Shown here piece by piece: positions 1 to 64,000 of a stretch of 64,000 nucleotides of DNA. This stretch comes from an uncultured bacterium (GTDB lineage: Bacteria > Omnitrophota > Omnitrophia > Omnitrophales > JACQLI01): NCBI GenBank assembly GCA_964372875.1, contig CAYJTB010000004.1, forward strand, positions 4,343-68,342. The letters are read 5' to 3'. Positions within the stretch are counted from its first letter, which is position 1; the number at the start of each line of letters is the position of its first letter. The notes beneath the pieces were generated by a model. The model was not told the DNA's origin, did not search any database, and saw nothing but the letters and a program-made list of their open reading frames with translations. Made by a program: the position numbers and the translations under genes.

Positions 1-1149
1 CTGCACTCCCACCCCGAACTTTCTCTGCAGGAAGAAAAAACTTCTTTGCGAATGGCCGAAGAATTTGAAAAGCTCGGTCTGCCAGTCACTCGCAAAGTTG
101 GAGGCCACGGGGTCGTCGCTGTTTTTGAAAATGGAGGGGGACCCAAAGTGCTTTTGCGCGCAGATATGGACGCACTCCCGGTGACAGAGGCGACGGGACT
201 TCCTTATGCCAGTCAGGAAAAAAATGCGATGCATGCCTGCGGCCATGATGTCCATATGACTTGTCTGATAGGGGCGGCGCATAGGTTAAAAGAGAGGAAA
301 GATCAGTGGAAGGGCACGGTTATTTTTATCGCTCAACCTGCGGAAGAAAAAGGCCACGGAGCTTCCGCGATGATTAACGACGGTCTTTTTACGCGCTTCC
401 CCAAACCTGATTTTGCACTCGCTTTGCATGTGGATTCCCAGCTTGCCACAGGAAAAATCGGTTACCGTTCCGGCCCCGCCTTTGCCAATGTGGATTCAGT
501 GGATATCACGGTTTATGGGCGCGGCGGTCACGGCGCTTATCCTCATTTGACAGTAGACCCCGTTGTGACCGCGTCCGAAATTGTTTTGGCTCTTCAAACG
601 ATCATAAGCCGCGAGATCAAGCCTTACGAAACAGCCGTGATCACGGTCGGTTCCATTCACGGCGGCACCAAACACAATATTATTCCTAATGAAGTGAAGT
701 TGGAACTTACGGTTCGCTCTTATTCAGACGAAGTGCGAAACCAGATCCTTGCTGCGGTCGAAAGGATAACTTCCCAAATAGCCAAGGCCCACCTTGCGCC
801 GCGGGCTCCGGAGGTCCGGGTGGTGGAATCCATCCCTTCTACCTGCAATGATCCGGTTTTAACAGAAAGAATCGCGAGTGTGTTTCAGAAAAATTTTGGG
901 AAAGAAAATGTGATTGAAAAAGACCCTGAAATGGGGGGAGAAGATTTTGGACTTTTTGGCCGCCAAGGGTTCCCCTCCTTTATGTTTCGTCTGGGCTCCG
1001 TATCTCGCCAAGAGATCGAAGAAAGCAAAAAGCCGGGCGCCAAATCTCTTCCCTCCCTTCACTCTTCAGAGTATGCACCTGACGCCGTGCCCGCCATTTC
1101 CTTTGGTGTTGGGGCCATGGTGACTGCGGCCCTCGAACTTCTGAAATGA
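1..1149 (+). CDS. M20D-family amidohydrolase (hippurate hydrolase / N-acyl-amino acid amidohydrolase-like). The 5' end is truncated by the window edge.
   Basis: The reading frame is open from base 1 (LHSHPELSLQEEKTSLRMAEEF...). HACGHD and GQPAEE metal-binding motifs typical of M20 aminoacylases are present. Length is about 380 aa. Confidence 0.8.
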   Translation: MHSHPELSLQEEKTSLRMAEEFEKLGLPVTRKVGGHGVVAVFENGGGPKVLLRADMDALPVTEATGLPYASQEKNAMHACGHDVHMTCLIGAAHRLKERKDQWKGTVIFIAQPAEEKGHGASAMINDGLFTRFPKPDFALALHVDSQLATGKIGYRSGPAFANVDSVDITVYGRGGHGAYPHLTVDPVVTASEIVLALQTIISREIKPYETAVITVGSIHGGTKHNIIPNEVKLELTVRSYSDEVRNQILAAVERITSQIAKAHLAPRAPEVRVVESIPSTCNDPVLTERIASVFQKNFGKENVIEKDPEMGGEDFGLFGRQGFPSFMFRLGSVSRQEIEESKKPGAKSLPSLHSSEYAPDAVPAISFGVGAMVTAALELLK

Positions 1150-2270
1150 AAACTTACGACACAATCGTCATTGGGGCCGGAATCGCCGGGCTTTCTATTG
1201 CGAGAGAACTCGCGAAGCGCAAAGAACGTGTCCTTCTACTTGAGCGCGAAGCAAAAGGCGGGGCCGCTTCACGGGCAGCCGCGGGGATTATCGATCCTTA
1301 CACCGAGGCTCAAGAAGAAACCCCTATGTTTCGATTGGCACAGAAAGCCTTTGAATTTTATCCCTCCTTTTTGGATGAATTAGGCCCCAAGACTCAGGAC
1401 GAAGTGGAATTTAAGAAACCCGGCGTCCTTTATTTGATTTTTTCTAAAGAGGATGAAACTTTTCTACAGAACCGGTTTAAGTGGCAGGAAAAACAGGGTT
1501 TGCCCGTGGAATCACTTTCAGCCGGCGCCGTCCAAAAATTGGAGCCCGTTGTTTCAAAAAAAGCGAAAGGGGGAATTTTCTTTCCTGAAATCCAAAAACT
1601 GAACGCCGGCAAATTGACCGAGACTCTTTATAAGGCCGCCGGGTCACAAGGCGTGGAAATTCAAACCTCTGTCAAAGATATTTCTATTTGGACGGAGCAG
1701 AACAAATTAAAAGGAGTAAAGACTCCGAGTGGTCCCGCCCGGGCCAAAGCGGTTGTCATTGCTGCAGGGTCTTGGTCGGGGCTTGATTCTAAATTGGGAA
1801 TCGAAATCAAAATAAATCCCGTGCGCGGACAAATTTTGATCCTTCGCTGCCCCTCTTCGCTTTACCCTCAGCACATCCTTCATACCACACGCTATGCCTA
1901 CATTGTTCCCTGGCCCCAAAACCGCCTTCTTGTGGGTTCCACTTTGGAATCTGCGGGGTACGAAAATCGAGTTACTCCGGAAGGCAAAAAGGATATTTTG
2001 ACCCGGGCCAGCGAAATCATCGAAGAGATTCCTTCGTTTTCCATCGAAAAAGAATGGGCAGGCCTCCGGCCGCGTTCGGAGCGAGACCTTCCTTTCATCG
2101 GACCCACTAGAACCCCTGGACTTTTTTGCGCGGTGGGTTATTATCGAGCGGGAATTCTTATTGGCCCGTTCGTAGGAAAGCTTATGGCCGAAGGGATTCA
2201 TTCAGGTGAATTTTCACCTTTGCTTGAGCCGTTTTTACCGGAAGTGGAGATAAAAAATGAAACGATTTAA
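1146..2270 (+). CDS. FAD-dependent oxidoreductase of the glycine oxidase / D-amino-acid oxidase family (ThiO-like).
   Basis: N-terminal GxGxxG dinucleotide fold (TIVIGAGIAGLSIARELAKR) and AAAGII motif. It overlaps the upstream gene by ATGA. Confidence 0.7.
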   Translation: MKTYDTIVIGAGIAGLSIARELAKRKERVLLLEREAKGGAASRAAAGIIDPYTEAQEETPMFRLAQKAFEFYPSFLDELGPKTQDEVEFKKPGVLYLIFSKEDETFLQNRFKWQEKQGLPVESLSAGAVQKLEPVVSKKAKGGIFFPEIQKLNAGKLTETLYKAAGSQGVEIQTSVKDISIWTEQNKLKGVKTPSGPARAKAVVIAAGSWSGLDSKLGIEIKINPVRGQILILRCPSSLYPQHILHTTRYAYIVPWPQNRLLVGSTLESAGYENRVTPEGKKDILTRASEIIEEIPSFSIEKEWAGLRPRSERDLPFIGPTRTPGLFCAVGYYRAGILIGPFVGKLMAEGIHSGEFSPLLEPFLPEVEIKNETI

Positions 2271-2610
2271 ATCCTTAGTTTTTGTTGCGATTTTTACTTT
2301 AATGATGCCCCACCCTTTTTTTGGCCAAGTCGCGCAGGTGAAAAAACAAGAACCCTTCAGGGCCCGGGGAGCCGTCACCCAAGTGGACCCCGCCGCCAAA
2401 ACTTTTTTTCTGAAAAATGAGGGCGGACTGGAGCTTACCTATTTTGTGGATGATTCCACCGACTTTGAAGGGTCTGAATTTTTAAATCTCGAGACCGGCA
2501 GTAACGTGGAAGTCACTTACCGCTACAACGAAAACTACGAAAAAATCGCGCTCACGGTTCAAGACATCCCCGAACAAGCCAAACCGGCTTCCGGCAAGTC
2601 TCCCGCTTAA
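2257..2610 (+). CDS. Hypothetical small secreted protein.
   Basis: N-terminal signal-peptide-like hydrophobic segment. I recognise no family. Confidence 0.4.
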   Translation: MKRFKSLVFVAIFTLMMPHPFFGQVAQVKKQEPFRARGAVTQVDPAAKTFFLKNEGGLELTYFVDDSTDFEGSEFLNLETGSNVEVTYRYNENYEKIALTVQDIPEQAKPASGKSPA

Positions 2611-3368
2611 AGTTTATCCCGGAAAAATTTCGACACTTCCCACTGGATCAGGGGAACTAGGGCTAAAGAGGTGTAGTGGCCCAGCGGAAGAAACCGCGTT
2701 TTGGGTTTTCCGAGCGCTTCCCGGAAAGCCAGTCCGTAACGAAACCGGACCACGCGGTCAAAAATCCCAAGCAAGAGAAAAACATTTTCTTTGGAAAGCG
2801 AGAGAGCGGAGCGCAAGGGATCCAGAGTGATTACCTTTTCTAAATTTTTCGCGAGATCCTTTTCCAGAATCCCGGTGCCTTGAACCATGGATTTGATGTA
2901 ACTCCGCATCAGAGGATCCCGGGAACTCACCAGGATCTGAGGAAGATTTCCTCCGGCGAGCGCAAAGACATTGGCCTTAAGCCGGGCATCTTTTCCCGCC
3001 CAAAGAGAATTAACGATCGCGCCAAAGCTCATCCCAAAACTCCCTACCCGCTTGGGATCGATCTCTTTTTTTGTGAGGATGAAGTCGAGGACCTTTTTAT
3101 TCCGTTCAATGGATTCCTCAAGATAGGTTTGGATTTGCTCGAGGCCTTGGTCAGGTACAAATTCGAAAATAGGACGGTCGATAAGAGCGCAGGCGAATCC
3201 TTCGGATGCAAAAAATTGGGCGAACCATCTTTCGAAGAAAAGATCTTTCATGAAAACGAGGCGTCCCAAAATCGGTGTCAGGCAAATGAGGGGGAGGGGC
3301 CCGGGACGCTGGGGCAAAAAAAGTTCAAAAGGATAGGGTTCCTTAAATTTTGTTTTCTGAATCGCCAC
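2607..3368 (-). CDS. Alpha/beta-hydrolase fold protein.
   Basis: A GxSxG nucleophile elbow (GMSFG) and overall alpha/beta hydrolase-like composition. It converges on and overlaps the upstream plus-strand gene. Confidence 0.45.
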   Translation of the reverse strand: MAIQKTKFKEPYPFELFLPQRPGPLPLICLTPILGRLVFMKDLFFERWFAQFFASEGFACALIDRPIFEFVPDQGLEQIQTYLEESIERNKKVLDFILTKKEIDPKRVGSFGMSFGAIVNSLWAGKDARLKANVFALAGGNLPQILVSSRDPLMRSYIKSMVQGTGILEKDLAKNLEKVITLDPLRSALSLSKENVFLLLGIFDRVVRFRYGLAFREALGKPKTRFLPLGHYTSLALVPLIQWEVSKFFRDKL

Positions 3369-3406
3369 GATCTTGATATCCTATTACCCATCATGAGGGT
3401 TGGGCA

Positions 3407-3817
3407 ATGAAACTTTTAAATCTTTTGGCTCTTTTATCAAGCGGGCTGGGCCTTTGGATCGCGGCTTATTTTACGGCGGTCTCTTACCGGTGGGCGAAGC
3501 CTGACGCCAAATGGATTCCTTATTTTTGCCGGCTCAAGGAATCCACCTGCCAACAAGTTATTCATACGCCGCGGGCCAAGCTCTTGGGGATTCCCAATTC
3601 TGTATATGGAATCTTCCTTTATAGTTACCTGATTCTTTATTCTGTAGGGGTCCCCCTTCCGTGGTGGATCGCCTTGGTCGGTACCGGGCTGGCCGCGCTG
3701 CGATCCGTTTATTTGGCCTACAGTCTTCTTTTTATCACCCGGATCGCATGTCCCCTTTGTTTTACTACTCATTTGATTAATATTTTTTTCTTTATTTATC
3801 TTTGGATGAGCCGTTAA
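3407..3817 (+). CDS. VKOR (vitamin K epoxide reductase)-like membrane thiol oxidoreductase.
   Basis: A four-TM small protein with loop cysteines and a CPLC (CxxC) motif at the start of the last helix. Confidence 0.5.
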   Translation: MKLLNLLALLSSGLGLWIAAYFTAVSYRWAKPDAKWIPYFCRLKESTCQQVIHTPRAKLLGIPNSVYGIFLYSYLILYSVGVPLPWWIALVGTGLAALRSVYLAYSLLFITRIACPLCFTTHLINIFFFIYLWMSR

Positions 3818-3836
3818 TATAATGCCCTAAAAAAAA

Positions 3837-6086
3837 TTGATGACAGACATAGCAATCACAGCACAGTTTTCAAGAGGTGAAGTTATCGCGCTATGGTCGG
3901 TTCTTGGGACCGCGGTAGCGGGTCTGATTTATGCTGGATTACTCATGGGGCAGGTGCTTCGCGAAAGCTGCGGCACTCCCGAGATGCAGAAGATCAGCGC
4001 CGCCATCCGGCTGGGGGCCAATGCCTACCTCAACCGTCAGTTTCGCGCCATAACCTTTCTCATCCTTCTTCTTACCGCGGCACTTTATTTTACCGTCGGT
4101 GAAAAATATATTGCGATCGGCCGCGCCTGTGCGTTTTTGATGGGCTCGATTTTTTCCGCGACCGTAGGATTTGTGGGAATGAATCTTGCGGTCAGAGGCA
4201 ATGTCCGTGTCGCTGCAGCCGCCAACCGGGGAAGTTTTAGCCAAGCCCTTAAAATTGCTTACCGTACGGGTACCATTACAGGAATGTTAACCGATGGCCT
4301 GGGTCTTTTCGGCGGCACGGTTATTTTTATGATTTACGGTGAAAGGGCCTATGAAATACTCCTCGGGTTTGGTTTCGGCGGAACCTTGATAGCCCTTTTT
4401 ATGAGGGTAGGAGGGGGCATTTACACCAAGGCCGCGGACGTGGGCGCAGACCTTGTCGGCAAGATTGAAAAAAATATCCCTGAGGACGACCCCAGAAATG
4501 CGGCAACCATTGCTGACAATGTGGGAGACAATGTAGGTGATTGCGCCGGAATGGCCGCTGATATCTTCGAATCCTACGAAGTAACGATTGTCTCCGCCAT
4601 GATTTTGGGTTGGGCCTCTTACGGACATAAGGGCGTTATTTTTCCCTTGCTGGTTCGTGCGATCGGTGTGATTAGTTCTATCATCGGGACCTATGCTGTT
4701 CGGACATCTGAGGAAGTCCGTAATGCCATGAAGGCCATCAATCTTGGATTTATTTTGTCGGCCTTAGTTTCCATTGTCGGTTTTATTATTGTCGGTTTCT
4801 TTTATCTGCGTTTCCCGGAATCAGGGGCCCTTCCTTTTTGGCACAGCTTTGGAATTCCCGGTCTTGACCTGCGGCCGGTTTGGACTACCCTCATAGGAAT
4901 TGCACTGGCAGTGGTGATTAATCGTTTGACGGAATACTACACCGATACAGCAAAGCCTCCTGTCCAGTCCATCGCGGAGTCCTGCCAAACAGGCCACGCC
5001 ACCACCATCATTACAGGGTTTGCCGTAGGTCTTGAAAGCTCGGTCTGGGCCGTGGTCGTGATTTCAGTCTCCATTCTTTTATCAGCTTTTGTTTATCACG
5101 GAACCAACCCTACTTTTATCGCCTATGGCGTGGCGATGTCAGGAATCGGACTCCTCACACTGACCGGCAATAATATTTCCATGGACGTTTTTGGCCCGGT
5201 CGCTGACAACGCCAATGGAATCGGGGAGATGGCCCATCTGCCCAAAGCGGCGAGACAAATCCTGGCGGATCTTGACGCCGTTGGAAATACGACCAAAGCC
5301 ATCACCAAAGGAGTTGCGATCGCCTCCGCTGTGGTAGCCGCCATTTCACTTTTTAATGCCTACATTACCGACATCGGCACGCTTACCCAACAAACCTATG
5401 ATCAAGTCGCATCGCTCCTTTCTATTTCTACGCACACGGTTTTTGTGGGACTTTTGATCGGAGGAGCCATTCCCTTTTTATTCAGTTCTCTTATGGTAAA
5501 AGCCGTGGGCAGAGCCGCCTTTTTAATTGTTAAAGAAGTGAGAGAACAGCTGCAGGATCCCGAAATTTGGGAAGGAAAAAAACTTCCGGATTATGCGCGC
5601 GTGGTTTCTATCTGCACCACGGCCGCACAAAAAGAATTGATCCGTCCGGGTTTATTGGCGATTCTTGCGCCTCTTCTGATCGGGCTGCTTTTGAAAAAAG
5701 AAGCGCTCGGAGGCTTCTTAGCGGGAATGATTCTCTCAGGCCAGCTTCTGGCCGTTTTTATGGCCAATGCGGGCGGTGCTTGGGATAACGCTAAAAAATT
5801 TATCGAAGACGGAAATTTTGGCGGAAAAGGCTCGGAGGCTCACAAGGCCTCAGTCACCGGCGACACGGTAGGCGATCCTTTAAAAGACACGGCCGGCCCG
5901 GCCTTGAATCCTTTGATCAAGGTGATGAATATGGTCGCACTCCTTTCCATCCCCATTGTGGTGCGTTATGAAAATTCGCCGGTCGCTTTTTGGATATCTG
6001 CCGTCATCGGAATCTTTTTGATTGTCATTCTTGTCCGCAGTCCCAAGCCGAGCAAAGAAGAACTCGCCATTATTCAGAAGGCATAA
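3837..6086 (+). CDS. hppA: Membrane-bound proton-translocating inorganic pyrophosphatase (V-type H+-PPase).
   Basis: [25 protein letters not shown] signature, DxxxxDxxxD motifs and about 16 TM helices. The GNTTKA motif (Lys rather than Ala) indicates the K+-independent subtype. Confidence 0.92.
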
Positions 6087-6099
6087 AAACTCGTCTTTG

Positions 6100-6187
6100 G
6101 TCATCCTGAGCAGGGCGACACGTCTTCGAGTGCGGCAAAGCCGCGAGGATCTGGGATCTTTCAGCCGCTTCGTGTCTTCAGGATGAC
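6100..6187. repeat. Palindromic repeat element, copy A, with termini GTCATCCTGAGC...TCAGGATGAC, immediately downstream of hppA.
   Basis: A 10-bp terminal inverted repeat forms a long hairpin. It shares internal blocks (CAAAGsCsGCGArGAwTCT and GATCTTTCAGCC) with copy B at 19368-19434. Confidence 0.6.
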
Positions 6188-6195
6188 TCCTTGCG

Positions 6196-6984
6196 TCAGA
6201 TTGCTACAAGCTTCTTTGGAGTATTACTACGCAATGACAATTTTTTTCTTCGGACCAGCCGGTTGCGAAGGGCGGTTTCAATCATCTGCGGAAGTTTTTC
6301 AGGCTTCACATCATAGAGAAGTGAACCGCGGTCTGCCAAAGATACCTTTCCGGTTTCTTCGGAGATAATGATCGTAAGGGCATCGGTCGACTCTGAAAGC
6401 CCAAGGCCCGCGCGGTGGCGTGTGCCGAGCTCCGTAGGAAGATCAAGCCGCTTAGAGAGCGGAAAGACAGCCCCTGCAGCCGCGATCAAATCCCTTTGAA
6501 TGATTATCCCGCCGTCATGGAGTGCGCCCGGGGGAGTAAAAACGGAAAAAATCGTTTCCTTCCGGATCTTGGCTTGCAAAGGAGTCGCTGCTTTAATCCA
6601 TGATTCCAGGGGGTCTTTTCTCTCGATCGCAATCAACCCGCCTTGCTTGGCCTCGGAGAGCATGCGGCAGACCTGGACAATTTCAAAAAGCGGTCCTTTA
6701 CCATTTTGGAGAAGGGAAAGGGATCTTTTATCCCGCCCTCTATTTTCCAAAAAAAGAGAAAGCGGCTTGCCGACGAGCCAAACAAAAAGACTTATCAACA
6801 CAGCGTTTTCCAAAACGCGCAGCCAAAGGGAGGTGGACCGCCAAATCCACGGGTGGACGGCGAGTGTAAAGACGAGAAATAAAAAGAGAACGAAAAATAG
6901 AAAGCGGTCTTCTAGTTTGTGAGACCGAAAAATCCGATAGGCGATCAGACCAAGGTTTAATAGAAAAAAAGAATAAAACATCAT
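6196..6984 (-). CDS. cdaA: Diadenylate cyclase (c-di-AMP synthase), membrane-anchored CdaA type.
   Basis: Three N-terminal TM helices followed by a DAC domain with DGGIII (DGA-type) and GTRHRAG (RHR) motifs. Confidence 0.85.
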   Translation of the reverse strand: MMFYSFFLLNLGLIAYRIFRSHKLEDRFLFFVLFLFLVFTLAVHPWIWRSTSLWLRVLENAVLISLFVWLVGKPLSLFLENRGRDKRSLSLLQNGKGPLFEIVQVCRMLSEAKQGGLIAIERKDPLESWIKAATPLQAKIRKETIFSVFTPPGALHDGGIIIQRDLIAAAGAVFPLSKRLDLPTELGTRHRAGLGLSESTDALTIIISEETGKVSLADRGSLLYDVKPEKLPQMIETALRNRLVRRKKLSLRSNTPKKLVAI

Positions 6985-7004
6985 AGGGCCACCCCGTCTT
7001 AAGA

Positions 7005-7829
7005 TTATCGTCTTAAAAGAAATAATCTTTTAACCCAAGCTGAAATCAGCAATACGGCGCCGAAGGCACACACAATCGTTGCACCTGTGGGGAGGTCAAA
7101 AAAGTAAGACAGGGCAATTCCGATAAAACTGGTGACAATCCCGACGCTCCAACCCCAAAGAAGTCTGAGAGATAGGCTGTCCGTAAAAAGGATGGCGATT
7201 ACCGCTGGAACGATAAGAAAGGAAAAGACGAGCAGCACCCCCGCAATTTGAACTGAGCTTGTCACCACCAGTCCAAAGGTAAGATAAAAGACAAGATCCC
7301 AGGTTTTTACCGAGACGCCTTGCCGAAAGGCCTTTTCAGGTTGGATTGAAATCAAAAAGAAATTCCTGCGAAAGCACCAATGAAGAATTCCAACGCCGGC
7401 GTAAAGTAGGGCCATCTTCACAATGTCGTGCGCACTTACTAGAAGAATATTTCCGATGAGCATAAAACGGATGTGCTCATCACCTTCCGCAGTGCGACTC
7501 AAAATGAGAATCGCTAGGCCGGCGGAAACCGCGTAAACAATTCCAATAATGGCTTCCAAAGGAATTTTTTCTTTACGTGTCCGGGCCAGCGAAAAGAGAA
7601 CAGCGCCCAGCACGGTAGTTGCCAAAGAAGGCCAGTAAGTGCCGGGGCCGTGAAGATTCCAGCCGAAGCAAACGGCAAAGGTTGCTCCCAGGGCCGCCAT
7701 CTGGGCCAGTGCAAGGTCGACGAAGATCACTTTCCTTTCAATGACGTGAAGGCCCAAATAACCATGAATCCCCGTCAAGACCACGCAGGCAAGTAAAGGC
7801 TTCCACATGAATAAAATAAAATCGCTCAT
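7005..7829 (-). CDS. Metal (Zn/Mn) ABC transporter permease, ABC-3 family (ZnuB/TroC-like).
   Basis: About eight TM helices with ABC-3 family architecture. It overlaps the upstream substrate-binding protein gene by 4 nt. Confidence 0.8.
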   Translation of the reverse strand: MSDFILFMWKPLLACVVLTGIHGYLGLHVIERKVIFVDLALAQMAALGATFAVCFGWNLHGPGTYWPSLATTVLGAVLFSLARTRKEKIPLEAIIGIVYAVSAGLAILILSRTAEGDEHIRFMLIGNILLVSAHDIVKMALLYAGVGILHWCFRRNFFLISIQPEKAFRQGVSVKTWDLVFYLTFGLVVTSSVQIAGVLLVFSFLIVPAVIAILFTDSLSLRLLWGWSVGIVTSFIGIALSYFFDLPTGATIVCAFGAVLLISAWVKRLFLLRR

Positions 7830-8752
7830 GATTTCCCCGTTTGTTCGATACTGCGGACATTGTATTCAATCATATTGAAATAATCAGAGGCCTCCTTGGA
7901 GTTTCCCACGGATTGGGCCAAAGCGAGAACGACAGCCCCGGTTTCCTCGCCCAACCGGCTGGGGGTTTTGTTTTCTTGATAGGATTCTTTAAAAATCAAC
8001 TTTACATTTTTTTCTTTCATGAGTTTAATCAGTTTTGAAAAATGTTTGGCCGTCGGTGGAATTCCGGGTTTAGGTTCAAGATGCCCCACGGTGACTAACC
8101 CAAATCGCTGGGTGAAATAGGGCCAGCTGTTATGATAAGTCACCACGGCTTTGCCCTGAAAAGGAGCCATGCTTTTAGACCACCCCTTCATTTTTTCGTC
8201 TATTTTACGGTCAAACTCATCCGCATTTTTCTGGAAAGAATCGGCATCTTCAGGAAAAATTCTCGCCAGTCCTTCAGCCATATTACGCGCGATGATTTTT
8301 CCGTTGAGTGGATCCAACCAGTAATGGGGATTACCAAAGGCATGGATATCACCTTGGGCCCTTGACAGGCTCGTTGGGATTTCCAATAAAGAAACTCCTT
8401 TGGAGACGTCAATGGCATGGTCCCCCGTTGCCATCAAATCAAGTCGCCCCGCGGCATCCAACAAAGGATTTCGCCAAACCTCTAAATCAAGACCTGCGTG
8501 AACGAACACATCGGATTTCTTGAGTTTGACCACATCTTTAGGAATGGGTGAGACGAAGTGAATGTTCCGTTTAGGTGAGGCGATGGAATAAATCTCTGCT
8601 TTTCCGCCCGCGATATCCTTAGCGATGCTGGCGAAGGTGCTTGTGGTCGTTACAATTTTGATTTTCTCAGTTGCGGCTCCAAGTTCACTTTGGCAAAATA
8701 AAACCGCCGTGACCAGCCCTAAAAATAAAAATGTTTTTTTCATGGAAGTCAT
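7826..8752 (-). CDS. Metal (Zn/Mn) ABC transporter substrate-binding protein, cluster A-I (ZnuA/TroA-like).
   Basis: Signal peptide, TroA-like fold composition and conserved His/Asp/Glu metal ligands. No cognate ATPase gene is adjacent. Confidence 0.8.
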   Translation of the reverse strand: MTSMKKTFLFLGLVTAVLFCQSELGAATEKIKIVTTTSTFASIAKDIAGGKAEIYSIASPKRNIHFVSPIPKDVVKLKKSDVFVHAGLDLEVWRNPLLDAAGRLDLMATGDHAIDVSKGVSLLEIPTSLSRAQGDIHAFGNPHYWLDPLNGKIIARNMAEGLARIFPEDADSFQKNADEFDRKIDEKMKGWSKSMAPFQGKAVVTYHNSWPYFTQRFGLVTVGHLEPKPGIPPTAKHFSKLIKLMKEKNVKLIFKESYQENKTPSRLGEETGAVVLALAQSVGNSKEASDYFNMIEYNVRSIEQTGKS

Positions 8753-8768
8753 CTCCTTTAAAAAATTA

Positions 8769-8879
8769 TAGGGCTATGCACTTGACTCAACCATCCCCAA
8801 TATATGGTGGCGTTGATGCCGATTTCACTTCACGGATACACAACATATAGACCGAGCTTGAGTGAAGTGCATAGGCCTA
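8769..8879. promoter_or_regulatory. A 22-bp inverted repeat (TAGGGCTATGCACTTGACTCAA ... CTTGAGTGAAGTGCATAGGCCTA) with a roughly 66-bp spacer, in the intergenic region upstream of the metal-binding protein gene.
   Basis: The two arms match at 20 of 22 positions when one is reverse-complemented. It lies between the minus-strand exported-protein gene (3' end) and znuA-like gene (5' end). Confidence 0.4.
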
Positions 8880-8884
8880 AAAAA

Positions 8885-10165
8885 TTATTGAACAGGATGT
8901 TTGTGTGCGCCGATTAAAAAATCCGCCTGCAAGAAGATCAAATTATCGGTTTTTTCATCACCGCTAGCAGGCTCGAAACGTGAGTATTGAATTTTGAAAT
9001 CTGCAAACTCGCTCTGCCAAAACGTAAAGTAAGGAGAAACACCCGTACTCCTTCGGTGGTCTTTCAACACATCCAAAGGTTCCAGATAGTCAAAGCGAAC
9101 TCCCATACTGAATCTTGGTGAGAGTCTAAAATCTAACAGTGAATAAAATCCCCATGGGTTATCATTGACATGAACCCCATTGCCCCGGTTTTGGAAATAG
9201 ACCTCATTTTGCCATTTGAGCTTTCTTCCTTCAGGAAGGAACCAATCGAAGGCGGCGTCCGCGCCAAAGACTTTCACTCCATACTTATCGGAGCCCTTTG
9301 AATTAACCGTTGCAGGAACCTCATCTCCAAAGAGTGTTGTCCATCCTAATTCCAGATTTGTGTCTTTGGTAGGCTCAAAAAAAGTTTTCAGATGAGTGTT
9401 GAAAATAGGACGTCTGGAAATCCCGGAAAAACTGGGACCGTTGTTACCACGCAATACTTCTCCTGTGATTTCAATCGGAAGATCCCATGGATTGGGAAGG
9501 GTGTTTTGCAAACGCGCGCCCGATGAAGCTAACCCTTCTTCACCAAAGAAATCACGGATGACTAAAGGATAATCCGTAGTGTCAAGCGCATGAAGATGAA
9601 CGAGATTTTGTTTACCGATTTTCGATCGGAATTTTCCGATCTGTCCCGTGAACCCGAGCGGCAGACCCCAGCGTGTGTAATAGGCTTCTTCAATAGCCAC
9701 ATTTTGACTCTCAATGCTGTCGTTGAAGCTGATGATGGCGTCAAGACGAGAGTAAGGATCCACCACCTGGGCAAAATTGAGCTCGAGCTCTCTTAACGCA
9801 ATGGCATCATTTCCTTCCGCATCATTGGAGTTTTGAGTAAGTTTCGTTTGAACGGTTCCTGTTACTCCAATCTCAGGATTCAAACCTGAAGGCCCCGCAA
9901 CAGCCGGCGAACCCGCAGGCATGACCAAAAAGCTTGGTTGGGCCACGGTTTGCCCTGGCTCTTTTTGGAGCGCGGCAATTTGAATCGATTGCTGGCGGAG
10001 GACCTCATTTTGGGCGTGCAGCGAAGATTCCAGGAATTGGACAGTCCTTTTCAATTCATTCATGCTTTCTTGAATGGATTGAAGGCTGGGATCGTTGGCA
10101 TAAAGATTTCGCCAAGACCCCGAAATCATAAAAAGAGAAAACACAACAAGAGACAATCTGCGCAT
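8885..10165 (-). CDS. Exported protein, putatively an outer-membrane beta-barrel with an N-terminal coiled coil.
   Basis: A signal peptide, a coiled-coil stretch (QESMNELKRTVQFLESSLHAQNEVLRQQSIQIAALQ) and a long region of alternating aromatic/polar residues. I recognise no family. Confidence 0.4.
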   Translation of the reverse strand: MRRLSLVVFSLFMISGSWRNLYANDPSLQSIQESMNELKRTVQFLESSLHAQNEVLRQQSIQIAALQKEPGQTVAQPSFLVMPAGSPAVAGPSGLNPEIGVTGTVQTKLTQNSNDAEGNDAIALRELELNFAQVVDPYSRLDAIISFNDSIESQNVAIEEAYYTRWGLPLGFTGQIGKFRSKIGKQNLVHLHALDTTDYPLVIRDFFGEEGLASSGARLQNTLPNPWDLPIEITGEVLRGNNGPSFSGISRRPIFNTHLKTFFEPTKDTNLELGWTTLFGDEVPATVNSKGSDKYGVKVFGADAAFDWFLPEGRKLKWQNEVYFQNRGNGVHVNDNPWGFYSLLDFRLSPRFSMGVRFDYLEPLDVLKDHRRSTGVSPYFTFWQSEFADFKIQYSRFEPASGDEKTDNLIFLQADFLIGAHKHPVQ

Positions 10166-10241
10166 GGTAAGACTCCCTGCCTGCCGGTAGGCAAGCTTTT
10201 CTAGAAATTAAATTTAAGTTAACGAAACGAACAGCGAGAAC

Positions 10242-10532
10242 TTAGGAGCGAAAAGGAGGCGCGCGGCCTTGGAGATTTGAGGGGAGTAAAGCGGAGGTAA
10301 AGCGTTCGGAGAAGGCAGAAAAAAATCTGCCGGACAAAGAGAGATTGCCGATAAAGGCAACAATAATTGCCACGAAAACCGACATGATTTGCTGGACAAG
10401 CCGGCAGACGGGGCAATCGGAGTGGTGTGCATTGTCTTCGTGATGATGAAACAAAAGAAGAAAAAAACTTGCGAGGAGGAAAAAGGCGGTCAAGACTGCA
10501 AAAAGCTTTTGGTTTTCTAAAATTTTCATCAT
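10242..10532 (-). CDS. Small membrane-anchored His/Cys-rich protein (HHHEDNAHHSDCPVC), possibly metal binding.
   Basis: One TM helix followed by an HHH...HH...CPxC motif. It sits next to the exported protein and the metal ABC transporter genes. Confidence 0.3.
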   Translation of the reverse strand: MMKILENQKLFAVLTAFFLLASFFLLLFHHHEDNAHHSDCPVCRLVQQIMSVFVAIIVAFIGNLSLSGRFFSAFSERFTSALLPSNLQGRAPPFRS

Positions 10533-10541
10533 CTCATTTTT

Positions 10542-11480
10542 TTAAACCGTGACCGACTGTTTCTGGCGCGGCAAAAGATAATTCCGAACATAATCTATAA
10601 TGCCCGCTCGGGTGGTGTATTTGACCACAAACCCTATTTCACGGCGGGTGTGGGTCATGTCAGCTTGTGTGAAATTCTGGTAGAAAGCGTAAGGATTGTC
10701 AAAATAGTCCGGATCGTAATGTGTGCCCAGGGCTTCGTTGATGGCCTCAATGACTTCATTGAAGGAAGTGGCTTGGCCTGTGCCGATATTGAGAACCGCG
10801 TTTCGTTTCGCTTCAAGCGCGCGCAAGGTTCCCGCCACGGCGTCTTTAACATAAATAAAATCCCGGCGCTGTTCGCCCCATTTGAAAATGCGCGGTCGTT
10901 TGCCCGCCAACATCTGTTGCGCCAGTTGATAAATCATGCTGGCCGCTGCGCCCTTAAACCATTCCCCCGGGCCGAAAACATTAAAATAACGCACCCCGCT
11001 TATTTTTAATTTCCCTTCGTAGGTCCGGGCAAGCTGATCCATGACCCATTTTGAAAAACCGTAAACGTTATTAGGTCTGCCCGCATCTTCTTCCTTCATA
11101 GGCGCATCTTGACTTCCGTAAACGCCGGCCGAGGAGGCGTAAACAATCTGGGCATTTTTTGCGAGCGCAAGTCCGATCACATTACGGAATCCCTCGACAT
11201 TATCAAACATCATTTTCTTTTCATCTAAAATCGTAGTGTCCGTAATCGAGGCGAGATGAAAAATGGTATCCACGGGGCGGTCTTCAAAAACATCGAGCCA
11301 TTCCTTTTGAGCTACATCAAAGGCCAGCACCTCGCCTTTAAACCCTAAGAGATTTTTGAAACTGGAACCACGGAAGTCATCGACCGCTACAATGCGGGTG
11401 TCAGGATAGGAATTTTGGATTTCCAAGGCAAGGTTAGAGCCAATAAAACCGGCGCCGCCGGTGATGAGGACGTTCTTCAT
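10542..11480 (-). CDS. hldD: ADP-L-glycero-D-manno-heptose 6-epimerase.
   Basis: N-terminal ITGGAGFIGSNL Rossmann motif, YGFSKW (YxxxK) catalytic motif and a C-terminal YQNFTQADMT block matching the HldD YQAFTQADLT motif. Confidence 0.85.
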   Translation of the reverse strand: MKNVLITGGAGFIGSNLALEIQNSYPDTRIVAVDDFRGSSFKNLLGFKGEVLAFDVAQKEWLDVFEDRPVDTIFHLASITDTTILDEKKMMFDNVEGFRNVIGLALAKNAQIVYASSAGVYGSQDAPMKEEDAGRPNNVYGFSKWVMDQLARTYEGKLKISGVRYFNVFGPGEWFKGAAASMIYQLAQQMLAGKRPRIFKWGEQRRDFIYVKDAVAGTLRALEAKRNAVLNIGTGQATSFNEVIEAINEALGTHYDPDYFDNPYAFYQNFTQADMTHTRREIGFVVKYTTRAGIIDYVRNYLLPRQKQSVTV

Positions 11481-11502
11481 GGCACGGTCAAGGGGGGAGG
11501 TA

Positions 11503-12684
11503 TTAGGTAGGGACGCGATTTATCGCGCCCTGTGTGAGAAGGGCGCCGTGAATGGCGCCCCTGCGTTTTTTTGTGTTCGCAATGACACTTAGTTTTTCAA
11601 GCTGGTCGTCTTTCCATTTGAATTGGAGTCTTGGCCGGTCCTTGTAGAGCTTTTTCTGGAGGGCATAACTGGTAAGAAGAGGAAGGGAAATACTGGGTTC
11701 CACAAAGGCCATGGCGTAATTAGCCTTCTTATTTACTTTTCCCCAGGAACGGGCTTCGGAGAGCGTGCTTCCGCTAAGACCGCCCCAATGAGGGGCATCG
11801 GTCGTCACTTGGATTGCGTATTTATGACCACCGGTGTCCAGCCCAAAGATGTAGCTCATCACCACCGAGTCATTGATGTAGTTCTTAGGTACGCCGCCTG
11901 CGATATAAATCGCCGAAGTGCGTTTTGATTTCACCACGATTTGAGTGAGTTCGTAATTATCGCGGATCGAATCGATCGCAATCTTGGGCCGGCCGACTTT
12001 CCTGGCGACATAATAATGTTCGGTCAATCCGATCCCGATGGAGGAGTCATTGATTGCGGGGCAGAAAATAGGAACACCTTTTTTACGGGCAGTCACAAGA
12101 ATCGAATTTTCATCTTGGATCGTTTCGCTTAAAAGAGAAACAAATTCACGGCTTGAGTAGTTGCGGGGTTCGAGTGTATCGGCGAAACGGGCGATCGAAG
12201 TATCAAATTCTTGGAATTTTTCTTCATCGACATACGTATCATAAATCCGGTCAATCAAAAGATCGCGGAGTTGGGCATCATCGGCATCCGGGGTTCCCAT
12301 CGCATGAATGCCGCCTTTAGCCGCATAATAATCCTGATAAAGGATGGCGCCGGTGGAGACCACAACGTCGACCATATTGTAATGAATAAGATCGCGAATA
12401 ACTTTTCGGAGACCCGCGGCAATCAAGGGTCCGGCAAGGCCTAAGAGGATCGTGGGCCGCTCTTCGTCGGTGAGCATCCGGCCAAAGACCTGAGCCGCTT
12501 GGCCCAGATTGCGCGCTTGGATGGAGGCATCCGCATATTGGTCTAAAAGGCCGGCAACATTTTTAGTTTTTTCTAAATCAATTTGGCGGATAGGGGATGA
12601 AAGAAACTCGCGTTTCTTTTTTTTCATCTCAGGATCGCGGACCCGTTGAAAGCGCCAGTCGCTGTAATTTTTTGCCTGTTCCAC
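11503..12684 (-). CDS. Deoxyhypusine synthase family protein (DHS-like, possibly homospermidine-synthase-like).
   Basis: GGVPKN and APHWGGLSGSTLSEARSWGK motifs typical of the deoxyhypusine synthase fold. Confidence 0.6.
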   Translation of the reverse strand: MEQAKNYSDWRFQRVRDPEMKKKKREFLSSPIRQIDLEKTKNVAGLLDQYADASIQARNLGQAAQVFGRMLTDEERPTILLGLAGPLIAAGLRKVIRDLIHYNMVDVVVSTGAILYQDYYAAKGGIHAMGTPDADDAQLRDLLIDRIYDTYVDEEKFQEFDTSIARFADTLEPRNYSSREFVSLLSETIQDENSILVTARKKGVPIFCPAINDSSIGIGLTEHYYVARKVGRPKIAIDSIRDNYELTQIVVKSKRTSAIYIAGGVPKNYINDSVVMSYIFGLDTGGHKYAIQVTTDAPHWGGLSGSTLSEARSWGKVNKKANYAMAFVEPSISLPLLTSYALQKKLYKDRPRLQFKWKDDQLEKLSVIANTKKRRGAIHGALLTQGAINRVPT

Positions 12685-12795
12685 GCGTATATGCTACGGA
12701 AATTTTAGGAATGTGCAAGAAAAAGTAATCAATATGAGAAGGGTCCTTGCCGTAGTAGTCAAAAACCCTTAAGATTAGAAAAATTAAAAGGACAC

Positions 12796-13107
12796 GTGAA
12801 TTTTAAGAAAATCTATCTCGTCCTCATTTTAGCATCGCTATTTTTTGCTGTTTCGAGTTCTAATCTTTATGCAAATGATGGCACCAATTTCGCTTACATC
12901 GGGCGCGGTTTTTTCCGGATTCTAACGGCGGTCTTCGAGTTGCCCAAGCACGTGATAGAAAAAACCTTAACGGAACCTCTGATTGTAGGAACCGTAGACG
13001 GTGCTGTAAGCGGTACGGTTTATGCGGTCTCTGCGGTGGCAAAAGGCACACTTGATATCGCCCGAGGCGTGGCCCCTTATGCCAAATACATGGTTTTTTT
13101 CATATAA
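12796..13107 (+). CDS. Small secreted protein, one member of a paralogous pair (the other is 17795..18307).
   Basis: Signal peptide. It shares a GRGffrIlT...H..E......PIVGT..G..SG......A..G.LD core with the other protein. Confidence 0.4.
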   Translation: MNFKKIYLVLILASLFFAVSSSNLYANDGTNFAYIGRGFFRILTAVFELPKHVIEKTLTEPLIVGTVDGAVSGTVYAVSAVAKGTLDIARGVAPYAKYMVFFI

Positions 13108-13114
13108 TACAGCT

Positions 13115-13666
13115 GTGAAAAAGTGTCTGATTTTTTTAGCCGCCGTCGCTTTGGTCCTGAGTTCTTGTCACACGACGCCCTCTGTTTATAAAAAGGCGCG
13201 GCTTGATCCCCTCAACGAATGGCTTTACCGGAGTCCCCAACCTCAAGAGGAAGATTTTTCCCTCATGAAATCAAAGGGGATTCGCACGGTGGTCAATTTT
13301 CGCCAGGAAGGCGGGAAGATCGATTGGGAAAAGGAAAAGGTTGAAGCGTTGGGAATGAATTATGTCAGCCTTCCTTGGACCATCAGGAGGCCGGTTCAGC
13401 CCGAACTCCTCGATGAATTTTTTAAAGTTTTAGATGATCCGAAAAATCGTCCGGTACTTTTTCATTGTAAACACGGACGCGACCGCAGCGGCGTGATGTC
13501 GGTTCTGGCGTTGATGCACTATGAAAAAATGCCGGAAGAGGATGCCCGAAGGCTTGCCTTTAAGAAAGTCCCGCCCCATTGGCGGTATCGGCCTTTTGTG
13601 AATCAAAAGATTAAATTTTTAATCCAGTCCCGGCCGGAACGCTTCAGCGAATCCGCTTCCGGGTGA
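13115..13666 (+). CDS. Lipoprotein with protein-tyrosine / dual-specificity phosphatase fold (CX5R).
   Basis: HCKHGRDRSG P-loop. The likely start is GTG at 13115, which gives a lipobox signal peptide (MKKCLIFLAAVALVLSSC). The longer tool ORF from 13022 overlaps the upstream gene. Confidence 0.6.
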   Translation: MKKCLIFLAAVALVLSSCHTTPSVYKKARLDPLNEWLYRSPQPQEEDFSLMKSKGIRTVVNFRQEGGKIDWEKEKVEALGMNYVSLPWTIRRPVQPELLDEFFKVLDDPKNRPVLFHCKHGRDRSGVMSVLALMHYEKMPEEDARRLAFKKVPPHWRYRPFVNQKIKFLIQSRPERFSESASG

Positions 13667-14003
13667 TCAAAACCCCCACATTCCTGGAGTTTCGGATGGC
13701 GCCGGGCTTGGAGATGCGGACGGTGATTTCGGAGAGTTTAAAATTCTTCAGGCAGAGTTGGGCGATGAATTCTGCCAGCGATTCCACCAATTGAAAACGG
13801 GTTTGAGGAATTTCTTTTAGCAGAAGCTTGGCGATGGCTTTATAATTGATGGTGTTTTTAATCCGGTCACGGCGAGAAGCTTTTTTTATGTCCACGGGAA
13901 ATTCAAGGTCGATTAGAATCTTTTGTTTTACTTTTCGCTCCCAATCAAAAATACCGATGAGGCAGCGCGTTTCTAAACCTTCGATGAAGATGCGGTCTTT
14001 CAT
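13644..14003 (-). CDS. folB: Dihydroneopterin aldolase.
   Basis: Length of 119 aa and an N-terminal IFIEGLETRCLIGIFDWER block characteristic of FolB. Confidence 0.75.
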   Translation of the reverse strand: MKDRIFIEGLETRCLIGIFDWERKVKQKILIDLEFPVDIKKASRRDRIKNTINYKAIAKLLLKEIPQTRFQLVESLAEFIAQLCLKNFKLSEITVRISKPGAIRNSRNVGVLITRKRIR

Positions 14004-14029
14004 TTTTTAGACGTAATATAACATAAGAT

Positions 14030-15088
14030 ATGACACTTCAAAAATTTGCTGACTCAAAAAATGATGCACAAGAGGAACCGCCCTGTCCTTATTACGGAAG
14101 CTGCGGCGGTTGTGTGTACCAGCACCTTTCTTATGAGGAAGAGCTCCGGGTTAAAGAAAGAGATCTTACGGAACTTCTTAGCAAATTAAAAATTCCTGAA
14201 AATATTTTTTCTCCCATCGTGGCATCACCCAAGCCTTATTTTTACCGCTCACGGCTTGACCTTTCTTTTCAGAGAACCCGGCAGGGTTTTACGCTGGGTT
14301 TTATGGGAGAGGGAACAACACGTCTAGTCTCGATCGATTCTTGTGCCATCGCGCGGCCTGAGATAAGCGCTTTTCTTCCCCGGTTGCGCGAACTTGCGGC
14401 CGAAAAACTCCCCGCAAAATATAAAAGTGCGAACCTTGTCATTAAAACAGGCGAGGGCGGTTCCGTTCATTGGGGAGGAATAGGGCGCCGTTCTCTGAGA
14501 TTGACGGAACCCGATTATTTTTGGACCGAAATCGAAGGTAAAAGGATTTATTACTCACTCGATACTTTTTTCCAAGCCAATCTTGGAATCCTGCCTCTTC
14601 TTATGAAAGACCTGCGGTCATTGCTGGGACTTACCCCCGAAACTTATCTCCTTGATCTTTATTCTGGCGTCGGACTTTTTTGGACGGTGTTTGCCCCTGA
14701 AGCTAAAGGAGTTTGGGCCGTAGAAGAGAACCGGGCGGCAGTTCCGATTGCTGATCTTAACCGGAGGTATAACGGACTTGCGCAGGTAACACTTAAAGAT
14801 GCGCGAACGGAAGATTGTCTTGATGAAATTTTGTCAGGGCTTGGGGATCACCGGGTCGCGGCCATCGTCGATCCCCCCAGAAAAGGTCTCACGCCCGATG
14901 CACTTCAAAAACTTATTCAGGCCAAAAATCTGGACCCCCTCATTTATATCTCATGCAACAAGGAAGCCTTGGCCGGGGACTTAGAAGAATTTTTGAAATC
15001 GGGATGGCAGGCCGATCGGGTGATTCCTTATGATTTCTTTCCGCGGACCAAACACCTTGAGACGATCGTGAAATTAACCCATGTCTAA
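14030..15088 (+). CDS. Class I SAM-dependent RNA (uracil-5-)-methyltransferase of the RumA/TrmA family.
   Basis: An N-terminal Cys cluster (CPYYGSCGGCVYQH) for Fe-S binding, the SAM motif LDLYSGVGLF, and C-terminal catalytic Cys region. It overlaps mgtE by 8 nt. Confidence 0.7.
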   Translation: MTLQKFADSKNDAQEEPPCPYYGSCGGCVYQHLSYEEELRVKERDLTELLSKLKIPENIFSPIVASPKPYFYRSRLDLSFQRTRQGFTLGFMGEGTTRLVSIDSCAIARPEISAFLPRLRELAAEKLPAKYKSANLVIKTGEGGSVHWGGIGRRSLRLTEPDYFWTEIEGKRIYYSLDTFFQANLGILPLLMKDLRSLLGLTPETYLLDLYSGVGLFWTVFAPEAKGVWAVEENRAAVPIADLNRRYNGLAQVTLKDARTEDCLDEILSGLGDHRVAAIVDPPRKGLTPDALQKLIQAKNLDPLIYISCNKEALAGDLEEFLKSGWQADRVIPYDFFPRTKHLETIVKLTHV

Positions 15089-16388
15089 ACTTCGCGCATC
15101 CAACATTTTAGTAAAAACATTTTTTGAAAAGCACCCAGCCGAGGCGGCGCGTGCGCTTGAGGCATTACCTCAAGATGAAGCCCGGGCAATTTTGCTGGCG
15201 CTTCCCACGGAATCGGCCTGCCAGACCATTGAGTTTCTCAATCCTCACATCGCGTCTTTAATTTTTGAAGACTTAAGTCCCGAACAGGCCAAGCCTTTTT
15301 TGGAAAGAGTATCTCCCAAAAAAATGACGGATATTCTTTTAGATGTCCCGCAGGAAAAACGGTCGGAATTTCTTAAGATCATCAACTCGTCTGAAGCAAG
15401 GGTTTTGGAGGCCCTTCTCACTTATCCTCCCGAGGCCGCCGGGGGGATGATGACTCCCGGTGTCATTTCAGTACATAGTGATTTGTCCGTGAGCGAGGCC
15501 ATTCAGACGATCCGGACCACCAGCAAAAAGAAATCACTTTATTATGTTTATGTCACCGATAGTGAAAATCATCTCCAGGGGGTGTTAGGGATGCGGGACC
15601 TCATTTTATCAAGCCCTCAGACCGCCATCGAGTCCATTATGGTGAAAGATGTGGTCTCAGTCCCGGCCGACATGGACCGCGAAGAAGTCATTAAACTCGC
15701 CACCAAACACCGCTATCTTGCGATCCCGGTGGTCGATCCGGACCGCAGGCTCTTGGGTCTGATTCATTCTGAGGATTTAATTAAGGCGGCCGAGGAAGAG
15801 GCCTCTGAGGACATGCAAAAAATGTTCGGAGCAGGCGGCGATGAGGAAGCCACTTCTCCGGTTCATTTTGCGATCAGGAAAAGATTGCCTTGGCTTTATG
15901 TGAACCTTGCCACTGCCTTTCTAGCGGCCGGTGTTGTCGGGCTTTTTGAAAATACGATCGCAAAGATCACTGCGCTGGCAGTTTTTATGCCGGTGGTAGC
16001 CGGTCAGGGAGGAAACGCGGGCGCGCAAACTCTGGCGGTAGTGATTCGGGGTCTGGCCTTGGGTGAAGTCGAAAAAAGTATGGTAGCAAAGGTGATGTGG
16101 AAAGAAAGCTGGCTCGGAATCTTTAATGGAGTTTTCATTGGCATTGTGACGGCCTTAGTCGGTTATCTTTGGATAAAAAATCCCTATTTTGGATTCGTGA
16201 TCGGACTTGCCATGATCATCAATATGATTGTGGCCTGCGTGGCCGGGGCGGCAATTCCCATTCTCATGAAGGCCTCAGGCAAAGATCCCGCTCAATCTTC
16301 TTCCATTATTTTGACCACCTTCACCGACATTATCGGTTTCTTTTCCTTTCTCGGCCTCGCCACCCTCTTCAGCCGTTTTCTGATTTAA
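15081..16388 (+). CDS. mgtE: Magnesium transporter MgtE.
   Basis: An N-terminal MgtE_N domain, tandem CBS domains and a C-terminal five-TM MgtE channel domain. Confidence 0.9.
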   Translation: MSKLRASNILVKTFFEKHPAEAARALEALPQDEARAILLALPTESACQTIEFLNPHIASLIFEDLSPEQAKPFLERVSPKKMTDILLDVPQEKRSEFLKIINSSEARVLEALLTYPPEAAGGMMTPGVISVHSDLSVSEAIQTIRTTSKKKSLYYVYVTDSENHLQGVLGMRDLILSSPQTAIESIMVKDVVSVPADMDREEVIKLATKHRYLAIPVVDPDRRLLGLIHSEDLIKAAEEEASEDMQKMFGAGGDEEATSPVHFAIRKRLPWLYVNLATAFLAAGVVGLFENTIAKITALAVFMPVVAGQGGNAGAQTLAVVIRGLALGEVEKSMVAKVMWKESWLGIFNGVFIGIVTALVGYLWIKNPYFGFVIGLAMIINMIVACVAGAAIPILMKASGKDPAQSSSIILTTFTDIIGFFSFLGLATLFSRFLI

Positions 16389-16766
16389 ACTTAAGCAATT
16401 TCCATCCGCTGTAGTACACAGTCTCGTCGCCACTCGTAACGCCCCGGCGCGGCGTTCCTCGTTCGTGCGTCAGGTCTCGCTCTCCGCCAAAACGCGTGGC
16501 GGATCCCTGCCCGCTCAGCCTTCCGAACGCGCCTCGACTGGTCCTTCCGCGGATGGAGATTATTTTAATAAGCAGAATCTCCTGGCCGGAGTGGACGTTG
16601 GGCCGTCTCGGAAAAATTACCCTATGTTTTCTCACCTGTTATATGTCGGCCGAGCGCCCGATGCAGGCGGTCCCCTTCATTAATGTTTATTTTCAAGGAT
16701 CGGGACAGCCCCCTTGTGGGGCGGAGATTCTGCGCAAAAAAAGGCATTTTGATATAATGACGTTCA

Positions 16767-17123
16767 ATGCCGGCAAAACCGTCTAAGAAATTAGATACTT
16801 TTCCTAATCCAAGTTCCCATCGGGACTACGAAATTTCCTTTGAATGTCCGGAATTCACGTGCGTCTGCCCAAAAACCGGTCAGCCGGATTTTGCAACCCT
16901 CCGTATTCGTTATGTCCCAGATAAGCTTTGTGTGGAATTAAAAAGCCTCAAACTTTACCTTTGGTCTTTCCGTAACGAAGGCCATTTTCATGAAAAGGTG
17001 ACCAATCTGATCCTCGACGATTTGGTAAAAACGATCCGGCCTAGGCGGATGTCGATTGAAGGAGATTTTTATGTGCGGGGCGGGATCCACACCGTGGTTC
17101 GGGCCTCTTATGAAAAAAAGTAA
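16767..17123 (+). CDS. queF: NADPH-dependent 7-cyano-7-deazaguanine reductase (short, YkvM type).
   Basis: [25 protein letters not shown] and [18 protein letters not shown] motifs. An in-frame TGA at 16758 confirms the start. Confidence 0.85.
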
Positions 17124-17241
17124 GGCCGAGTGGTTGTCAGTTGTGGAGATACGGTCATTGATAACCGCCCTTTCACAGTGACCGGGCCTTCAATTACTTC
17201 GATCGATTCCGATACAAAGTAAAAAATTAGCGGAGATAAAA

Positions 17242-17805
17242 ATGGATGAAAAGATAATAAGGGAAGAACTCTTAAAAATTGTCAAAGAGAAGGCTTTTCA
17301 AAAAGGGGATTACACTTTATCAAGCGGAAAAAAATCCAGTTACTATTTCGATGGTAAACAAGTGACGCTTCATCCGCAAGGGATCCTTCTTCTGGGGAAG
17401 ACGATATTGGCGATGCTTCAAGGGGTTACGGCAGATGCGATAGGAGGACCCACGCTTGGGGCCGACCCCATTGCAGCGGCCGTCGCGCTTTTAAGTTCAC
17501 AGACCGGCCGGCCCTTAAAGGCCTTTATTGTCCGGAAAGAAGAGAAAAAACACGGGACTCAAAAAAGAATCGAGGGTCCCAAGCTTGAAAAGGGTGAGCG
17601 GGTAGTCGTGGTGGAGGATGTGATTACCAGCGGCAAATCAGTCATGCAAGCGATCGGTGAAATCGAAAAATTAGGCTGCCGCGTGGTGAAAATAATCTGC
17701 TTGGTAGACCGGGAAGAAGGGGCGGGCCAACTTCTCAGCCCTTACAATTTTTCCCCGATTTTTACGAAAACTGAACTAGAAACTTCCGCCCGTCTTACTT
17801 CCTGA
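17242..17805 (+). CDS. pyrE: Orotate phosphoribosyltransferase.
   Basis: PRPP-binding motif VVVVEDVITSGKS and type I PRTase fold length. Confidence 0.85.
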   Translation: MDEKIIREELLKIVKEKAFQKGDYTLSSGKKSSYYFDGKQVTLHPQGILLLGKTILAMLQGVTADAIGGPTLGADPIAAAVALLSSQTGRPLKAFIVRKEEKKHGTQKRIEGPKLEKGERVVVVEDVITSGKSVMQAIGEIEKLGCRVVKIICLVDREEGAGQLLSPYNFSPIFTKTELETSARLTS

Positions 17806-18307
17806 CGTAATCCAGCGTATCGTGTTTTGCGGGCGCGGCAGACTTTGTGTAGTCTTCCGCATGATGCGTCGCAGGAGCGGGCTCGGGTTCTGAAACAACT
17901 TGACCTGTAGTATCTTGAGGAACCGCCAATTCGCCTTCTTCAAACTCCAAACAATTGGAATAGGAACGAGCCACGGGAAAACCATTAAAGCCTGGGACCC
18001 AAAACGTAACAACGTCCAAGGCGCCTGAGGTAAGACGTAGCGCGGTGCAGCCAAGACCACTACCCACACCTGTGAGCGTACCTACAATCGGCGGCCCGAC
18101 TTTTGAACCTTCTACCGTATGAACGATGATGTCTACAAAGGAGGTAACGATATTCAAAAGACCCCGTCCTAACATCCCCCCAAATTTAGTTCCGTAAACA
18201 GGAGAATTGGCAGCGCGCCAAACATCGTCAACTGAATCTTTTGCCCAGACCGAAGGAACCAACAATAAGGAAAGAATAAGTAAAAGCGCGATCTTTTTCA
18301 TCGACAT
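17795..18307 (-). CDS. Secreted protein, paralogous to 12796..13107.
   Basis: Signal peptide MSMKKIALLLILSLLLVPSVWA. It shares a core with the other small secreted protein and has a Pro/Glu-rich acidic C-terminal tail. Confidence 0.4.
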   Translation of the reverse strand: MSMKKIALLLILSLLLVPSVWAKDSVDDVWRAANSPVYGTKFGGMLGRGLLNIVTSFVDIIVHTVEGSKVGPPIVGTLTGVGSGLGCTALRLTSGALDVVTFWVPGFNGFPVARSYSNCLEFEEGELAVPQDTTGQVVSEPEPAPATHHAEDYTKSAAPAKHDTLDYVRK

Positions 18308-18477
18308 GCTCCTTGTTTTTTAACTTGTGACAGTGACGTTAGAAAGAGTCAATAAAACCCCTTCATTATACTGAAGCTTCTTAAATTATCCATGATTTTT
18401 TAGCATGCGTTTTAGTCGATCTTTAAGGACCATTTAACCTCTCTCTATCTAGTATTAATAACAATTTATAGCAATAG

Positions 18478-18506
18478 TTGACAAATATATACTATTGTGC
18501 TATTTT
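18478..18506 (+). promoter_or_regulatory. Sigma70-like promoter (TTGACA, 17-nt spacer, TATTTT) in the AT-rich spacer ahead of the HTH and NusG-like genes.
   Basis: TTGACAaatatatactattgtgcTATTTT. The surrounding roughly 290 nt are strongly AT-rich compared with flanking DNA. Confidence 0.35.
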
Positions 18507-18595
18507 TTGCTAGGGATTTCAACAATTTGAACTCATTTGAGTCAAGTTGAGATCAATAAAGATCACGCAAGTTAGCGAAAGGAGATATATAAATC

Positions 18596-18820
18596 GTGAA
18601 CGAAGACCTAAGAGAAAATAAGAGAGCGGAATACCCTCGCCGCGAGAGAACTCAAATCATGACACCGAAAGAGGCCGCAAAGTATTTGGGGTTCCATCTT
18701 GTGACCATCTATCGGCTGCTTAAGAAAAGAGAAATTCCTGCCGTAAAGATCGGCGGTCAGTGGAGATTTAAGAAAGACGTTTTGGATGCTTGGCTTGTGG
18801 AACGGATGGGAAGAGCTTAA
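18596..18820 (+). CDS. Small helix-turn-helix DNA-binding protein of the excisionase/AlpA (HTH_17) family.
   Basis: MTPKEAAKYLGFHLVTIYRLLKKREIPAVKIGGQWRFKKDVLDAWL is a canonical HTH_17 fold. The start is GTG at 18596 (with AAGGAGA RBS) or ATG at 18659. Confidence 0.6.
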   Translation: MNEDLRENKRAEYPRRERTQIMTPKEAAKYLGFHLVTIYRLLKKREIPAVKIGGQWRFKKDVLDAWLVERMGRA

Positions 18821-18843
18821 ACCTCTCAGAGGATTACCCATCG

Positions 18844-19365
18844 ATGGTTATCGCATCAAGTTCTGTATCTTGGGATGAGTTACATTGGTATGCCCTTTAC
18901 ACAAAAAGCCGGCATGAGAAAGTAGTTGAGGAAGGGCTTCAAGGTAAAGGAATCAAGACCTTCCTTCCAACCCGGAAACTTATTCGTCATTGGACGGACC
19001 GGGTCAAGCATATCGAGGAACCCATCTTTAAGGGTTACCTTTTCGTTCAAATCCCCTTGAGAAAACAATTGGAAGTCTTGGAAACCCGCGGCTCCGTTCG
19101 TCTGATTGGGTTTAATTCTTTTCCAGTTCCTATTCCTGAAAAAGAGTTAGAGACTGTCCGAAAATTTATTCAAGAGGACATTGCAATTGATCCCTACCCT
19201 TATTTAGCGGTGGGGAATCGGGTCTATGTCCGTTCCGGCCCGTTCAAAGGGGTCGAAGGTTTTATTGTTCGTAAAGACCGGCATACGCGCCTCGTGATGT
19301 CACTGGATCTTTTATTTCAATCGATCTCTGTCGAAATCGACGAAGCGCTTGTAGAAAAAATATAG
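18844..19365 (+). CDS. NusG-family operon-specific transcription antiterminator (RfaH/UpxY/LoaP-like paralog).
   Basis: An NGN domain (WYALYTKSRHEKVVEEGL...PIFKGYLFVQ) plus a C-terminal KOW (GNRVYVRSGPFKGVEGFIVRKD). It sits immediately upstream of the long plus-strand glycan locus. Confidence 0.7.
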   Translation: MVIASSSVSWDELHWYALYTKSRHEKVVEEGLQGKGIKTFLPTRKLIRHWTDRVKHIEEPIFKGYLFVQIPLRKQLEVLETRGSVRLIGFNSFPVPIPEKELETVRKFIQEDIAIDPYPYLAVGNRVYVRSGPFKGVEGFIVRKDRHTRLVMSLDLLFQSISVEIDEALVEKI

Positions 19366-19367
19366 CC

Positions 19368-19434
19368 GTCATTCTGAGCCGCCAAAGGCGGCGAAGAATC
19401 TTAGATCTTTCAGCCCTTCGGGCTTCAAGATGAC
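19368..19434. repeat. Palindromic repeat element, copy B, with termini GTCATTCTGAGC...TCAAGATGAC and an internal GCCC-UUCG-GGGC hairpin.
   Basis: It shares termini and internal blocks with copy A (6100-6187) and begins 3 nt after the NusG-like stop codon. Confidence 0.6.
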
Positions 19435-19569
19435 AAGAATGCCCCTCGCTAAGTCCTTCTGGGACTGAGAGGGCGAAGCTGTGTAAAGCAATGAAAAATA
19501 TAAAATTAAGAATGGAAAATGAACAGCGTATGCAATTTTGCATTTTACATTTTAGATTTTGAAATTTTT

Positions 19570-21546
19570 ATGTGCGGAATCGCAGCCATATTTGCTTACC
19601 ACTACGTAGCTCCTGAGGTCAATCGGGAAGAGCTCCGGCTTATAAGAGATGCCATGGCTTCCCGGGGCCCCGACGGTGTAGGCGAGTGGTTTTCTGAAAA
19701 TGGGAAGGTCGGCTTGGGACACCGCCGGCTTTCCATTATTGATCTTTCTCCCAGAGGCGCCCAGCCGATGCAAACGGAAGACGGAAAAATTGTCGTGAGC
19801 TTCAACGGAGAAATTTATAACTATCGCGAGTTGCGTTCAGACCTCGAAAACAAAGGTCGTATTTTCAGATCGAATTCAGATACCGAAGTCCTGCTTCATC
19901 TTTATCAATTAAAAGGCCAGGCAATGGTTCACGATCTTCGGGGAATGTTTGCCTTTACATTGTGGGACGGCAGAAAAAATTCTTTGTTCCTTGCACGCGA
20001 TCCCTATGGGATCAAACCTCTTTATTATGCGGACGATGGCTGGACGGTTCGAGTTGCCTCTCAAGTCAAAGCACTGCTAAAAAGCGACAAGGTTTCAAAA
20101 TTAGCCGAGCCCGCCGGAACCGTGGGTTTTTTTCTGATGGGCAGCGTTCCCGAACCCTACACGCTTTATCAAGAAATCCGTCAAGTCCCCGCAGGGAGTT
20201 ATGTTTGGGTGGATGAGCTGGGACCGTCATCACCGAAAAGATATTTTTCGATTGCGGAGATTTTAACGTCATCGCGAGGAGGCCGTAGAGATCCCTCGCT
20301 CGTCATTGCGAGCCCGACGAAGTCGGACGAAGCAATCTCGGGCTCGGGACAGGCTCCGCAATCCGGTTCTGAGATTGCTTCGGCATCACTTGAAACACCG
20401 CCTCGCAATGACGTAAGTGTTCACTCCGCGCTTCTCGACTCCGTTCGCCATCATTTTGTTTCGGACGTTCCGGTGGGAATATTCCTTTCCGGCGGAATTG
20501 ATTCGGGATCCTTGGTATCTCTTGCAAGAGAGACCGGAATCCAAGATCTGCAAACCATGACTTTGGCATTCGAAGAATTTTACGGAGGTTCTTTGGATGA
20601 GATGCTTTGGGCAGAAACCGCCGCCCGAAAATTCGGCACCCGGCATACCTCACATACTCTTACGGAAAATGAATTCAAAAAAGAATTACCTCACTTTTTT
20701 GAATCCATGGATCAGCCGACAATTGATGGAGTGAATACTTATTTTATAAGTAAGGCCGCCCACGAATCGGGATTAAAAGTTGCTTTGTCAGGCCTTGGCG
20801 GAGATGAACTCTTTGGCGGCTACTCAACTTTTCAGGATATTCCTCGGCTGGTTGGGGCATTGGCCTTTCCCTCAAGAATTCCATTTTTGGGCGACGGTTT
20901 TCGTCATTTGTTTTCTATTCCAAGCCTACGACCAAAGTCGTTACACCCTAAATATGCGGGCCTTCTCAAATACGGTGCAAGCTATTCAAGCGCCTACTTT
21001 CTCCGACGCGGGCTTTTCATGCCGTGGGAATTAGACTCGGTGATGGGCAAAGAGATGGTTCACGAAGGATTAAACAGGCTTCAATTACTGCCGTCGATAA
21101 AAAGGACGCTTCAGCCCGAACCCAAAGATCCTTTTGCCAAAGTTGCCACCTTGGAGTCTTCCTTATATATGCGCAATCAACTGCTCCGTGATACCGATTG
21201 GGCGGGAATGGCTCACTCTTTGGAAGTGCGTACACCTTTCGTCGACTCAACGCTTCTAAAGAAACTGGTCCCTTTTTTAGTTTCTGAAAATCATCCTCAT
21301 AATGCCGGAAAAAAAATTCTCACCGGAAGTCTTAGCAATCCTTTACCCGGAGAAATTACCCGTCGTGCGAAAACAGGTTTTTCTGTCCCCGTGGAAAAAT
21401 GGTTGGAAAAAGGCGGCGAATTAGATATGTGGCAGCGAATCCCCAGCTTGCAAAGCCAAGGGACTCCGTGGGCCAGGCGGTGGGCTTATGTCGTGATGTC
21501 AACTTTCAATAATGCAGTCGTAAAAGAGGAGGCGAGTGTCACATGA
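19570..21546 (+). CDS. Asparagine synthase (glutamine-hydrolysing)-like amidotransferase, paralog 1. It contains an in-frame palindromic-element insertion.
   Basis: MCGI N-terminal nucleophile Cys, an Ntn glutaminase domain and an SDVPVGIFLSGGIDSG PP-loop. The ORF-track start at 19519 is upstream of the real MCGI start. Confidence 0.85.
   Translation: MCGIAAIFAYHYVAPEVNREELRLIRDAMASRGPDGVGEWFSENGKVGLGHRRLSIIDLSPRGAQPMQTEDGKIVVSFNGEIYNYRELRSDLENKGRIFRSNSDTEVLLHLYQLKGQAMVHDLRGMFAFTLWDGRKNSLFLARDPYGIKPLYYADDGWTVRVASQVKALLKSDKVSKLAEPAGTVGFFLMGSVPEPYTLYQEIRQVPAGSYVWVDELGPSSPKRYFSIAEILTSSRGGRRDPSLVIASPTKSDEAISGSGQAPQSGSEIASASLETPPRNDVSVHSALLDSVRHHFVSDVPVGIFLSGGIDSGSLVSLARETGIQDLQTMTLAFEEFYGGSLDEMLWAETAARKFGTRHTSHTLTENEFKKELPHFFESMDQPTIDGVNTYFISKAAHESGLKVALSGLGGDELFGGYSTFQDIPRLVGALAFPSRIPFLGDGFRHLFSIPSLRPKSLHPKYAGLLKYGASYSSAYFLRRGLFMPWELDSVMGKEMVHEGLNRLQLLPSIKRTLQPEPKDPFAKVATLESSLYMRNQLLRDTDWAGMAHSLEVRTPFVDSTLLKKLVPFLVSENHPHNAGKKILTGSLSNPLPGEITRRAKTGFSVPVEKWLEKGGELDMWQRIPSLQSQGTPWARRWAYVVMSTFNNAVVKEEASVT
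20301..20413. repeat. Palindromic repeat element, copy C (CGTCATTGCGAGC ... GCTCGCAATGACG), inserted in frame within the AsnB-like coding sequence.
   Basis: A perfect 12-bp terminal inverted repeat, a nested inner inverted repeat (GAAGCAATCTC / GAGATTGCTTC) and a CCGAC-GAA-GTCGG hairpin. It encodes a low-complexity S/A/P/G-rich linker that is absent from the paralog at 40455. Confidence 0.65.
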
Positions 21547-22565
21547 ATATTAGCTGGGAAAGATGCCGGGTGCTTGTAACAGGCGGGGCTTCATTTATTG
21601 GCTCAAGCCTTGTCAGAGAACTAGTGGTCAGGCAAGCGAAGGTGCGGGTTGTAGACAATTTAACCAGCGGAAAGTTAGGCAATATTCAAGATCTGGTCGA
21701 AGACGAGACCATCGAATTTATGCAAGGAGATCTCCTTGATAAAGAAACAGCACGTCATGCGGCCAGTGGGATGCAAGTTGTTTTTCACTTGGCTGCGGAT
21801 CACGGCGGACGCGGCTATGTGGATCTGCATCAGGTGGAATGCGCTACCAATTTAATTCTAGACGGGATTTTTTTTAAAGCTTGTTATGAGGCAGGCGTTG
21901 AAAAAGTAGTCTTCGCCTCTTCAGGCTGCGTTTACCCGAATTACAAACAAATGAATACGGCGGAAGAAATTTATCTAACCGAAAATCAAGTGGGCCCGCC
22001 TTATGACGCGGATAATATGTACGGCTGGGCGAAGCTTATGGCGGAGCTCACACTTAAGGCTTATTACCAGCAGCGAAAAATGAAATCCGCAAGCTGCCGG
22101 TTCTTTACGGTCTACGGCCCGGGAGGAGTTGAGAATCACGCGGTCATTGCAATGATCGCGCGCGCCTTTACCCGGCAGGATCCTTTCGAAGTTTGGGGCG
22201 ACGGATCGCAGATCCGCAATTGGACCTACATCGATGACATTGTGAGCGGGATGATCGCGGCGGCGGAAAAAATCGAGGACGGCACGGCGGTTAATCTCGG
22301 CACGATGGAAAGAATCCGCGTGATTGACGCCGTAAAAGAAGTCTTGCGATATACCGGCCATAAAGCTGAGATCAAATTTCGTCCTGATATGCCGACCGGG
22401 CCCCTGAACCGAGTGGCTGACAACTCGCTGGCCAAAAAATTGATGGGTTGGGAACCCAAAGTTTCATTTATGGAAGGCCTTCACCGGACGATTGATTGGT
22501 ATGTCGGCACTAAAAATCGTGAGGATGTGGAAGCGATTCTCGGCCACATGCTGACGGAGCGATAA
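21543..22565 (+). CDS. NAD-dependent sugar epimerase/dehydratase (extended SDR).
   Basis: VTGGASFIGSSL Rossmann motif and YGWAK (YxxxK) active site. Confidence 0.7.
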   Translation: MNISWERCRVLVTGGASFIGSSLVRELVVRQAKVRVVDNLTSGKLGNIQDLVEDETIEFMQGDLLDKETARHAASGMQVVFHLAADHGGRGYVDLHQVECATNLILDGIFFKACYEAGVEKVVFASSGCVYPNYKQMNTAEEIYLTENQVGPPYDADNMYGWAKLMAELTLKAYYQQRKMKSASCRFFTVYGPGGVENHAVIAMIARAFTRQDPFEVWGDGSQIRNWTYIDDIVSGMIAAAEKIEDGTAVNLGTMERIRVIDAVKEVLRYTGHKAEIKFRPDMPTGPLNRVADNSLAKKLMGWEPKVSFMEGLHRTIDWYVGTKNREDVEAILGHMLTER

Positions 22566-22570
22566 AACGG

Positions 22571-23644
22571 ATGAAAATTTTAGCCTTGGTAACGGAGGCC
22601 TATGGAGGAGCGGGAGGAATCGCCAGGTTTAATCGCGATCTTCTTAAGGCGCTGTCTCAAATCGAACCTCAGCCAGAGATCGTAATATTACCGCGCGTTC
22701 GCCCCTACGGGGCTCGCAATGACGGATTGGTAGGTAAATTAGGTTACGCTACTGCGGCCTTAAAAACATTTTGGCAACAAGGCCCTTTCGATTTAATTTT
22801 CTGCGGCCATCTTCACTTAGCGCCTTTGGCCGCGCTTCTTTCACGAATGAAGAAAACGCCGGTTTGGCTTCAAATTCACGGCATCGAGGCATGGCAGAGA
22901 CCGTCTGATCTTCTCGCCCGGGCGGCGGAGAGCTCAGATCTTGTCACTGCGGTAAGCCGCCATACCCGAAGAGAATTTTTAGAGTGGGCCTCTATCGATC
23001 CTGGGAAAGTGCGCGTTCTCCCCAATACCGTGGATGAAAATTTTACCCCCGGTCCCAAACCGGACTACCTGCTCAAGCGTTACGGATTAGAAAATAAAAA
23101 AATTCTTTTCACCCTCTCCAGGTTGTCCTCTCAAGAAAAATATAAAGGCCATGACCGGGTTATCCGTGTCCTGCCACGCCTCCTGGAAAAATTCCCCAGC
23201 CTCGTTTATACGATCGGAGGATCGGGCGATGATCAAGCCAGGCTCCAGGCGCTAGCCGGGGAGTACCGATTAAAGGATGCGGTGATGTTTCTGGGTGAAA
23301 TCAAAGAGACCGAGCTTGCCGATCATTACCGCATGGCGGATCTTTTTGTGATGCCGAGCACGGGAGAAGGATTTGGGATCGTATTTCTTGAGGCGGCCCG
23401 CTCAGGAATTCCTGTTGTCGCTGCCGGGGCGGGAGGAGCTTTCGATGCCCTGCTGGAAGGAAAGATCGGGCGCTTGGTGAATCCGGATGATGCTGATGCG
23501 CTGGCGCAAGCCATTGAAGAAACTTTAGCTTCCCGTACCCATTCCCCCAAACTTGTTCAGCGATTTTCTTCCGCCAACTTTCACCAGTTGGTTGAAACTT
23601 TGATGAATGACCGGCTTGTTTTGACGGGTGTTGAAAATGGTTAG
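22571..23644 (+). CDS. Glycosyltransferase family 4.
   Basis: C-terminal EGFGIVFLEAARSGIPVVA (E-x7-E) GT-B motif. Confidence 0.75.
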   Translation: MKILALVTEAYGGAGGIARFNRDLLKALSQIEPQPEIVILPRVRPYGARNDGLVGKLGYATAALKTFWQQGPFDLIFCGHLHLAPLAALLSRMKKTPVWLQIHGIEAWQRPSDLLARAAESSDLVTAVSRHTRREFLEWASIDPGKVRVLPNTVDENFTPGPKPDYLLKRYGLENKKILFTLSRLSSQEKYKGHDRVIRVLPRLLEKFPSLVYTIGGSGDDQARLQALAGEYRLKDAVMFLGEIKETELADHYRMADLFVMPSTGEGFGIVFLEAARSGIPVVAAGAGGAFDALLEGKIGRLVNPDDADALAQAIEETLASRTHSPKLVQRFSSANFHQLVETLMNDRLVLTGVENG

Positions 23645-24506
23645 CCTGGAACGAATTAAAAACGCAATCCGGAACCGGTATTTTTCAGAAAACCGGGTTG
23701 TCGTCATTGAACCGGCAAAAGGCTGGCGGATGTTGGACTTCAGAGAACTCTGGGCTTATCGGGAACTGTTTGGGGTATTGGCATTAAGAGACATCAAAAT
23801 CCGCTATAAGCAAACGGTCCTGGGTTGCGCCTGGGCCGTCATTCAACCGGTGATGGGAATGGTGGTGTTTTCTGTTATTTTCGGACATTGGGCCAAGATA
23901 CCCTCAGACGGTTACCCGTACCCAATTTTTGTTTATGCCGGACTTCTCCCTTGGAATTTTTTTGCGGCCACTCTGGCCGCAGCGGGAAATTCCGTGGTGA
24001 GTTCCTCCAATCTTATCACTAAAGTTTATTTCCCTCGCCTGATCGTTCCCATGGCTTCTTTAGGGACACCTCTTGTGGACTTTTTCATTTCCTCGTTTGT
24101 CATGCTGTCGCTCATGATATATTTCAAAGTCGGATTGCATATCAACCTTCTCGCGATTCCATTTTTGATTCTCGCCGTTATTTTTACCGCGCTCGGCGTG
24201 GGGACTTTGCTTTCGGCTTTAGTCGTTGCGTACCGCGACTTCCGATTCGTGATCCCCTTTCTTTTGCAAGTCTGGATGTATGCGACGCCCGTGATTTTTC
24301 CGATCGGGCTTGTGCCGAGCCAATGGCGGTGGGCGCTTTATCTCAATCCGATGGCCGGCATCATCGATGGGTTCAGGTCTGCATTTTTGGGAAAACCTTT
24401 TAATCTCGATGTCCTTGGGCTTTCCTTTTGTGCGGGCATCGTCATGTTTATTATTGGGGTAGCTTATTTCGAAAAAGTCGAGCGCCGTTTCGCGGATGTA
24501 ATTTGA
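23628..24506 (+). CDS. wzm: ABC-2 type polysaccharide export permease (Wzm/KpsM/TagG-like).
   Basis: Six TM helices and an ABC-2 permease signature. The cognate ATPase lies about 3.9 kb downstream, beyond an accessory insertion. Confidence 0.8.
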   Translation: MLKMVSLERIKNAIRNRYFSENRVVVIEPAKGWRMLDFRELWAYRELFGVLALRDIKIRYKQTVLGCAWAVIQPVMGMVVFSVIFGHWAKIPSDGYPYPIFVYAGLLPWNFFAATLAAAGNSVVSSSNLITKVYFPRLIVPMASLGTPLVDFFISSFVMLSLMIYFKVGLHINLLAIPFLILAVIFTALGVGTLLSALVVAYRDFRFVIPFLLQVWMYATPVIFPIGLVPSQWRWALYLNPMAGIIDGFRSAFLGKPFNLDVLGLSFCAGIVMFIIGVAYFEKVERRFADVI

Positions 24507-24507
24507 T
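24454..24507. repeat. A 54-bp perfect direct repeat, copy 1, covering the 3' end of wzm. Copy 2 is at 26077-26130.
   Basis: Exact identity (TTGGGGTAGCTTATTTCGAAAAAGTCGAGCGCCGTTTCGCGGATGTAATTTGAT) at both positions. Confidence 0.85.
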
Positions 24508-24544
24508 ACCCGCCAACGGTCACCGAAGAAAGCTGCTCTTTTGG

Positions 24545-25699
24545 GTGGAGAACTACCACAGTTTTTATGATCAATACCTCCAAGCGCATCCTGAATTAGA
24601 AAAAGAATCCTTTGAAGGGATCAGCCGGAAACTCTATGAACAAATGTTTTATCAAGCGGATAGTTACGCTTACGCCGCTCGCGAGCTCGGGTATGACGCC
24701 GGGCAAGTGATTCCCACATGCCGCTCCCTTCAGGAGCGATGGGGAGCCGAACACGGAATGTCGTTCCCCCCTCGCTGGTTGAGCTCGAGACCCTGGCGCT
24801 GGTGGTGGACACGGATCGCTGGAAAACCGCACCCCAAGGAGTCGTTCTATGAAAAAATTCTATTGAAACAACTCGAGGAATTTCGTCCCGATCTTCTCTA
24901 TATTTTCACCGGGGCGCCGATAACGTCCTCACTCCTTGCAAGGGCCCGAGAATTCTGCAGCCGCATTGTCATTCAGTGGACCTGTCTCATTGACCCGAGC
25001 CATCCTTTTCATTTGTACGACGAAGTGGTTTCGTGTGCACGAAATTTTGTCGAAGACTTTCGCAGCATGGAAGTTCCCGCGGCCTTCTGTCCCCACGCTT
25101 TTGACGAAAGGGTGCTGAATAAAATTCGAATACCTGCAAACAAAGAAGGAGCGGTGTTTGTAGGAAGCCTATCCGCACTGCACCGGCACCGGATTGAAAT
25201 TCTCGACCAACTTTCGAGGCAAATGGATTTTGACTTCTACGGCATGGGGGTCGAGTGCCTCCTCAAAGATTCGCCGTTGAGGAAATATTACCGGGGCCCG
25301 GTCTTCGGGCTTCCGATGTATGAGGTTTTCTCCCGCTGCCGGGTTGTAATCCATGCTTCAGGAGACGCCACCCTGCCCGCTGCCGGAGCCAAGAGACTTT
25401 TTGAAGCAACCGGAGCCGGCGCCTTTCTTCTGACCGAGGACCAGCTGGGGCTTGGAGAGTTCTTTGAAGTTGGAAAAGAAGTTGAGACCTTTTCAAGCGT
25501 GGAGGAATGCGCCGAAAAAGTTCGATATTTTCTATCACATGATTCAGCCAGAGAAGCAATCGCTAAAGCGGGTCAGACGCGGACACTTCGCGATCATACG
25601 TTTCGGGTTCGGATGCCGAAACTCATGGAGATTCTGGAGAATGTCATCGAAGGTAAGGGAGCTCGGGAGACCGTTGCAAGAAGAGCGAAACTCGTTTGA
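24545..25699 (+). CDS. CgeB-family (DUF3880 / Glyco_trans_1_2) glycosyltransferase-like protein. The start is uncertain and the gene may be 5'-truncated at the repeat junction.
   Basis: The C-terminal region (RYFLSHDSAREAIAKAGQTRTLRDHTFRVRMP) resembles CgeB-type GT domains and is paralogous to 52332..53360. No canonical start follows wzm in frame, and GTG at 24545 is the first candidate. Confidence 0.45.
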   Translation: MENYHSFYDQYLQAHPELEKESFEGISRKLYEQMFYQADSYAYAARELGYDAGQVIPTCRSLQERWGAEHGMSFPPRWLSSRPWRWWWTRIAGKPHPKESFYEKILLKQLEEFRPDLLYIFTGAPITSSLLARAREFCSRIVIQWTCLIDPSHPFHLYDEVVSCARNFVEDFRSMEVPAAFCPHAFDERVLNKIRIPANKEGAVFVGSLSALHRHRIEILDQLSRQMDFDFYGMGVECLLKDSPLRKYYRGPVFGLPMYEVFSRCRVVIHASGDATLPAAGAKRLFEATGAGAFLLTEDQLGLGEFFEVGKEVETFSSVEECAEKVRYFLSHDSAREAIAKAGQTRTLRDHTFRVRMPKLMEILENVIEGKGARETVARRAKLV

Positions 25700-26085
25700 G
25701 TGGATTAACGGTGAAAAAGAAATCGACAGGCCGTGAACAAGCTCAGGGATTCAACTTCTTCAAAAAAGCGGGGCCTTCTTCATCCTCCTGGGAGAATCAA
25801 GTTCGCAGCCTCTGGAGGGAGTATCTCGTTGAGACGTTGGGGAGACCCGAGGAGAATGCCCGCGAGAGGATCGAGCAAGAGATTTCAGCTTCTATCTATC
25901 ACGAACTTCTCTCCGGATTGGAAACGGCGGGATGGAAATTTGAGGGAAGCGTGGCCATTGACATCGGCTGCGGCACGGGCGGCCTTGTGGGTGAACTCGT
26001 AAAACGATCGGCCCATGCGGTGGGAATCGAACCCGGCACGGCTTGGCGCGAAGCGCCGAGCCAACGGCTGTTATCCTTGGGGTAG
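25696..26085 (+). pseudogene. 3'-truncated class I SAM-dependent methyltransferase fragment.
   Basis: Only motif I (IDIGCGTGGLVGELV) and motif post-I are present. The ORF runs into direct-repeat copy 2 and stops after 129 aa. Confidence 0.5.
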
Positions 26086-26130
26086 CTTATTTCGAAAAAG
26101 TCGAGCGCCGTTTCGCGGATGTAATTTGAT
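26077..26130. repeat. A 54-bp perfect direct repeat, copy 2, duplicating the wzm 3' end.
   Basis: Identical to 24454-24507. Confidence 0.85.
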
Positions 26131-26214
26131 GAATGTTGGATGGTTGAGGGGTTGGGTCGTTGAACCGGGGGAAATTAGGACAGGCGGAGATAATCCCGGA
26201 TGTAGCGGACGATC

Positions 26215-26679
26215 TCAATTTGAACCATGGCCGGAAGGGGTTCCCAGATTTTTCAAATACCGGGTCAAATAAAATTGCTGAATGCGTCTGAGAGGGGCCG
26301 TATCTTGATAACGACGAAAAGTATCAACAAAGACCTGCTGTTCCAGGAGAGAATCGCGGCAGTAGACGAGGATGCCCTGCGTGAAAGTTTGATATTGAAG
26401 AAGAGGCGGTGCTTGGTTGAGGAGGACCAAATCGATCCGATTACTTTGAAAAGCACTCATGAGGCAGCCTGTGAGATGAGCTTCGTAGCCGTAAGGATAT
26501 TTTTTCTCTCCGGCTTTTTCCTCATTAATAAAGACACCCATGTCAATATCGCTGAGGGGTGTTGTCCGGCCTTGGACAGAGGATCCGAAGAGGTAGGCGA
26601 ACGAGACCTCCTCCCGCTTTTCACAGAAGGCGACAAGCTTTTGTTTGAGTGTTTCAAGATCCAAAATCATAGCAGGCAA
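26215..26679 (-). CDS. Nucleotidyltransferase-domain protein (MNT / Pol-beta superfamily), solitary.
   Basis: LFGSSVQGRTTPLSDIDMGVF (GS...DxD) minimal nucleotidyltransferase motif. It lies on the opposite strand to the surrounding locus and has no adjacent HEPN partner. Confidence 0.65.
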   Translation of the reverse strand: MPAMILDLETLKQKLVAFCEKREEVSFAYLFGSSVQGRTTPLSDIDMGVFINEEKAGEKKYPYGYEAHLTGCLMSAFQSNRIDLVLLNQAPPLLQYQTFTQGILVYCRDSLLEQQVFVDTFRRYQDTAPLRRIQQFYLTRYLKNLGTPSGHGSN

Positions 26680-26780
26680 AGCTTAGACGAGCGGACCCGT
26701 TTTGTCAATTTGTTGAATCGTGGATCGTTGAAGTGGTTGAGCGGCCATCGCAACAGGCCTTGAAATTATATTTCAATATG

Positions 26781-26796
26781 TTATCATAAATGATAA
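26781..26796. promoter_or_regulatory. Perfect inverted repeat TTATCATaaATGATAA about 10 nt upstream of the abiEi start. It is a candidate autoregulatory operator.
   Basis: Two 7-bp palindromic arms with a 2-nt spacer. AbiEi antitoxins are known to bind inverted repeats in their own promoters. Confidence 0.4.
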
Positions 26797-26805
26797 TTAA
26801 ACAAA

Positions 26806-27444
26806 ATGAAATTTATAGAGTTCGTACAGGCCTTTGGGAGACTCCCCCTCATTGAAACAGAAAATCTGTTGGCAGGAGCCGCCGATAGCGCCGCGATTAA
26901 AGTGCAACTCAGCCGTTGGACAAGAAGTGGAAAAATTATTCAGCTCAAAAGGGGCGTCTATCTTTTGGCCGAGTCCTATCGCCGGGTGGAGCCTTACGAA
27001 CCTTTTATCGCATCCATTTTGAAAAAGCCGTCTTATCTGAGCCTTGAAAAAGCCCTTGAGCATCATCATTTAATTCCGGAAAGTGTGCCCGTCTATACCT
27101 CGGTGACCCCCAAAGGGCCAGCGAGATTTATTTCCGAACTAGGCAGTTTTAATTATCGGCACATCCAGCCTTCTCTTTTCTGGGGATACGAATCAGTCAC
27201 CGTTCGCCGCCAAACAGCCTTTATCGCTACTCCGGAGAAAGCTCTCTTAGATTTGATCTATCTCAAAGCAGGAGAAATTTCCGGGGATTACTTGGAAGAA
27301 ATGAGGCTGGAGAACCTTCAAGCCCTCCGGCCTACCCGAGTTTTGGCGCATGCCGCGCGCTTTAACATGCCCCGTATGGCGCGCGCAGCCCGAGTGCTCA
27401 CCGCTTTTATCCGCTCACGCCGCCGGGAGGAAAAAACGCTTTGA
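26806..27444 (+). CDS. abiEi: Type IV toxin-antitoxin / abortive-infection antitoxin AbiEi-family protein.
   Basis: An N-terminal wHTH and an AbiEi_4-like domain (KRGVYLL...KALLDLIYL). It is followed by an AbiEii-family nucleotidyltransferase gene. Confidence 0.65.
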   Translation: MKFIEFVQAFGRLPLIETENLLAGAADSAAIKVQLSRWTRSGKIIQLKRGVYLLAESYRRVEPYEPFIASILKKPSYLSLEKALEHHHLIPESVPVYTSVTPKGPARFISELGSFNYRHIQPSLFWGYESVTVRRQTAFIATPEKALLDLIYLKAGEISGDYLEEMRLENLQALRPTRVLAHAARFNMPRMARAARVLTAFIRSRRREEKTL

Positions 27445-27463
27445 TCCCATCACCTCCATTGCA

Positions 27464-27500
27464 AAAGGATGCCAATAAAGATCAGGAGCATCCTTTTGAA
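27464..27500 (+). terminator. Hairpin (GGATGC-loop-GCATCC, extendable to AAAGGATGC/GCATCCTTT) followed by TTTTG, between abiEi and abiEii. It could be an intrinsic terminator or attenuator.
   Basis: A stem of 6-9 bp, a 15-nt loop and a U-run. It sits in the 105-nt gap between genes that are normally tightly coupled. Confidence 0.3.
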
Positions 27501-27549
27501 ACCCTGTGGGTTTCCTCGATGCGAGGCATCGAAGAATGGAGATGATGGG

Positions 27550-28359
27550 ATGAAAGATTACGTTCTCGAGCTCGCTCGGTCCCAAAAAGATTCAAATGCC
27601 AAACTGAACACGATGCGCGAATACCTTCAGGCTTACATTTTAAAAATCTTGCACGGGCAGGGTTTTTTTCGGACGAATGCCTTTGTGGGAGGCACAGCCT
27701 TGAGATTTCTCCATGGCTTGCCCCGTTTTTCAGAAGACTTGGATTTTTCGAAGGAGAAGCAACCCGCCGATTCTTTCGAAGCATTTTTAAAAAAACTTAA
27801 GCGCGAATTGGAGCTAGCCGGCTACGAAATCTCCATTTCCTGCCGAGATCAAAAAACCGTGCAAAAGGCATCGGTCAAATTTGAGGCCCTCCTGCACGAA
27901 GCCGGGCTTTCGCCTCTTCCGGGACAAAAATTGGCCGTCAAACTCGAGATCGATACCCATCCTCCTGAAGGAGCCGGCTTAAAAACAGAAATTGTTAACA
28001 AATATTTCCCAATCGCCTTCCTCTCGTATGACCTGCCATCCCTTTTTGCCGGAAAATTGACGGCGCTTTTTTTAAGAAGGTACACCAAGGGCCGGGATCT
28101 TTTTGATTTGGGGTGGTATCTATCCCGTTGGAGAGGGCTGGTTCCCAACCTAGCGCTTTTGCGGAACGGACTCGAACAGGCTTCTTGGCGGGGACCGCTT
28201 CCGACAGAATCAACTTGGCGGGATCCAGTTTACGGTTTCGTTGAGAAAATCGATTGGGAACGAGTTAGAGAAGACGTCCAAAATTTCCTGGAGAACCCCT
28301 CTGATTTGGATGTTTTTACCAAAGACAACGTACTTGGGCTCGTTAAGGAAAAGCGTTGA
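27550..28359 (+). CDS. abiEii: AbiEii/AbiGii-family nucleotidyltransferase toxin (DUF1814).
   Basis: TMREYLQAYILKIL...FVGGTALRFLHGLPRFSEDLDFS is the AbiEii NTase motif (GG...SxDxD). The start is taken at MKDYVLE. Confidence 0.7.
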   Translation: MKDYVLELARSQKDSNAKLNTMREYLQAYILKILHGQGFFRTNAFVGGTALRFLHGLPRFSEDLDFSKEKQPADSFEAFLKKLKRELELAGYEISISCRDQKTVQKASVKFEALLHEAGLSPLPGQKLAVKLEIDTHPPEGAGLKTEIVNKYFPIAFLSYDLPSLFAGKLTALFLRRYTKGRDLFDLGWYLSRWRGLVPNLALLRNGLEQASWRGPLPTESTWRDPVYGFVEKIDWERVREDVQNFLENPSDLDVFTKDNVLGLVKEKR

Positions 28360-28363
28360 GTTG

Positions 28364-29641
28364 ATGGACGTCATCAAAGTCGAAAGTCTTTCCAAGCAGT
28401 ATACGATCGGGGCATCGCAAAAATACCACAGCTTTCGGGAAATGCTGGCGGAGCAATTCAAAGCGCCGCTTCGTTGGATCAAGCATCGGGGGCAGCGTCG
28501 AGGGAACCAACAAAAGATTTGGGCTTTGAAGGACGTTTCCTTCGAAGTCCAACAAGGGGAAGTTGTCGGCGTAATTGGCCGGAACGGCTCCGGGAAAAGC
28601 ACGCTTCTCAAGATTCTTTCCCGGATTACAGATCCCACAAGGGGCCGTGCTGAAATCCACGGCCGGGTGGCAAGTCTCTTGGAAGTCGGAACAGGTTTTC
28701 ACCCTGAGCTTACAGGAAGAGAAAATATTTATCTGAACGGAACCATCCTTGGAATGAGACGGTGGGAGATCACGAAAAAGTTCGACGAGATCGTGGCCTT
28801 CGCCGAGATCGAAAAATTCATCGATACTCCCGTGAAGCGCTACTCGAGCGGCATGTACGTGCGTTTAGCGTTCGCCGTCGCGGCTCATCTCGAGCCAGAA
28901 ATTTTAATTGTCGATGAAGTTCTTGCGGTGGGGGATGTTGCGTTTCAAAAAAAATGTCTGGGGAAAATGGGTGATGTAGCCAAGCAGGGTAGGACGGTGC
29001 TTTTTGTTAGCCACAATATGGATGCCATTATTACCTTGTGTCAACGAGCCATTCTTTTAGTAGATGGCCATATTGGAATGGAAGGCGTTGTTGATAAAAC
29101 AGTGACGCATTTTTTGTCCCTCCTTCGTATGCAACGAAGCCAAATCCGCGGGGAAGTATCACTTACTGATCACCCCGGCCGCTTAAAAAAAACAGAACAA
29201 TTGGTTCGAATTACATACTGCAAAATATCGGATCACTTTGGTAAGCCGGAAACATTTTTTAAATCAGGAGAAGAAATTCAGATTGTCGTTGGCTATGAAA
29301 GTAAGGCTACAAAAGGAAATTTGCCCCTAGCGTTTTTTGTTATTTTCAATGACATGATGGGAAGGCGTATTTTTTGTTGTTCGAACGAATTCGTGCAGCG
29401 TTCTTTTAACACCTTGCATCCAAAAGGGGAGGTTAAGTGTGTGATTCCCAAGCTCCCTCTTGCGCCCGGCAATTACACTATTACTATTTCATGTAAGGTG
29501 GGGCCGACTTGGTCCGATGGAGTCTACGAAGCTGTGGAAGTGGAAGTGCTCAGCGGAGATTTCTTTGGAACAGGGTATTCCCCTCAAAGGGAATTTGGTA
29601 GTTCTTTGGTTCAACACCACTGGCTTCCAAATTCAAAATGA
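28364..29641 (+). CDS. wzt: Polysaccharide ABC exporter ATP-binding protein (Wzt/KpsT/TagH-like) with a C-terminal glycan-binding extension.
   Basis: Walker A GRNGSGKST, ABC signature YSSGMYVRL and Walker B ILIVDEVLAVGD. An extra roughly 190 aa of beta-rich C-terminus is typical of O-PS-terminus-binding Wzt domains. Confidence 0.85.
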   Translation: MDVIKVESLSKQYTIGASQKYHSFREMLAEQFKAPLRWIKHRGQRRGNQQKIWALKDVSFEVQQGEVVGVIGRNGSGKSTLLKILSRITDPTRGRAEIHGRVASLLEVGTGFHPELTGRENIYLNGTILGMRRWEITKKFDEIVAFAEIEKFIDTPVKRYSSGMYVRLAFAVAAHLEPEILIVDEVLAVGDVAFQKKCLGKMGDVAKQGRTVLFVSHNMDAIITLCQRAILLVDGHIGMEGVVDKTVTHFLSLLRMQRSQIRGEVSLTDHPGRLKKTEQLVRITYCKISDHFGKPETFFKSGEEIQIVVGYESKATKGNLPLAFFVIFNDMMGRRIFCCSNEFVQRSFNTLHPKGEVKCVIPKLPLAPGNYTITISCKVGPTWSDGVYEAVEVEVLSGDFFGTGYSPQREFGSSLVQHHWLPNSK

Positions 29642-30705
29642 AAAAGAAAGTTTTAATCACAGGCAGTAGTGGGCTCATAGGTTCCGAAGCCGTGACTTTC
29701 TTCGATGAACGTGGCTGGGAAGTCCACGGCATTGATAACAATATGCGGGGAAAGTTTTTTCCGAAGGATGGAGACACTACTTGGAATTTTGAACGTTTAA
29801 AATCAATAACGCGGCATTTCAATCACTATCCTCTGGATATCCGAAACCGGGATGCGATATTGAAATTCGTTCAAGAAAATAGACCCAACCTCGTGATCCA
29901 TTGCGCCGCGCAGCCTTCTCACGATTTGGCCAAAGATATCCCTTTTGATGACTTCGAGATTAATGCCGGGGGGACTCTCAATCTTCTGGAAGCAGTTCGT
30001 CATTATGCCACAGAATCCCCTTTTATTTTCATGAGTACCAATAAGGTTTATGGGGATGCCCCGAATGATTTATCTCTTACAGAGCTCCAAACACGATACG
30101 ACTATGCGGACCAAAAATATTATAAAGGTATCAATGAAACGTGCCGGATTGATGCTTCGACGCACAGCCTTTTCGGGGCCTCCAAATTGGCGGCAGATAT
30201 TATGGTCCAAGAATACGGTCGGTATTTTGGAATTCCTACCGTTTGTTTTCGCGGTTCCTGTCTTACGGGGCCCAATCATTCAGGGGCTGAGATGCATGGA
30301 TTTTTAGCCTATCTGGCTCGCTGTGTCAGGGAAGGCAGGGCGTATCGCATCTACGGGTATAAGGGAAAACAGGTGCGGGACAACATTCATTCTTTGGATG
30401 TTTGCCGGGCCTTCATGGCTTTTTATGAAAACCCACGCATTGCCGCCGTGTACAATTTGGGAGGAGGTCGCGCCAATAGCGTATCCGTGATTGAAGCCAT
30501 TGGCTGTTTTGAAAATCTCATGGGAAAGAAACTTGAAACCGAATATGTGGCAGAAGCCAGAAAAGGCGACCATATTTGTTATATTACCGACATGGGCCGA
30601 TTTAAATCCGATTATCCTACCTGGGAAATCGCCCGCTCACTAGATAACATCTTTTTAGAGCTGGTTCAAAATGTGCACACGGGCAGTCGCACGGGCCGAG
30701 GGTAA
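29638..30705 (+). CDS. NAD-dependent epimerase/dehydratase, CDP-paratose 2-epimerase (Tyv/RfbE)-like.
   Basis: ITGSSGLIGS Rossmann motif. The FEINAGGTLNLLEAVRHY block matches the CDP-tyvelose epimerase FEINVGGTLNLLEAVRQY block. YxxxK is present. Confidence 0.6.
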   Translation: MKKKVLITGSSGLIGSEAVTFFDERGWEVHGIDNNMRGKFFPKDGDTTWNFERLKSITRHFNHYPLDIRNRDAILKFVQENRPNLVIHCAAQPSHDLAKDIPFDDFEINAGGTLNLLEAVRHYATESPFIFMSTNKVYGDAPNDLSLTELQTRYDYADQKYYKGINETCRIDASTHSLFGASKLAADIMVQEYGRYFGIPTVCFRGSCLTGPNHSGAEMHGFLAYLARCVREGRAYRIYGYKGKQVRDNIHSLDVCRAFMAFYENPRIAAVYNLGGGRANSVSVIEAIGCFENLMGKKLETEYVAEARKGDHICYITDMGRFKSDYPTWEIARSLDNIFLELVQNVHTGSRTGRG

Positions 30706-30708
30706 CCG

Positions 30709-32022
30709 ATGCGCGTTATGGCCTTTAACCCTATCCGAGTTGTTCACCTAAGCACCACCGATGGTCCTGGAGGTGCAGCTCGCGCCGCGATGCGTCTACA
30801 TTCAGGGCTTCGCCGATTAGGGACTGAATCTCAGATGTTGGTAACGGAGAAGAAGACTTCCGACCCCCACGTAAGGACCATCCCTCTTAGTTCGAATTTG
30901 ACGAGTAGGTTAAAGAGGTTTGTCCTACGGAGAGAGCTGGAGTGGGACTTTCGTCCCTACCAGAGAAAGCGTCCCGAAGATTCGCCAGCCTTTGATCAAG
31001 AACGGAGTGTCTACGGGGAAGCCGTCATTCAGGAGATCTCTTCTCCGGATATTGTCAATCTCCACTGGGTTCCCCGCTTCCTCGATTATTCCTCCTTTTT
31101 CTCAACGTTCCCCAGCCGGATCCCCATCGTGTGGACCTTGCATGACATGGGTCCCTTCACAGGCGGATGTCGCTATGACCAAGAATGTGGAAAGTGGCAA
31201 GATCAATGCGGGGCCTGTCCACAACTCAGCTCGAGCAACTCGAACGATCTCTCCCACAAGATTTGGAAGAGGAAATCAAAGATTTTCTCAAGGCTCGGGA
31301 AAGAAGATCTCTGCGTTGTGGCCAACAGTTTTTGGCTGGCGGGGCAAGCCGGGAAAAGCCCCCTGTTTTCAAAGTTTGAAATTCGTACGATTCATTATGG
31401 TTTGGACACGAATGTCTTTACGCCCCAAAAGCACCGTCTTCTAAGGTCAACCCTCAATATTCCCGATGAAACATTCGTCATCCTTTTCGTTTCCGCATCG
31501 CTCGACTTTCCCAGAAAAGGGTTTTCGCTATTAAGAGATTCGTTGGTTCATCCGCATAAGGAAGGATTTTTGCTTTTGCTTGTCGGTAGCGGTAATCCTG
31601 CCGGCGTGGAGAAGATTCCTCATCGATCCTTAGGTTACGTGCAGGACGATTTTTTGCTTTCCTTGGCCTATAACGCGGCGGATATTTCCGTGGTTCCTTC
31701 ATTACAAGAAGCATTTGGGCAAACTGCGCTCGAGTCATTGGCTTGCGGAGTCCCCGTTGTTGGCTTCGAAACGGGAGGGATTCCGGATATGGTCGTCCCT
31801 GGGTCAACGGGACTCTTGGCAAACAAAGGAGACGCTTCCGACCTGGGCCGGAAAATCAAATGGATGATGGAGCACCCGGAAGAGCGAAAACGGATGGGAG
31901 TTCAGGCGAGAAAGATGGTGGAAGAAAAATTTTCGCTCGAGGTTCAGGCAAGAAACTACAAGGCACTTTATGAAGAGTTGCTGGAACGAAAGGCAGAACC
32001 TTGCATATCGCGTTCATCGTAG
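30709..32022 (+). CDS. Glycosyltransferase family 4.
   Basis: GT-B fold with a C-terminal EAFGQTALESLACGVPVVG E-x7-E motif. Confidence 0.7.
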   Translation: MRVMAFNPIRVVHLSTTDGPGGAARAAMRLHSGLRRLGTESQMLVTEKKTSDPHVRTIPLSSNLTSRLKRFVLRRELEWDFRPYQRKRPEDSPAFDQERSVYGEAVIQEISSPDIVNLHWVPRFLDYSSFFSTFPSRIPIVWTLHDMGPFTGGCRYDQECGKWQDQCGACPQLSSSNSNDLSHKIWKRKSKIFSRLGKEDLCVVANSFWLAGQAGKSPLFSKFEIRTIHYGLDTNVFTPQKHRLLRSTLNIPDETFVILFVSASLDFPRKGFSLLRDSLVHPHKEGFLLLLVGSGNPAGVEKIPHRSLGYVQDDFLLSLAYNAADISVVPSLQEAFGQTALESLACGVPVVGFETGGIPDMVVPGSTGLLANKGDASDLGRKIKWMMEHPEERKRMGVQARKMVEEKFSLEVQARNYKALYEELLERKAEPCISRSS

Positions 32023-33326
32023 AGAATATTCCCAATCCATCGACGGGCGGAGGCGCCATTACGGGTTGGTCCCTTATCCAGGCTTTTCTCGAGCATGGAC
32101 ATCGTTTGACAGCGATTCCCTTGATCCCAGCCTCAGATTTGGAAGAAGCCGAAACAAAAAAACGTCTTGAGGCTTTGCGAATAACGGGGGCCGGTGTCAT
32201 CCCTTTTCCCGTTCATCTTTCTGGGACTTCAAGAAATCATCAAAACTCGTGGCAGAGAAAACTCATGTCGCTTTACCACACATTTTTTCCAAGAATTTCT
32301 GATTATTACCCTTGGGCCTCGCTGGCCCCCGAAATGAAAATCGTCCTTCGCCAGATCCAACCCGATGCAATCTTAACTTATCATTGGCCGCCAACCGCCT
32401 CCCTGGCCGGGATCACAGACATCGCGCCGAGGATGGCGACAATAGGAGATCTTGATTTTTTAGTCGGCCGTTATCGGAATCAAATTGAGCAGTCTTTCAG
32501 AAAAGTTCGGGGAAATAAAATCCCTCTCTGGCGGCAAGTCTATCACTCGCTTAGGGGCCTTGTTTCTTATCTCCAACAGTCTCGAATCATGATTCAGCTC
32601 CTGCGTGAATATGACAACGTGGGATCTTTCTCCTCTCATCACGCTGAATGGATACGGCGGAGGGGACTTTCTCATTGTCATTATCTTCATACCCCCGTTC
32701 CTGACGGAGGAGGAGCCCGTTGGTATGATCGACGGAAGGCGAAAGGCCGCCAAAACAAGCTTGTAATCTTGATGATCGGTCACCTCGGTGGAACGGCGAC
32801 TCTATCGGGGCTCTATTTGTTTGTAAAGAAAACACTTCCTAGCTTGGAGAAAAAATTGGGAACCGGTGGGTTTGAAGTCCGCATAGTGGGCGGAGAAACT
32901 TTGCCTCCTGATTTGTTTCAAATGTTGAATCGTCCCTCAGTCCAATTTCTGGGTCATAAGGAGCATCCGGATGATGAGTTTCTCTCGGCGGATATTTTGC
33001 TTGTTCCGACACCCATTAAATTAGGAAATCGGGTACGAATTGTTGTCGGATGGTCCTTCGGCTGTTGTGTGGTTGCGCATCGGGCCAATGCGTTTGGAAT
33101 TCCGGAGATGATCCATGGAGAAAATGCATTGCTTGCGGAGGATGGAAATGACCTTGCAAAGTCGGTCCTGCGTGCGTTGGGGGATCTTTCTTTACGGGAG
33201 AAACTAGGCAAAGCGGGCCGCCAAACCTATGAAAAATATTTTAGCCCTTCGGCCGCGGGCGGCAGGATTGTTGAAGAATTGGAAAATATTTCAAGCGCTC
33301 AAACTGAAAAGGCGATGACCCTTTGA
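32001..33326 (+). CDS. Glycosyltransferase, GT-B fold (GT4-like).
   Basis: An N-terminal Rossmann-like domain (MHIAFIVENIP..GGG) and a C-terminal nucleotide-sugar-binding domain (ILLVPTPIKLGNRVRIVVGWSFGCCVVAH). Confidence 0.6.
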   Translation: MHIAFIVENIPNPSTGGGAITGWSLIQAFLEHGHRLTAIPLIPASDLEEAETKKRLEALRITGAGVIPFPVHLSGTSRNHQNSWQRKLMSLYHTFFPRISDYYPWASLAPEMKIVLRQIQPDAILTYHWPPTASLAGITDIAPRMATIGDLDFLVGRYRNQIEQSFRKVRGNKIPLWRQVYHSLRGLVSYLQQSRIMIQLLREYDNVGSFSSHHAEWIRRRGLSHCHYLHTPVPDGGGARWYDRRKAKGRQNKLVILMIGHLGGTATLSGLYLFVKKTLPSLEKKLGTGGFEVRIVGGETLPPDLFQMLNRPSVQFLGHKEHPDDEFLSADILLVPTPIKLGNRVRIVVGWSFGCCVVAHRANAFGIPEMIHGENALLAEDGNDLAKSVLRALGDLSLREKLGKAGRQTYEKYFSPSAAGGRIVEELENISSAQTEKAMTL

Positions 33327-34300
33327 GAAAAAAAAGAATTCTTGTAACCGGGGGCGCCGGATTCATAGGCAGTCACATGGTTGACCGCCTGATCAAAGAG
33401 GGTCATGAAGTCGTTGTGATCGATAATGAATCAACAGGCGTCCAAGAAAATGTGAATCCTTCCGCTGATTACATTCGAGGTGATGTGACGAGCATCAACG
33501 ACCTCGACAAGGTATTTAGAAAAAAATTAGACCTCGTTTTTCATATTGCGGGACAAGCTTCAATCGTCCAATCCTTTATTGAACCGGAACGCGATCTCTC
33601 AGTCAATGTGATGGGCACAATCAATGTAGTCAAAAAGTGCGTGGAATATCAAGTTCCCAGATTGCTTTACGCCAGCTCCATGATGATTTACGGAATTTCT
33701 AAAGCGGCGTTAGTTTCTGAAGCTGAACCCTGCGTTCCCAATTCCTATTATGGAATTACCAAATATGCGGCGGAACGTTATGTTCACGTCAGTTCAGAAC
33801 GACCCGATCTGGATTTTAAACTTCATGTTACCTCCTTCCGGATGTTCAATGTCTACGGTGAGCGGCAGAGTTTGAACAATCCTTACCAAGGGGTATTGGC
33901 GATTTTTATTGGAAATATTCTGCGTAACGAACCGATCACAATTTATTCCGATGGTAATCAATCAAGAGACTTTGTACATATCAGGGATGTGGTGGAGGCG
34001 TGGATCCAAGCGATCGATTGCCCCGCAACGCATGGACTCGTCATCAATTTGGGGACGGGAAATTCATGTTCCGTCAACCGGCTGGCCGATTTAACACTCG
34101 CAGCTTTGGGCAGGTCCCGAAAGGATTATCCGATTCTTTCCGGAGCGGAGCGTCCGGGCGATCAGCGCTCTATAACAGCCGACATTAGCCGGGCCCGCAC
34201 AATTTTAAAATGGAATCCAAAAGTTTCACTCGACGAAGGGATGAAATCAACCATTCATTGGGCAGCCTCACATAACCGGTCCATTCAGGCGAAACGATAA
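33323..34300 (+). CDS. NAD-dependent sugar epimerase/dehydratase (extended SDR).
   Basis: VTGGAGFIGSHMV Rossmann motif and YGITKYAAERY (YxxxK). Confidence 0.75.
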   Translation: MRKKRILVTGGAGFIGSHMVDRLIKEGHEVVVIDNESTGVQENVNPSADYIRGDVTSINDLDKVFRKKLDLVFHIAGQASIVQSFIEPERDLSVNVMGTINVVKKCVEYQVPRLLYASSMMIYGISKAALVSEAEPCVPNSYYGITKYAAERYVHVSSERPDLDFKLHVTSFRMFNVYGERQSLNNPYQGVLAIFIGNILRNEPITIYSDGNQSRDFVHIRDVVEAWIQAIDCPATHGLVINLGTGNSCSVNRLADLTLAALGRSRKDYPILSGAERPGDQRSITADISRARTILKWNPKVSLDEGMKSTIHWAASHNRSIQAKR

Positions 34301-34317
34301 AACAGAGCGTTTAACAA

Positions 34318-35049
34318 ATGTCAAAGATGGTAAACGTTCTTATATCCCGTTTATTTAAGCAAAATCCGCAGGCCGTATTTGAGGCGCTCGGGCCGTTGTT
34401 AAATCGAAATCCGAATCTGGATAACATGCCTTTCGACTTTTCTCCGGGCAGCGACCTTCAGTTTGAGCATCTTGCAGGATTATTTGCGGACACTTCCCTC
34501 AACCATGGTGTGATTTCGATGACCATTCGGCAGGCCGCTTATCTTTTTGGACTTATTCGTCAAATCAAAGCTCGCAAAATCATTGAAATTGGGCGCTACA
34601 AAGGAGGCTCTACGCTGCTAATGGCGGCGGCAATGGGAAAAGAGGGAGAGCTCTGGTCGATTGATTGCGGCGAAAAAAAGGCTCGTCTTTATCAAAAAAC
34701 CACATCGCGATCTTTCGACGAGCAGCTTACGGATTTAAGTCAGCGTCTGGGGCTTAAAATTCACATCATTGCAGGCGATTCTCGAACCGTGGAAATTGAA
34801 ACAGGAGAAGTCGATCTGGTGTTGATTGACGGCGATCACAGTTATGAAGGAGCAAAGAATGATTTTGAACGATTCGGCACACGTGTGCGCCAAGGAGGTG
34901 CTTTATTGTTTGATGATGCATTCGATGAAACGCTTTCCAAAACGCATTCTGAGACAGTCGGTCGTCTCGTGGGAGAAATCCTCGCTCGTGGCGATTTTAA
35001 GTTGATCAAAACCGTCCATCGTATGGCGCATTTGCAAAGGATAAAGTAA
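34318..35049 (+). CDS. Class I SAM-dependent O-methyltransferase (CmcI / Methyltransf_24-like).
   Basis: IIEIGRYKGGST (motif I) and VDLVLIDGDHSYEGAKNDFE, typical of the CmcI/macrocin-OMT-like family. Confidence 0.65.
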   Translation: MSKMVNVLISRLFKQNPQAVFEALGPLLNRNPNLDNMPFDFSPGSDLQFEHLAGLFADTSLNHGVISMTIRQAAYLFGLIRQIKARKIIEIGRYKGGSTLLMAAAMGKEGELWSIDCGEKKARLYQKTTSRSFDEQLTDLSQRLGLKIHIIAGDSRTVEIETGEVDLVLIDGDHSYEGAKNDFERFGTRVRQGGALLFDDAFDETLSKTHSETVGRLVGEILARGDFKLIKTVHRMAHLQRIK

Positions 35050-35062
35050 ACCAAAAATAGCG

Positions 35063-35878
35063 ATGAGCACCCTTCTGGAACAGGACACCCAACAACTTAA
35101 GACCAAGATTATCATGTGGGCGCATGAAATTGAAACCTGGAACATCGAATGGCGCACAGGAATTTATCCGGGAGAAATGGCAGCATTTCTTGGGATGTGC
35201 GATTTATATAAAATTCGCTCCATCATCGAATCAGGACGCGGGGAAGATGCTTACTCAACCTATGTTCTTGGTGAATATGCTGAAAGAGCCGGTATCGAGG
35301 TTGTTTCGGCGGACTATCAACCCATCGAAGAGAAAAAAGCTTTGGGGGCGCTCAGGCGTTACCGCCATTTGAATTTTCTGGCAGGAGACATTTTCAATCT
35401 TTTCCCCTCCGCCATCAAAAATCTTCAACCTCCGGTAGCGTTATTACTGGATGGTCCTAAGTTTCAACTTGCCAATCGACTTTCCTTTGTGGCCAGCATG
35501 ATGTTTGATATCCAGGTGTTAGCCCACCATAACTGTTTTTTATCCTCCGTTTGGGGTCAGGAATTCTCGGGCCTATTTCCCGGCGCTTTTCACTATGAAG
35601 AACTGAATTTATCAGTGATGCCTGAGTGGCAAGGATTTAAGCGATGGGAATTCGATTGGACCCATGGCTATGAACAGTTTGACAAAGAACACAACGTCAT
35701 GGGACGTTCTCTTAAGGCTTCATCTTTAGCGTTGGCCCACATTCCACAGAAACGGTCGCTCGGATCTGTCATTCGATTTCAGCGAAGATTGTTAAACCTA
35801 AATCATCTAAAACTTTGGACAAAATGGTTCATTCTCAATAGAGATCCTGCGGCACCAAGCCGCATAGGTAAAAAATGA
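35063..35878 (+). CDS. Hypothetical protein, possibly a divergent CmcI-like methyltransferase paralog.
   Basis: IIESGRGEDAYSTYVLG and VALLLDGPKFQ blocks weakly parallel motif I and the LIDGDH block of the preceding methyltransferase. Confidence 0.3.
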   Translation: MSTLLEQDTQQLKTKIIMWAHEIETWNIEWRTGIYPGEMAAFLGMCDLYKIRSIIESGRGEDAYSTYVLGEYAERAGIEVVSADYQPIEEKKALGALRRYRHLNFLAGDIFNLFPSAIKNLQPPVALLLDGPKFQLANRLSFVASMMFDIQVLAHHNCFLSSVWGQEFSGLFPGAFHYEELNLSVMPEWQGFKRWEFDWTHGYEQFDKEHNVMGRSLKASSLALAHIPQKRSLGSVIRFQRRLLNLNHLKLWTKWFILNRDPAAPSRIGKK

Positions 35879-36879
35879 ACACTACGATTATTGCTGAAGT
35901 TGGTTCTGTTCATGATGGGAGTCTTGGCATTGCCGGGCGCCTTATCGATGTCGCTAGCGAATGCGGTGTCGATACGGTTAAATTCCAAACTCATGTTGCG
36001 TCGGCCGAGACTTTGAAAAATGCACCGACACCCCCTTATTTCAATAACGAATCTCGATACCAATACTTTGAACGGACTTCGTTTCAACGGGATGGCTGGC
36101 TAACCCTCAAAATGCATTGTGAAAAAAACGGGGTTGAATTTCTTTCTTCGCCTTTTTGTGTCGAAGCCGTCGAACTCTTAGAGAAGCTCGGCGTGAAACG
36201 CTACAAAGTTCCTTCAGGCGAGGTCACTAATTTAATTCTATTGGAGGAGATTGCCAAACTCGGTAAGCCTATCCTTTTATCTTCCGGGATGAGTTCATGG
36301 TCCGAGTTGGACGAAGCAGTCAACACAGTTTTATCTCATCATAATCATCTCACCATTCTTCAGTGCACTTCGGCTTACCCTTGTCCTTATGAGCAAGTGG
36401 GTTTAAACGTTTTATTGGAGATGAAAGACCGCTACAAACTTCCTGTGGGACTTTCCGATCACACCTTGACCAATTACGCTGCATTTGCAGCCGTAACGCT
36501 AGGGGCGGTCGTGATTGAGAAACATTTTACTCTGAGCCGTCAGATGTATGGCAGCGATGCGAAGCATTCTCTAGAACCGCCAGAGTTTACCGAACTCGTC
36601 CAAGGAATCCGAGCTATCGAGACGATCCTGGCGCATCCCGTTGATAAAAATGATGTAAAACCATTCCAAGCGATGAAGGAGATTTTCGAAAAAAGTTTAG
36701 TTTCATTAGTTGATATTCCTGCAGGAGCGGTAATCACCAAAGAGATGATCGGCTTGAAGAAGCCGGGAAGCGGTTTGCCCGCGCGGCGGCATCAAGATAT
36801 TCTCGGACACCGGGCCGCTTGTCACATTCGTGCCAATCAAACAATTTCAGAAAAGGACATTGACTGGAAAAATGCGTAA
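35875..36879 (+). CDS. neuB: Nonulosonic acid (N-acetylneuraminate / legionaminate / pseudaminate-type) synthase.
   Basis: A NeuB TIM-barrel N-terminus (IIAEVGSVHDGSLGIAGRLIDVA...KFQTH) and a C-terminal SAF antifreeze-like domain. Confidence 0.85.
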   Translation: MNTTIIAEVGSVHDGSLGIAGRLIDVASECGVDTVKFQTHVASAETLKNAPTPPYFNNESRYQYFERTSFQRDGWLTLKMHCEKNGVEFLSSPFCVEAVELLEKLGVKRYKVPSGEVTNLILLEEIAKLGKPILLSSGMSSWSELDEAVNTVLSHHNHLTILQCTSAYPCPYEQVGLNVLLEMKDRYKLPVGLSDHTLTNYAAFAAVTLGAVVIEKHFTLSRQMYGSDAKHSLEPPEFTELVQGIRAIETILAHPVDKNDVKPFQAMKEIFEKSLVSLVDIPAGAVITKEMIGLKKPGSGLPARRHQDILGHRAACHIRANQTISEKDIDWKNA

Positions 36880-38026
36880 GGTCTGTGTCGTCATCGGCTC
36901 TCGAGCCAATTACAGCAGCATTAAATCCGCAATGCGTGCGATTCAGAAGCATCCGAATTTAGAATTACAAGTCGTTGTAGGCGCATCCGCGCTTTTGGAC
37001 CGCTTCGGCTCAGTTGCGGATCTCATCGAAGCGGACGGTTTCAAGCCGGCCGCCAAGGTGCATATGATTATTGAAGGAGAAACTCCTTTAACGATGGCGA
37101 AGTCTACGGGTCTGGGTTTATTAGAACTGCCCACTATTTTTGAACATCTCAAACCAGACATTGTGATTACCGTAGGCGACCGCTTCGAAACGATGGCTAC
37201 AGCGGTCGCCAGTGCCTATATGAATATTTCATTAGCGCACACGATGGGCGGAGAAATCACCGGTTCTATCGATGAAAGCATCCGCCACGCCATCACAAAA
37301 CTTGCCCACATCCATTTTCCAGCCAGTCCCCAGGCTGCGGAGCGAATTATTCGGATGGGTGAAGATCCCTCAAAGGTGCATATGGTGGGTTGTCCGCGGA
37401 TTGATTTGGCATCAGAAATTGCGGGAAAAAATGGACAATTACCCGAGCGCGAAAGGTTGGAATATGAAGGAGTCGGCGGTCGTATTGATTTGGATCGGCC
37501 GTTTCTTTTGGTGAGCCAGCATCCGGTAACAACGGAATACGGCAATGGGGAATTCCAAATAACGGAGACGCTCGCGGCTCTTCAAGAACTAAAAATGCCG
37601 GTGATTATGCTTTGGCCGAATGCGGATGCCGGCTCAGAAGATATTTCGCGAGGAATGCGCAAATTTCGCGAACATTCTTCCCATGAATACGTCCGTTTTT
37701 ATAAAAACTTTTCTACGGAAACCTTTCTGCGGCTCATGATTCGTTGTGCCTGTATGGTGGGAAACTCCAGCGCCGCGATTCGAGAGGGAGCTTTTTTAGG
37801 TGTTCCTGCGGTGAACATCGGGACACGTCAAAGGGGAAGAGAAAGAGGTAAAAACGTTATTGATGTTGATTGTGACCAGGGAGAAATCAGGCAGGCAATC
37901 GAAAAACAGTTGGGCAATGGGCGCTACTCCAAAGAATATATTTATGGAGATGGACACGCCGGAGAAAAAATCGCGGATGTTTTAGCTAAGTGTTCTATCC
38001 AAATTCAGAAGCGGATTGTCTATTGA
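36872..38026 (+). CDS. neuC: UDP-N-acetylglucosamine 2-epimerase (hydrolysing), NeuC-type.
   Basis: VVIGSRANYSSIKSAMRAIQKHP...HMIIEGETP is a NeuC/UDP-GlcNAc 2-epimerase fold. The start is at MRKVCVV. Confidence 0.8.
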   Translation: MRKVCVVIGSRANYSSIKSAMRAIQKHPNLELQVVVGASALLDRFGSVADLIEADGFKPAAKVHMIIEGETPLTMAKSTGLGLLELPTIFEHLKPDIVITVGDRFETMATAVASAYMNISLAHTMGGEITGSIDESIRHAITKLAHIHFPASPQAAERIIRMGEDPSKVHMVGCPRIDLASEIAGKNGQLPERERLEYEGVGGRIDLDRPFLLVSQHPVTTEYGNGEFQITETLAALQELKMPVIMLWPNADAGSEDISRGMRKFREHSSHEYVRFYKNFSTETFLRLMIRCACMVGNSSAAIREGAFLGVPAVNIGTRQRGRERGKNVIDVDCDQGEIRQAIEKQLGNGRYSKEYIYGDGHAGEKIADVLAKCSIQIQKRIVY

Positions 38027-38045
38027 ATAGATTCAGGAGGTCTTA

Positions 38046-38762
38046 CTGGAAATTCTAGGTATTATTCCGGCACGCGGCGGATCCAAGGGGATTCCGAAGA
38101 AAAATATTTCTCCTTTGGCCGGAAAACCGCTTCTGTCTTATACCTGCGAAGCGGCTCTGGCAAGCAAAAGACTTACGCGCGTCGTCTTAAGCACAGAAGA
38201 CCCGGCTATCGCCGAAATCGGTAAACAATGGGGAGTTGAAATTCCCTTTTTTCGCCCAGCGGCACTCGCCAAAGACGAAACCCCAAGTTTGGATGTCGTT
38301 CAACACGTCTTAAGAAAACTTCAGGAAAATGAATGCTATCAGCCGACCGTAATCGTGTTGCTTCAACCTACTTCCCCGCTTCGTCGGCCGGAACATATTG
38401 ATCAAGCGGTAGACATCCTATTAGAAACAAGGGCGGATTCTGTCGTCAGCGTCATGGAAGTTCCTCATCAATTTAGTCCGGTTTCCTTAATGGAGTTAAA
38501 AAATGAAAAGCTCGTTTCCCTGCAAGAAGGGGGATTGCCTATTTTAAGACGTCAGGATAAGCCCCGGCTTTACGCGCGGAACGGTCCGGCGGTTCTAGCG
38601 GTTCGAACACAAGTCATCATGGAAGGCAATAATCTCTATGGCAAGGATTGCCGTCCTTTCGTCATGGATCCTTTGGACTCCATTGATATTGATGGTCCGG
38701 CGGACATTGAAATTGCGGAGTTTCTTTTGCTTAAGCGTCAACATGGTTCTCACCTTCACTAA
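38046..38762 (+). CDS. neuA: Acylneuraminate cytidylyltransferase (CMP-nonulosonic acid synthetase). It has a non-canonical start codon.
   Basis: ILGIIPARGGSKGIPKKNISPLAGKPLLSYT is the NeuA N-terminal signature and lies upstream of the tool's TTG start. There is no in-frame ATG/GTG/TTG between the stop at 38028 and this motif. AGGAGG at 38035-38040 precedes a CTG at 38046. Confidence 0.7.
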   Translation: MEILGIIPARGGSKGIPKKNISPLAGKPLLSYTCEAALASKRLTRVVLSTEDPAIAEIGKQWGVEIPFFRPAALAKDETPSLDVVQHVLRKLQENECYQPTVIVLLQPTSPLRRPEHIDQAVDILLETRADSVVSVMEVPHQFSPVSLMELKNEKLVSLQEGGLPILRRQDKPRLYARNGPAVLAVRTQVIMEGNNLYGKDCRPFVMDPLDSIDIDGPADIEIAEFLLLKRQHGSHLH

Positions 38763-38787
38763 CGGAAAGTTAAAGAATCTTTTAAAA

Positions 38788-40470
38788 ATGTCATTACGGA
38801 AAATCTGGCGCTATCTTCGCAGGCCCCAAACGATTTTCCATGATATGGATTTAAGCCGGGACTTTTATGAGTTCAAGCAGAAATATAACTTCCTTTCCGA
38901 TCCCGCTGCATCTTCTGCTCCCGGGAAGAAAGTTTTGATTGTCAGCCTGACCGATTGGATCGCCCAAATCAAAATGGAGGGGATGTTGGCCAAGGCGCTT
39001 CAGATAAAAGGTTTTACCCCTGTGATTGTGACCAACCGCTCATGTCAGCGAGCTATCAAATATTTTCGAGTTTTTGGGTATAACGAATTTATTTTCTTCG
39101 ACGAGTTGCTCGCCGCCACTTTCAAAGAATCTCTTTTGAAAGAGACGCAGGCACTTCTTTCGACTAATCCTTCATTTAAGTCACTTTGCGATTTCAAGTA
39201 CCGCGGCGTGGATACAGGCCGGCATGTTTTATCGGCGATCACACGTTCCCTTCGCCACGGGAGCATTGAATTTTCTAATCCTCAGGTAAAGGAGCTGCTA
39301 ACAGAATGCCTGCCTCGGTCGATGCAAGCGGTTTTGGCAGCCGAACTTCTTTTCGACAAAGTAGAACCGGCAATAACTCTTTTTTTAGAAAAAGGTTACA
39401 CGCCTTACGGGGAAATTTTTGATGTGTCGGTCAATCGGGGCGTGGACACCATCCAATTTATGCGTTCCCATCGCTCCGATGCTCTTGCTCTTAAACGTTA
39501 CCATCGGGGAAATCGCCACCTCCACCCGTTTTCTTTATCCGAAGAGACTTGGAAGCAGGTTAAGGAAATGCCATGGACGGAACTTTGCGAGCAAGAATTA
39601 ATGAAAGAACTCAAAGGACGTTATGAAAACGGCACTTGGTTTAACCGTAAGTACCTTCAAGTAGGGAAAAAAATAAAGAGCTCAGCGGAGGTGCGAAGCC
39701 AGCTGGGCCTTGATCCGCATAAAAAAACAGCCGTCATTTTTTCTCACGTTCTTTGGGATGCCACTTTTTTTTACGGGGAGAGCTTGTTTAATGATTATGA
39801 AGAATGGCTAGTGGAGACCGTAAAGGTTGCAAGCGAGAATGCAGCCGTCAATTGGATCATTAAACTCCATCCTGACTACGTGTGGAAAATGAAACAGATG
39901 GGCAGTAGCGCGAAGCCCCGGGATTTGTTAGCTCTCCAAGCAGGCATTGGCGAGCTTCCGCCGCACATTCATATCGTTGAACCCGACACGGATATCAGTA
40001 CTTATTCCCTTTTTGAAGTAACGGATTATTGTTTGACCGTACGCGGCACCATTGGCATTGAGATGCCTTGTTTTGGCATCCCAGTTTTTACTGCGGGAAC
40101 CGGGCGTTATTCCGGCCTGGGATTTACGATTGATTCACAGAGCCGAGAAGAATACCTCTCTCGCATCGAACATATTCTAGATTTTCCCCGCTTGAATCCA
40201 GAACAAACCTTATTGGCCAAGAAACACGCGTATGCACTCTTTAAACTTCGCCCCTGCCCATTCAAGACCTTTGAAATGGTTCAAATGCCTCTGAATCGTT
40301 TGGGGCATCCCCTGGACCATAATGTCGTTATCCGTGCAAAACGCATCAAAGAAATCTCTCAAGCTGCCGACATGAACACGTTTGCAGAATGGATCACCGA
40401 TTCTCACAACGTAGATTTTTTGATGCCTTTTCAAAAGAAAGAAAAGACAAGCCAATGTGTGGGATCGTAG
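38788..40470 (+). CDS. Hypothetical 560-aa protein, candidate capsule-biosynthesis/glycosyltransferase family (KpsC/KpsS-like?).
   Basis: It is a large soluble protein inside the glycan locus between neuA and asnB-like paralog 2. Any resemblance to Capsule_synth proteins is weak and unverified. Confidence 0.3.
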   Translation: MSLRKIWRYLRRPQTIFHDMDLSRDFYEFKQKYNFLSDPAASSAPGKKVLIVSLTDWIAQIKMEGMLAKALQIKGFTPVIVTNRSCQRAIKYFRVFGYNEFIFFDELLAATFKESLLKETQALLSTNPSFKSLCDFKYRGVDTGRHVLSAITRSLRHGSIEFSNPQVKELLTECLPRSMQAVLAAELLFDKVEPAITLFLEKGYTPYGEIFDVSVNRGVDTIQFMRSHRSDALALKRYHRGNRHLHPFSLSEETWKQVKEMPWTELCEQELMKELKGRYENGTWFNRKYLQVGKKIKSSAEVRSQLGLDPHKKTAVIFSHVLWDATFFYGESLFNDYEEWLVETVKVASENAAVNWIIKLHPDYVWKMKQMGSSAKPRDLLALQAGIGELPPHIHIVEPDTDISTYSLFEVTDYCLTVRGTIGIEMPCFGIPVFTAGTGRYSGLGFTIDSQSREEYLSRIEHILDFPRLNPEQTLLAKKHAYALFKLRPCPFKTFEMVQMPLNRLGHPLDHNVVIRAKRIKEISQAADMNTFAEWITDSHNVDFLMPFQKKEKTSQCVGS

Positions 40471-42317
40471 GTATTGTAGGTAAGCAGGATCCTTCGTGGA
40501 TCTCTCAGATGAATGCTTTTCAAATTCATCGAGGTCCGGATAGTTTCGGAGAATACCGCAATCCTAATCATGACGTTTCCCTGGCGATGCGGCGTCTCGC
40601 CATCCTGGATCTTGAGGGTGGCGACCAGCCGATGAGCAATGAAGATGAAACCCTCTGGATTGTCTATAACGGTGAAATTTACAATGCGCCGGAACTCCGC
40701 GCTCGCTTGGAAGCCCGCGGCCGGCATTTCAAAACTAGAAATTCCGACACCGAAGTTTTACTTCATCTCTATGAAGATAAAAAAGAAGATATGGTTCATG
40801 ATCTGAATGGAATGTTTTCTTTTGTCATTTATGACAAATCCCGCCGCCTGCTCTTTGGTGCGAGAGATCGGTTCGGCATCAAACCCTTTTATTATCTGCA
40901 GCATTCCGGTTGGTTCAGTTTTGCATCCGAGTTAAAAGCTTTTTTCCCCCTTCCCTTTTTTCAACGAGAAATAGACCCGGCAAGCGTTTTCCATTTCATG
41001 AGCCTTTTATATGTGCCGGGTGAGTCATCGATTTTTCGGGACGTCAAGCGCCTTCTCCCTGCCCATCAATTTAACTATAAGTTGGACACAAAAGAATTAT
41101 CCATTTCGCCTTACTGGGATCTGCAGCCCGGACGGACAGAGCAGAGATCCGAAGAAGAATGGTGCGAACTCATACGGACGGAACTTCAACAAGCGGTTAA
41201 ACGATGGATGCAAAGTGATGTTCCGCTAGGTTTTTCTCTTTCCGGAGGTGTCGATTCGTCCACTCTCGCGGCGCTAGCGGCCGAGTCAGGGCATTCCAAC
41301 ATCAAAACCTACTCGTTAGGATTTTCAAAATCAGAAGAACAAACATGGAGCGAATTACCCCTTTCAAGAATCGTGGCCCAGCATTACGGGACGGACCATC
41401 ACGAATTGGTCTTGGATGAGGAAACCCTCCTTCGGGATTTGCTGCACATGGTTTGGTTTTTGGATGAACCCTATGGAGGCGGGCTTCCTTCTTGGTACAT
41501 CTATAAATTTATGCGCGAAGAGGTAACTGTGGGAGTAACGGGTACGGGAGGCGATGAACTTTTCGGTAACTACGGGAAATTTCTCTGCTATGAAAACAGC
41601 CTTCTTCGAGCTCGATTCGAAACCGCGGTTTCGAAATTTATCAATCGGCCCCTTCTCGATCGTTACTTTCGTACTTGGTACTATATGACCGACGAAATCA
41701 AACGACAAATTTTGTTTCCTGGAAATAAAACTTACGCTTTCGACACCCCTTCCTTGCTTGAGGGAATTTACCGGCGTTCCGGAGCGCACAATATCCGGGA
41801 TGCGATCGCCTACGTCGACATTAAAACGCAATTGGTAGACGAATTTCTGTTCATGACCGATAGATTTTCAATGGCCCATTCTTTGGAAGCTAGAGTTCCT
41901 TTTCTTGATCACAAGTTTGCGGAGCTGATTTTTCGAATACCCGCGTCGGTGAGGACGCATCGCAATGATCCGAAATATCTCCTTAAAAAAGCCATGAAAG
42001 ATTTGCTGCCCCAAGAAATCACCCACGCCCCAAAGCGAGGCTTTACTATTCCAAATTGTATGTGGCTTCGGGGCCGCTTGGCTGCACTAGCGAAACAGCT
42101 TTTAGATCCGGAGCGCCTCGCAAGACAAGGCATTTTTCACCGTCAGTTTTATGATCAATTTGTCGAACCTCATCTGGACGGCCGGGCGGATCATACCTGG
42201 AAAGTCTGGCCGGCTTTAATGTTTCAATTATGGCACCTGGTATTTATAGAAGAAAAAGGGGATCACGCGCCTTCTTTTTCTTCGCAAGATATCGTTGGCA
42301 AAAAACGCACCTCTTGA
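40455..42317 (+). CDS. Asparagine synthase (glutamine-hydrolysing)-like amidotransferase, paralog 2.
   Basis: MCGIVGIVG N-terminus, an SDVPLGFSLSGGVDSS PP-loop and about 620 aa. It overlaps the upstream ORF by 16 nt. Confidence 0.85.
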   Translation: MCGIVGIVGKQDPSWISQMNAFQIHRGPDSFGEYRNPNHDVSLAMRRLAILDLEGGDQPMSNEDETLWIVYNGEIYNAPELRARLEARGRHFKTRNSDTEVLLHLYEDKKEDMVHDLNGMFSFVIYDKSRRLLFGARDRFGIKPFYYLQHSGWFSFASELKAFFPLPFFQREIDPASVFHFMSLLYVPGESSIFRDVKRLLPAHQFNYKLDTKELSISPYWDLQPGRTEQRSEEEWCELIRTELQQAVKRWMQSDVPLGFSLSGGVDSSTLAALAAESGHSNIKTYSLGFSKSEEQTWSELPLSRIVAQHYGTDHHELVLDEETLLRDLLHMVWFLDEPYGGGLPSWYIYKFMREEVTVGVTGTGGDELFGNYGKFLCYENSLLRARFETAVSKFINRPLLDRYFRTWYYMTDEIKRQILFPGNKTYAFDTPSLLEGIYRRSGAHNIRDAIAYVDIKTQLVDEFLFMTDRFSMAHSLEARVPFLDHKFAELIFRIPASVRTHRNDPKYLLKKAMKDLLPQEITHAPKRGFTIPNCMWLRGRLAALAKQLLDPERLARQGIFHRQFYDQFVEPHLDGRADHTWKVWPALMFQLWHLVFIEEKGDHAPSFSSQDIVGKKRTS

Positions 42318-43072
42318 AACTTTACACCTTCTACACGTCTTCTCATCGAGTTCTAAAAGATGAATGGTTCCTTCCCGGATTGCAGGATGCCTATACGTTG
42401 AAAATTATCGAATGCAACCAAGATTGCCCCACCGGAGAATTTAGAAGCCAGGGGTGGAGCGCCACCATGCTTCGAAAATGCGATTTGATTCTCGAAGCCA
42501 TAGAAGAAAACCAGGGTGAAATCTTTATTTATTCTGATACCGACGTCCAATTTTTTAGACCTACAGAGAGCGCCATTCTTAAGTTAATGTGGGGAAAAGA
42601 TATTATTTTTCAACGTGATACTCCGAATGGAAAATTATGTTGTGGTTTTTTAGCGTGCCGAGCCAATCAGAAGACATTCAAATTATGGCAGGATGCCAAA
42701 CAAATAGTCTCAAAACAATCGGATCAGGATAAAGGAGATCAAGAGATTATCAATTCATTGCTGCTGAATAACAAAATTTCTGGATTGACACAACGAATAG
42801 GAGCCCGACTTGTGAGAATTTTTAAAAAAAAAGATCCATGGTTGGCTCACCGCTTATTTCCTCCCCAGAATAAATATGGAATCAAATGGGGCTATTTACC
42901 CGTGGAATTTTTTGGAGCGGGGACTTTGACCGGAAGACAGTGGGAACCGGGAATGTATCTGGAAATCCCAAGAAATATTATTCTTCATCACGCAAATTGG
43001 ACGGTAGGTCTAGAAAATAAAATCGCACAGCTTAAATTTGTGCGCGATGTCGTAGAAAGCAGGACTCTATGA
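42314..43072 (+). CDS. Hypothetical protein, possibly a GT-A-like nucleotide-diphospho-sugar transferase.
   Basis: A DXD-like motif (IYSDTDVQF). The TTG start overlaps the asnB-like stop (cTTGAa). Confidence 0.35.
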   Translation: MKLYTFYTSSHRVLKDEWFLPGLQDAYTLKIIECNQDCPTGEFRSQGWSATMLRKCDLILEAIEENQGEIFIYSDTDVQFFRPTESAILKLMWGKDIIFQRDTPNGKLCCGFLACRANQKTFKLWQDAKQIVSKQSDQDKGDQEIINSLLLNNKISGLTQRIGARLVRIFKKKDPWLAHRLFPPQNKYGIKWGYLPVEFFGAGTLTGRQWEPGMYLEIPRNIILHHANWTVGLENKIAQLKFVRDVVESRTL

Positions 43073-44013
43073 CGCATTGTCCAAGACTCGATGAATTGCC
43101 TTCGCCTCCTGCTGGGAAAACCGGCTGGCCCTGGACAGAAGAAAGCCCGCAACATTCGAATACCGCACCTGGCATCGAACCTTGGCCTCGCATCAGTATC
43201 GTAACCCCTTCTTACAATCAAGGAAAATTTATCGAAGAAACCATCCGCTCTGTCCTTCTCCAGGGTTATCCCAATTTGGAGTATTTTGTTATTGACGGTG
43301 GTAGCACAGACAATTCTATAGAGATTATCAGAAAATATGAGAAATGGCTGACTTACTGGGTGAGCGAGCCAGATAGGGGACAAGCCCATGCTGTTAATAA
43401 GGGATTGGAACGCGCTACCAGCGAAATAGCAGCCTATCTCAATAGCGACGATGTCTATCTTAGAGGATGCTTATCCCATGTCGGAGGAGCTTATCTCAAG
43501 ACCCGCTTTGATGTTCTGGTCGGCCGAAGGTGGTTGCCTCGAAAAAGTCTTTTTCTCCTCCGAAAGGGATGGTGGGAGACACAAATGAAGTCTTTCGTCT
43601 ACCCGTTTATTTTTACGAACGCCGGTCCATATGAACTTCCTCAGGAATGTATTTTTTGGAGCCATAAACAGTTTGGTAAAGCCAGATTCAATGAGGACTA
43701 TCATTGCTGTCTTGACGTCTGGTGGTTCTCTCACATTTACTCGGGAGCTCTTGTGGTGCATACGACAAAACAGTTGGGTTTTTTTAGAGATTACCCAGAA
43801 AATAAATCCAATCGGCTTAAAGAGCGGGTGAGGAAGGAAGCGCAAATGCTCAAGTTAGAAATGAAACCCTTCGAAGCTCGTATGACGGACGAAGCTAAAA
43901 AGGAAATTCTGTCCTCTTTTTATCGCGCGTCCTTCAAAACGCTTTTTCAACGCTTGTTAATACTGCATAATGAATTCTTCTTCCAGTACCAGCACCCAAA
44001 ATATTTGGATTAA
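43069..44013 (+). CDS. Glycosyltransferase family 2.
   Basis: ISIVTPSYNQGKFIEETIRSVLLQ and DGGSTD motifs typical of GT2. Confidence 0.75.
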   Translation: MTHCPRLDELPSPPAGKTGWPWTEESPQHSNTAPGIEPWPRISIVTPSYNQGKFIEETIRSVLLQGYPNLEYFVIDGGSTDNSIEIIRKYEKWLTYWVSEPDRGQAHAVNKGLERATSEIAAYLNSDDVYLRGCLSHVGGAYLKTRFDVLVGRRWLPRKSLFLLRKGWWETQMKSFVYPFIFTNAGPYELPQECIFWSHKQFGKARFNEDYHCCLDVWWFSHIYSGALVVHTTKQLGFFRDYPENKSNRLKERVRKEAQMLKLEMKPFEARMTDEAKKEILSSFYRASFKTLFQRLLILHNEFFFQYQHPKYLD

Positions 44014-44019
44014 CGGAAG

Positions 44020-44175
44020 GTTACTATCATTAAAATTATCCAAGTCCCATTTTGTTTTTATCCCGACGCGGTCGGGGGAACGGAAGTTTATGCCGAAGCG
44101 CTCGCTAAAAATTTGAAAAAGCTGAGCATAGAATCCGTAGTTTGCGAGCCTGCGGAGAGAGAAGAAGTGATATAA
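44020..44175 (+). pseudogene. Orphan 5' fragment of a GT4 gene (about 50 codons), duplicating the start of the GT4 gene at 44934.
   Basis: It translates to IIKIIQVPFCFYPDAVGGTEVYAEALAKNLKKLSIESVVCEPAERE, against the intact gene's FKTLQVPFCFYPDAVGGTEVYVEALAQGLKKFGVESVICAPAEKE. The first roughly 70 nt are near-identical and similarity then decays. Confidence 0.6.
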
Positions 44176-44200
44176 TGCCGCCAAAAGGGAAGAGAAACTC

Positions 44201-44536
44201 ATGAACATTCAAGAAACTCCCAACCAAAAAGTCATTCTCGATATCGTCGATAGAATCAAAAAAAACTACCGTCCTCAAAAAATCATTCTTTTCGGTTCCT
44301 ACGCTTACGGCCAGCCTCATCGGGATAGCGATATTGATTTGATGGTCGTTAAAGAAACTTCCGAAAGACCCATCGATCGGAGAGTGAATGTTAGCCGGAT
44401 TGTTTCGGATCCAAAGCGGCTTGTCCCATTCGGGGTGATCGTATTGACTCCTCAGGAGCTTTCCGATCGGCTTAATCGGGGAGATCAATTTATTGCTGAG
44501 ATTATAAAAAATGGCAGAATCTTGTATGAAGGGTAA
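44201..44536 (+). CDS. Minimal nucleotidyltransferase (MNT), the antitoxin-like partner of a HEPN protein.
   Basis: ILFGSYAYGQPHRDSDIDLMVV (GS...DxD). Confidence 0.75.
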   Translation: MNIQETPNQKVILDIVDRIKKNYRPQKIILFGSYAYGQPHRDSDIDLMVVKETSERPIDRRVNVSRIVSDPKRLVPFGVIVLTPQELSDRLNRGDQFIAEIIKNGRILYEG

Positions 44537-44921
44537 AGAATCCAATTATCCTTCGGACTGGTTCCGGCTCGGCGACAAAGAACTTATCCGCGCAAGAAAT
44601 CTTCTAAAACTGGATGACCTGGACGGAGCCGCTTTCAACCTTCAGCAGGCTTTGGAAAAATATCTCAAAGGCTATCTGCTCTCAAAGGGATGGGCGCTTC
44701 GCCGGATTCATGATTTGGACACTCTTTTGAACGAGACCGTTCAGCATGATGCCTCCTTTGAGAAATTTCGGGAAGCCTGTCTAAAAATTACTCAATATTA
44801 CATCGAAGATCGTTATCCTTTCACGGGGAATTCCGAGTTAACCAAGACAGAAATCGAGGATTCTCTTGAAACTTCAGAACAATTGATAAAAAAAATTCGC
44901 CGGTCATTTGATTTGATCTAG
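44511..44921 (+). CDS. HEPN-domain protein, the toxin-like partner of the MNT.
   Basis: Alpha-helical, with the Rx4-6H motif (RRIHDL). It overlaps the MNT gene by 26 nt. Confidence 0.7.
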   Translation: MAESCMKGKESNYPSDWFRLGDKELIRARNLLKLDDLDGAAFNLQQALEKYLKGYLLSKGWALRRIHDLDTLLNETVQHDASFEKFREACLKITQYYIEDRYPFTGNSELTKTEIEDSLETSEQLIKKIRRSFDLI

Positions 44922-44933
44922 TCACTTCTTCTT

Positions 44934-46310
44934 TTGTTCAAAACTCTCCAAGTCCCATTTTGTTTTTACCCCGACGCGGTCGGGGGAACGGAAGTTTATG
45001 TTGAAGCACTCGCTCAAGGTTTAAAAAAATTTGGAGTGGAGTCCGTGATATGCGCGCCGGCTGAAAAGGAGAGCGCCTATTCTCACAAAGGTCTCAAGGT
45101 TCGGCGCTTTGCTGTTCCTTCTGCGGTAAGTGATCTTCGGGAGCTTTACGGTGAAGGGAATTTCGAAGCAGCCCGGGCATTCTCCAAGATTTTGGATGAG
45201 GAAAAACCGGACCTTGTTCATCTTCACGCCTTCACGCGCGGCGTTTCTCTTCGTTTGGTACGCGAAGCAAAATCCAGAGGAATTCCTATTATCTTTACAT
45301 ATCACACGCCGACCGTGAGTTGCCAGCGGGGAACCTTGGTGCGTTGGGGTAAAGAAATCTGTGACGGCGTTCTTCGGCAGCGTCTCTGTTCTCAATGCAC
45401 GCTTCATGGCTTGGGAATGAATCGATTGGCTGCTCAAGCAATAGGAAGTCTTCCGTCCGTCGTCGGCCGGCTCATGGGACGAATGGGTCTCGCTGGAGGA
45501 GCTTGGACGGCCCTCCGAATGTCAGAACTTGTCAGACTCCGCCACCAAACACTTCATCGGTTTCTAGGAGAAGTTGACTCCATTGTTGCAACAGCTTATT
45601 GGGTCAGGGATCTTCTGGTTCGGAATCACGTATCCCCTCACAAGATCGCCGTCTCTCGGTATGGATTGTGTCAACCCTCCGCGCTCTCTACGAACTGCTC
45701 AAAATCGGAAGTCACGAGCTCACGACTAAGATTAAAAGTTGCTTTTATGGGTCGCATGGATAAGACCAAAGGACTTCATATTTTGATTCAGGCTGTGAAA
45801 TCGTCTCTTCGCCTTTCCGTCACCTTGGATCTTTATGGGGTTGCGCAAGGAGAATTCGGCCATGGCTATGAACGGGAGATGCATGCTTTGGCCGGAGAGG
45901 ATAGACGAATCACTTTCCATCCCTCCCTCCATGGCGAAGAAATTATATCTACATTGAAAAATTTCGATGTCCTCGCCGTCCCCTCTCAATGGTTGGAGAC
46001 AGGACCTATGGTGGTTCTGGAGGCATTCGCAGCTGGAATTCCCGTCGTGGGGTCGAATTTAGGCGGGATTTCAGAATTTGTTAAACATGAAACCAACGGC
46101 CTTTTGGTGGAAGAATTTCGATCAGCAAAAACATGGGCCGAATCCTTTCAGCGGCTTGTTGACAGCCCGGATTTGGTGGCCCGTTTGTCACGTGGGATAA
46201 AAGCTCCGAGAACCGTAGAAGAAATTGCCCAAGATATAATGTCTTTATATGAAACCCAACTTAGAAACAAAAACCCAAAGATTAAAGCCGCCCATGATGC
46301 CGACACTTAG
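44934..46310 (+). CDS. Glycosyltransferase family 4.
   Basis: GT-B fold with a C-terminal motif (ETGPMVVLEAFAAGIPVVGS). Confidence 0.75.
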   Translation: MFKTLQVPFCFYPDAVGGTEVYVEALAQGLKKFGVESVICAPAEKESAYSHKGLKVRRFAVPSAVSDLRELYGEGNFEAARAFSKILDEEKPDLVHLHAFTRGVSLRLVREAKSRGIPIIFTYHTPTVSCQRGTLVRWGKEICDGVLRQRLCSQCTLHGLGMNRLAAQAIGSLPSVVGRLMGRMGLAGGAWTALRMSELVRLRHQTLHRFLGEVDSIVATAYWVRDLLVRNHVSPHKIAVSRYGLCQPSALSTNCSKSEVTSSRLRLKVAFMGRMDKTKGLHILIQAVKSSLRLSVTLDLYGVAQGEFGHGYEREMHALAGEDRRITFHPSLHGEEIISTLKNFDVLAVPSQWLETGPMVVLEAFAAGIPVVGSNLGGISEFVKHETNGLLVEEFRSAKTWAESFQRLVDSPDLVARLSRGIKAPRTVEEIAQDIMSLYETQLRNKNPKIKAAHDADT

Positions 46311-47141
46311 ACAGGCTATCCGTAAGGCATGTCGTTACTTCGAAGAGATGAGGTTTATTTTCAGGTTTGGTGCCAATCAAAAGATTACGTGGTCCTTGCT
46401 TATCGCCATGACTCAGTTTCACCTGCGGAACCACTTTGGCCGGACAAAAAAGAACCAAAAGGAAGCCACGAAGCGTTACTGCCTTAAGTTAATGAACCGA
46501 ACCATTGATGTCTGGTTTCGTACTTATGCGGGCGATCTCTTCGTCTTGAACGAAGTATTTTTAGATCAATGCTATCGATTGCCGAAATTCCTGGATTGTT
46601 CTTTTCGGAATATCATCGATCTCGGAGCCAATGTAGGTTTGACCACACTCTATTTCAGCCAGTATTTTCCAAAAGCTAATTTTGTCTGCATTGAACCAAA
46701 CCCGGAAAACTTTCTCCTCCTTAAAAGAAATCTTTCATCTCTGAGAGTCACCCTCATTGAAGAGCTGTCAATTCTCATTCTGGAGAAGCTTGGTTTGACG
46801 ATTCGAAGCCGAGTTGGGGCGGATGCCTCACCACCATGCGCCCTTCGGGGAAGGAGATCAGAACTTATTCAATGGACCAAATCATGCAAGAATGCGGTTT
46901 GGAATCGACCGATCTTCTCAAGGTAGATATCGAGGGAGCAGAAAAACAGGTGTTTGACGGTGTCAAAGCATGGCTTAACGTCGTTAAAATGATCATCATT
47001 GAACTACATGGAAGCTATCCCCTTGCCGATTTCGAAAAAGAGGTATCAAAGAGTGGATTTCGGGTATTACCTCCAAATTCAGAATACAGAAACAAAATGG
47101 TTATGGCCCTATCACCTACCGCAATCTCGAAAGAATTTTGA
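46249..47141 (+). pseudogene. FkbM-family methyltransferase split by a frameshift into two ORFs (46249..46926 and 46836..47141).
   Basis: The N-terminal part carries IIDLGANVGLTTLYF (the FkbM SAM motif). The C-terminal part (LLKVDIEGAEKQVFDG...ELHG) is in a different frame. Confidence 0.5.
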
Positions 47142-47144
47142 ATT

Positions 47145-48296
47145 TTGAATAAGGTTATCTACATACAGTATACCAATCCAGCCGGATACCCTTCGCTGGA
47201 ACACAGCTCCCGGATTCTGGCGGACCGCGGCTGGCAGGTACGCTTCTTAGGCACGGGTGCCTTTGGCGCGAATAGATTGCAATTTCAGGAACATCCCAGG
47301 ATTTCGGTCAAACTTCTTCCCTTCTGCCGCGAAGGATGGAAACAAAAACTTCACTATCTCTGGTTTTGTGTCTGGACGATTACTTGGTTTCTATTCTGGC
47401 GCCCCCAATGGATCTACGCTTCGGACCTTTGGTCATGCCCCCTTGCTTGGTTCCTGAGCCTCCTAGGAGCACGAATCATTTATCACGAACATGATTCACC
47501 CGGAAGTTCTGGCGGAAGATTATGGTTTAACCTATGTCATTGGTGTCGGAGAAAAATCGCTCGTCAAGCCAATGTAGTCGTCATTCCAAGTAAAGAACGA
47601 GCGGACAGATTTTTAAATGATACTCAGACTCATCGTATGATCCATTGCATTTGGAACTGCCCAAGCAAAAGAGAAATGTCCACCTTGCGTCAATCTCTCG
47701 CCAAAGAAAATGGCGATCCCACCCTCAAAATTTATTATCACGGGAGTCTCAATCCTTATCTGCTTCCGTTAACGTTGCTAAAGGCGCTTGCATTGCTGGA
47801 GGGGCAGGTTCGGTTATTGGCTATCGGTTACGAAACAGTCGGTTCTCAAGGTTATCGAAATATTTTTGAACAAAGAGCCAAGGAAATAGGTGTAAAAAAA
47901 TATGTATCTCTCTTTCCGCCGAAGCCTCGGTCCGAGTTGTTTCATTTAGCGGCACAATGTGAAGTAGGACTGGCTCTCTTTCCGATGCACTCGGACGATT
48001 TCAATTTTCAACACATGGTAGGGGCTTCCAACAAACCTTTCGATTACCTAGCGAACGGCCTCGCCGTTTTGGTTTCTGATCTGCAAGATTGGAAGGAGAT
48101 GTATGTGGAGCCGGGGTATGGATTGGCTTGTGACCCCAGTGACCCCCAAAGTATTGCTGCCCGTCTTCAGTGGTTTTTAGACCACCGTGAAGAAACGCAA
48201 TCTATGGGCGAGCGCGGCCGGCAGCGGATTTTATCCGAGTGGAATTATGAACGGCAGTTTGCGCCGGTTTTGAAACAGCTACTGGTCCACCGATAA
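47145..48296 (+). CDS. Glycosyltransferase family 4.
   Basis: GT-B fold with N-terminal WQVRFLG and a C-terminal nucleotide-sugar-binding domain. Confidence 0.7.
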   Translation: MNKVIYIQYTNPAGYPSLEHSSRILADRGWQVRFLGTGAFGANRLQFQEHPRISVKLLPFCREGWKQKLHYLWFCVWTITWFLFWRPQWIYASDLWSCPLAWFLSLLGARIIYHEHDSPGSSGGRLWFNLCHWCRRKIARQANVVVIPSKERADRFLNDTQTHRMIHCIWNCPSKREMSTLRQSLAKENGDPTLKIYYHGSLNPYLLPLTLLKALALLEGQVRLLAIGYETVGSQGYRNIFEQRAKEIGVKKYVSLFPPKPRSELFHLAAQCEVGLALFPMHSDDFNFQHMVGASNKPFDYLANGLAVLVSDLQDWKEMYVEPGYGLACDPSDPQSIAARLQWFLDHREETQSMGERGRQRILSEWNYERQFAPVLKQLLVHR

Positions 48297-48321
48297 ATCA
48301 TAGGGAGTTCAGATATGAGGG

Positions 48322-49617
48322 CTAAAGAAGATAGTACCAGGCGGGGATCATCCGGATTTTCCCGGAAATCTGGTAGCGATCCTTTGAAACCAGGATTTTT
48401 GATTTGCTCTTTAGAGAAGTCTTCTGAAAAGCTTCCATTTCCCGCGGTGGAATCGAATCCGTATAGCAAGTCTGGACCAAATGAGTCCCCTGTTTAAGAA
48501 AAGCGAAATCAATCTCGGGATCTTCGGTGTACCCCAGCCCCTTTTCATCCTTGAGGGCCTGGAAAACCAGGTTTTCAATCAGGAAGCCGCTGTCCCGGTC
48601 GACATTCCATGCCGCCGCATTTCGCAGACCGATATCAGCGACATAAATCTTCTTGCGAATCGTTTCTCTAAGTCTGGGTTTGAGGGAAAAGGAAAAGGGA
48701 GGAAGAAAGGAAAAAAGACCCGACCTTTCAAAGTAAGTCAGATATTCTTTCAAGGTATCGACGGCGATGTTCAAGGTGCCGGCGAGGGAGCGATAGCTCA
48801 GGGCTCTTCCCATGTTCGAGATCAAATATAAGGCCAGGGCTTCCAGTTTAAGGGGTTGTCTAATTTCGTACCTTCTAATCAGGTCACGGTAGAGAATGTC
48901 TTGGAAATATTGTCGAAGCAGGTCTTCCTTTAAGGCGGGGTCCTTGGTGAGAACGATACCTGGAAACCCTCCCTCCTTGAGGTATTTCTCGAAATAATGT
49001 CTCAACTCCGCTCTTTGATCGATCAGGGCTTCGTAAGAGCCCCTCTCGGGCACTCTGCCCGTCTTAAAGAGGAGATACTCCCGGAAATCAAGGGGTTTGA
49101 TTTCGAAGGAAAGATTTCTTCCCGTGAGGAGGGTGGCCAGCTCAGTGGATTGCACCGCAGAAGAGGAGCCTGTCAGGATCATTTGAAGCGGCCGCTTCTG
49201 TTCATAAACTTTATTTACCCATTTTTCCCAACCCTTTACCTCCTGGATTTCATCCAGGAAGAGAAACATCTCCCCCTTGGGATTCGTGATTTTCTGGAAG
49301 GTCTCAAGGAGTTGGTCGAGAAACGAAGACCGGTCCATTTCGGGAACGAACAAATTGTTTTCGAAATTGACGAAGGCGACGTTCTGCGGAGGGACATGAT
49401 GGTTCAAAAGATGTTGAATCAGTTGGTAGAGAAGGGTGCTTTTTCCGGAACGCCTGACGCCATAGAGGATTTTCACCTCTCTGACGGAGAAGGACTTGTA
49501 AATCTTGGAGATGTATTCCTCTCGCAGGATTCCCACGTGGGTTTTGAACTCTTTTCCGTGCCACCAGGGATTGGCTTGATGGAGAGACTCCTCGATGGCG
49601 GGATTCATGTCAACCAT
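48322..49617 (-). CDS. AAA+ ATPase with a C-terminal DUF4143 domain.
   Basis: Walker A GVRRSGKST, Walker B FLFLDEIQ and a DUF4143-like C-terminal region. It is on the opposite strand to the surrounding glycosyltransferase genes. Confidence 0.7.
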   Translation of the reverse strand: MVDMNPAIEESLHQANPWWHGKEFKTHVGILREEYISKIYKSFSVREVKILYGVRRSGKSTLLYQLIQHLLNHHVPPQNVAFVNFENNLFVPEMDRSSFLDQLLETFQKITNPKGEMFLFLDEIQEVKGWEKWVNKVYEQKRPLQMILTGSSSAVQSTELATLLTGRNLSFEIKPLDFREYLLFKTGRVPERGSYEALIDQRAELRHYFEKYLKEGGFPGIVLTKDPALKEDLLRQYFQDILYRDLIRRYEIRQPLKLEALALYLISNMGRALSYRSLAGTLNIAVDTLKEYLTYFERSGLFSFLPPFSFSLKPRLRETIRKKIYVADIGLRNAAAWNVDRDSGFLIENLVFQALKDEKGLGYTEDPEIDFAFLKQGTHLVQTCYTDSIPPREMEAFQKTSLKSKSKILVSKDRYQISGKIRMIPAWYYLL

Positions 49618-49775
49618 AACCTACAATATACAAATTTTTTGTCAAGTATAATCGACAGAAAAGGGTGCCCCAGGCAAGCCCGGGGGAACCGGAGCAGTAC
49701 CTGCCCGAGGTTCCATGCCCTGGGCAGGTGGCCGAGCGAAGCGAGGTCCCTTGACATATTAACCCTAGCTCTCCT

Positions 49776-49866
49776 TGGCGAAGGCGAGGGAGGTCGCCAA
49801 CGGATCCTGGGCGAATGGAATTATGAACGGCAGTTTGCGCCGGTATTGGAGTTATTAAATGGTTAA
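49776..49866 (+). pseudogene. Orphan 3' fragment duplicating the end of the GT4 gene 47145..48296.
   Basis: It translates to GEGEGGRQRILGEWNYERQFAPVLELLNG* against the intact GERGRQRILSEWNYERQFAPVLKQLLVHR*. There is a 29-nt identical core, and its stop overlaps the next gene's ATG. Confidence 0.6.
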
Positions 49867-51130
49867 ATTCGAAAAAGTAACCGAGCAGTTTGCTGACTTT
49901 ACAAGGAGTCTCCTTGGCAGACGATTAGCTTGTCTACTCGTAAACACGACGGCTTTTATAGGACTTACACTTATGACATTCATAAGTCGAAGGCTCGTTT
50001 ATGATGAGCCGGCACATCTCGAATGTGTAGGAAGCTTATCGAAGCTCGGATTTTCGATTGCCTTTTTAAGAAATTCGTCAGTGGCCCCAGGTCCTCTTTT
50101 CTGTATCATCCACTATTTCTTGCAGCCACTGACTCATTTGCAACTTCCGTTTCTAAGATTAGTGAATATCTTCCTCCTAGGTCTTCTCATATTTGCTCTG
50201 GTGTTTTTGTTCCGGATCAAAAAAACTAAAAACAATGAAATTTTGTCGGCCTTCAGTATTTTGGGAGCGCCTATGACAATGGTGATTAGCGGGATGACGT
50301 TAACAGAGATTCCCGCAATGGTTTTCTTCTATAGCGGGCTTTTACTTCTCCTATTAAGCATTCAATCCGAAGATTATTCCAATTTTTTTAGATTCGTCTG
50401 CGCCTTGAGCGGCGGCCTAGCAATCGCGCTATCAGTTTATGGGCGCCAAACGTTTTTCGCGGCTCTTTTAGCTCTGCCGTTACTCGCAATTTATAAATGG
50501 AAATTTAAAAATTTAATTTTAATATGTCTTTGCGCAGCCCTCGTTCCTTCACTGGTCTTATTCTCTATTTGGGGGGGGAGTGCCCCTCCCCTCGTTTCTC
50601 ACATTTCGAATGGATTCTCAGTCACGAATCTATTTTTGTCCTTTTCTTATGCAGGGGTAGTAATGATGATTTTCTCACCGGCTTGGTTCAGCCTTGGCGG
50701 ATCTCTCAACCTGAAAGTATTCTTTCTCATCTTGATTGGCAATTGTTTCACAGGATTTTTCGATTTTAAACCCGGTCTTTCGATGGCTTATAAAATTTTT
50801 CCTGAATCATTAATTTGGATCTACTGGCGCATGGCATCAAGTGCGTTTATCGCCTGCGGCATTCTCTTTTTAGTTTCTATCGTAAAGAACATAAAAGAGA
50901 ATTTGAGCGACGGAATGTTTGTCTTCTTTTGTGTCACGCTTTGTTTGATTTTAGGTACTTCCGGCAAAATCACTGCCCAATATTCGAGTCGATATCTGGC
51001 TACCGCCATTCCTCTTCTTGTTTTGGTTGGGGACAATTATAGTTCGGAGTCATATTGGAAAGCGCTAAGAATGGGCCTTGGGAGCATAATCGGCATCTTA
51101 ATTCTAGCCACCTATCTAAAGTTGCTGTAG
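49859..51130 (+). CDS. GT-C family membrane glycosyltransferase (ArnT/PMT-like, PF13231-type).
   Basis: About 11 TM helices and an LVYDEPAH motif resembling the GT-C DE(x)RYAE periplasmic loop motif. Confidence 0.5.
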   Translation: MVKFEKVTEQFADFTRSLLGRRLACLLVNTTAFIGLTLMTFISRRLVYDEPAHLECVGSLSKLGFSIAFLRNSSVAPGPLFCIIHYFLQPLTHLQLPFLRLVNIFLLGLLIFALVFLFRIKKTKNNEILSAFSILGAPMTMVISGMTLTEIPAMVFFYSGLLLLLLSIQSEDYSNFFRFVCALSGGLAIALSVYGRQTFFAALLALPLLAIYKWKFKNLILICLCAALVPSLVLFSIWGGSAPPLVSHISNGFSVTNLFLSFSYAGVVMMIFSPAWFSLGGSLNLKVFFLILIGNCFTGFFDFKPGLSMAYKIFPESLIWIYWRMASSAFIACGILFLVSIVKNIKENLSDGMFVFFCVTLCLILGTSGKITAQYSSRYLATAIPLLVLVGDNYSSESYWKALRMGLGSIIGILILATYLKLL

Positions 51131-51151
51131 ATGATCGCAGGAATGAGTTAA

Positions 51152-52342
51152 ATGGAAAGCCTCCTTGTCGTCGAGACTCACCCTATCCAATACCATGCAC
51201 CGGTATATCGGGTATTGCAGCAACAATTTGGGATTCCCGTAACGGCGATTTACGGTTCAGACTTCAGCATTGTGGGTTATAGAGATAGAGAATTTAATGC
51301 AGACTTTGCCTGGGATACGGATCTCTTATCCGGCTACACCTCCATTTTTTTATCCCATGTGGCTCGAGGCGGGGCTGCTTCGATGGAAAAGGTATCTGCC
51401 CACGGTCTCAGAAAGCATCTTCTGGATTTAAATCCCCAAGCTATTTTGATCGTGGGGTACCATTCTTTTTTCCACCAGGCAGCCTTCCATCATTCTCGGA
51501 AACTTGGATGTCCCATTCTTTTCCGTGGCGATACGGCAGACCATGCGGTGAAGCGGGGACTGATCAAAACATGGTTAAGGGACCGCACCCTGAAGTGGTT
51601 TTACTCAAAATGCGAGAGGTTGCTTTATATCAGTCAGCGTTCGTTTGAGCATTTCAGGCGTCTAGGCTGTCCTGAAGAAAAGCTGATTTTCTCTCCTTAC
51701 TGTGTGGACATATCTTCTTTTAGATGCGTCGAAAAAGACAGAGAAGAGCTGCGTCCTCTTGTACGGAAACAACTAGGAATTGATGAAACAGAACTGGCGA
51801 TTCTATTTTCGGGAAAACTGATTCCAAGAAAAGGGCCCGACCTTCTCATAGAAGCCGTCAAAAATCTTCCTCCAAAACTCCGCGAGAAAACCGTTTTGAT
51901 TTTTATGGGAGATGGAAAACTCAGAAGGCAACTTGAGCAACTTTCTTCAGGGTTTCCCGCCAAGAACATACATTTCATCGGTTTTCAGAACCAAACAACC
52001 CTGAGCCCCTATTATCATGCTGCTGATTTGTTTGTTCTTCCAAGTCGTTCCGAAGTGTGGGGTGTCGTGGTTAACGAGGCATTGCACCACGGTCTTCCTT
52101 GTGTAGTTTCACAGGGAGTGGGAGCGGCTCCGGATCTTATTGAGCCGGGCGTGACAGGTGAAATTTTTGAAACTAATTCTCCGGAAAGTCTTGCGCTGGC
52201 CTTACAGCGAGCATTGCATTTAGCGGGGCGGCTTGAAATTCGTCAGAAATGCCGGCAGAAAATGGAAGGATATACCATTCATAAAGCAGCGGAAGGAATT
52301 GCCAGGGCCTTTCACGAAGTTGTGGGAGTCCATGCCGGATAA
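51152..52342 (+). CDS. Glycosyltransferase family 4.
   Basis: EVWGVVVNEALHHGLPCVVS E-x7-E motif. Confidence 0.75.
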   Translation: MESLLVVETHPIQYHAPVYRVLQQQFGIPVTAIYGSDFSIVGYRDREFNADFAWDTDLLSGYTSIFLSHVARGGAASMEKVSAHGLRKHLLDLNPQAILIVGYHSFFHQAAFHHSRKLGCPILFRGDTADHAVKRGLIKTWLRDRTLKWFYSKCERLLYISQRSFEHFRRLGCPEEKLIFSPYCVDISSFRCVEKDREELRPLVRKQLGIDETELAILFSGKLIPRKGPDLLIEAVKNLPPKLREKTVLIFMGDGKLRRQLEQLSSGFPAKNIHFIGFQNQTTLSPYYHAADLFVLPSRSEVWGVVVNEALHHGLPCVVSQGVGAAPDLIEPGVTGEIFETNSPESLALALQRALHLAGRLEIRQKCRQKMEGYTIHKAAEGIARAFHEVVGVHAG

Positions 52343-53360
52343 GCTTTTATTAGTTGGAAATGCCGGAGAAACCCACATCGGATCAAATTTACTTTATGCA
52401 GCTAAAGAATTAGGGCTCGATATCCAATTCCTAGATGTCAGAGAAGCTTACAAGGGTCCGGCGTGGCGGCGTAAAATTAATTGGTGGCTTCTTGAGCATC
52501 GGCCTTCATTGTTAAAAGAATTCAGCCAGAGAATTAAAAGCGCGTGTCAGACATTTCAACCCCGCTGGATGCTTTCGATCGGCATTGCCCCCGTGAATAA
52601 GGAAGCGCTTGAGGAGATTGGCAAACTAGGCACTCAGCGTTTGAATTACCTCACAGACGATCCGTGGAATGCGGCCCACAAGGCCGGTTGGTTTCTGAAG
52701 GCACTGCCACTTTATGATCATATTTTTTCCGTCCGTCGGTCAAATTTATCAGATTTGGATAAAGCCGGATGTAGCCGGGTTTCCTATCTTCCTTTCGCTT
52801 ATGCCCCCGAACTTCATTTCCCCGAATCTCCTGAAACGACAGAGGAAAAAGCACGGTTTGATTGCGACATCGTTTTTGTCGGCGGCGCGGACCGAGACCG
52901 CATCCCTTATATTAAGACCTTGGTTCAAGCAGGCTTTAAAGTTCATCTTTATGGAGGCTATTGGGATCGATATCCAAAAATGAAATCCTGTTACCGGGGC
53001 TATGCGGACCCTCAAACTTTTCGAAAAGCCATCGGCGGCGCAAAAGTTTCACTTTGCCTTGTCCGGCACGCCAATCGGGACGGAAATTCAATGCGCACAT
53101 TTGAGATTCCCGCGATCGGTGGTTGCATGCTGACGGAAGATACCGAGGAACACCGTGAAATTTTTGGAGAAGACGGCAAAGCCGTCGTTTATTTCAAAAC
53201 GATTCCTGAAATGATAGAAAAACTAAAGTATCTTTTGTGTCACCAGGAAGAAACCCAGAGATTAAAAATAGCTGCTTACCGGTTGATCATTCATGGAAAG
53301 AATGCTTACAAGGATCGCCTCGGGACAATGCTCCAATTTAAGGAAACAAAGAATGGATGA
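52332..53360 (+). CDS. CgeB-family (DUF3880 / Glyco_trans_1_2) glycosyltransferase-like protein.
   Basis: It is paralogous to the C-terminal region of 24545..25699 (VFVGGADRDRIPYIKTL...IPAIGGCMLTED...ETQRLKIAAYRLI). Confidence 0.55.
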   Translation: MPDKLLLVGNAGETHIGSNLLYAAKELGLDIQFLDVREAYKGPAWRRKINWWLLEHRPSLLKEFSQRIKSACQTFQPRWMLSIGIAPVNKEALEEIGKLGTQRLNYLTDDPWNAAHKAGWFLKALPLYDHIFSVRRSNLSDLDKAGCSRVSYLPFAYAPELHFPESPETTEEKARFDCDIVFVGGADRDRIPYIKTLVQAGFKVHLYGGYWDRYPKMKSCYRGYADPQTFRKAIGGAKVSLCLVRHANRDGNSMRTFEIPAIGGCMLTEDTEEHREIFGEDGKAVVYFKTIPEMIEKLKYLLCHQEETQRLKIAAYRLIIHGKNAYKDRLGTMLQFKETKNG

Positions 53361-54330
53361 GTGGTTAAAACAGCATCTGATTTGCCCTCGGGACGATCAA
53401 CGTCTTCAACGGGAGGAAGAAACATTAATTTGTGCTTTGGGGCATACTTATCCGTGCATTGACGGAATCCCCGTGATGTTGTTAAATGAAATTCTTCCAA
53501 CTCATGCGGCTTGTTCCAGAAGTATCCAACAGGCCTATTCTGAAAGTTATATCGCCTCATCTAATAGGGTAAAGCAGGAATCTAGCACCATAGACTCTTT
53601 TGTCCAAAAGGAAATTTCAGCCACTAACGGTCTCATGTACAAACATCTCATCGGAAATTTACCCCGTTATCCCATTCCTGAATTTTCTCTGAAGCCTGAG
53701 ACGGATGAAAATTATCTTTTAGATATTGGATGTAACTGGGGGAGGTGGAGTATCGCAGCGTCTCGAAAGGGTTTTAAAGTGGTAGGAATTGACCCGTCGC
53801 TTGAGGCAATTATGGCTGCGCGCCGTGTGGCAAACCAATTGAATACACATGCCGCATTTGTTGTGGCGGATGGAAGACACATCCCTTTTTCAAGGTGTAG
53901 CTTTGACACGGTTTTTTCATACAGCGTCTTACAGCATTTTTCGGAGCGTGATGTCGAAGCTGTTTTAACTAGAGTTGCTCAAGTTTTAAAACCGGGCGGT
54001 ACGTCTTTGATCCAAATGGCAAATATGTTTGGAGTAAGAAGCCTTTACCATCAGATAAGGCGAGGTTTTAAAAAACCCACAAACTTTCAAGTAAGATATC
54101 GTCGCCCATCTCAATTGAAAAATGCATTCGAAAAATTCATAGGGCCGTCCCGTGTATTTGTAGACGGTTTCTTTGCCCTCAACCCGCAGGAGAGCGATTT
54201 GGATCTGTTACCGCTCCGTTACCAAATTGTTATTAAACTATCTAATGCGTTGCGACGATTTAGCGAGAAAGTTCATGGGGTAGGGTATTTGGCAGATAGT
54301 CTTTACATTCAATCCAAGAAAAATTCATGA
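53353..54330 (+). CDS. Class I SAM-dependent methyltransferase with an N-terminal Trm112-like zinc-ribbon.
   Basis: An N-terminal CPxD...C..C ribbon followed by LLDIGCNWGRWS (motif I) and DTVFSYSVLQHF (motif II region). Confidence 0.65.
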   Translation: MDEWLKQHLICPRDDQRLQREEETLICALGHTYPCIDGIPVMLLNEILPTHAACSRSIQQAYSESYIASSNRVKQESSTIDSFVQKEISATNGLMYKHLIGNLPRYPIPEFSLKPETDENYLLDIGCNWGRWSIAASRKGFKVVGIDPSLEAIMAARRVANQLNTHAAFVVADGRHIPFSRCSFDTVFSYSVLQHFSERDVEAVLTRVAQVLKPGGTSLIQMANMFGVRSLYHQIRRGFKKPTNFQVRYRRPSQLKNAFEKFIGPSRVFVDGFFALNPQESDLDLLPLRYQIVIKLSNALRRFSEKVHGVGYLADSLYIQSKKNS

Positions 54331-55511
54331 AAATTGCCATCGTTGTTCATGGCCGGTTCCATGCTTTTGATTTGGCGAGAGAACTTCTGAAAAGAGGACA
54401 CGAGGTCACGCTCTTTACCAATTATCCCAAATGGGCAGTTGAAACATTCGGGATCCCCAAAAAACATGTAAGGAGCTTTTGGATTCATGGAATTTTATCC
54501 CGGCTATTCGAATTACTTCACAAGACTATGTTTTTTCCATTCCCTGAGGCGCAGCTTCATACACTCTTCGGTCGCTGGACCGCAAGACAGATTCGGGCGG
54601 AACGTTGGGATGTGGTTCATTGTTGGAGCGGGATCTCGGAGGAGAGCAGGAAGGATAAGATGCGAGGAGGGGAACTAAAATTATTGATGCGAGGATCGGC
54701 CCACATCAGAACCCAAGCTTGCATTCTGGAAGAAGAGGAAAAACGGATCGGAAGAAAGATTGAAAAGCCAAGCAAGTGGATTATTGCACGGGAAGAAAGA
54801 GAATATTCCTTGGCCGACAACATTGTTGTGCTCTCGAGCTTTGCTTACCAAAGTTTTATTAACGAGGGAGTTCCGAAAGAAAAATTAAGGCTCCTTCCTT
54901 TAGGCGCTAGGATTGAACATTTCCGTCCGTCATCAGAAGTAATCGAGATCCGGACACGCCGCATTCTCTCTGGAGAACCGCTAAGGGTTCTTTATGTAGG
55001 CACTCTTTCTTATCAAAAAGGACTGTGGGATATGATGTCGATTTTTCGAAGGTTGGGCACTGCAAAATTTCAATTCCGTTTGGTGGGACCTCAAGCTCCC
55101 GAAACCAAACAGAGCTTAAGGGAGGTTCAAGCCTTGGCTGAGCTTGTTTCAAAAACGCCGCAAGCAAAACTTCCTCAACATTACCAGTGGGGCGATTTAT
55201 TTATTTTTCCTACCATTCAAGACGGTTTCGCAGTGGTTCTGGCTCAAGCAAAAGCCGCGTGTCTGCCTATTCTTACGACCACAAATTGCGCAGGTCCCGA
55301 TTTGATTTCAGAAGGAGAAACAGGTTGGATTCTTCCTATTCGTAACCCAAAAGGATTTATTGACCGGCTACAGTGGTGTGACGAGCATCGGAAGGAATTG
55401 GCGGAGATGGTGAAGAAAATTTATGATAAATTTCAGCCGCGCGATTGGTCAGACGTTGCCCGGGATTTTGAACAGATCTGTAAAGAGAGCTTAGAAAACA
55501 ATGGAACCTGA
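54327..55511 (+). CDS. Glycosyltransferase family 4.
   Basis: GT-B fold with a C-terminal QDGFAVVLAQAKAACLPILTT motif. Confidence 0.7.
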   Translation: MKIAIVVHGRFHAFDLARELLKRGHEVTLFTNYPKWAVETFGIPKKHVRSFWIHGILSRLFELLHKTMFFPFPEAQLHTLFGRWTARQIRAERWDVVHCWSGISEESRKDKMRGGELKLLMRGSAHIRTQACILEEEEKRIGRKIEKPSKWIIAREEREYSLADNIVVLSSFAYQSFINEGVPKEKLRLLPLGARIEHFRPSSEVIEIRTRRILSGEPLRVLYVGTLSYQKGLWDMMSIFRRLGTAKFQFRLVGPQAPETKQSLREVQALAELVSKTPQAKLPQHYQWGDLFIFPTIQDGFAVVLAQAKAACLPILTTTNCAGPDLISEGETGWILPIRNPKGFIDRLQWCDEHRKELAEMVKKIYDKFQPRDWSDVARDFEQICKESLENNGT

Positions 55512-56868
55512 AAAAGAACTCATTTTATGGCTTAAGCTTTGGATGGCTGTCATTGCGTTACTTGTTTTGATTCGTTCGAGAAGAAAAGCAGCGGGCAGCG
55601 GGCTCGTACTTGCCTATTTGATGAACTTTTCCCTTCTTCACTGGTTCGGAGCCTTTGTTTATATTCTGCCTTGGTACGATTATAAATGGAACGCCTTGTG
55701 GAATCGTGGCTTTACAATTGATTGGGTGGTGGATGGGCTCAAGCTGTCCGCTTATGGTGTCATTGCCTTTGTTATTGGAAGTCTTTTTCTTTCGCCCTTT
55801 GCAACGGCAGGAATCCGTTCCCATCGCCAAAAAGAAGATCAGACGCCCGACCCCCGCCTCCCCAAAGCCCAAATAAAGATTGGTTTTCTGTGTTATTTTA
55901 TTCTTTCCCCTATCTTGGGAAAGATTCCAAGCATGAGTTCTGTTCTCTCGAGCGGATTGAGTTTAATGGTAACTGGACTAGGTTTAAGTTTGTGGAGTGC
56001 ATGGACAAACGGAAACCGCCGGGCCTTTCGTAAGACGCTTACATTAGGTTTTTTGGGTTTGCCGCTCTTTACTTTGATGGGACAAGGTTTTATGAGTTTC
56101 GGTACCACCGCCGTTTTGGCTTTGGCCGCATTTGTAGTGAGTTTCTATCGTCCGCGCTGGAAGGTATTTATTTTTGGAATTTTGTTCGTGTACGCAGGTC
56201 TGTCTTCCTATGTGACCTACATGAGAGATCGCGGTGCAATTCGACAAGTGATTTGGGAAAAGGCGTCTTTTTCCGAGAAATTCCGTCAGCTTCACCTTAC
56301 CGCCAGCACTTTCGAATGGCTTGATCTGCATAAGCAAACTCATCTTATGAGAATTGATTCCAGATTAAACCAAAATCTGCTTGTGGGTGCGGCCGTGGAG
56401 CATCTCTCTGAAACACACAATTATGCGACGGGTGAAACCCTTTGGCAGGCTGTAGTTGCTTTGGTTCCGAGATTTATTTGGCGGGACAAGCCGAAGTTTG
56501 CCGGAAGCGGTGGTCTTGTCTCCCGTTTTACGGGATTAAAATTCGCAGAAGGAACGAGTGTAGGAATCGGTCAGGTCATGGAACTTTATGTGAACTTTGG
56601 TACCACCGGCGTCATCCTGGGCTTTTTGTCTCTTGGTGTGATTCTGTCAGTCTTTGATGCGATGACCCACGAGTGTCTTTTGCGAGGAGACTGGCAGGGA
56701 TTTACCCTTTGGTTTCTTCCGGGGTTGTGTTTGATGGAAATACTCGGTTCCTTCGCAGGAATTACAGCTAGCATGGCAGGTGCTGTCGTCATGGCGCATT
56801 GGGTGAACCGGTGGCTGCATCGATTCAAAGCAAAGAAAAACTCTCCAACAAAATGGGGAGAGGTTTAA
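55501..56868 (+). CDS. Polytopic membrane protein, O-antigen ligase/polymerase-like.
   Basis: Ten to twelve TM helices with a large loop. There is no enzymatic motif I can verify. Confidence 0.35.
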   Translation: MEPEKELILWLKLWMAVIALLVLIRSRRKAAGSGLVLAYLMNFSLLHWFGAFVYILPWYDYKWNALWNRGFTIDWVVDGLKLSAYGVIAFVIGSLFLSPFATAGIRSHRQKEDQTPDPRLPKAQIKIGFLCYFILSPILGKIPSMSSVLSSGLSLMVTGLGLSLWSAWTNGNRRAFRKTLTLGFLGLPLFTLMGQGFMSFGTTAVLALAAFVVSFYRPRWKVFIFGILFVYAGLSSYVTYMRDRGAIRQVIWEKASFSEKFRQLHLTASTFEWLDLHKQTHLMRIDSRLNQNLLVGAAVEHLSETHNYATGETLWQAVVALVPRFIWRDKPKFAGSGGLVSRFTGLKFAEGTSVGIGQVMELYVNFGTTGVILGFLSLGVILSVFDAMTHECLLRGDWQGFTLWFLPGLCLMEILGSFAGITASMAGAVVMAHWVNRWLHRFKAKKNSPTKWGEV

Positions 56869-56876
56869 GGTATTCC

Positions 56877-58079
56877 ATGAAAGTACTTCACGTTATTCCG
56901 GCAGTGGCGGCTTCCTACGGAGGACCGAGTCAGGCGATTATAGAAATCTGCCATGCCTCCCAAAAGGCGGGTATCACGGTAGAAATCGCGACAACAAATG
57001 CCGACGGAAAAGGAAAGCCTAAGATCTCCAACGAGATCTTCCTCCACAAAAATATTCCAACCCATTTCTTTCCCAGGACCTTCAACTCTGAATACAAATT
57101 TTCATGGCGTATGACGAAATGGTTAGAAAAAAACGTTAGAAAATTCGACCTTCTTCATATCCACTCTATTTTTTGCTATTCCACCACCATCGCAGCCCAT
57201 TTCGCCGGAAAATTTAATGTGCCCTATATTATTCGCCCCGCCGGAGTCCTCGACCCTTGGCCCATGAGGCAGCATCGGCTGAAAAAACAGTTTTACTTGG
57301 ATTGGCTGGAACGCAGCAACCTAAACCACGCCGCCGCCATTCACTGCACCTCGGAAAAAGAGAGAGAGTCAGTGGTCCGGTTTGGTTTTGAAGCGCAGCC
57401 GGTCGTTCTTTCTTTGAGCCTTGAGATCGACGAAAAATTTAGAAATCTCGAAAAGGGCCTGTTCCGGAAAAGACACTCCAAATTCGGAAATAAAAAACTG
57501 ATTGTTTTCTTATCGCGGATTCATAAGAAGAAGGGAATTGAACTTCTGATTGATTCATTGTCTCGCATTCGAGGCTCGCTGCCGGATTTCCTTCTGGTGA
57601 TTGCAGGGAACGGAAGGGATCATTACGAAAGGCTTATCAAGAAAAAAATAAAAGAATCCAAGTTGGAAGCCCAAACGTTTTTCACGGGATTTCTGCAAGA
57701 TACGGCAAAATACCAGCTTTTGAAAGATGCCGATCTTTTCGTCCTTCCTTCTTATCAGGAAAATTTCGGTTTTTCCGTAATTGAAGCAATGCAAATGGGG
57801 GTGCCGGTGATTGTTTCTTGCCACGTAGATATTTCAAAAGAAATAGAATCTTTTAAGGCCGGCCGAGCTATCCCTTGCGATGCCGGCACGCTCGGCCAGA
57901 CGATCCATGATTTGCTTAAGGATGACTCAGAAAGATGCCAAATGGGGGAAAATGCAAAACGGCTCGTGGCGGAAAAATTCGGTCGGGAAAAGATGACCGA
58001 AGGTCTCCTTCTTTTATATCAGTCAATTCTCGAAAAAAGAAAACCCGCTCTGTGCGCACCCTCTCAACCATTGTCCTGA
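56877..58079 (+). CDS. Glycosyltransferase family 4.
   Basis: An N-terminal GGP motif (YGGPSQ) and a C-terminal ENFGFSVIEAMQMGVPVIVS. Confidence 0.75.
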   Translation: MKVLHVIPAVAASYGGPSQAIIEICHASQKAGITVEIATTNADGKGKPKISNEIFLHKNIPTHFFPRTFNSEYKFSWRMTKWLEKNVRKFDLLHIHSIFCYSTTIAAHFAGKFNVPYIIRPAGVLDPWPMRQHRLKKQFYLDWLERSNLNHAAAIHCTSEKERESVVRFGFEAQPVVLSLSLEIDEKFRNLEKGLFRKRHSKFGNKKLIVFLSRIHKKKGIELLIDSLSRIRGSLPDFLLVIAGNGRDHYERLIKKKIKESKLEAQTFFTGFLQDTAKYQLLKDADLFVLPSYQENFGFSVIEAMQMGVPVIVSCHVDISKEIESFKAGRAIPCDAGTLGQTIHDLLKDDSERCQMGENAKRLVAEKFGREKMTEGLLLLYQSILEKRKPALCAPSQPLS

Positions 58080-58903
58080 CTTATAACGAAGAGAAGAATC
58101 TCGAAACCTGTTTGAGAAGTCTTCAATCTTTGGATGCAGAGGTCTTCATTGTTGACTCAGGCAGTAGTGACCGAACCCTTGAAATCGCGAGCCGCTACAC
58201 GGAAAAAATTTATACCCACCCTTTCGAAACCCATGCCAAACAATGGAATTGGGCGTTTCAAAATCTTCCTCTCTCGGGCGATTGGATTTTAGCTTTGGAT
58301 GCCGATCAAAGGTTGACTCCCGAACTTCAAGAGGAAATTCAACAAGATGTTTTAAGGGGCGCTCCCTCTCAAATCGGCGGTTTCTATATCAAGCGCCGCC
58401 AAATTTTTCGAAATCGCTGGATCCGTCACGGGAGCTATTATCCTAAATACCTTCTCAAATTATTTCGCAAAGGAGAAGGCCATTCTGATGAAAATGAATT
58501 ATTGGATTTTCGGTTTTATGTGCGCAGAAAAACAACTAAACTTCGATGCGACTTAATTGAGGACAACCAAAAAGACAACGACCTTAACATTTGGATGGCT
58601 AAACACATCCGCTTTGCCGAGATTCAGGCGCGTGAAGAATTCTTACGCCGGAAAAATGGGATAGCCTGGAGTATCAAACCCGCTTTTATGGGGTCACCCG
58701 ATCAAAGAACCTTACTGCTTAAGGGCCTTTGGCACCGGCTGCCCCTTTATGTGAGGCCTTTTCTATATTTTTTTTACCGTTATTTTCTAAGGTTCGGATT
58801 CCTCGACGGCAAAGAAGGTTTTATTTTCCATTTCTTGCAAGGATTGTGGTATCGACTACTCATAGATATTCATCTGGATGAATTGAGGAAAAAAAACGAA
58901 TGA
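58052..58903 (+). CDS. Glycosyltransferase family 2.
   Basis: A GTG start giving (M)RTLSTIVLTYNEEKNL and a DSGSSD motif. It overlaps the upstream GT4 gene by 28 nt. Confidence 0.65.
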   Translation: MRTLSTIVLTYNEEKNLETCLRSLQSLDAEVFIVDSGSSDRTLEIASRYTEKIYTHPFETHAKQWNWAFQNLPLSGDWILALDADQRLTPELQEEIQQDVLRGAPSQIGGFYIKRRQIFRNRWIRHGSYYPKYLLKLFRKGEGHSDENELLDFRFYVRRKTTKLRCDLIEDNQKDNDLNIWMAKHIRFAEIQAREEFLRRKNGIAWSIKPAFMGSPDQRTLLLKGLWHRLPLYVRPFLYFFYRYFLRFGFLDGKEGFIFHFLQGLWYRLLIDIHLDELRKKNE

Positions 58904-58970
58904 TCATCCTCGGAATCAACGCCTATCACGGCGATGCAGCGATAATTCCGAAGAGTGGTTATTGACGTTT
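58902..58970 (+). pseudogene. Orphan 5' fragment (22 codons) duplicating the start of the carbamoyltransferase gene at 59555.
   Basis: MIILGINAYHGDAAIIPKSGY* against the intact MIILGINAYHGDASAALIVDG. Its ATG overlaps the GT2 stop (aATGAtc) as an operon-coupled start would. Confidence 0.6.
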
Positions 58971-59237
58971 GAGAAATCGCTCGATTTCGTCATGATTTCC
59001 ATACAAGGCAAGGTAATAATCAATGCCGATCTTCTTCATGATGATCCGATTCTTAAGGTCTACGCGAATCTCAAATTTATCCATGGCTAATTTCTTAAAG
59101 CCGAGTCCCGCGTTCATTTCTCCCGTTCGAATGAAGTGATCGAACGCCAAGAGAGATTTTTCTACAGATCGAGCTTCTTGACCTCTCAGTTTTTGAATCT
59201 GTTTGAGGAAGGTGGGAAGATAAAAAACGCGGCTCAC
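58959..59237 (-). CDS. RelE/ParE-family type II toxin-like protein.
   Basis: A roughly 92-aa basic protein with a FEIRV...IIM..IG..YYLALYG.H pattern. It is translationally coupled to the upstream AbrB/MazE-like gene. Confidence 0.5.
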   Translation of the reverse strand: MSRVFYLPTFLKQIQKLRGQEARSVEKSLLAFDHFIRTGEMNAGLGFKKLAMDKFEIRVDLKNRIIMKKIGIDYYLALYGNHDEIERFLKRQ

Positions 59238-59491
59238 GAACGCTTGAAAAGCTGCCGAACTTGCTCAGTCCCCCGAACGGGAACTGCCTGGTCTTTTTCT
59301 TGCGCTACAATGTGGTCAAGTCCCTCCAACGCCGTCTTTGAATAAAGAGGTTCCGGGGTAATGGGGATGATATGAATAATATTGTGGTCGACAACCACTT
59401 GGACGTAGCGCTCTGGGCCGAAGTTCACTTTCTCTGCAACTTCTTTAGGGATATTGAGTTGATTCCGACCATTGATTCGGGTAATGTTCAT
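59234..59491 (-). CDS. AbrB/MazE/SpoVT-family antitoxin-like DNA-binding protein.
   Basis: MNITRINGRNQLNIPKEVAEKVNF is a swapped-hairpin beta-barrel motif. The start is taken at the internal Met (59491). Confidence 0.5.
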   Translation of the reverse strand: MNITRINGRNQLNIPKEVAEKVNFGPERYVQVVVDHNIIHIIPITPEPLYSKTALEGLDHIVAQEKDQAVPVRGTEQVRQLFKRS

Positions 59492-59554
59492 CTTGGTCTC
59501 CTTGAGTAAAGGTAGCATAAGTACGTAATAAATGCAAATACTTATTAGATATCA

Positions 59555-61315
59555 ATGATTATCCTCGGAATTAATGCGTATCACGGTGATGCATCGGCGG
59601 CGCTCATTGTCGACGGAAAGCTCGTCTGTGCGATTGAGGAAGAGCGGCTTAATAGGATCAAACATTCGGCGGGGCTTCCAAGCCAAGCCGCGCGTGAAGT
59701 CTTGGCTCAAGCCGGAATTTCTGCTGATGATATTAACTTCATTTCTACTTCAAGAAATCCGGCCGCGAATCTTTTTCCTAAACTCGGGTTTATTTTAAAG
59801 ACGAAACCCCCGGTTTCATTTTTAAAGGATCGTCTTAGCGTTGCAGCTCATTCCAGAAATTTTCTGGGAAATCCGGCTGTCCTTTTAGAAGAAAATAAGA
59901 CTTTGAAGACAAAAGGCATCGCGGTCGAACATCATCTCTCGCACGCGGCAAGCGCCTTTTACCCGTCCGGCTTCGAGCGCGCGGCACTTCTTACGGTTGA
60001 CGGTTTCGGCGATTTCTCAAGCACGATGTTTGGCGAGGGAGTCGGAAACCGCATCAAAGTATTAAAACGCGTCCTTTTTCCGCATTCCTTAGGCGTCCTT
60101 TACACCGCCGCGACACAATTTTTAGGGTTTCCTAAATACGGTGATGAATATAAGGTGATGGGGCTTGCAGGCTTCGGTGAGCCTAGATTTTTAAAAGAAT
60201 TTCGCGAGATGATCCATTTAGAATCCGACGGGACCTTTAAATTAAATCCCGGCTATTTTCTTCATCCCAAAGGGCAATCGGATATGACGTGGTCGGAAGG
60301 GGAACCCATCTTAGGATCTCTTTATTCCGAAAAATGGATTTCCATTTTTGGTCCCCCGCGCCACCCCGAAGAAAAATTAAGCCGGAGAGACAAAGATATC
60401 GCTGCTTCAACGCAAGCTATTTTTGAAGAAGTCTATTTCCATCTGATGAATCATCTCTATGAAAAAACAAAACTTGAAAATCTTTGCCTTGCAGGCGGAT
60501 GTGCGATGAACAGTCTCGCCAATGGAAAGATTTTTGATAAAACTTCTTTCAGGAAAGTTTACATCCAGGCCGCTGCAGGTGATGCCGGCACGGCCATCGG
60601 GAGTGCATTTTATGTAGCGCATCACCGGTTAAACCAGCCGCGCAATTTTGTGATGGATCACGCCTATTGGGGACCTGAATTTTCAAAAAGTCAGGTCGAG
60701 CAGGAATTGAAATTAAAAAGAGAAGAACTCAAAAAAACGGGATGTGATATCCGCGAACTGGATGAAAATTTACTCTACCGAGAAACTGCAAAAGTTATTG
60801 CCGGCGGAAAAATCGTAGGATGGTTTCAAGGCAAGATGGAATGGGGAGCTCGCGCGCTTGGAAACCGAAGTATTCTCGTGGATCCGCGCCATCCAGGAAT
60901 GAAAGATATTCTTAATCAAAGAATCAAGCACCGGGAAGGATTTCGTCCCTTTGCCCCCTCTGTTTTAGAAGAGAAGGCAAGCGAGTGGTTTGAAATGAAA
61001 ACCGGATCCTCGCCTTTTATGAATCTTGTTTTTCCAGTCCTGCCGGAAAAAAAAGAAAGAATTCCTGCAGTCACGCATGTAGACGGAACGGCAAGAATTC
61101 ATACGGTCACAGAAAAGACCAACGCCTCTTATGCTCGCTTGATCCGCGAGTTTGAAAAATTAACGGGCGTTCCTATGCTTTTAAACACCTCTTTTAATGA
61201 AAATGAGCCTATTGTTTGCTTACCCCGCGAGGCCCTTGAATGTTTTTTGAGGACGCAAATGGATGTCCTCGTACTGGGCCCTTATTTTATTGAGAAGAGA
61301 AGCACATCAACCTAA
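59555..61315 (+). CDS. Carbamoyltransferase of the NodU/CmcH family.
   Basis: ILGINAYHGDASAAL N-terminus, an HHLSHAASAF motif and a C-terminal YrdC-like/Kae1-like domain organisation. About 586 aa. Confidence 0.85.
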   Translation: MIILGINAYHGDASAALIVDGKLVCAIEEERLNRIKHSAGLPSQAAREVLAQAGISADDINFISTSRNPAANLFPKLGFILKTKPPVSFLKDRLSVAAHSRNFLGNPAVLLEENKTLKTKGIAVEHHLSHAASAFYPSGFERAALLTVDGFGDFSSTMFGEGVGNRIKVLKRVLFPHSLGVLYTAATQFLGFPKYGDEYKVMGLAGFGEPRFLKEFREMIHLESDGTFKLNPGYFLHPKGQSDMTWSEGEPILGSLYSEKWISIFGPPRHPEEKLSRRDKDIAASTQAIFEEVYFHLMNHLYEKTKLENLCLAGGCAMNSLANGKIFDKTSFRKVYIQAAAGDAGTAIGSAFYVAHHRLNQPRNFVMDHAYWGPEFSKSQVEQELKLKREELKKTGCDIRELDENLLYRETAKVIAGGKIVGWFQGKMEWGARALGNRSILVDPRHPGMKDILNQRIKHREGFRPFAPSVLEEKASEWFEMKTGSSPFMNLVFPVLPEKKERIPAVTHVDGTARIHTVTEKTNASYARLIREFEKLTGVPMLLNTSFNENEPIVCLPREALECFLRTQMDVLVLGPYFIEKRSTST

Positions 61316-61377
61316 AACCTCGAATCCTGATCCTTGACCGGTTTTTTTTCCCCGACGAGCAGGCCACTTCGATTTAT

Positions 61378-62562
61378 TTGAAAGAACTCACCGAAGGCCT
61401 TGCGGATAAATTTGATTTTGAGATTTTATGCGGACCCCCGCTCGTTGTTACAGGAAAAACAGATGTCCCCTCACCCTTCCCTCTCCCCGCTGGGGAGAGG
61501 GTTGGGGTGAGGGGCGTGAAAGTTCATCAAGTCCCAACCCTCAAACTCCCTAAACAAATTTTATTTGCAAGGGTTTTCAATGATTTAAGTTTTCTTATTT
61601 TTGCATTCTTACGCGGACTTTTCATTGCTACACCCGATCTCGTAGTTTCCCAGACTTCTCCACCAGGGATATGGTGGGTTGCTTGCGCCTTGAGCTTTTG
61701 GTACGGAAGAAAATGGATTCATATTTCTAAAGATACTTTCCCTGAAAATTTAAGAGTTCTTGCCCGGGGAAAATACGGGAAACTTTTTTCTGTCTTAGAA
61801 CATTTCAATAAACTGGTTCTTGACCAGGCAGAAAAAATTCTTGTCATCGGGGATGATATGAAAGAAATTTTCTTAGCCAAAGGGTTCCCCTCTAAAAAAA
61901 TTATCAGAACCTCAGATTGGGTAGATTTGAATTTCATCCACCCCATGCCTAAGAAGAATCCGTTTAGTAAGAAATACGGGCTTGATCAAAAATTTGTAGT
62001 CCTTTACGCGGGCAATTTCGGAAGGATTTACAATTTCGAGGATCTTTTCGCAGTTGCAGGAAAATTTTTGTCTAGCTCCGATGTTTTGTTTGTTTTAGTG
62101 GGCGAAGGGGCTATGAAAAAAGAACTGCAGAAGGAAGCCGAATTTCGCGAACTCCATAATGTCCGGTTCTTTCCTTTTGAAGAACGCTCCAAACTTTCTG
62201 AGGTCTTGGCAGCCGCGGATATCAGTATAATTTTACTCGCAAAGGGAATGGAAGGACTTTCTATGCCCAGCAAAATCTATTCAATTTTGGCAAGCGGGCG
62301 TCCGATTATAGCTTGCGTGGAGCCCGAAAGCGATATTGCCAAAATGGTTCAAGAATCCAACGCCGGCTTTGTGGTCTCTCCCGGTCAGCCCGAAGAGTTT
62401 GAGCACTCCATCAAGAACTTTCTTGAAAACAGGGAACTCCTTCAAAAAGCGGGACTCAATGCACGTCAGTTTGTTGAACAAAAGGATTTCCAGTCAAGAG
62501 CCCTCCAGGATTATGAGCGTGTTTTCCGCGAAGTCTTGGAGGGTCATACGCTCTTAAAGTAA
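61378..62562 (+). CDS. Glycosyltransferase family 4 (WcaI-like). Homology extends upstream of the annotated start without a canonical start codon.
   Basis: C-terminal GT-B motifs. The in-frame upstream sequence ILILDRFFFPDEQATSIYLKEL resembles a WcaI-type N-terminus, but only ATC/CTG/TTG candidates follow the stop at 61291. Confidence 0.65.
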   Translation: MKELTEGLADKFDFEILCGPPLVVTGKTDVPSPFPLPAGERVGVRGVKVHQVPTLKLPKQILFARVFNDLSFLIFAFLRGLFIATPDLVVSQTSPPGIWWVACALSFWYGRKWIHISKDTFPENLRVLARGKYGKLFSVLEHFNKLVLDQAEKILVIGDDMKEIFLAKGFPSKKIIRTSDWVDLNFIHPMPKKNPFSKKYGLDQKFVVLYAGNFGRIYNFEDLFAVAGKFLSSSDVLFVLVGEGAMKKELQKEAEFRELHNVRFFPFEERSKLSEVLAAADISIILLAKGMEGLSMPSKIYSILASGRPIIACVEPESDIAKMVQESNAGFVVSPGQPEEFEHSIKNFLENRELLQKAGLNARQFVEQKDFQSRALQDYERVFREVLEGHTLLK

Positions 62563-62565
62563 GTC

Positions 62566-63900
62566 ATGCAGATCTCAAAGCGAAGTCTTCTTCTGGTCAT
62601 TTTTGATCTTCTCTCAATTGTCGTTGCCTATCTCTTTGGTTGTTTGCTTCAGCTCGGATTTCAAAATCTACGGTCGGCCTACTCACCTTTTCTTTACCTC
62701 GCCCTTTTTCTTTTCCCCGTTCTTTTTTTTATTTTCGACCTTTATTACCCGTTTAAATATTTCAAGACGGTTCAAGTCTTTATCGAAGTGGTCTTTAGCG
62801 TTTCCCTTGGCATGATCGCTTGCGCCGCCTTGAGCTATATGGACCGGTCATTTACCCTGCCCCGCTTCGTTTTCCTTTACACAACCCTTTTACTTGTGCC
62901 CCTCATTTTAGTAAGCCGCGCAATTTATGATGGAATGTTCCGTGCAAAATTTTTTAATCGGCGGGTTTTGATTTTCGGAACAGGGACACTCGCTTCGGAA
63001 ATTGCGAAGGCAATTCAAGGAACTCCTCATTCGGGAATTGAGATCATCGGGTTTGTCTATGGAAGTACCAAGGTTGCGTCAAATTCAAAGAATGAAATTC
63101 CCATTTTAGGATCGGGCGGAGAACTCCCTTCCTTTATTGAAAAATTTAAAATTCACTACGTTATTCTTGCTTTGGAATCGGGAGAAGAGGCCTCGCAAGG
63201 AAAAGAGCTTTCCATGCTTGTAAAACACCGCAGCGCTGCGGTGATAAGCGCACTTTACCTCTTCGAAAAACTCGAAGGTCTCATCCCTTTCAAATTCTTC
63301 GATAGCTATTACTTATTGGAACTGGCCTCCCGTGTTAAAACGCGGACCTACCTTCGCTTCAAACGTTTTACCGATCTTTTTTTCGCTGCGCTTCTTCTTA
63401 TTATTTTGTCTCCCGTTTTTCTTGTGACAGTTCTCATCTTGAGTTTCCAAGGTGCAGGCAATATTTTTTTCATTCAGGAAAGGATCGGCAAAGACAGAAA
63501 ACCATTTCAATTGATCAAATTCAGGTCGATGATTGAAATTAAAAGGGGAAAGCAAACCATTACAAGCTTCGGAAAATGGATGCGCAGATACCGGATTGAC
63601 GAGATGCCCCAGCTTATCAATGTGTTAAAAGGGGATATGAGTTTGATTGGGCCAAGACCCGAGATTCCTTATTTTGTGAAACGCTCGCTGAAGCGCATTC
63701 CTTTTTATGACGTGGTATTTTCCGTCAAGCCGGGGCTGACAGGGTGGGCGCAGGTCAAATTTGGCTACACGACTTCAGTGAAAGATTATGACCGGAAACT
63801 TTGTTACAATTTATATTATCTAAAAAATATTTCTGCCACACTTGATCTTGTCATACTTCTCAAAACCATCCGAGTCGTTCTCTTGGGCGCCGGGAAGTAA
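62566..63900 (+). CDS. Polyprenyl-phosphate sugar phosphotransferase (bacterial sugar transferase, WbaP/WcaJ-like).
   Basis: N-terminal TM helices and a C-terminal PF02397 domain (KRFTDLFFAALLLIILSPVFL...KFRSM...DEMPQLINVLKGDMSLIGPRP). Confidence 0.85.
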   Translation: MQISKRSLLLVIFDLLSIVVAYLFGCLLQLGFQNLRSAYSPFLYLALFLFPVLFFIFDLYYPFKYFKTVQVFIEVVFSVSLGMIACAALSYMDRSFTLPRFVFLYTTLLLVPLILVSRAIYDGMFRAKFFNRRVLIFGTGTLASEIAKAIQGTPHSGIEIIGFVYGSTKVASNSKNEIPILGSGGELPSFIEKFKIHYVILALESGEEASQGKELSMLVKHRSAAVISALYLFEKLEGLIPFKFFDSYYLLELASRVKTRTYLRFKRFTDLFFAALLLIILSPVFLVTVLILSFQGAGNIFFIQERIGKDRKPFQLIKFRSMIEIKRGKQTITSFGKWMRRYRIDEMPQLINVLKGDMSLIGPRPEIPYFVKRSLKRIPFYDVVFSVKPGLTGWAQVKFGYTTSVKDYDRKLCYNLYYLKNISATLDLVILLKTIRVVLLGAGK

Positions 63901-63948
63901 GTCAAAGGTTATGCCGGGATTAGCCGAAAAATAAGCATCATCAAAACT

Positions 63949-64000
63949 ATGAAAAAAGCCTTAATTACGGGTATTACAGGGCAGGATGGATCTTATCTGG
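63949..64000 (+). CDS. gmd: GDP-mannose 4,6-dehydratase (5' end only). It continues beyond the window.
   Basis: The MKKALITGITGQDGSYL N-terminal signature. Confidence 0.65.
   Translation, partial: MKKALITGITGQDGSYL

Follow-up and report, generated by a model that had tools for sequence, protein, structure and literature searches.

In the window, that is, the whole 64-kb stretch of DNA analyzed here, three short palindromic elements (copies A, B and C) are probably non-autonomous doublets of a hairpin repeat with a CGTC tag, belonging to what Chenal et al. call Ssn-related motifs. In each of them, a hairpin module is followed by a spacer and then by a module in reverse complement (Table 1). 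A preliminary description had placed three copies at these positions, and their termini can be read directly in the sequence. Beyond that description, we find that every copy is a doublet of a shorter hairpin unit, that the hairpin loops look more like DNA triloops than like RNA tetraloops, and that a partner nuclease of the family, the GIY-YIG protein Ssn, is known.

Table 1. Repeat copies, their modules, weaker candidates and the genes around copy A
Feature	Position	Strand	Description
Membrane pyrophosphatase gene	3837-6086	+	convergent with the cdaA-like gene
Copy A	6099-6187	.	head-to-head doublet; GTCATCCTGAGC from 6100, ATGAC to 6187
Copy A, left module	6098-6153	+	about 20 extra nt in the loop
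Copy A, right module	6152-6188	-	degenerate stem
cdaA-like gene	6196-6984	-	convergent with the pyrophosphatase gene
Isolated terminus-like fragment	11574-11587	-	GTCATTGCGAAC; adjoins a GTAG-type REP pair; profile E = 1.7
Copy B	19367-19434	.	head-to-head doublet; GTCATTCTGAGC from 19368, ATGAC to 19434
Copy B, left module	19367-19404	+	CGTCATTCTGAGC-CGCCaaaGGCG-GCGAAGAATCT
Copy B, right module	19401-19436	-	
Possible extra partial module	20266-20297	+	adjoins copy C upstream, in frame; CGTCATCGCGAGG...CCCTCGC
Copy C	20301-20413	.	head-to-head doublet; CGTCATTGCGAGC from 20301, CTCGCAATGACG to 20413
Copy C, left module	20300-20340	+	
Copy C, right module	20369-20414	-	
Possible solo remnant	22698-22724	-	within a GT4 glycosyltransferase gene; GTCATTGCGAGC-CCCgtaGGGG-CGAAC

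Copies A, B and C share one tagged hairpin module

The proposed relatedness of the three copies through their shared termini is borne out by two measures. The terminal motif GTCATYSYGAGC (allowing at most one mismatch) occurs 9 times in the 64-kb window compared to 1.85 expected occurrences, a count reached in none of 100 shuffles, and a profile built from the six half-elements recovered all six of them (E = 2e-7 to 3e-4), with the next match in the window at E = 0.046. The internal blocks said to be common to copies A and B are likewise present.

The module consensus reads (C)GTC-ATTSY-GAGC-(GNA triloop or small GC hairpin)-CGA-RSAAT-CT. All six window modules retain the GTC tag (as CGTC in three, and as GGTC, AGTC and TGTC in the others), a stem starting with AT, and a C right after the stem (AAT-C or GAT-C). 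The tags of each doublet face outward, so that each DNA strand presents one module in a recognisable orientation. In the canonical stem nine positions align, two of which form a G.A/A.G step (ATTCTGAGC versus GCGAAGAAT), and only five Watson-Crick pairs are predicted at its base. The canonical loop is a 3-nt GNA, and the commonest module form among the matches listed from other genomes is 26-27 nt long (e.g. GTCATTCTGAGCGAAGCGAAGAATCT); in the window, nested hairpins or longer inserts take its place.

Modules of other genomes (among the matches listed, from at least 120 loci) provide a view of how this structure is maintained. In 141 of 144 of these modules, SY is the complement of RS, with CT/AG in 63, CC/GG in 42 and GC/GC in 36. 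The search pattern left both degenerate dinucleotides free and complementarity was not required, and this degree of complementarity indicates that the stem is under selection. The base preceding GTCATT is T or C in 126/144 modules of the same set. Moreover, an ATGAC is found at most 130 nt downstream in 81 of 142 modules among the matches listed versus ~12% by chance, which suggests that doublets are the rule.

With respect to folding, the left and right modules of copy B form nested DNA hairpins (z = -3.7 and -3.2, respectively), and the left module of copy C has the same shape. Both modules of copy A fold poorly as single DNA units, making A the oldest-looking copy. When considered as entire doublets, A, B and C yield long hairpins (RNA fold z = -2.1, -4.1 and -5.7). 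A UUCG tetraloop (GCCC-UUCG-GGGC) had been assigned to copy B; the actual hairpin is AGCCC-TTC-GGGCT, a triloop, and this assignment is corrected here.

Three weaker candidates were found in addition to the clear copies (Table 1). The possible partial module next to copy C has a one-mismatch terminus at 20268 and a weak profile match (20267-20286, E = 0.38). The possible solo remnant carries an exact 12-mer terminus (profile E = 0.046) and encodes the peptide RPYGARND, in a loop of the GT4 glycosyltransferase that is variable in the L002 ortholog. The isolated fragment at 11574-11587 might have arisen by chance or be left over from a former copy.

Copy B is identical in the independent assemblies L209 and L210, and copy A is reproduced in part in the independent assembly L207, as far as its contig reaches; as these assemblies derive from two other sequencing runs, A and B are not assembly artefacts. 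Presence/absence polymorphism of A or B was not seen among the available assemblies, and neither further copies nor an ssn gene were found on the short same-population contigs reached via window proteins. With only three clear copies in 64 kb, one of them (A) degenerate, the family may not be active here.

Intergenic copies lie directly 3' of stop codons

Copies A and B are intergenic and, as described previously, situated immediately 3' of stop codons. Copy A starts 13 nt past the pyrophosphatase stop codon and ends 8 nt short of the cdaA-like stop codon, and copy B starts 2 nt past the stop codon of a gene for an UpxY-like antiterminator, upstream of asnB.

This location, together with the stability of both copies as RNA folds, would be expected of ordinary Rho-independent terminators or mRNA-stabilising 3' hairpins which act as RNA and resemble each other incidentally, and many REPs are transcribed according to the description given by Di Nocera et al. 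(PMC3733652). We consider this explanation unlikely, however, as A and B lack a T-tract and no terminator-like site was called at either of them. The same tagged module is furthermore found within coding sequence (copy C), in many phyla and around GIY-YIG genes, and SsnA does not act on RNA (PMC11893778). Likewise, no Rfam family matched the window at gathering thresholds, and permissive thresholds applied over the copies gave one unrelated weak match inside asnB. Lastly, the inner loop is GAA or AAA on the GTC-tagged strand in four of the six window modules whichever the direction of transcription, as would be expected if the constraint acts on the DNA.

The site occupied by copy B was compared with the corresponding sites in two relatives, L001 (79% identity) and L003, in which the flanks are conserved and different palindromic inserts are present. 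At these homologous sites (L001 1930-2050 and L003 5630-5740), a GTTAC/GTAAC-rich element is observed in L001 and an AAAAGG-rich one in L003. Counting the CGTC doublet of the window, three relatives hold three unrelated palindromic inserts at the same place, which suggests either that insertions are targeted to this site or that it tolerates them very readily.

Within the interval between the UpxY-like gene and asnB, we also observed a block (GCCCCTCGCTAAGTCCTTCTGGGACTGAGAGGGCGAAGCTGTG, 19441-19483) that is conserved in L001 and L003, its neighbouring sequence being replaced; this block could be a leader or an antiterminator-loading element of the polysaccharide operon. Two antisense ORFs of 116 and 93 aa (20303-20653 and 19262-19543, both on the minus strand) overlap copies C and B, respectively, and contain repeat-encoded peptides such as RHCEAVFQVMPKQSQ. 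Both are most likely false gene predictions to which the palindromes gave rise.

Copy C is an in-frame insert in an asparagine synthase linker

Next to the intergenic copies, a copy inside a coding sequence had been proposed, and copy C indeed lies in frame in the gene of an asparagine synthase homolog (true start at 19570, the codon opening MCGIAAIF; stop at 21546). The insert occupies the variable linker that joins the glutaminase domain to the synthase domain, where it encodes ...SLVIASPTKSDEAIS...EIASASLETPPRND... In an alignment of 13 AsnB homologs, most lack the corresponding segment, P0002 (79% identity) among them. Homolog P0010 (locus L003, 60% identity) also has a doublet of this family in the linker, one of its own (GTCATCCTGAGC...GAAGGATCT, followed by AGATTCTTCGG...CTCAGAATGAC), and a further homolog, P0045, has module-like peptides at the linker and at the C-terminus, as read from the protein alone.

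A repeat of another type was also observed in the L003 AsnB gene, namely an in-frame GTAG-type REP at ~7140-7275 (residues ~455-500; GGGCGCAATGAATTGCGCCCCTAC), which encodes the peptide GRNELRPY.

The module is spread over many bacterial phyla

It had been suggested that conservation of the termini in other genomes should be examined. To this end, the module pattern GTCATTSYGAGC-N(3-30)-ARSAATCT was scanned in species-representative genomes and in viral contigs. At least 120 loci were obtained in the species-representative genomes, and the matches listed belong to many phyla, including Nitrospirota, Chloroflexota, Planctomycetota, Acidobacteriota and Desulfobacterota as well as Patescibacteria, Verrucomicrobiota, Bacteroidota, Proteobacteria and others. 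The pattern gave no match in 2.9 million viral contigs, and a literature search with the 12-mer termini returned unrelated primer matches only.

In a lake Deltaproteobacteria MAG (L058, 1194-1227), a module is identical to the left module of copy B over 34 nt (GTCATTCTGAGCCGCCAAAGGCGGCGAAGAATCT), indicating that the nested-hairpin variant is common to distant genomes.

Modules flank small GIY-YIG genes in other genomes

At one of the module loci, a module abuts the start codon of a small ORF, and a profile search taking in all ORFs of the at least 120 listed module loci revealed five such ORFs. Both of those scanned against Pfam (two of the five) matched the GIY-YIG domain, and all five are located between inverted modules on the left and on the right, among the matches listed.

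A second sample consisted of 80 metagenome loci picked by GIY-YIG protein similarity alone. In these loci, a GTCAT is present at most 130 nt upstream in 65/80 (background 12.5%), an ATGAC at most 170 nt downstream in 61/80 (background 20%), and tags are found on both flanks in 53/80. Upstream and downstream modules share at least eight of nine identical bases in 36% of comparisons within a locus compared to 5% between loci. The GAGC type of the window occurs on both sides in 29 of the 68 loci with full flanks, a share that is no population estimate, the 80 loci having been seeded from module-adjacent proteins; the remaining full-flank loci have NTS-like, CGTC-3-like or further types, and the canonical NTS sequence itself flanks some of the GIY-YIG homologs (e.g. 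L182). Inverted modules of the same type thus surround ssn (cd10448-like GIY-YIG) genes, an arrangement seen in other genomes only: neither the 64-kb window nor the ~5 kb of additional flanking sequence obtained from other assemblies contains an ssn homolog.

Ssn homologs at loci of the GAGC type are encoded, for example, at L048 (4732-5127) and L059 (5078-5395). At L059 (~4820-5660), a module-flanked ssn cassette is located within a pheT-like gene, at its 5' end, and ~130 bp of the target occur twice, once on either side of the cassette; the upstream copy runs into a stop codon at the junction, and the downstream one continues into the intact gene.

Two further explanations were considered. 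Elements of 68-113 nt with terminal inverted repeats of 12-13 nt could be classical MITEs derived from an insertion sequence with a DDE transposase, having terminal inverted repeats and target-site duplications. We regard this origin as highly improbable: no direct target duplication abuts A, B or C, each arm is a hairpin with a covarying stem, unlike DDE terminal repeats, and no transposase ORF lies beside the modules, the GIY-YIG gene being the only recurrent neighbour among the matches listed. REPINs, i.e. doublets of GTAG-type REPs mobilised by a RAYT (Y1 HUH) transposase, have the same architecture of two inverted hairpin units and a spacer. They too are a very remote explanation of copies A-C, as the tag is (C)GTC and not GTAG, and the gene flanked across genomes encodes a GIY-YIG nuclease. 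In the description of the CGTC repeats by Di Nocera et al., moreover, a dedicated transposase is apparently lacking and no gene for a tyrosine transposase is flanked by them (PMC3733652). A GTAG-type pair present in the window (11507-11566) is separate and of different sequence.

That pair belongs to another repeat superfamily than copies A-C. It is a GTAG-tagged, REP-like pair (with a further part at 11575-11586) that reads GTAG-GGACGCGAT-tt-ATCGCGCCC, followed by the inverted GGGCGCC-gtgaat-GGCGCCC and then by a T-run. The minus-strand ORF 11503-12684 runs through it and thereby acquires the tail ...VIANTKKRRGAIHGALLTQGAINRVPT, which is probably repeat-derived.

Proposed mode of action and wider implications

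Taken together, these results favor Ssn-related hairpin doublets, and published biochemistry suggests how such elements might behave. The module is a DNA hairpin in which the GTC tag remains unpaired and precedes the stem on its 5' side; the stem opens with ATTSY/RSAAT and continues with a tandem G.A step, the interior is a small GNA triloop or a nested GC hairpin, and a C directly follows the stem. On single-stranded DNA, this hairpin may be bound by a nuclease of the Ssn family, encoded elsewhere in the genome, which would cut a few nt 5' of the tag; a homolog of Ssn is accordingly presumed to be present in the source genome. An ssn gene flanked by inverted modules shows an insertion-sequence layout, and the short doublets may be gene-less derivatives of this unit. 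The copies of the window are found where insertion is tolerated, just past stop codons and, in frame, in a flexible protein linker, and any effect on mRNA 3' ends would be secondary.

A more far-reaching possibility, which we put forward only tentatively, is that the GAGC type (GTCATTSYGAGC...RSAATCT) constitutes a major Ssn-linked subfamily of many phyla that escapes the published SRM pattern, and that its doublets are actively copied via a hydrolytic GIY-YIG single-stranded DNA nuclease and have repeatedly colonised the same linkers in frame (AsnB, in at least two and possibly three lineages). If true, this would be a transposon-like system operating without a covalent-intermediate transposase. 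Irrespective of this, copies A-C leave the known picture of such repeats unchanged. Since a subtype found in many phyla is not seen by the published pattern, the reach of the Ssn/repeat partnership is probably underestimated. In addition, the repeats yield spurious small ORFs and unexpected peptide inserts in enzymes, so that recognizing them prevents mis-calls in annotation, and the recurrent in-frame inserts in the AsnB linker offer natural material for studying how hairpins choose sites or survive at them.

Comparison with known repeat systems

In REPIN/RAYT systems, reportedly described by Bertels and Rainey in 2011, inverted doublets of hairpin units likewise form a long hairpin, and one small nuclease gene is again found between such units. 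They differ from the present elements in combining a GTAG tag with a Y1 HUH transposase, which acts through a covalent intermediate, as compared to the CGTC tag and the hydrolytic GIY-YIG nuclease here. With the Rickettsia RPEs, the elements share the insertion of palindromic repeats in frame at permissive positions of genes, by which a peptide segment is added; they differ in sequence subtype and host lineage, and the window has one clear intragenic copy in 64 kb.

The preliminary description had classed the elements as a non-autonomous palindromic family of the REP/RPE/MITE type. This classification is supported and can be narrowed, as the elements match the superfamily of CGTC-tagged REPs defined by Di Nocera, De Gregorio and Rocco (2013, BMC Genomics 14:522; PMC3733652), which, as described there, includes two Rickettsia RPE types (RPE-4/RPE-6) as well as Neisseria dRS3. 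In their description, these repeats have a CGTC tag (TGTC and CCTC variants being allowed), a stem of 8-9 bp starting with AT, a loop of 4-5 nt and a short tail, form mostly head-to-head dimers near ORF 3' ends and are in some cases intragenic in frame (PMC3733652). The window copies agree with this in the unpaired (C)GTC tag, the AT-start stem and the short 3' tail starting with C, and equally in their head-to-head dimer arrangement, their positions near ORF 3' ends (between convergent genes or genes of the same direction) and the in-frame intragenic copy. The stem, in contrast, is composed of ATTSY, a tandem G.A step and GC, while that of the CGTC superfamily is fully paired, GC-rich and 8-9 bp long; in place of the 4-5 nt loop of the superfamily there is a GNA triloop or a nested hairpin (13-30 nt); the tail is CTN and not CCA; and the encoded peptides are of the form VIASxxxxEAIS, compared to VIPAKAGI, VIAGLDPAIH and VIPWLDHGI in the CGTC families.

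Another close counterpart is the NTS/SsnA system. Chenal et al. (2025, Nat Commun 16:2388; PMC11893778) reported that the Neisseria repeat NTS (CGTCATTCCCGCGMAVGCGGGAATCYRG) and related motifs flank the small GIY-YIG gene ssnA across bacteria, and hence the association between repeat and GIY-YIG gene found here was already known. Binding of SsnA is restricted to the single-stranded DNA form of the hairpin and depends on the C after the palindrome, while its cut falls a few nt upstream and depends on the 3 nt before the palindrome; in Neisseria, the NTS/SsnA system lowers the integration of repeat-bearing transforming DNA, and the NTS-ssnA-NTS layout is IS-like, domestication having been raised as a hypothesis (PMC11893778). 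The NTS has the same module layout as the present elements (CGTC-ATTCCCGC-loop-GCGGGAAT-C). As for the Ssn-related motifs (SRMs), the GTC and the trailing C, both critical for SsnA, are found in all six window modules, and modules of the same type flank Ssn-like genes as inverted repeats in other genomes; the difference is that the window holds no ssn gene. The published SRM pattern, HGTCWYN(0-2)YYVSBRHN(0-5)WNVSBRGN(0-2)RNCYNB, matched none of the six window modules, nothing else in the whole window and not the canonical 26-nt module form, whereas control NTS sequences were matched. It misses these modules because of their G.A step and loop lengths. The GTC and the trailing C are nevertheless kept. 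We therefore place the elements among the CGTC/Ssn-related repeats, as a subtype that the published pattern does not cover.

Follow-up and report, generated by a model that had tools for sequence, protein, structure and literature searches.

How might a bacterium carry transcription across a glycan locus of at least 44 kb, and what part could a NusG-like gene at its head play? The question arises from a 64,000-nt window (the whole stretch of DNA that was analyzed) of an uncultured bacterium (Omnitrophota; JACQLI01; assembly GCA_964372875.1, CAYJTB010000004.1, positions 4,343-68,342, forward strand). Here, an HTH_17 gene, a NusG paralog (hereafter Y), a leader, and the glycan genes follow one another on the plus strand (Table 1). 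Glycan genes occupy 19570 to at least 63900, encoding amidotransferases, GT4 and GT2 transferases, Wzm/Wzt, NeuB, epimerases, a carbamoyltransferase, and Bac_transf. The initial annotation had described a dedicated NusG paralog heading a unidirectional glycan operon of roughly 45 kb. The paralog does stand at the head of a series of glycan genes at least 44 kb long, and nearly all of these are on the plus strand, but genes of the opposite strand occur within inserted cassettes, at 48322-49617 and 58959-59518. Between 19366 and 59365, consensus searches for promoters and terminators gave counts at chance level; they are uninformative on internal promoters and terminators and do not demonstrate a need for antitermination. 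From the evidence below, we consider it likely that the locus is an UpxY-type processive antitermination module.

Table 1. Features of the HTH_17-Y-glycan region, in window coordinates.
Feature	Position	Strand	Basis or remark
AT-rich divergent intergenic spacer, 288 nt, 31% GC	18308-18595	.	between minus-strand TIGR04073-like gene and HTH gene
Promoter-like TGGATA-16-TATAAT, for divergent TIGR04073-like gene (17795-18307, minus)	18365-18392	-	scan
Conserved box 1 AATAACAATTTATAGCAAT, with AACAATTT at 18460-18467; candidate operator	18457-18475	+	just upstream of -35
Sigma-70-type promoter TTGACA-17-TATTTT, extended -10 TG (TGcTATTTT)	18478-18506	+	scan and conservation
Conserved box 2 TTTCAACAATTTGAAC, with AACAATTT at 18521-18528	18517-18532	+	just downstream of inferred start
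HTH_17/excisionase-family small DNA-binding protein, 74 aa	18596-18820	+	GTG start, AAGGAG ribosome-binding site
UpxY-family specialized NusG paralog (Y), NGN plus beta-barrel KOW, 173 aa	18844-19365	+	Pfam, NCBIfam, AlphaFold, Foldseek
Palindromic MITE-like element, copy B	19368-19434	+	lineage-specific insertion
Predicted nascent-RNA pause hairpin	19443-19473	+	outer stem CCCTC/GAGGG, inner stem AGTCCT/GGGACT
Ops-like core GGCGAAGCT-GTG	19472-19483	+	predicted pause U19482 (-1), G19483 at +1
AT-rich distal leader, 21% GC, no Shine-Dalgarno before first gene	19486-19569	+	holds nonconserved ATGCAAttTTGCAT palindrome, 19530-19543
First biosynthetic gene, AsnB-type amidotransferase, MCGI start	19570-21546	+	in-frame MITE copy C at 20302-20412
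Glycan locus, presumed target operon	19570-64000	+	past window end; interrupted by toxin-antitoxin and defense-like cassettes

Several comparisons support the identification of Y as a specialized NusG paralog of the UpxY family. Pfam matches both an NGN (NusG) domain (E=3.3e-19) and a KOW domain (22.4 bits, barely over the 22.3 cut-off), the two domains that had been read from the sequence at the outset, and an AlphaFold model (pLDDT 77) agrees, with an NGN domain followed by a five-stranded C-terminal barrel. The KOW is predicted as beta strands at 126-172 (pLDDT ∼72), in a prediction that is blind to fold switching. The nearest solved structures are RfaH and NusG (Foldseek top matches), and the NGN domain aligns with RfaH at E=3e-10. 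Against the UpxY model NF033644, Y scores 131.6 bits (cut-off, 100) and covers model positions 1-163 of 164. It falls below the cut-offs for RfaH (TIGR01955, 77.2 versus 144.5 bits; NF006534, 62.8 versus 124), LoaP (NF033641, 81.8 versus 125), and NusG (39.6 versus 135.7). The initial annotation had named UpxY, RfaH, and LoaP together; an interpretation of the UpxY/RfaH type holds up, and by family score Y belongs with UpxY.

An ops-like recruitment or pause site had been proposed for the 204-nt leader (19366-19569), together with a search of related genomes for conserved leader motifs. That search did reveal a candidate, although at neither of the two sites first suggested (element B and the ATGCAAttTTGCAT palindrome): a third element, at 19443-19483, lies between them. 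It comprises a predicted RNA hairpin, CCCTC...GAGGG, that abuts GGCGAAGCTGTG. A covariance model of the element (R1) matches the 64-kb window once (E=3e-13, 63.3 bits) and has 36 matches in the 476 kb made up of the window and related loci, without exception on the Y strand. In the window, 78 nt separate the Y stop codon from the start of the element, which lies about 80-120 nt downstream. Among 26 distinct loci whose Y shares 48% identity or more and that extend 200 nt or more downstream of it, the core is found 1-160 nt past the Y stop in 23 and at +483 in one more (24/26). The element follows the paralog whatever the first glycan gene, and only in distant relatives (L044, L062, L004, and L096-98) is it found upstream of Y. 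A search of Rfam with 18200-19700 (E≤10) returned nothing over 19443-19488 and no JUMPstart. A conserved small ORF beginning at the element's GTG was considered and rejected, as GTG-TAA occurs in the window and L001, but relatives have GTA or GTC.

In the window, the hairpin folds at -15.4 kcal/mol (z=-2.7); in relatives, z ranges from -3.4 to -6.1, and their variable-length apical inserts each fold into a stem of their own. RNAalifold recovers the same two stems de novo. Pairing is kept in 89% of cells, versus 84% in shuffles (0/500 reach 89%) and 37-57% with the partner slid. One stem pair appears as CG 10, AU 8, UG 5, and GU 2 times, in pair counts that are biased because they come from an alignment fitted to the model (A4). 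The covariation signal is modest (RNAalifold term, only -0.25 kcal/mol), and the outer stem is almost invariant, so structure and sequence conservation are indistinguishable there. Because the 5' arm was misaligned by MAFFT in an alignment of 22 instances (A2), a 10-sequence alignment (A3) and the covariance-model alignment were used in its place.

The element resembles Class-1 opsX of Bacteroides fragilis (opsA, opsB, and opsE) in its GCG-N-AGC core, hairpin reach, and pause bases, in a comparison made with the published consensus and descriptors. In opsX, a pause hairpin reaches -12 to -9, a non-template hairpin, YGCGNAGCR, spans -11 to +1, and Y also reads upstream duplex DNA (PMC11685472, Saba et al. 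2024). Here, if the pause is at T19482, GGCGAAGCT at 19472-19480 occupies -11 to -3, GCG-A-AGC is placed to form a non-template hairpin at -10 to -4, and the 3' arm GAGGG of the RNA hairpin lies at -14 to -10, extendable to C-9 via G19441. The bases G19473 (-10), T19482 (-1), and G19483 (+1) fit the consensus elemental pause. Across 22 aligned instances, GCG-N-AGC is invariant and 21 have T at -1; in relatives, +1 is G or A, with A in many; the hairpin is flanked by G and T, versus Y and R in opsX. Conservation here also extends over -15 to -23, where the B. fragilis Y reads upstream duplex DNA. The basic beta2-beta3 hairpin of the NGN domain is LPTRKLIRHWTDRVKHIEEP in the window Y and LPTQFVIRQLYKRR[R/K]RVEVP in B. 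fragilis. Paralog residues that co-vary with the element's loop base (A or G) were found only in columns that track phylogeny, which is uninformative.

In both systems, a locus-dedicated UpxY-family paralog heads a polysaccharide operon, but the arrangement differs. UpxY proteins act on their operon by enhancing elongation and preventing premature termination. The B. fragilis opsX lies ∼41 nt upstream of the upxY start (start at +41/+42), whereas the element here is downstream of the Y stop. B. fragilis has UpxZ, encoded by an adjacent gene and inhibiting non-cognate UpxY proteins; here, Pfam scans of the neighboring genes gave no match to that family, and Y is flanked by the AsnB-type gene and by a conserved HTH_17 gene that precedes it. 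According to the literature, some B. fragilis UpxY proteins are likewise without UpxZ. A single Y is visible within the window and, unlike in Bacteroides, no invertible promoter is evident. Those relatives that carry organism names are metagenome-assembled genomes of Omnitrophota or other members of the PVC group, not Bacteroidota.

Taken together, the conserved, predicted pause signal probably loads Y onto RNA polymerase. A single transcript would run from the promoter at 18478-18506 through the HTH_17 gene, the Y gene, the leader, and the glycan genes. At 19443-19483, the nascent CCCUC...GAGGG hairpin would form and the polymerase would pause at U19482 (G-10, U-1, G+1), with a small GCG-A-AGC hairpin formed in the open bubble by the non-template GGCGAAGCT. 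This hairpin, and probably also TG-GAC--A (-23 to -15) as upstream duplex DNA, would be read by the NGN domain of Y; the action of Y would then depend on GCGAAGC and on the sequence of TGGGACTGA beyond RNA pairing. Y would displace the housekeeping NusG on the polymerase, which, so modified, would resist pausing and termination over at least 44 kb, inserted cassettes included. The KOW domain of Y may, in addition, assist ribosome loading at the first gene, which lacks a Shine-Dalgarno sequence.

The best-surviving alternative is that the element acts purely as RNA, either as a LoaP-style hairpin bound by the KOW domain of Y or as a hairpin that masks the SD-like GAGGG and so controls translation of the first gene. 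LoaP has been proposed to bind an RNA hairpin (PMC11685472), the G-U wobbles are frequent (GU 12 and UG 11 at two pairs), which fits RNA over DNA pairing, and the AsnB ATG (inside GCTATG) comes 7 nt after the GAGGG arm in L009 and L013. However, it is not the stems but the single-stranded tail, GCG(A/G)AGCT-T, that varies least in the element, and the TG-GAC--A segment is invariant even where it is unpaired, in the loop of the short forms L001, L031, and L060. The distance from element to first start codon ranges from 0 to ∼100 nt or more, the first gene differs among loci (AsnB, Bac_transf, Wzm, or epimerase), and Y scores under the LoaP cut-off. We regard a purely RNA-based role as unlikely.

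Less probable again is that Y is no antiterminator of this operon, acting instead in trans elsewhere or as a general NusG-like factor, with the element serving, for example, as an RNA processing or stability site. E. coli RfaH does act in trans (PMC7593976). Among the relatives, L027/L029 and L030 lack the element, and a non-glycan gene comes after their HTH-Y pair; in L060 and L003 the element is 1.5-2.3 kb from Y. The tight linkage of gene and element in 24 of the 26 loci, always on the same strand, and the single element in 64 kb argue against this alternative, which we consider very unlikely.

The two sites first put forward as ops-like, element B and the ATGCAAttTTGCAT palindrome, both lie in the leader, but we now find it scarcely credible that either is the recruitment or pause site. 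The palindromic copy B is present as described, and its RNA folds strongly (-29.1 kcal/mol, z=-4.0). It is, however, a dispersed repeat, with further copies at 6100-6187 and at 20302-20412, the latter in frame inside a gene. The two closest relatives, L016 (90% identical) and L008 (88%), hold unrelated palindromic insertions at the same spot, and L009, L011, and L012 (66-71% identity) have no insertion there. Because the closest relatives hold unrelated palindromes at this spot, element B is, judging by these comparisons, a mobile insertion and no conserved part of the system. The ATGCAAttTTGCAT palindrome, which had been placed at 19536-19549, is actually at 19530-19543; its left arm is lost in L016 (ATAAAATTTTGCAC), where the paralog is 90% identical, and shuffled sequences fold as well as the AT-rich segment in which it lies (z=-1.0). 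The sole Rfam match on element B, to Acido-Lenti-1, is weak (15 bits versus 37). As for element B being an intrinsic terminator that separates HTH-Y from the operon, no T-run follows it and the stretch from it to the first gene holds no promoter-like site, and we rejected this.

Upstream of Y, a ∼290-nt AT-rich spacer with a near-consensus promoter and an AlpA/excisionase-type HTH gene had been reported, and each was found. The spacer compares with 47% GC for the window, and spacers at this position in seven loci measured 147-314 nt. The promoter scan overall is at chance (4 sites found versus 2.9 expected); the promoter at 18478-18506 takes its weight not from the scan but from conservation, with TTGAC, the spacing, and TGnTA retained across the HTH-bearing relatives that have upstream sequence. 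Transcription would start near 18513. The CATTATAC(T) box of the divergent promoter-like site is retained in most relatives. Box 1 is also the left arm of an inverted repeat (18459-18473/18498-18512), and in a second group of loci boxes 1 and 2 switch jointly to AACGATCAA. The HTH protein matches Pfam HTH_17 (E=5.7e-18) and the TIGR01764 excisionase-family domain (E=4.7e-18); a PDB sequence search gave no real homologue. Its identity is 74-95% in most relatives and 55-60% in two outliers, generally exceeding the conservation of the paralog. Going by co-occurrence, the HTH_17 protein most likely binds both promoter-flanking boxes and sets the level of the whole transcript.

An excisionase role for this protein is unlikely, because neither the scanned ORFs of the window nor the genes called in syntenic relatives showed an integrase or recombinase domain. 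The relatives share a gene order of PRTase, TIGR04073-like gene (minus strand), HTH_17, Y, short leader, and variable glycan locus. That HTH_17 and Y form a mobile island, with an excisionase/AlpA-type regulator and the glycan locus as cargo, would suit the excisionase-type domains and the varying glycan content but is highly improbable given the lack of a recombinase in these genes, the fixed chromosomal junction that the pair occupies in relatives of 53-90% identity, next to housekeeping genes (QueF, PRTase, and MgtE), and the conserved promoter and boxes.

It is tempting to take the antitermination module one step further, to licensing in cis. The polymerase would transcribe HTH and Y, stall ∼40-200 nt past the Y stop, and be loaded by Y freshly translated from the same nascent mRNA, making operon entry dependent on local Y synthesis and not on a pre-existing pool. 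HTH_17 would be a dedicated operator-binding partner at the co-varying boxes, replacing the UpxZ and invertible-promoter logic of Bacteroides. We offer this extension tentatively and think it rather unlikely.

Other specialized NusG paralogs provide further points of comparison. As with E. coli RfaH and its ops site (GGCGGTAGCGTG, part of JUMPstart), the NGN domains align and the targets are long envelope-glycan operons. The 12-nt ops GGCGGTAGnnTG and GGCGAAGCTGTG agree without gaps at 7/12 positions, with GGCG....GTG in common, and both sites have GCG/AGC stems and G-10/Y-1/G+1 pause bases (Y here denoting a pyrimidine). The hairpin loop is one base here (A or G) versus GT in ops, leaving nothing that corresponds to the flipped-out T6 of ops. 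The window element also has an upstream RNA hairpin (type-1 pause), which ops lacks, the KOW domain is a predicted beta-barrel where RfaH has an autoinhibitory, all-alpha hairpin packed against its NGN domain, and the Y gene, unlike RfaH, is in cis with its presumed target. Bacillus LoaP and Myxococcus TaA are likewise encoded beside the long operon that they activate, and LoaP also uses a leader hairpin. Their targets, however, are polyketide antibiotic operons, recognition by LoaP is proposed to be RNA- and KOW-based, and no GCG-N-AGC element has been described for LoaP or TaA.

The element has a more distant counterpart in Chitinophagaceae loci whose paralogs carry the NCBI name "UpxY family" (L004 and L096-L098). 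In three of these four, the core TGTGACTGAGAG(N)GGCGAAGCYGTG is found on the Y strand, and the version in L096 is more diverged. Downstream, as in the window, lie AsnB-type and glycosyltransferase genes, but the element is upstream of Y, between it and a Wzc-like gene, no HTH_17 gene was seen, and the Y proteins are only ∼30% identical to that of the window.

To our knowledge, gut Bacteroides are the only bacteria in which control by UpxY and opsX has been dissected. The principle of regulation is an established one; what differs here is the order of the genes and, going by the closest relatives that carry names, the phylum. Literature searches found no papers on NusG paralogs in Omnitrophota or on a NusG with an excisionase-family partner. 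In Omnitrophota/PVC-type genomes, as in Chitinophagaceae, UpxY-like genes go together with a GCG-N-AGC-plus-hairpin site whose 20-nt core hardly varies. This suggests an old, portable recruitment signal, one that can serve directly as a search query. With its site after the regulator gene and an HTH partner in place of UpxZ, the locus is a natural comparison for the roles of gene order and partner. The module marks a fixed chromosomal junction with variable glycan genes behind it, which is useful for annotating surface-glycan diversity in uncultured bacteria.

Domain searches bore out the coordinates that the initial annotation had given for a small HTH gene followed by a NusG paralog. The first encodes a protein of 74 amino acids whose HTH_17 domain (E=5.7e-18) also matches the TIGR01764 excisionase-family DNA-binding domain. 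A 23-nt gap separates it from the gene for the 173-amino-acid paralog, in which a NusG NGN domain (E=3.3e-19) is joined by a KOW motif barely above its cut-off. Among NCBI curated models, the paralog passes that of the UpxY family alone (131.6 bits against a cut-off of 100) and falls below those of LoaP (81.8 versus 125 bits), RfaH (77.2 versus 144.5 bits), and NusG (39.6 versus 135.7 bits). Its residues 14-164 align with E. coli RfaH (E=3e-10), with WY, EPxFxxYLFV, and TRG in common. An AlphaFold model built from 53 input sequences (pLDDT 77) predicts a beta2-beta3 hairpin in the NGN domain and, for the KOW domain, a beta-barrel rather than an alpha-helical hairpin; the nearest solved folds are NusG and RfaH.

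Homologs of the paralog number in the hundreds and are metagenomic; the relatives with organism names are Omnitrophota genomes from metagenomes and one labelled Chlamydiae. Across related loci (designated by L numbers) with paralogs 53-90% identical, gene order is fixed: QueF, a phosphoribosyltransferase, a TIGR04073-like gene on the minus strand, the spacer, HTH_17, the paralog, and a short leader. The first gene after the leader differs by locus (AsnB, Bac_transf, Wzm, or an epimerase). A fixed neighborhood with variable genes behind it marks the HTH-paralog pair as a conserved junction ahead of a variable glycan locus. Upstream of the pair, the window holds ordinary housekeeping genes; downstream, nearly all genes are glycan-type and on the plus strand for 44 kb or more. 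The description of this locus as unidirectional thus holds for nearly all genes, the exceptions being a few minus-strand genes in inserted cassettes. At least four foreign cassettes break up the operon, two on the opposite strand, and every one is flanked by direct repeats in which the adjacent gene end is duplicated. Comparable cassettes occur in relatives, namely AAA_14/DUF4143 in L013 and a HepT/MNT pair inserted after the leader in L012. It is plausible that the cassettes in the window are sources of termination or collision for polymerase.

Features of the HTH-paralog junction, its leader, and the glycan locus (window positions)
Feature	Position	Strand	Description	Bracketing repeat
Repeat copy A	6100-6187		intergenic	
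TIGR04073-like gene	17795-18307	-		
Spacer	18308-18595		288 nt	
Divergent promoter-like site	within 18308-18595	-	TATAAT, for TIGR04073-like gene	
First box	18457-18475		shared core 18460-18467	
Promoter-like site	18478-18506	+	TTGACA-17-TGcTATTTT	
Second box	18517-18532		shared core 18521-18528	
HTH_17 gene	18596-18820	+		
UpxY-family paralog gene	18844-19365	+		
Element B	19368-19434		leader, first part	
Conserved element	19443-19483	+	leader, second part	
AT-rich leader part	19486-19569		leader, third part	
Short palindrome	19530-19543			
Glycan locus	19570 to window end	mostly +	two AsnB-type amidotransferases, many GT4/GT2 transferases, Wzm, Wzt, NeuB, 2-epimerase, cytidylyltransferase, carbamoyltransferase, Wzy-like protein, Bac_transf	
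Repeat copy C	20302-20412		in amidotransferase gene	
Lone terminal repeat match	22712-22723	-		
Cassette a	24428-28359		GT-like ORF then AbiEi/AbiEii, between wzm and wzt	60 nt, 97%
Cassette b	44032-45064		MNT/HEPN	125 nt, 81%
Cassette c	48207-49848	-	AAA_14/DUF4143 ATPase	66 nt, 82%
Cassette d	58899-59596	-	two overlapping small ORFs resembling AbrB-type antitoxin and toxin	43 nt, 86%

Between the paralog and the first glycan gene lies an element (CCCTCGCTAAGTCCTTCTGGGACTGAGAGGGCGAAGCTGTG) that is kept in every close relative. Its 22 aligned instances share the invariant positions TG-GAC--A-AGGGCG-AGCT, and 21 have a T two positions beyond the AGCT. It forms a hairpin with an outer stem (CCCTC with GAGGG), an inner stem (AGTCCT with GGGACT), and an apical region of none to about 30 nt that has its own helix whenever present. 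The folding energy is -15.4 kcal/mol in the window (z=-2.7), with z=-3.4 to -6.1 in relatives. Given only an ordinary MAFFT alignment, RNAalifold arrives at both stems as well, though its covariation term is low (-0.25). A covariance model of the element, R1, has a single match (63.3 bits, E=3e-13) across the 64-kb window and 36 in 476 kb of window and related loci, all on the paralog strand. Paired cells reach 89%, versus 84% in column shuffles (0 of 500 reach the observed value) and 37-57% with the partner slid; pair variants in the R1 alignment include CG10/AU8/UG5/GU2 at one pair and GU12/AU11/GC4 at another. These statistics give moderate support to the predicted hairpin, weakened because the aligned instances had been fitted to the model itself and because the outer stem is nearly invariant. 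The abundance of G-U pairs favors pairing as RNA over pairing as DNA. The core is found in 24 of the 26 distinct loci where the paralog has 48% identity or more and 200 nt or more of sequence follow it, at 1-160 nt past the paralog stop in 23 and at +483 in one; it is missing in L027/L029 and L030, where a non-glycan gene follows the HTH-paralog pair. L020 has two tandem copies (845 and 908, 63 nt apart), and in L060 an element (5836) lies 2.3 kb downstream of the paralog. A search of Rfam at E<=10 gave no match to the element.

Established consensus pause positions are G-10 and Y-1/G+1. They are used likewise by Saba et al. (2024, PMC11685472), who demonstrated recruitment of B. fragilis UpxY proteins at roughly 40-bp opsX sites in capsule-operon leaders. 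In Class-1 opsX, a NusA-stabilized nascent RNA pause hairpin reaches -12 to -9, a non-template-strand DNA hairpin (5'-YGCGNAGCR) forms within -11 to +1, the NGN domain reads upstream duplex DNA at about -16 to -36, and the upxY start codon is at +41/+42; the E. coli RfaH site, ops, is GCGGTAGC (PMC11685472). With the pause assumed at T19482, and opsX taken from published descriptors, GGCGAAGCT at -11 to -3 has exactly the GCG-N-AGC core of Class-1 opsX, although its flanks are G/T rather than Y/R. In this register, G19473 and T19482/G19483 match the consensus pause bases G-10 and Y-1/G+1, and the hairpin 3' arm ends at -10 (extendable to -9 via G19441), within the opsX reach. The predicted beta2-beta3 hairpin of the paralog (LPTRKLIRHWTDRVKHIEEP) is basic, as is the Class-1 sequence (PMC11685472). 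At -23 to -15, TGGGACTGA is invariant even in the short forms L001, L031, and L060, where it is unpaired, which fits duplex DNA read-out.

The core extends beyond this clade. Of four Chitinophagaceae loci whose proteins bear the NCBI name "UpxY family", three have TGTGACTGAGAG(N)GGCGAAGCYGTG in the intergenic stretch directly ahead of the upxY-like gene; the fourth, L096, shows a form there that has diverged further. In the more distant metagenomic loci L044 and L062, the core is 14-51 nt ahead of the paralog start codon. These putative sites thus form one family, located ahead of the gene in Bacteroidota-type loci and behind it in the clade of the window. In the Mesorhizobium loci L005-L007, a GC-rich hairpin and ops-like TGCGGTAGCC lie about 90 nt past an RfaH-like paralog gene, a layout suggesting that the site-after-regulator order may recur in Alphaproteobacteria.

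Identity, conservation, strand and position specificity, fold, and agreement with published descriptors are directly established, and from them we infer each functional step of what is most likely an antitermination module. A single transcript from near 18513 would carry the HTH and paralog genes, and polymerase would pause at about 19482, aided by the nascent hairpin. The paralog NGN domain would recognize the exposed GCG-A-AGC hairpin and upstream duplex, displacing NusG, and the modified polymerase would then traverse the glycan genes for 44 kb or more. The first glycan gene has no Shine-Dalgarno sequence, and in L009 and L013 the first-gene ATG falls at the predicted pause itself, 7 nt past GAGGG, making possible a link to ribosome loading of the kind discussed for RfaH and Class-2 UpxY. 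The main alternative, that the element acts purely as RNA, either in a LoaP-like way or as a translational switch, would accommodate the RNA-type pairing, but we consider it improbable. It is also unlikely that the paralog acts in trans only or without antitermination, since the linkage of gene and element counts against this.

For the antitermination module, the AT-rich spacer (GC 31% versus 47% in the window) offers a candidate promoter whose -35, spacing, and TGnTA are kept in relatives. The two boxes flanking it share AACAATTT. In a second group of loci (comparison of the window with L015, L023, L024, L026, and L001), both are AACGATCAA instead, and with these boxes the HTH_17 protein, elsewhere almost unchanging, has T for V at position 50 and P for R at position 16. 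This suggests that the HTH_17 protein binds both boxes, but the joint change could equally reflect shared ancestry. HTH_17 is 74-95% identical in most loci having paralogs 53-90% identical (55-60% in L003 and L030), so it is generally the more constrained of the pair. Its absence from other clades that keep the paralog and element (L032-L038) indicates that it is accessory to this core pair. L063 and L087 have a second HTH_17 gene downstream of the element, ahead of wzm. Despite its family match, the protein is unlikely to be the excisionase of a mobile island: synteny is fixed, and no recombinase gene turned up in the ORF scan of the window or among genes called at syntenic loci. The minus-strand gene beyond the spacer resembles the exosortase-system-associated TIGR04073, below the cut-off (42 versus 50 bits), and stays beside the pair in most relatives; the scanned ORFs of the window include no exosortase gene.

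The 204-nt leader has two further parts. Element B folds strongly (z=-4.0) and is a dispersed repeat. At the same insertion spot, L016 and L008 (paralogs 90% and 88% identical) have different, unrelated palindromes, and L009, L011, and L012 have leaders of just 64-74 nt with no insertion, which makes element B a passenger. Insertions recur in the gap between paralog stop and conserved element, a hot spot with three unrelated palindromes in three close genomes (window 19366-19442, L016 3517-3640, L008 5523-5612). The third leader part (21% GC) is common to the closest relatives only and is no more stably folded than shuffled sequence (z=-1.0). The ATGCAAttTTGCAT palindrome is indeed in the leader, though not at the position first reported, and is already disrupted in L016. 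Conservation essentially excludes the initial proposal that element B or this palindrome could be an ops-like recruitment or pause site. Copies A, B, and C form a MITE-like palindromic repeat family (GTCATT..GAGC ... GCTCGCAATGAC). Copy C, 111 nt or 37 codons, is in frame within the AsnB-type amidotransferase gene, contributing "VIASPTKSDEAISGSGQAPQSGSEIASASLETPPRNDV" to the glutaminase-synthetase linker; the L009 homolog is without this stretch.

Neither the regulatory principle nor the protein family is new, and our literature searches found no paper on UpxY outside Bacteroidales. Novelty lies in the occurrence of the conserved element in this clade, in a core that is nearly identical from phylum to phylum, in the position of a recruitment-type site after the regulator gene, and in a conserved HTH_17 partner where UpxZ would be.

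Follow-up and report, generated by a model that had tools for sequence, protein, structure and literature searches.

Three CGTC-tagged hairpin units lying in frame in the inter-domain linker of an AsnB-family gene

In the 64,000-nucleotide stretch of DNA analyzed here (the window), a cluster of REP-like hairpin units with CGTC tags, comprising two full units facing tags-outward and a degenerate third one upstream, very probably (roughly 85%) entered the inter-domain linker of an AsnB-family gene after the split from its closest relative, replacing nearly all of an ancestral linker of ~18–21 aa, with no function indicated for the insert (Table 1). The host gene belongs to a polysaccharide locus, in which it directly follows a UpxY-type antiterminator gene, a gene order that is also found in the orthologous loci L001, L123 and L125. 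Its product contains GATase_7 (aa 51–170) and Asn_synthase (aa 284–622) domains by Pfam, matches TIGR01536 above the cut-off (NCBIfam) and, as an AlphaFold model, has TsnB9 (7ylz) and E. coli AsnB (1ct9) as structural matches. The ATG at 19570 is the true start, the protein beginning MCGI... with the N-terminal nucleophile Cys. Because a Logan contig from an independent assembly is 100% identical over window positions 19720–23700, the repeat stretch is not an assembly artefact.

Table 1. Repeat units in the window and the genes that frame them
Feature	Position	Strand	Description
UpxY-family (NusG-like) antiterminator gene	18790..19365	+	Upstream of the AsnB gene; NCBIfam NF033644
Intergenic dimer of related units	19367..19435	.	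UpxY-like/AsnB gap; + strand CGTCATTCTGAG..GAAGAATCT, - strand TGTCATCTTGAAG..AAGATCT
AsnB-family glutamine amidotransferase gene	19570..21546	+	658 aa; Pfam GATase_7 + Asn_synthase
Unit u0, degenerate, CGTC-tagged	20267..20296	+	CGTCATCGCGAGGAGG... / CGTCATCGCGAGGAGGCCGTAGAGATCC...; encodes about TSSRGGRRDP; 12-mer with 1 mismatch
Unit u1	20301..20339	+	CGTC-ATTGC-GAG-[CCGAC GAA GTCGG]-A-CGAA-GCAAT-CTC; encodes VIASPTKSDEAIS
Spacer between u1 and u2	20340..20370	+	31 nt
Unit u2, inverted copy	20371..20413	-	Reverse complement CGTCATTGCGAG-GCGGTGTTTCAAGTGATGC-CGAAGCAATCTC; + strand reads EIASASLETPPRND
Partial unit in GT4 glycosyltransferase gene	22690..22724	-	CCGTCATTGCGAG-CCCCGTAGGGG-CGAACGCGCG; variable loop, in frame, read ..RPYGARNDG..; exact 12-mer copy

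The cluster is built around two perfect inverted repeats, namely 12-nt outer arms at 20301–20312 (CGTCATTGCGAG) and 20402–20413 (CTCGCAATGACG) and, nested within them, 12-nt inner arms at 20328–20339 (CGAAGCAATCTC) and 20371–20382 (GAGATTGCTTCG), each pair being 100% complementary. The 12-mer (up to one mismatch) occurs four times in the window against 0.29 expected, a count reached in 0/100 shuffles, and relative to shuffled sequence the repeat region folds strongly both as DNA (−37.8 kcal/mol, z −4.5) and as RNA (−72 kcal/mol for 161 nt, z −4.8). Together, u1 and u2 form a tags-outward dimer of CGTC-tagged REP-like hairpin units, an 'HH dimer' in the terms of Di Nocera, De Gregorio & Rocco (2013, BMC Genomics 14:522; PMC3733652), and REPIN-like. 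The architecture of u1 is common to 139 units among the genome-scan matches listed, and the 125 metagenomic dimers of this kind typically have spacers of 20–40 nt, the range into which the present one falls. Since u0 lies just upstream, the repeat-derived block reaches 20267; u0 has a 17-nt arm with 88% complementarity to the right end of u2, and over its first 16 nt it agrees with the canonical family unit CGTCATTGCGAGGAGC at 15 positions. No direct repeat (target-site duplication) was found flanking 20301–20413 or 20267–20413, an Rfam scan of 18500–23500 returned no relevant family, and a promoter and terminator scan gave no site at the repeat elements.

The open reading frame runs uninterrupted through the cluster and encodes the peptide LVIASPTKSDEAISGSGQAPQSGSEIASASLETPPRNDV. 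The u0-u1-u2 block (20267–20413) measures 147 nt, or 49 codons with no stop in the gene frame, and occupies almost the entire inter-domain linker. A first-pass annotation of this DNA had described perfect outer and nested inner 12-nt inverted repeats at 20301–20413, placed in frame in an AsnB-like gene starting at 19570 and at the glutaminase/synthetase boundary, and in all of this, including the peptide it quoted, it is borne out. Its single element bounded by terminal inverted repeats is instead a dimer of REP-like hairpins joined by a third unit; likewise, the extra segment is in frame as stated but is not coextensive with the stretch bounded by the inverted repeats, which at 113 nt is not a multiple of 3. 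That the segment is a native low-complexity linker whose palindromic DNA is coincidental seems to us scarcely credible: linker length in the family does vary from 14 to 27 aa and the peptide, like many linkers, has a high content of S, A, P and G, but the reading is at odds with the two perfect 12-nt inverted repeats, with a 12-mer strongly above chance, with boxes identical to those of a repeat family in hundreds of unrelated loci, and with the lack of the segment in an ortholog 83% identical.

This closest ortholog, P0002 (loci L001 and L002, with UpxY-AsnB synteny), has an 18-aa linker without the repeat, and its loci are devoid of both the intragenic cluster and the intergenic dimer, the latter being missing from the orthologous intergenic region of L001. 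The AsnB family concerned has roughly 8000 homologs; among the 120 closest, the linker is 21 aa long in 84 and reaches at least 33 aa in only 4, all four of which carry CGTC-type units in their DNA. The segment is not conserved as a linker, nor does the same peptide occur in any unrelated homolog. The comparison of orthologs for presence and absence thus agrees with the first-pass annotation's selfish palindromic repeat inserted in frame. The paralog to which that annotation had compared the gene does exist, at 40455–42317, but belongs to a different subfamily and is only 30% identical; it is therefore a poor comparator and uninformative for the insert, and orthologs are the informative ones.

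Separate gains are seen at the AsnB linker: units are present in the window and absent from P0002, present in P0045 and absent from P0037 (89.7% identity), and similarly divided between P0010/P0022 and P0014. In P0008 the palindrome at this linker is a different one; in all, at least three orthologs besides the window gene have gained unrelated palindrome clusters there. Within the P0045/P0037 pair, the element stands in place of a 58-nt linker, not interrupting it, and there is no duplication. The block in the window displaced the ancestral linker instead of merely adding to it. We also considered the 'empty' linker of P0037 as a decayed P0045-type element and rejected this, the similarity not being significant (231/2000 shuffles score equally well). 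In a MAFFT DNA alignment the gap relative to L001 and L002 was misplaced, and boundaries were therefore taken from the protein alignment and remain imprecise; with 83% protein identity the linker has diverged too far for exact insertion boundaries or a target-site duplication to be defined.

In the AlphaFold model, obtained with an alignment of 119 sequences (mean pLDDT 88.5; a 25-sequence run with a mean pLDDT of 62.7 was discarded as too poor), pLDDT falls below 50 only at aa 239–280, between helix 228–237 and helix 284–295. The repeat-derived segment is accordingly modeled as a disordered surface loop in an otherwise confident two-domain fold, matching the surface position anticipated for it. 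Compared with 119 homologs, the protein retains catalytic Cys2, the SGGxDS PP-loop and every family-invariant residue, and the enzyme is probably still active. An insertion that inactivated or crippled the gene, leaving an incipient pseudogene with the second AsnB paralog covering its function, is very unlikely: the paralog does lie in the same locus and mobile repeats often mark decaying genes, but the 658-codon frame is intact, the invariant residues are all retained, disorder in the predicted two-domain fold is confined to the loop, and the paralog is a distant one.

It is also improbable that the insert has been kept for a role at the RNA or DNA level, as an mRNA hairpin pausing translation, as a processing or stability element, or as a modulator of the first UpxY-controlled operon gene. 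Such a role would fit the strong RNA fold, the second dimer located 5′ of this gene in the intergenic region and the recurrence of palindromes at the same linker in orthologs, and a function as RNA elements has been argued for many REPs by Di Nocera et al. (PMC3733652). However, the orthologs differ in unit types, numbers and orientations, most homologs are without any, no terminator-like or promoter-like site is present, and a permissive linker explains the recurrence equally.

We favor arrival of a mobile hairpin cluster in a permissive linker. The cluster would have come in after the lineage split from its closest known relative, by a putative mobility mechanism of CGTC REPs and possibly with a small GIY-YIG nuclease acting in trans from elsewhere in the genome; its 49 codons would be translated as a disordered surface loop, and the insert would persist without any indicated function because the linker would tolerate almost any sequence. 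Since several palindrome families have independently occupied this linker of a single enzyme family, renewal by selfish hairpins may be a routine fate of inter-domain linkers, and a simple way in which linkers turn over and new surface peptides arise.

The two dimers and two partial units of the 64-kb window all lie inside 19367–22724. In the intergenic dimer, the tags (CGTC and TGTC) are outside and the stems read ATTCT...GAAT and ATCTT...AAGAT. The loop of the GT4 gene that holds a partial unit differs from that of a 57%-identical ortholog in L002, and with it the in-frame copies within the window number two (AsnB gene, GT4 gene).

Elsewhere, CGTCATTGCGAG..GAAGCAATC boxes occur in at least 120 genome loci, which among the matches listed belong to Bradyrhizobium, Rickettsia, Tisiphia, Pedobacter, Patescibacteria, Omnitrophota, Planctomycetota and others; the 12-nt head box and the 9-nt tail box are the same across Rickettsiales, Patescibacteria and Omnitrophota. 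Dimers of the u1-u2 type were found in at least 120 metagenome loci, with tags on both outer sides in 72 of 125 metagenomic dimers. Their spacers are near-identical between copies on one contig, indicating that dimer and spacer are copied as a unit. Among 125 random metagenomic copies, in-frame dimers of this type also occur in two genes, one a hemC and the other coding for a radical-SAM methylthiotransferase. Eight long open frames cross metagenomic dimers, of which two are real in-frame cases, five, judged by eye, look like spurious antisense frames of high-GC DNA, and one lies upstream of its gene. The units are open in 4.66 of 6 frames versus 3.98 in shuffles; strong selection of units for compatibility with open reading frames was rejected, this excess being modest and dimer lengths being uniform modulo 3.

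In public data, small GIY-YIG nuclease genes are consistently nested between CGTC-tagged units, suggesting a partner enzyme of the kind that the superfamily was said to lack (the 2013 survey found no transposase gene next to CGTC REPs; PMC3733652). The cassettes, of about 400 bp, are typically laid out as unit (+), 13–50 nt, nuclease gene, 0–12 nt and unit (−), with the gene where the dimer spacer would be, and nuclease clade and flanking-unit type co-vary. One such nested gene is at L067:4104–4394. We tentatively propose, at somewhat less than even odds, that CGTC-tagged REPs, including the AsnB units, RPE-4 and RPE-6, are partnered with a very large family of stand-alone GIY-YIG proteins of ~95 aa related to UPF0213, in a REPtron-like arrangement with GIY-YIG replacing the HUH transposase. 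Gene-less dimers would then be non-autonomous derivatives of the GIY-YIG cassette or be mobilized by the nuclease in trans. Open-access papers and bioRxiv preprints yielded none that links GIY-YIG nucleases to these repeats, the GTCATTGCGAG 11-mer included. If the nesting is functional, it would answer what mobilizes the CGTC repeat superfamily, and the question is experimentally testable.

Several known systems resemble the AsnB units in part. REPINs (Bertels & Rainey 2011; PMC3116915) likewise consist of two inverted REP hairpins and a spacer copied as one non-autonomous unit, but they carry a GTAG tag and are paired with the HUH tyrosine transposase RAYT (IS200/IS605-like Y1), whereas the units here are tagged CGTC; among the 36 unit-flanked ORFs of 244 loci, none looked RAYT-like, as judged by N-terminal sequences only. 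Intragenic MITEs (ERIC, Coxiella QMITE1, Anabaena MITEb/e; PMC10969869) are also small inverted-repeat elements able to fuse in frame with host ORFs; in contrast to these IS-derived elements with terminal inverted repeats and target-site duplications, no duplication or parent IS was detected for the AsnB units. A search for an autonomous IS carrying the same ends found none, and the only repeatedly nested genes are those of the 95-aa GIY-YIG nucleases.

The closest match is to the CGTC-tagged REPs of Di Nocera et al., two families of which were equated with Rickettsia elements (RPE-4 with CGTC-4 units, RPE-6 with CGTC-1 units; PMC3733652). Shared features are the terminal tag (CGTC, or TGTC/CCTC), with CGTC opening u0, u1, u2 and the GT4 partial unit; a stem beginning with complementary A and T (ATTGC...GCAAT in u1 and u2); and the predominance of HH dimers with occasional clusters, both dimers here being tags-outside. 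However, the units match in dimensions none of the four published families, which have an 8–9 bp stem and a 4–5 nt loop (Table 1 of PMC3733652), and have instead a 5-bp outer stem (ATTGC/GCAAT), G/A-rich mismatches and a 15–19 nt interior able to form a GAA-triloop mini-hairpin. The unpaired tail is short, as in the published families, but reads CTC rather than the 3-nt consensus CCA (related public-genome units mostly have CAG, CAT or CCA), and the hosts are uncultured groundwater-type bacteria, unlike the mainly alphaproteobacterial hosts surveyed.

As summarized in PMC10969869 and PMC3733652, the RPE of Ogata et al. (2000/2002) are palindromic repeats lying in frame in housekeeping genes and translated as extra surface peptides; the AsnB insert would do the same, with an intact frame and predicted disorder at aa 239–280. 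CGTCATTGCGAG/GAAGCAATC-box units are also present in Rickettsia-endosymbiont and Tisiphia contigs. The Rickettsia analogy drawn by the first-pass annotation is therefore closer than supposed, as the units are marked by CGTC, like the superfamily to which RPE-4 and RPE-6 have been assigned. Differences lie in the R. conorii CGTC-1/CGTC-4 peptides VIPAKAGI, SFPRKRES (as in RPE-6/CGTC-1) and WIPWSNHGMT, which are distinct from VIASPTKSDEAIS (compared at the peptide level); in unit sequence and in host; and in number, R. conorii having dozens of in-frame RPE genome-wide versus the two in-frame cases in 64 kb here. According to PMC3733652, R. conorii has CGTC repeats and R. prowazekii and R. typhi have none. 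The behavior is less unusual outside Rickettsia than first thought: in-frame intragenic GTAG and CGTC REPs are on record in several non-rickettsial species, the CGTC ones encoding 20–82 aa (PMC3733652), and the hemC and methylthiotransferase dimers are further cases. Given that precedent, the AsnB insert joins a class already described; palindromic repeats that have become part of a protein are known from Rickettsia and a few other bacteria and are ordinary in kind, and the present case places the same behavior, with a long-unit CGTC variant, in uncultured environmental-type lineages.

The 113-nt stretch within the AsnB gene (20301-20413), which the first-pass annotation had read as one element with terminal inverted repeats at its ends, proved to be two opposite-orientation copies of one unit (u1 and u2). 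The perfect 12-nt terminal inverted repeat and the nested inner one that it reported are present, with full complementarity between the outer arms CGTCATTGCGAG (20301-20312) and CTCGCAATGACG (20402-20413), as well as between the inner arms CGAAGCAATCTC (20328-20339) and GAGATTGCTTCG (20371-20382). In each unit, a CGTC tag and a short tail accompany a 5-bp ATTGC/GCAAT stem, inside which an interior segment (in u1, the mini-hairpin CCGAC-GAA-GTCGG) is bordered by G/A-rich mismatches. A degenerate third unit, u0, lies four bases 5' of the dimer and carries a 17-nt arm with 88% complementarity to the u2 end. Four copies of the 12-mer at ≤1 mismatch were found in the 64-kb window, a count reached in 0 of 100 shuffles, and because only 0.29 matches are expected in the whole window, a chance match of u0 so near the dimer is very unlikely. 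The block from u0 to u2 (20267-20413) measures 147 nt and corresponds to a whole number of codons, 49 (aa 233-281), which the 113 nt of the dimer alone would not. Compared with shuffled versions, folding of the 161-nt region gave z-scores of -4.5 as DNA and -4.8 as RNA.

Repeat units in the window, at the AsnB linker of orthologs (P-numbers, homologous AsnB proteins) and at loci from public genomes and metagenomes (L-numbers)
Feature	Location	Orientation	Description
u0, degenerate third unit	20267-20296		CGTCATCGCGAGGAGG...; 1 mismatch to 12-mer
u1	20301-20339	+	CGTCATTGCGAG-CCCGACGAAGTCGGA-CGAAGCAATCTC
Spacer	between u1 and u2		31 nt
u2	20371-20413	-	CGTCATTGCGAG-GCGGTGTTTCAAGTGATGC-CGAAGCAATCTC
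Dimer of related units	19367-19435	tags outward	stems ATTCT and ATCTT; intergenic region between UpxY-type antiterminator gene and AsnB gene
Partial CGTC unit	22690-22724		in frame, variable N-terminal loop of downstream GT4 glycosyltransferase gene, read ..RPYGARNDG..
P0010 linker		+, -, -	three units, stems ATCCT, ATTCT, ATTGC
P0045 linker		tags inward	dimer
P0022 linker			one unit and one truncated unit
Ortholog linker clusters	L123:3679-3909; L124:3712-3843; L125:3679-3813		CGTC-type
In-frame dimer	L210		hemC, porphobilinogen deaminase gene; Pfam match spans insert
In-frame dimer	L157		radical-SAM methylthiotransferase gene; Pfam match spans insert
GIY-YIG loci	L067:4056-4432; L027:5078-5359; L157:4931-5197; L168:1858-2145; L238:3220-3507
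Further GIY-YIG loci	L247, L257, L269; L270-L292

The reading frame is kept through the repeat, and the open ORF encodes the peptide originally quoted. Its product belongs to the AsnB-type amidotransferases: Pfam assigns aa 51-170 to GATase_7 and aa 284-622 to Asn_synthase, and the score against TIGR01536 exceeds the cut-off; alignment with homologs places the true start at the ATG at 19570 (MCGI...), and Cys2, the SGGIDS PP-loop and all family-invariant residues are kept. An independent Logan contig (run ERR3478686) is 100% identical over 19720-23700 of the window, insert included, and the structure is therefore no assembly artefact. AlphaFold, run with a 119-sequence alignment, predicted a fold resembling TsnB9 and E. 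coli AsnB (mean pLDDT 88.5, pTM 0.89), in which the sole segment below 50 pLDDT, aa 239-280, is modelled as coil between helices 228-237 and 284-295. Sequence alignment pairs residue 284 with residue 211 of 1CT9, in the helix leading into the PP-loop. The insert would thus be a disordered loop on the surface, where the two domains meet, in agreement with the inter-domain location first proposed.

The paralog initially chosen for comparison (40455-42317) shares only 30% identity and is little informative. A 610-aa ORF without a Pfam match (38638-40470) lies directly upstream of this second AsnB paralog and overlaps it. The closest ortholog, P0002 (83% identity, on two groundwater contigs with the same UpxY-AsnB synteny), has an 18-aa linker without the repeat and also lacks the intergenic dimer. 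At locus L001, the region orthologous to the intergenic dimer holds a GTTAC-rich repeated stretch instead. Of the 120 closest homologs, 84 have a 21-aa linker and only four fall outside 14-27 aa; that of the window protein measures 54 aa. Since only 1 + 14 nt of its 162-nt linker are not repeat-derived, the cluster has effectively replaced the ancestral linker rather than extended it. It nearly fills the linker, with exact boundaries or a target-site duplication not definable at such divergence. Together, these data support the in-frame palindromic insertion first proposed, with its anatomy revised to three REP-like units of 147 nt in place of the ancestral linker.

Within the AsnB gene, the insert is most likely a passenger. 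A scan for promoters and terminators found nothing resembling either at the elements. Open frames in the units are modestly enriched (4.66 of 6, versus 3.98 in shuffles) and dimer lengths are uniform modulo 3, and therefore the in-frame survivors are a filtered minority of insertions. A regulatory role of the strong predicted mRNA hairpin is conceivable but not supported, because orthologs have different elements at the linker, or none.

Three other orthologs (P0010, P0045 and P0022) carry their own CGTC-type unit clusters at the same linker. Every carrier is paired with a cluster-free sister in a neighbour-joining tree (the window protein and P0002; P0045 and P0037; P0022 and P0014, with P0010 just outside), and the clusters are independent of one another. 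P0045 and P0037 are 89.7% identical, with a 58-nt linker replaced by a 94-nt dimer, and no significant residual similarity was detected between the P0037 linker and P0045 dimer sequences. Another tags-outward CGTC dimer at the 3' end of both genes (L124:4900-4990 for P0045) encodes their C-terminal extension ..MSSLRAKRSNLSLRSPRPLAASR, supplying the last ~20 residues and the stop codon. P0008 has a palindrome of another kind, CCCCCTCACCC...GGGTGAGGGGG, which occupies both this linker and a second loop (aa 235 and aa 539; L295). The AsnB linker is a hot-spot for palindromic repeats in general. Read most simply, it is a permissive site, with selection removing insertions elsewhere in the gene, and target preference could also contribute to the recurrence.

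Elsewhere in the window, the partial unit in the GT4 gene, an exact 12-mer copy with a GCCCC-GTA-GGGGC hairpin, is a second in-frame unit 2.3 kb from the AsnB case. Two further repeats look like partial gene duplications: a 60-nt direct repeat at gene ends in the polysaccharide locus (24448-24507 and 26071-26130; 97% identity, 1.6 kb apart) and a 125-nt repeat (44032-44156 and 44940-45064; 81% identity, 0.9 kb apart).

Among 244 loci retrieved by DNA pattern, we listed the ORFs that lie between two units. In four unrelated loci these ORFs encode 95-aa homologs of one another that carry a GIY-YIG catalytic domain (Pfam E-values 1e-13 to 4e-18), and tblastn identified nine such genes in these 244 loci, eight with CGTC-type units within ~50 nt. 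The order in L027, L067, L157 and L168 is unit(+), 13-50 nt, gene, 0-12 nt, unit(-), placing the gene at the spacer position of a tags-outward dimer. Nesting of these genes between CGTC- or TGTC-tagged hairpin units is consistent across the GIY-YIG loci and often matches the spacer position exactly. Flanking units were present in all three loci fetched by protein identity, and loci chosen by protein similarity alone had tagged hairpins on both sides within 170 nt in 14 of 17 cases (shuffled flanks, mean 0.05), some GIY-YIG loci being redundant and 'viral' contigs possibly host fragments. The flanking unit type follows the nuclease clade: clade one has classical short GC-rich units (GTCATCCCGGA, GTCATCCCGCA, GTCATCCCAGC and GTCACCCCGGA, each with its own sub-clade), and clade two has long GTCATTGCGAG and GTCATyCTGAG units, the kind found in the window. 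A profile of these proteins retrieved at least 8000 homologs at E-value 1e-10 or better, many on very short contigs (500-1500 nt), as expected for a multi-copy cassette breaking short-read assemblies. Relatives of these proteins include the UPF0213 structural-genomics entries 1zg2 and 1ywl, and NCBIfam has no model for them; we found no paper in the open-access and bioRxiv literature linking GIY-YIG nucleases to REPs, REPINs or MITEs, and no GIY-YIG gene lies within the 64-kb window. GIY-YIG genes are physically associated with the units; the nuclease may also mobilise them, which makes it a candidate for the enzyme partner reported missing from CGTC REPs.

An exact scan for CGTCATTGCGAG-N8-30-GAAGCAATC, with one genome per species, returned at least 120 loci; the matches listed include Bradyrhizobium, Rickettsia, Tisiphia, Pedobacter, Patescibacteria, Omnitrophota, Planctomycetota, Anaerolineae and others, and their commonest interior is GAGCGAAGCGAC. 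Searching metagenomes for the inner junction of dimers with outward tags yielded 125 dimers among the matches listed, of which 72 have tags on both outer sides and two lie in frame in real genes whose Pfam matches extend across the insert (hemC and a radical-SAM methylthiotransferase gene). Further in-frame cases are listed in a MITE review (PMC10969869). The Rickettsia-like behaviour proposed by the first-pass annotation is supported, and its supposed rarity is tempered, since these published and metagenomic cases show it to be known already and not confined to Rickettsia. The finding is a further instance of known in-frame CGTC-tagged REPs, of moderate interest alone; repeated colonisation of a single linker and the GIY-YIG lead add a little to it.

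Di Nocera et al. (2013, PMC3733652) distinguished two REP superfamilies by their tag, GTAG or CGTC. CGTC units have AT-start stems, short tails, mostly tags-outside 'HH' dimers, in-frame intragenic copies in several species and no associated transposase, and R. conorii CGTC-1 and CGTC-4 were equated with the Rickettsia palindromic elements RPE-6 and RPE-4, respectively (PMC3733652). Spacers of the metagenomic dimers differ between loci, but copies sharing a contig have almost the same spacer; dimer and spacer are therefore copied as one unit, as in a REPIN. The AsnB-gene units share the tag, AT-start stem and dimer type of CGTC-tagged REPs and have a short tail, CTC where the consensus is CCA, but depart from the published 8-9 bp stem and 4-5 nt loop, and from these sequence features we treat them as a putative long-unit variant of the CGTC superfamily.
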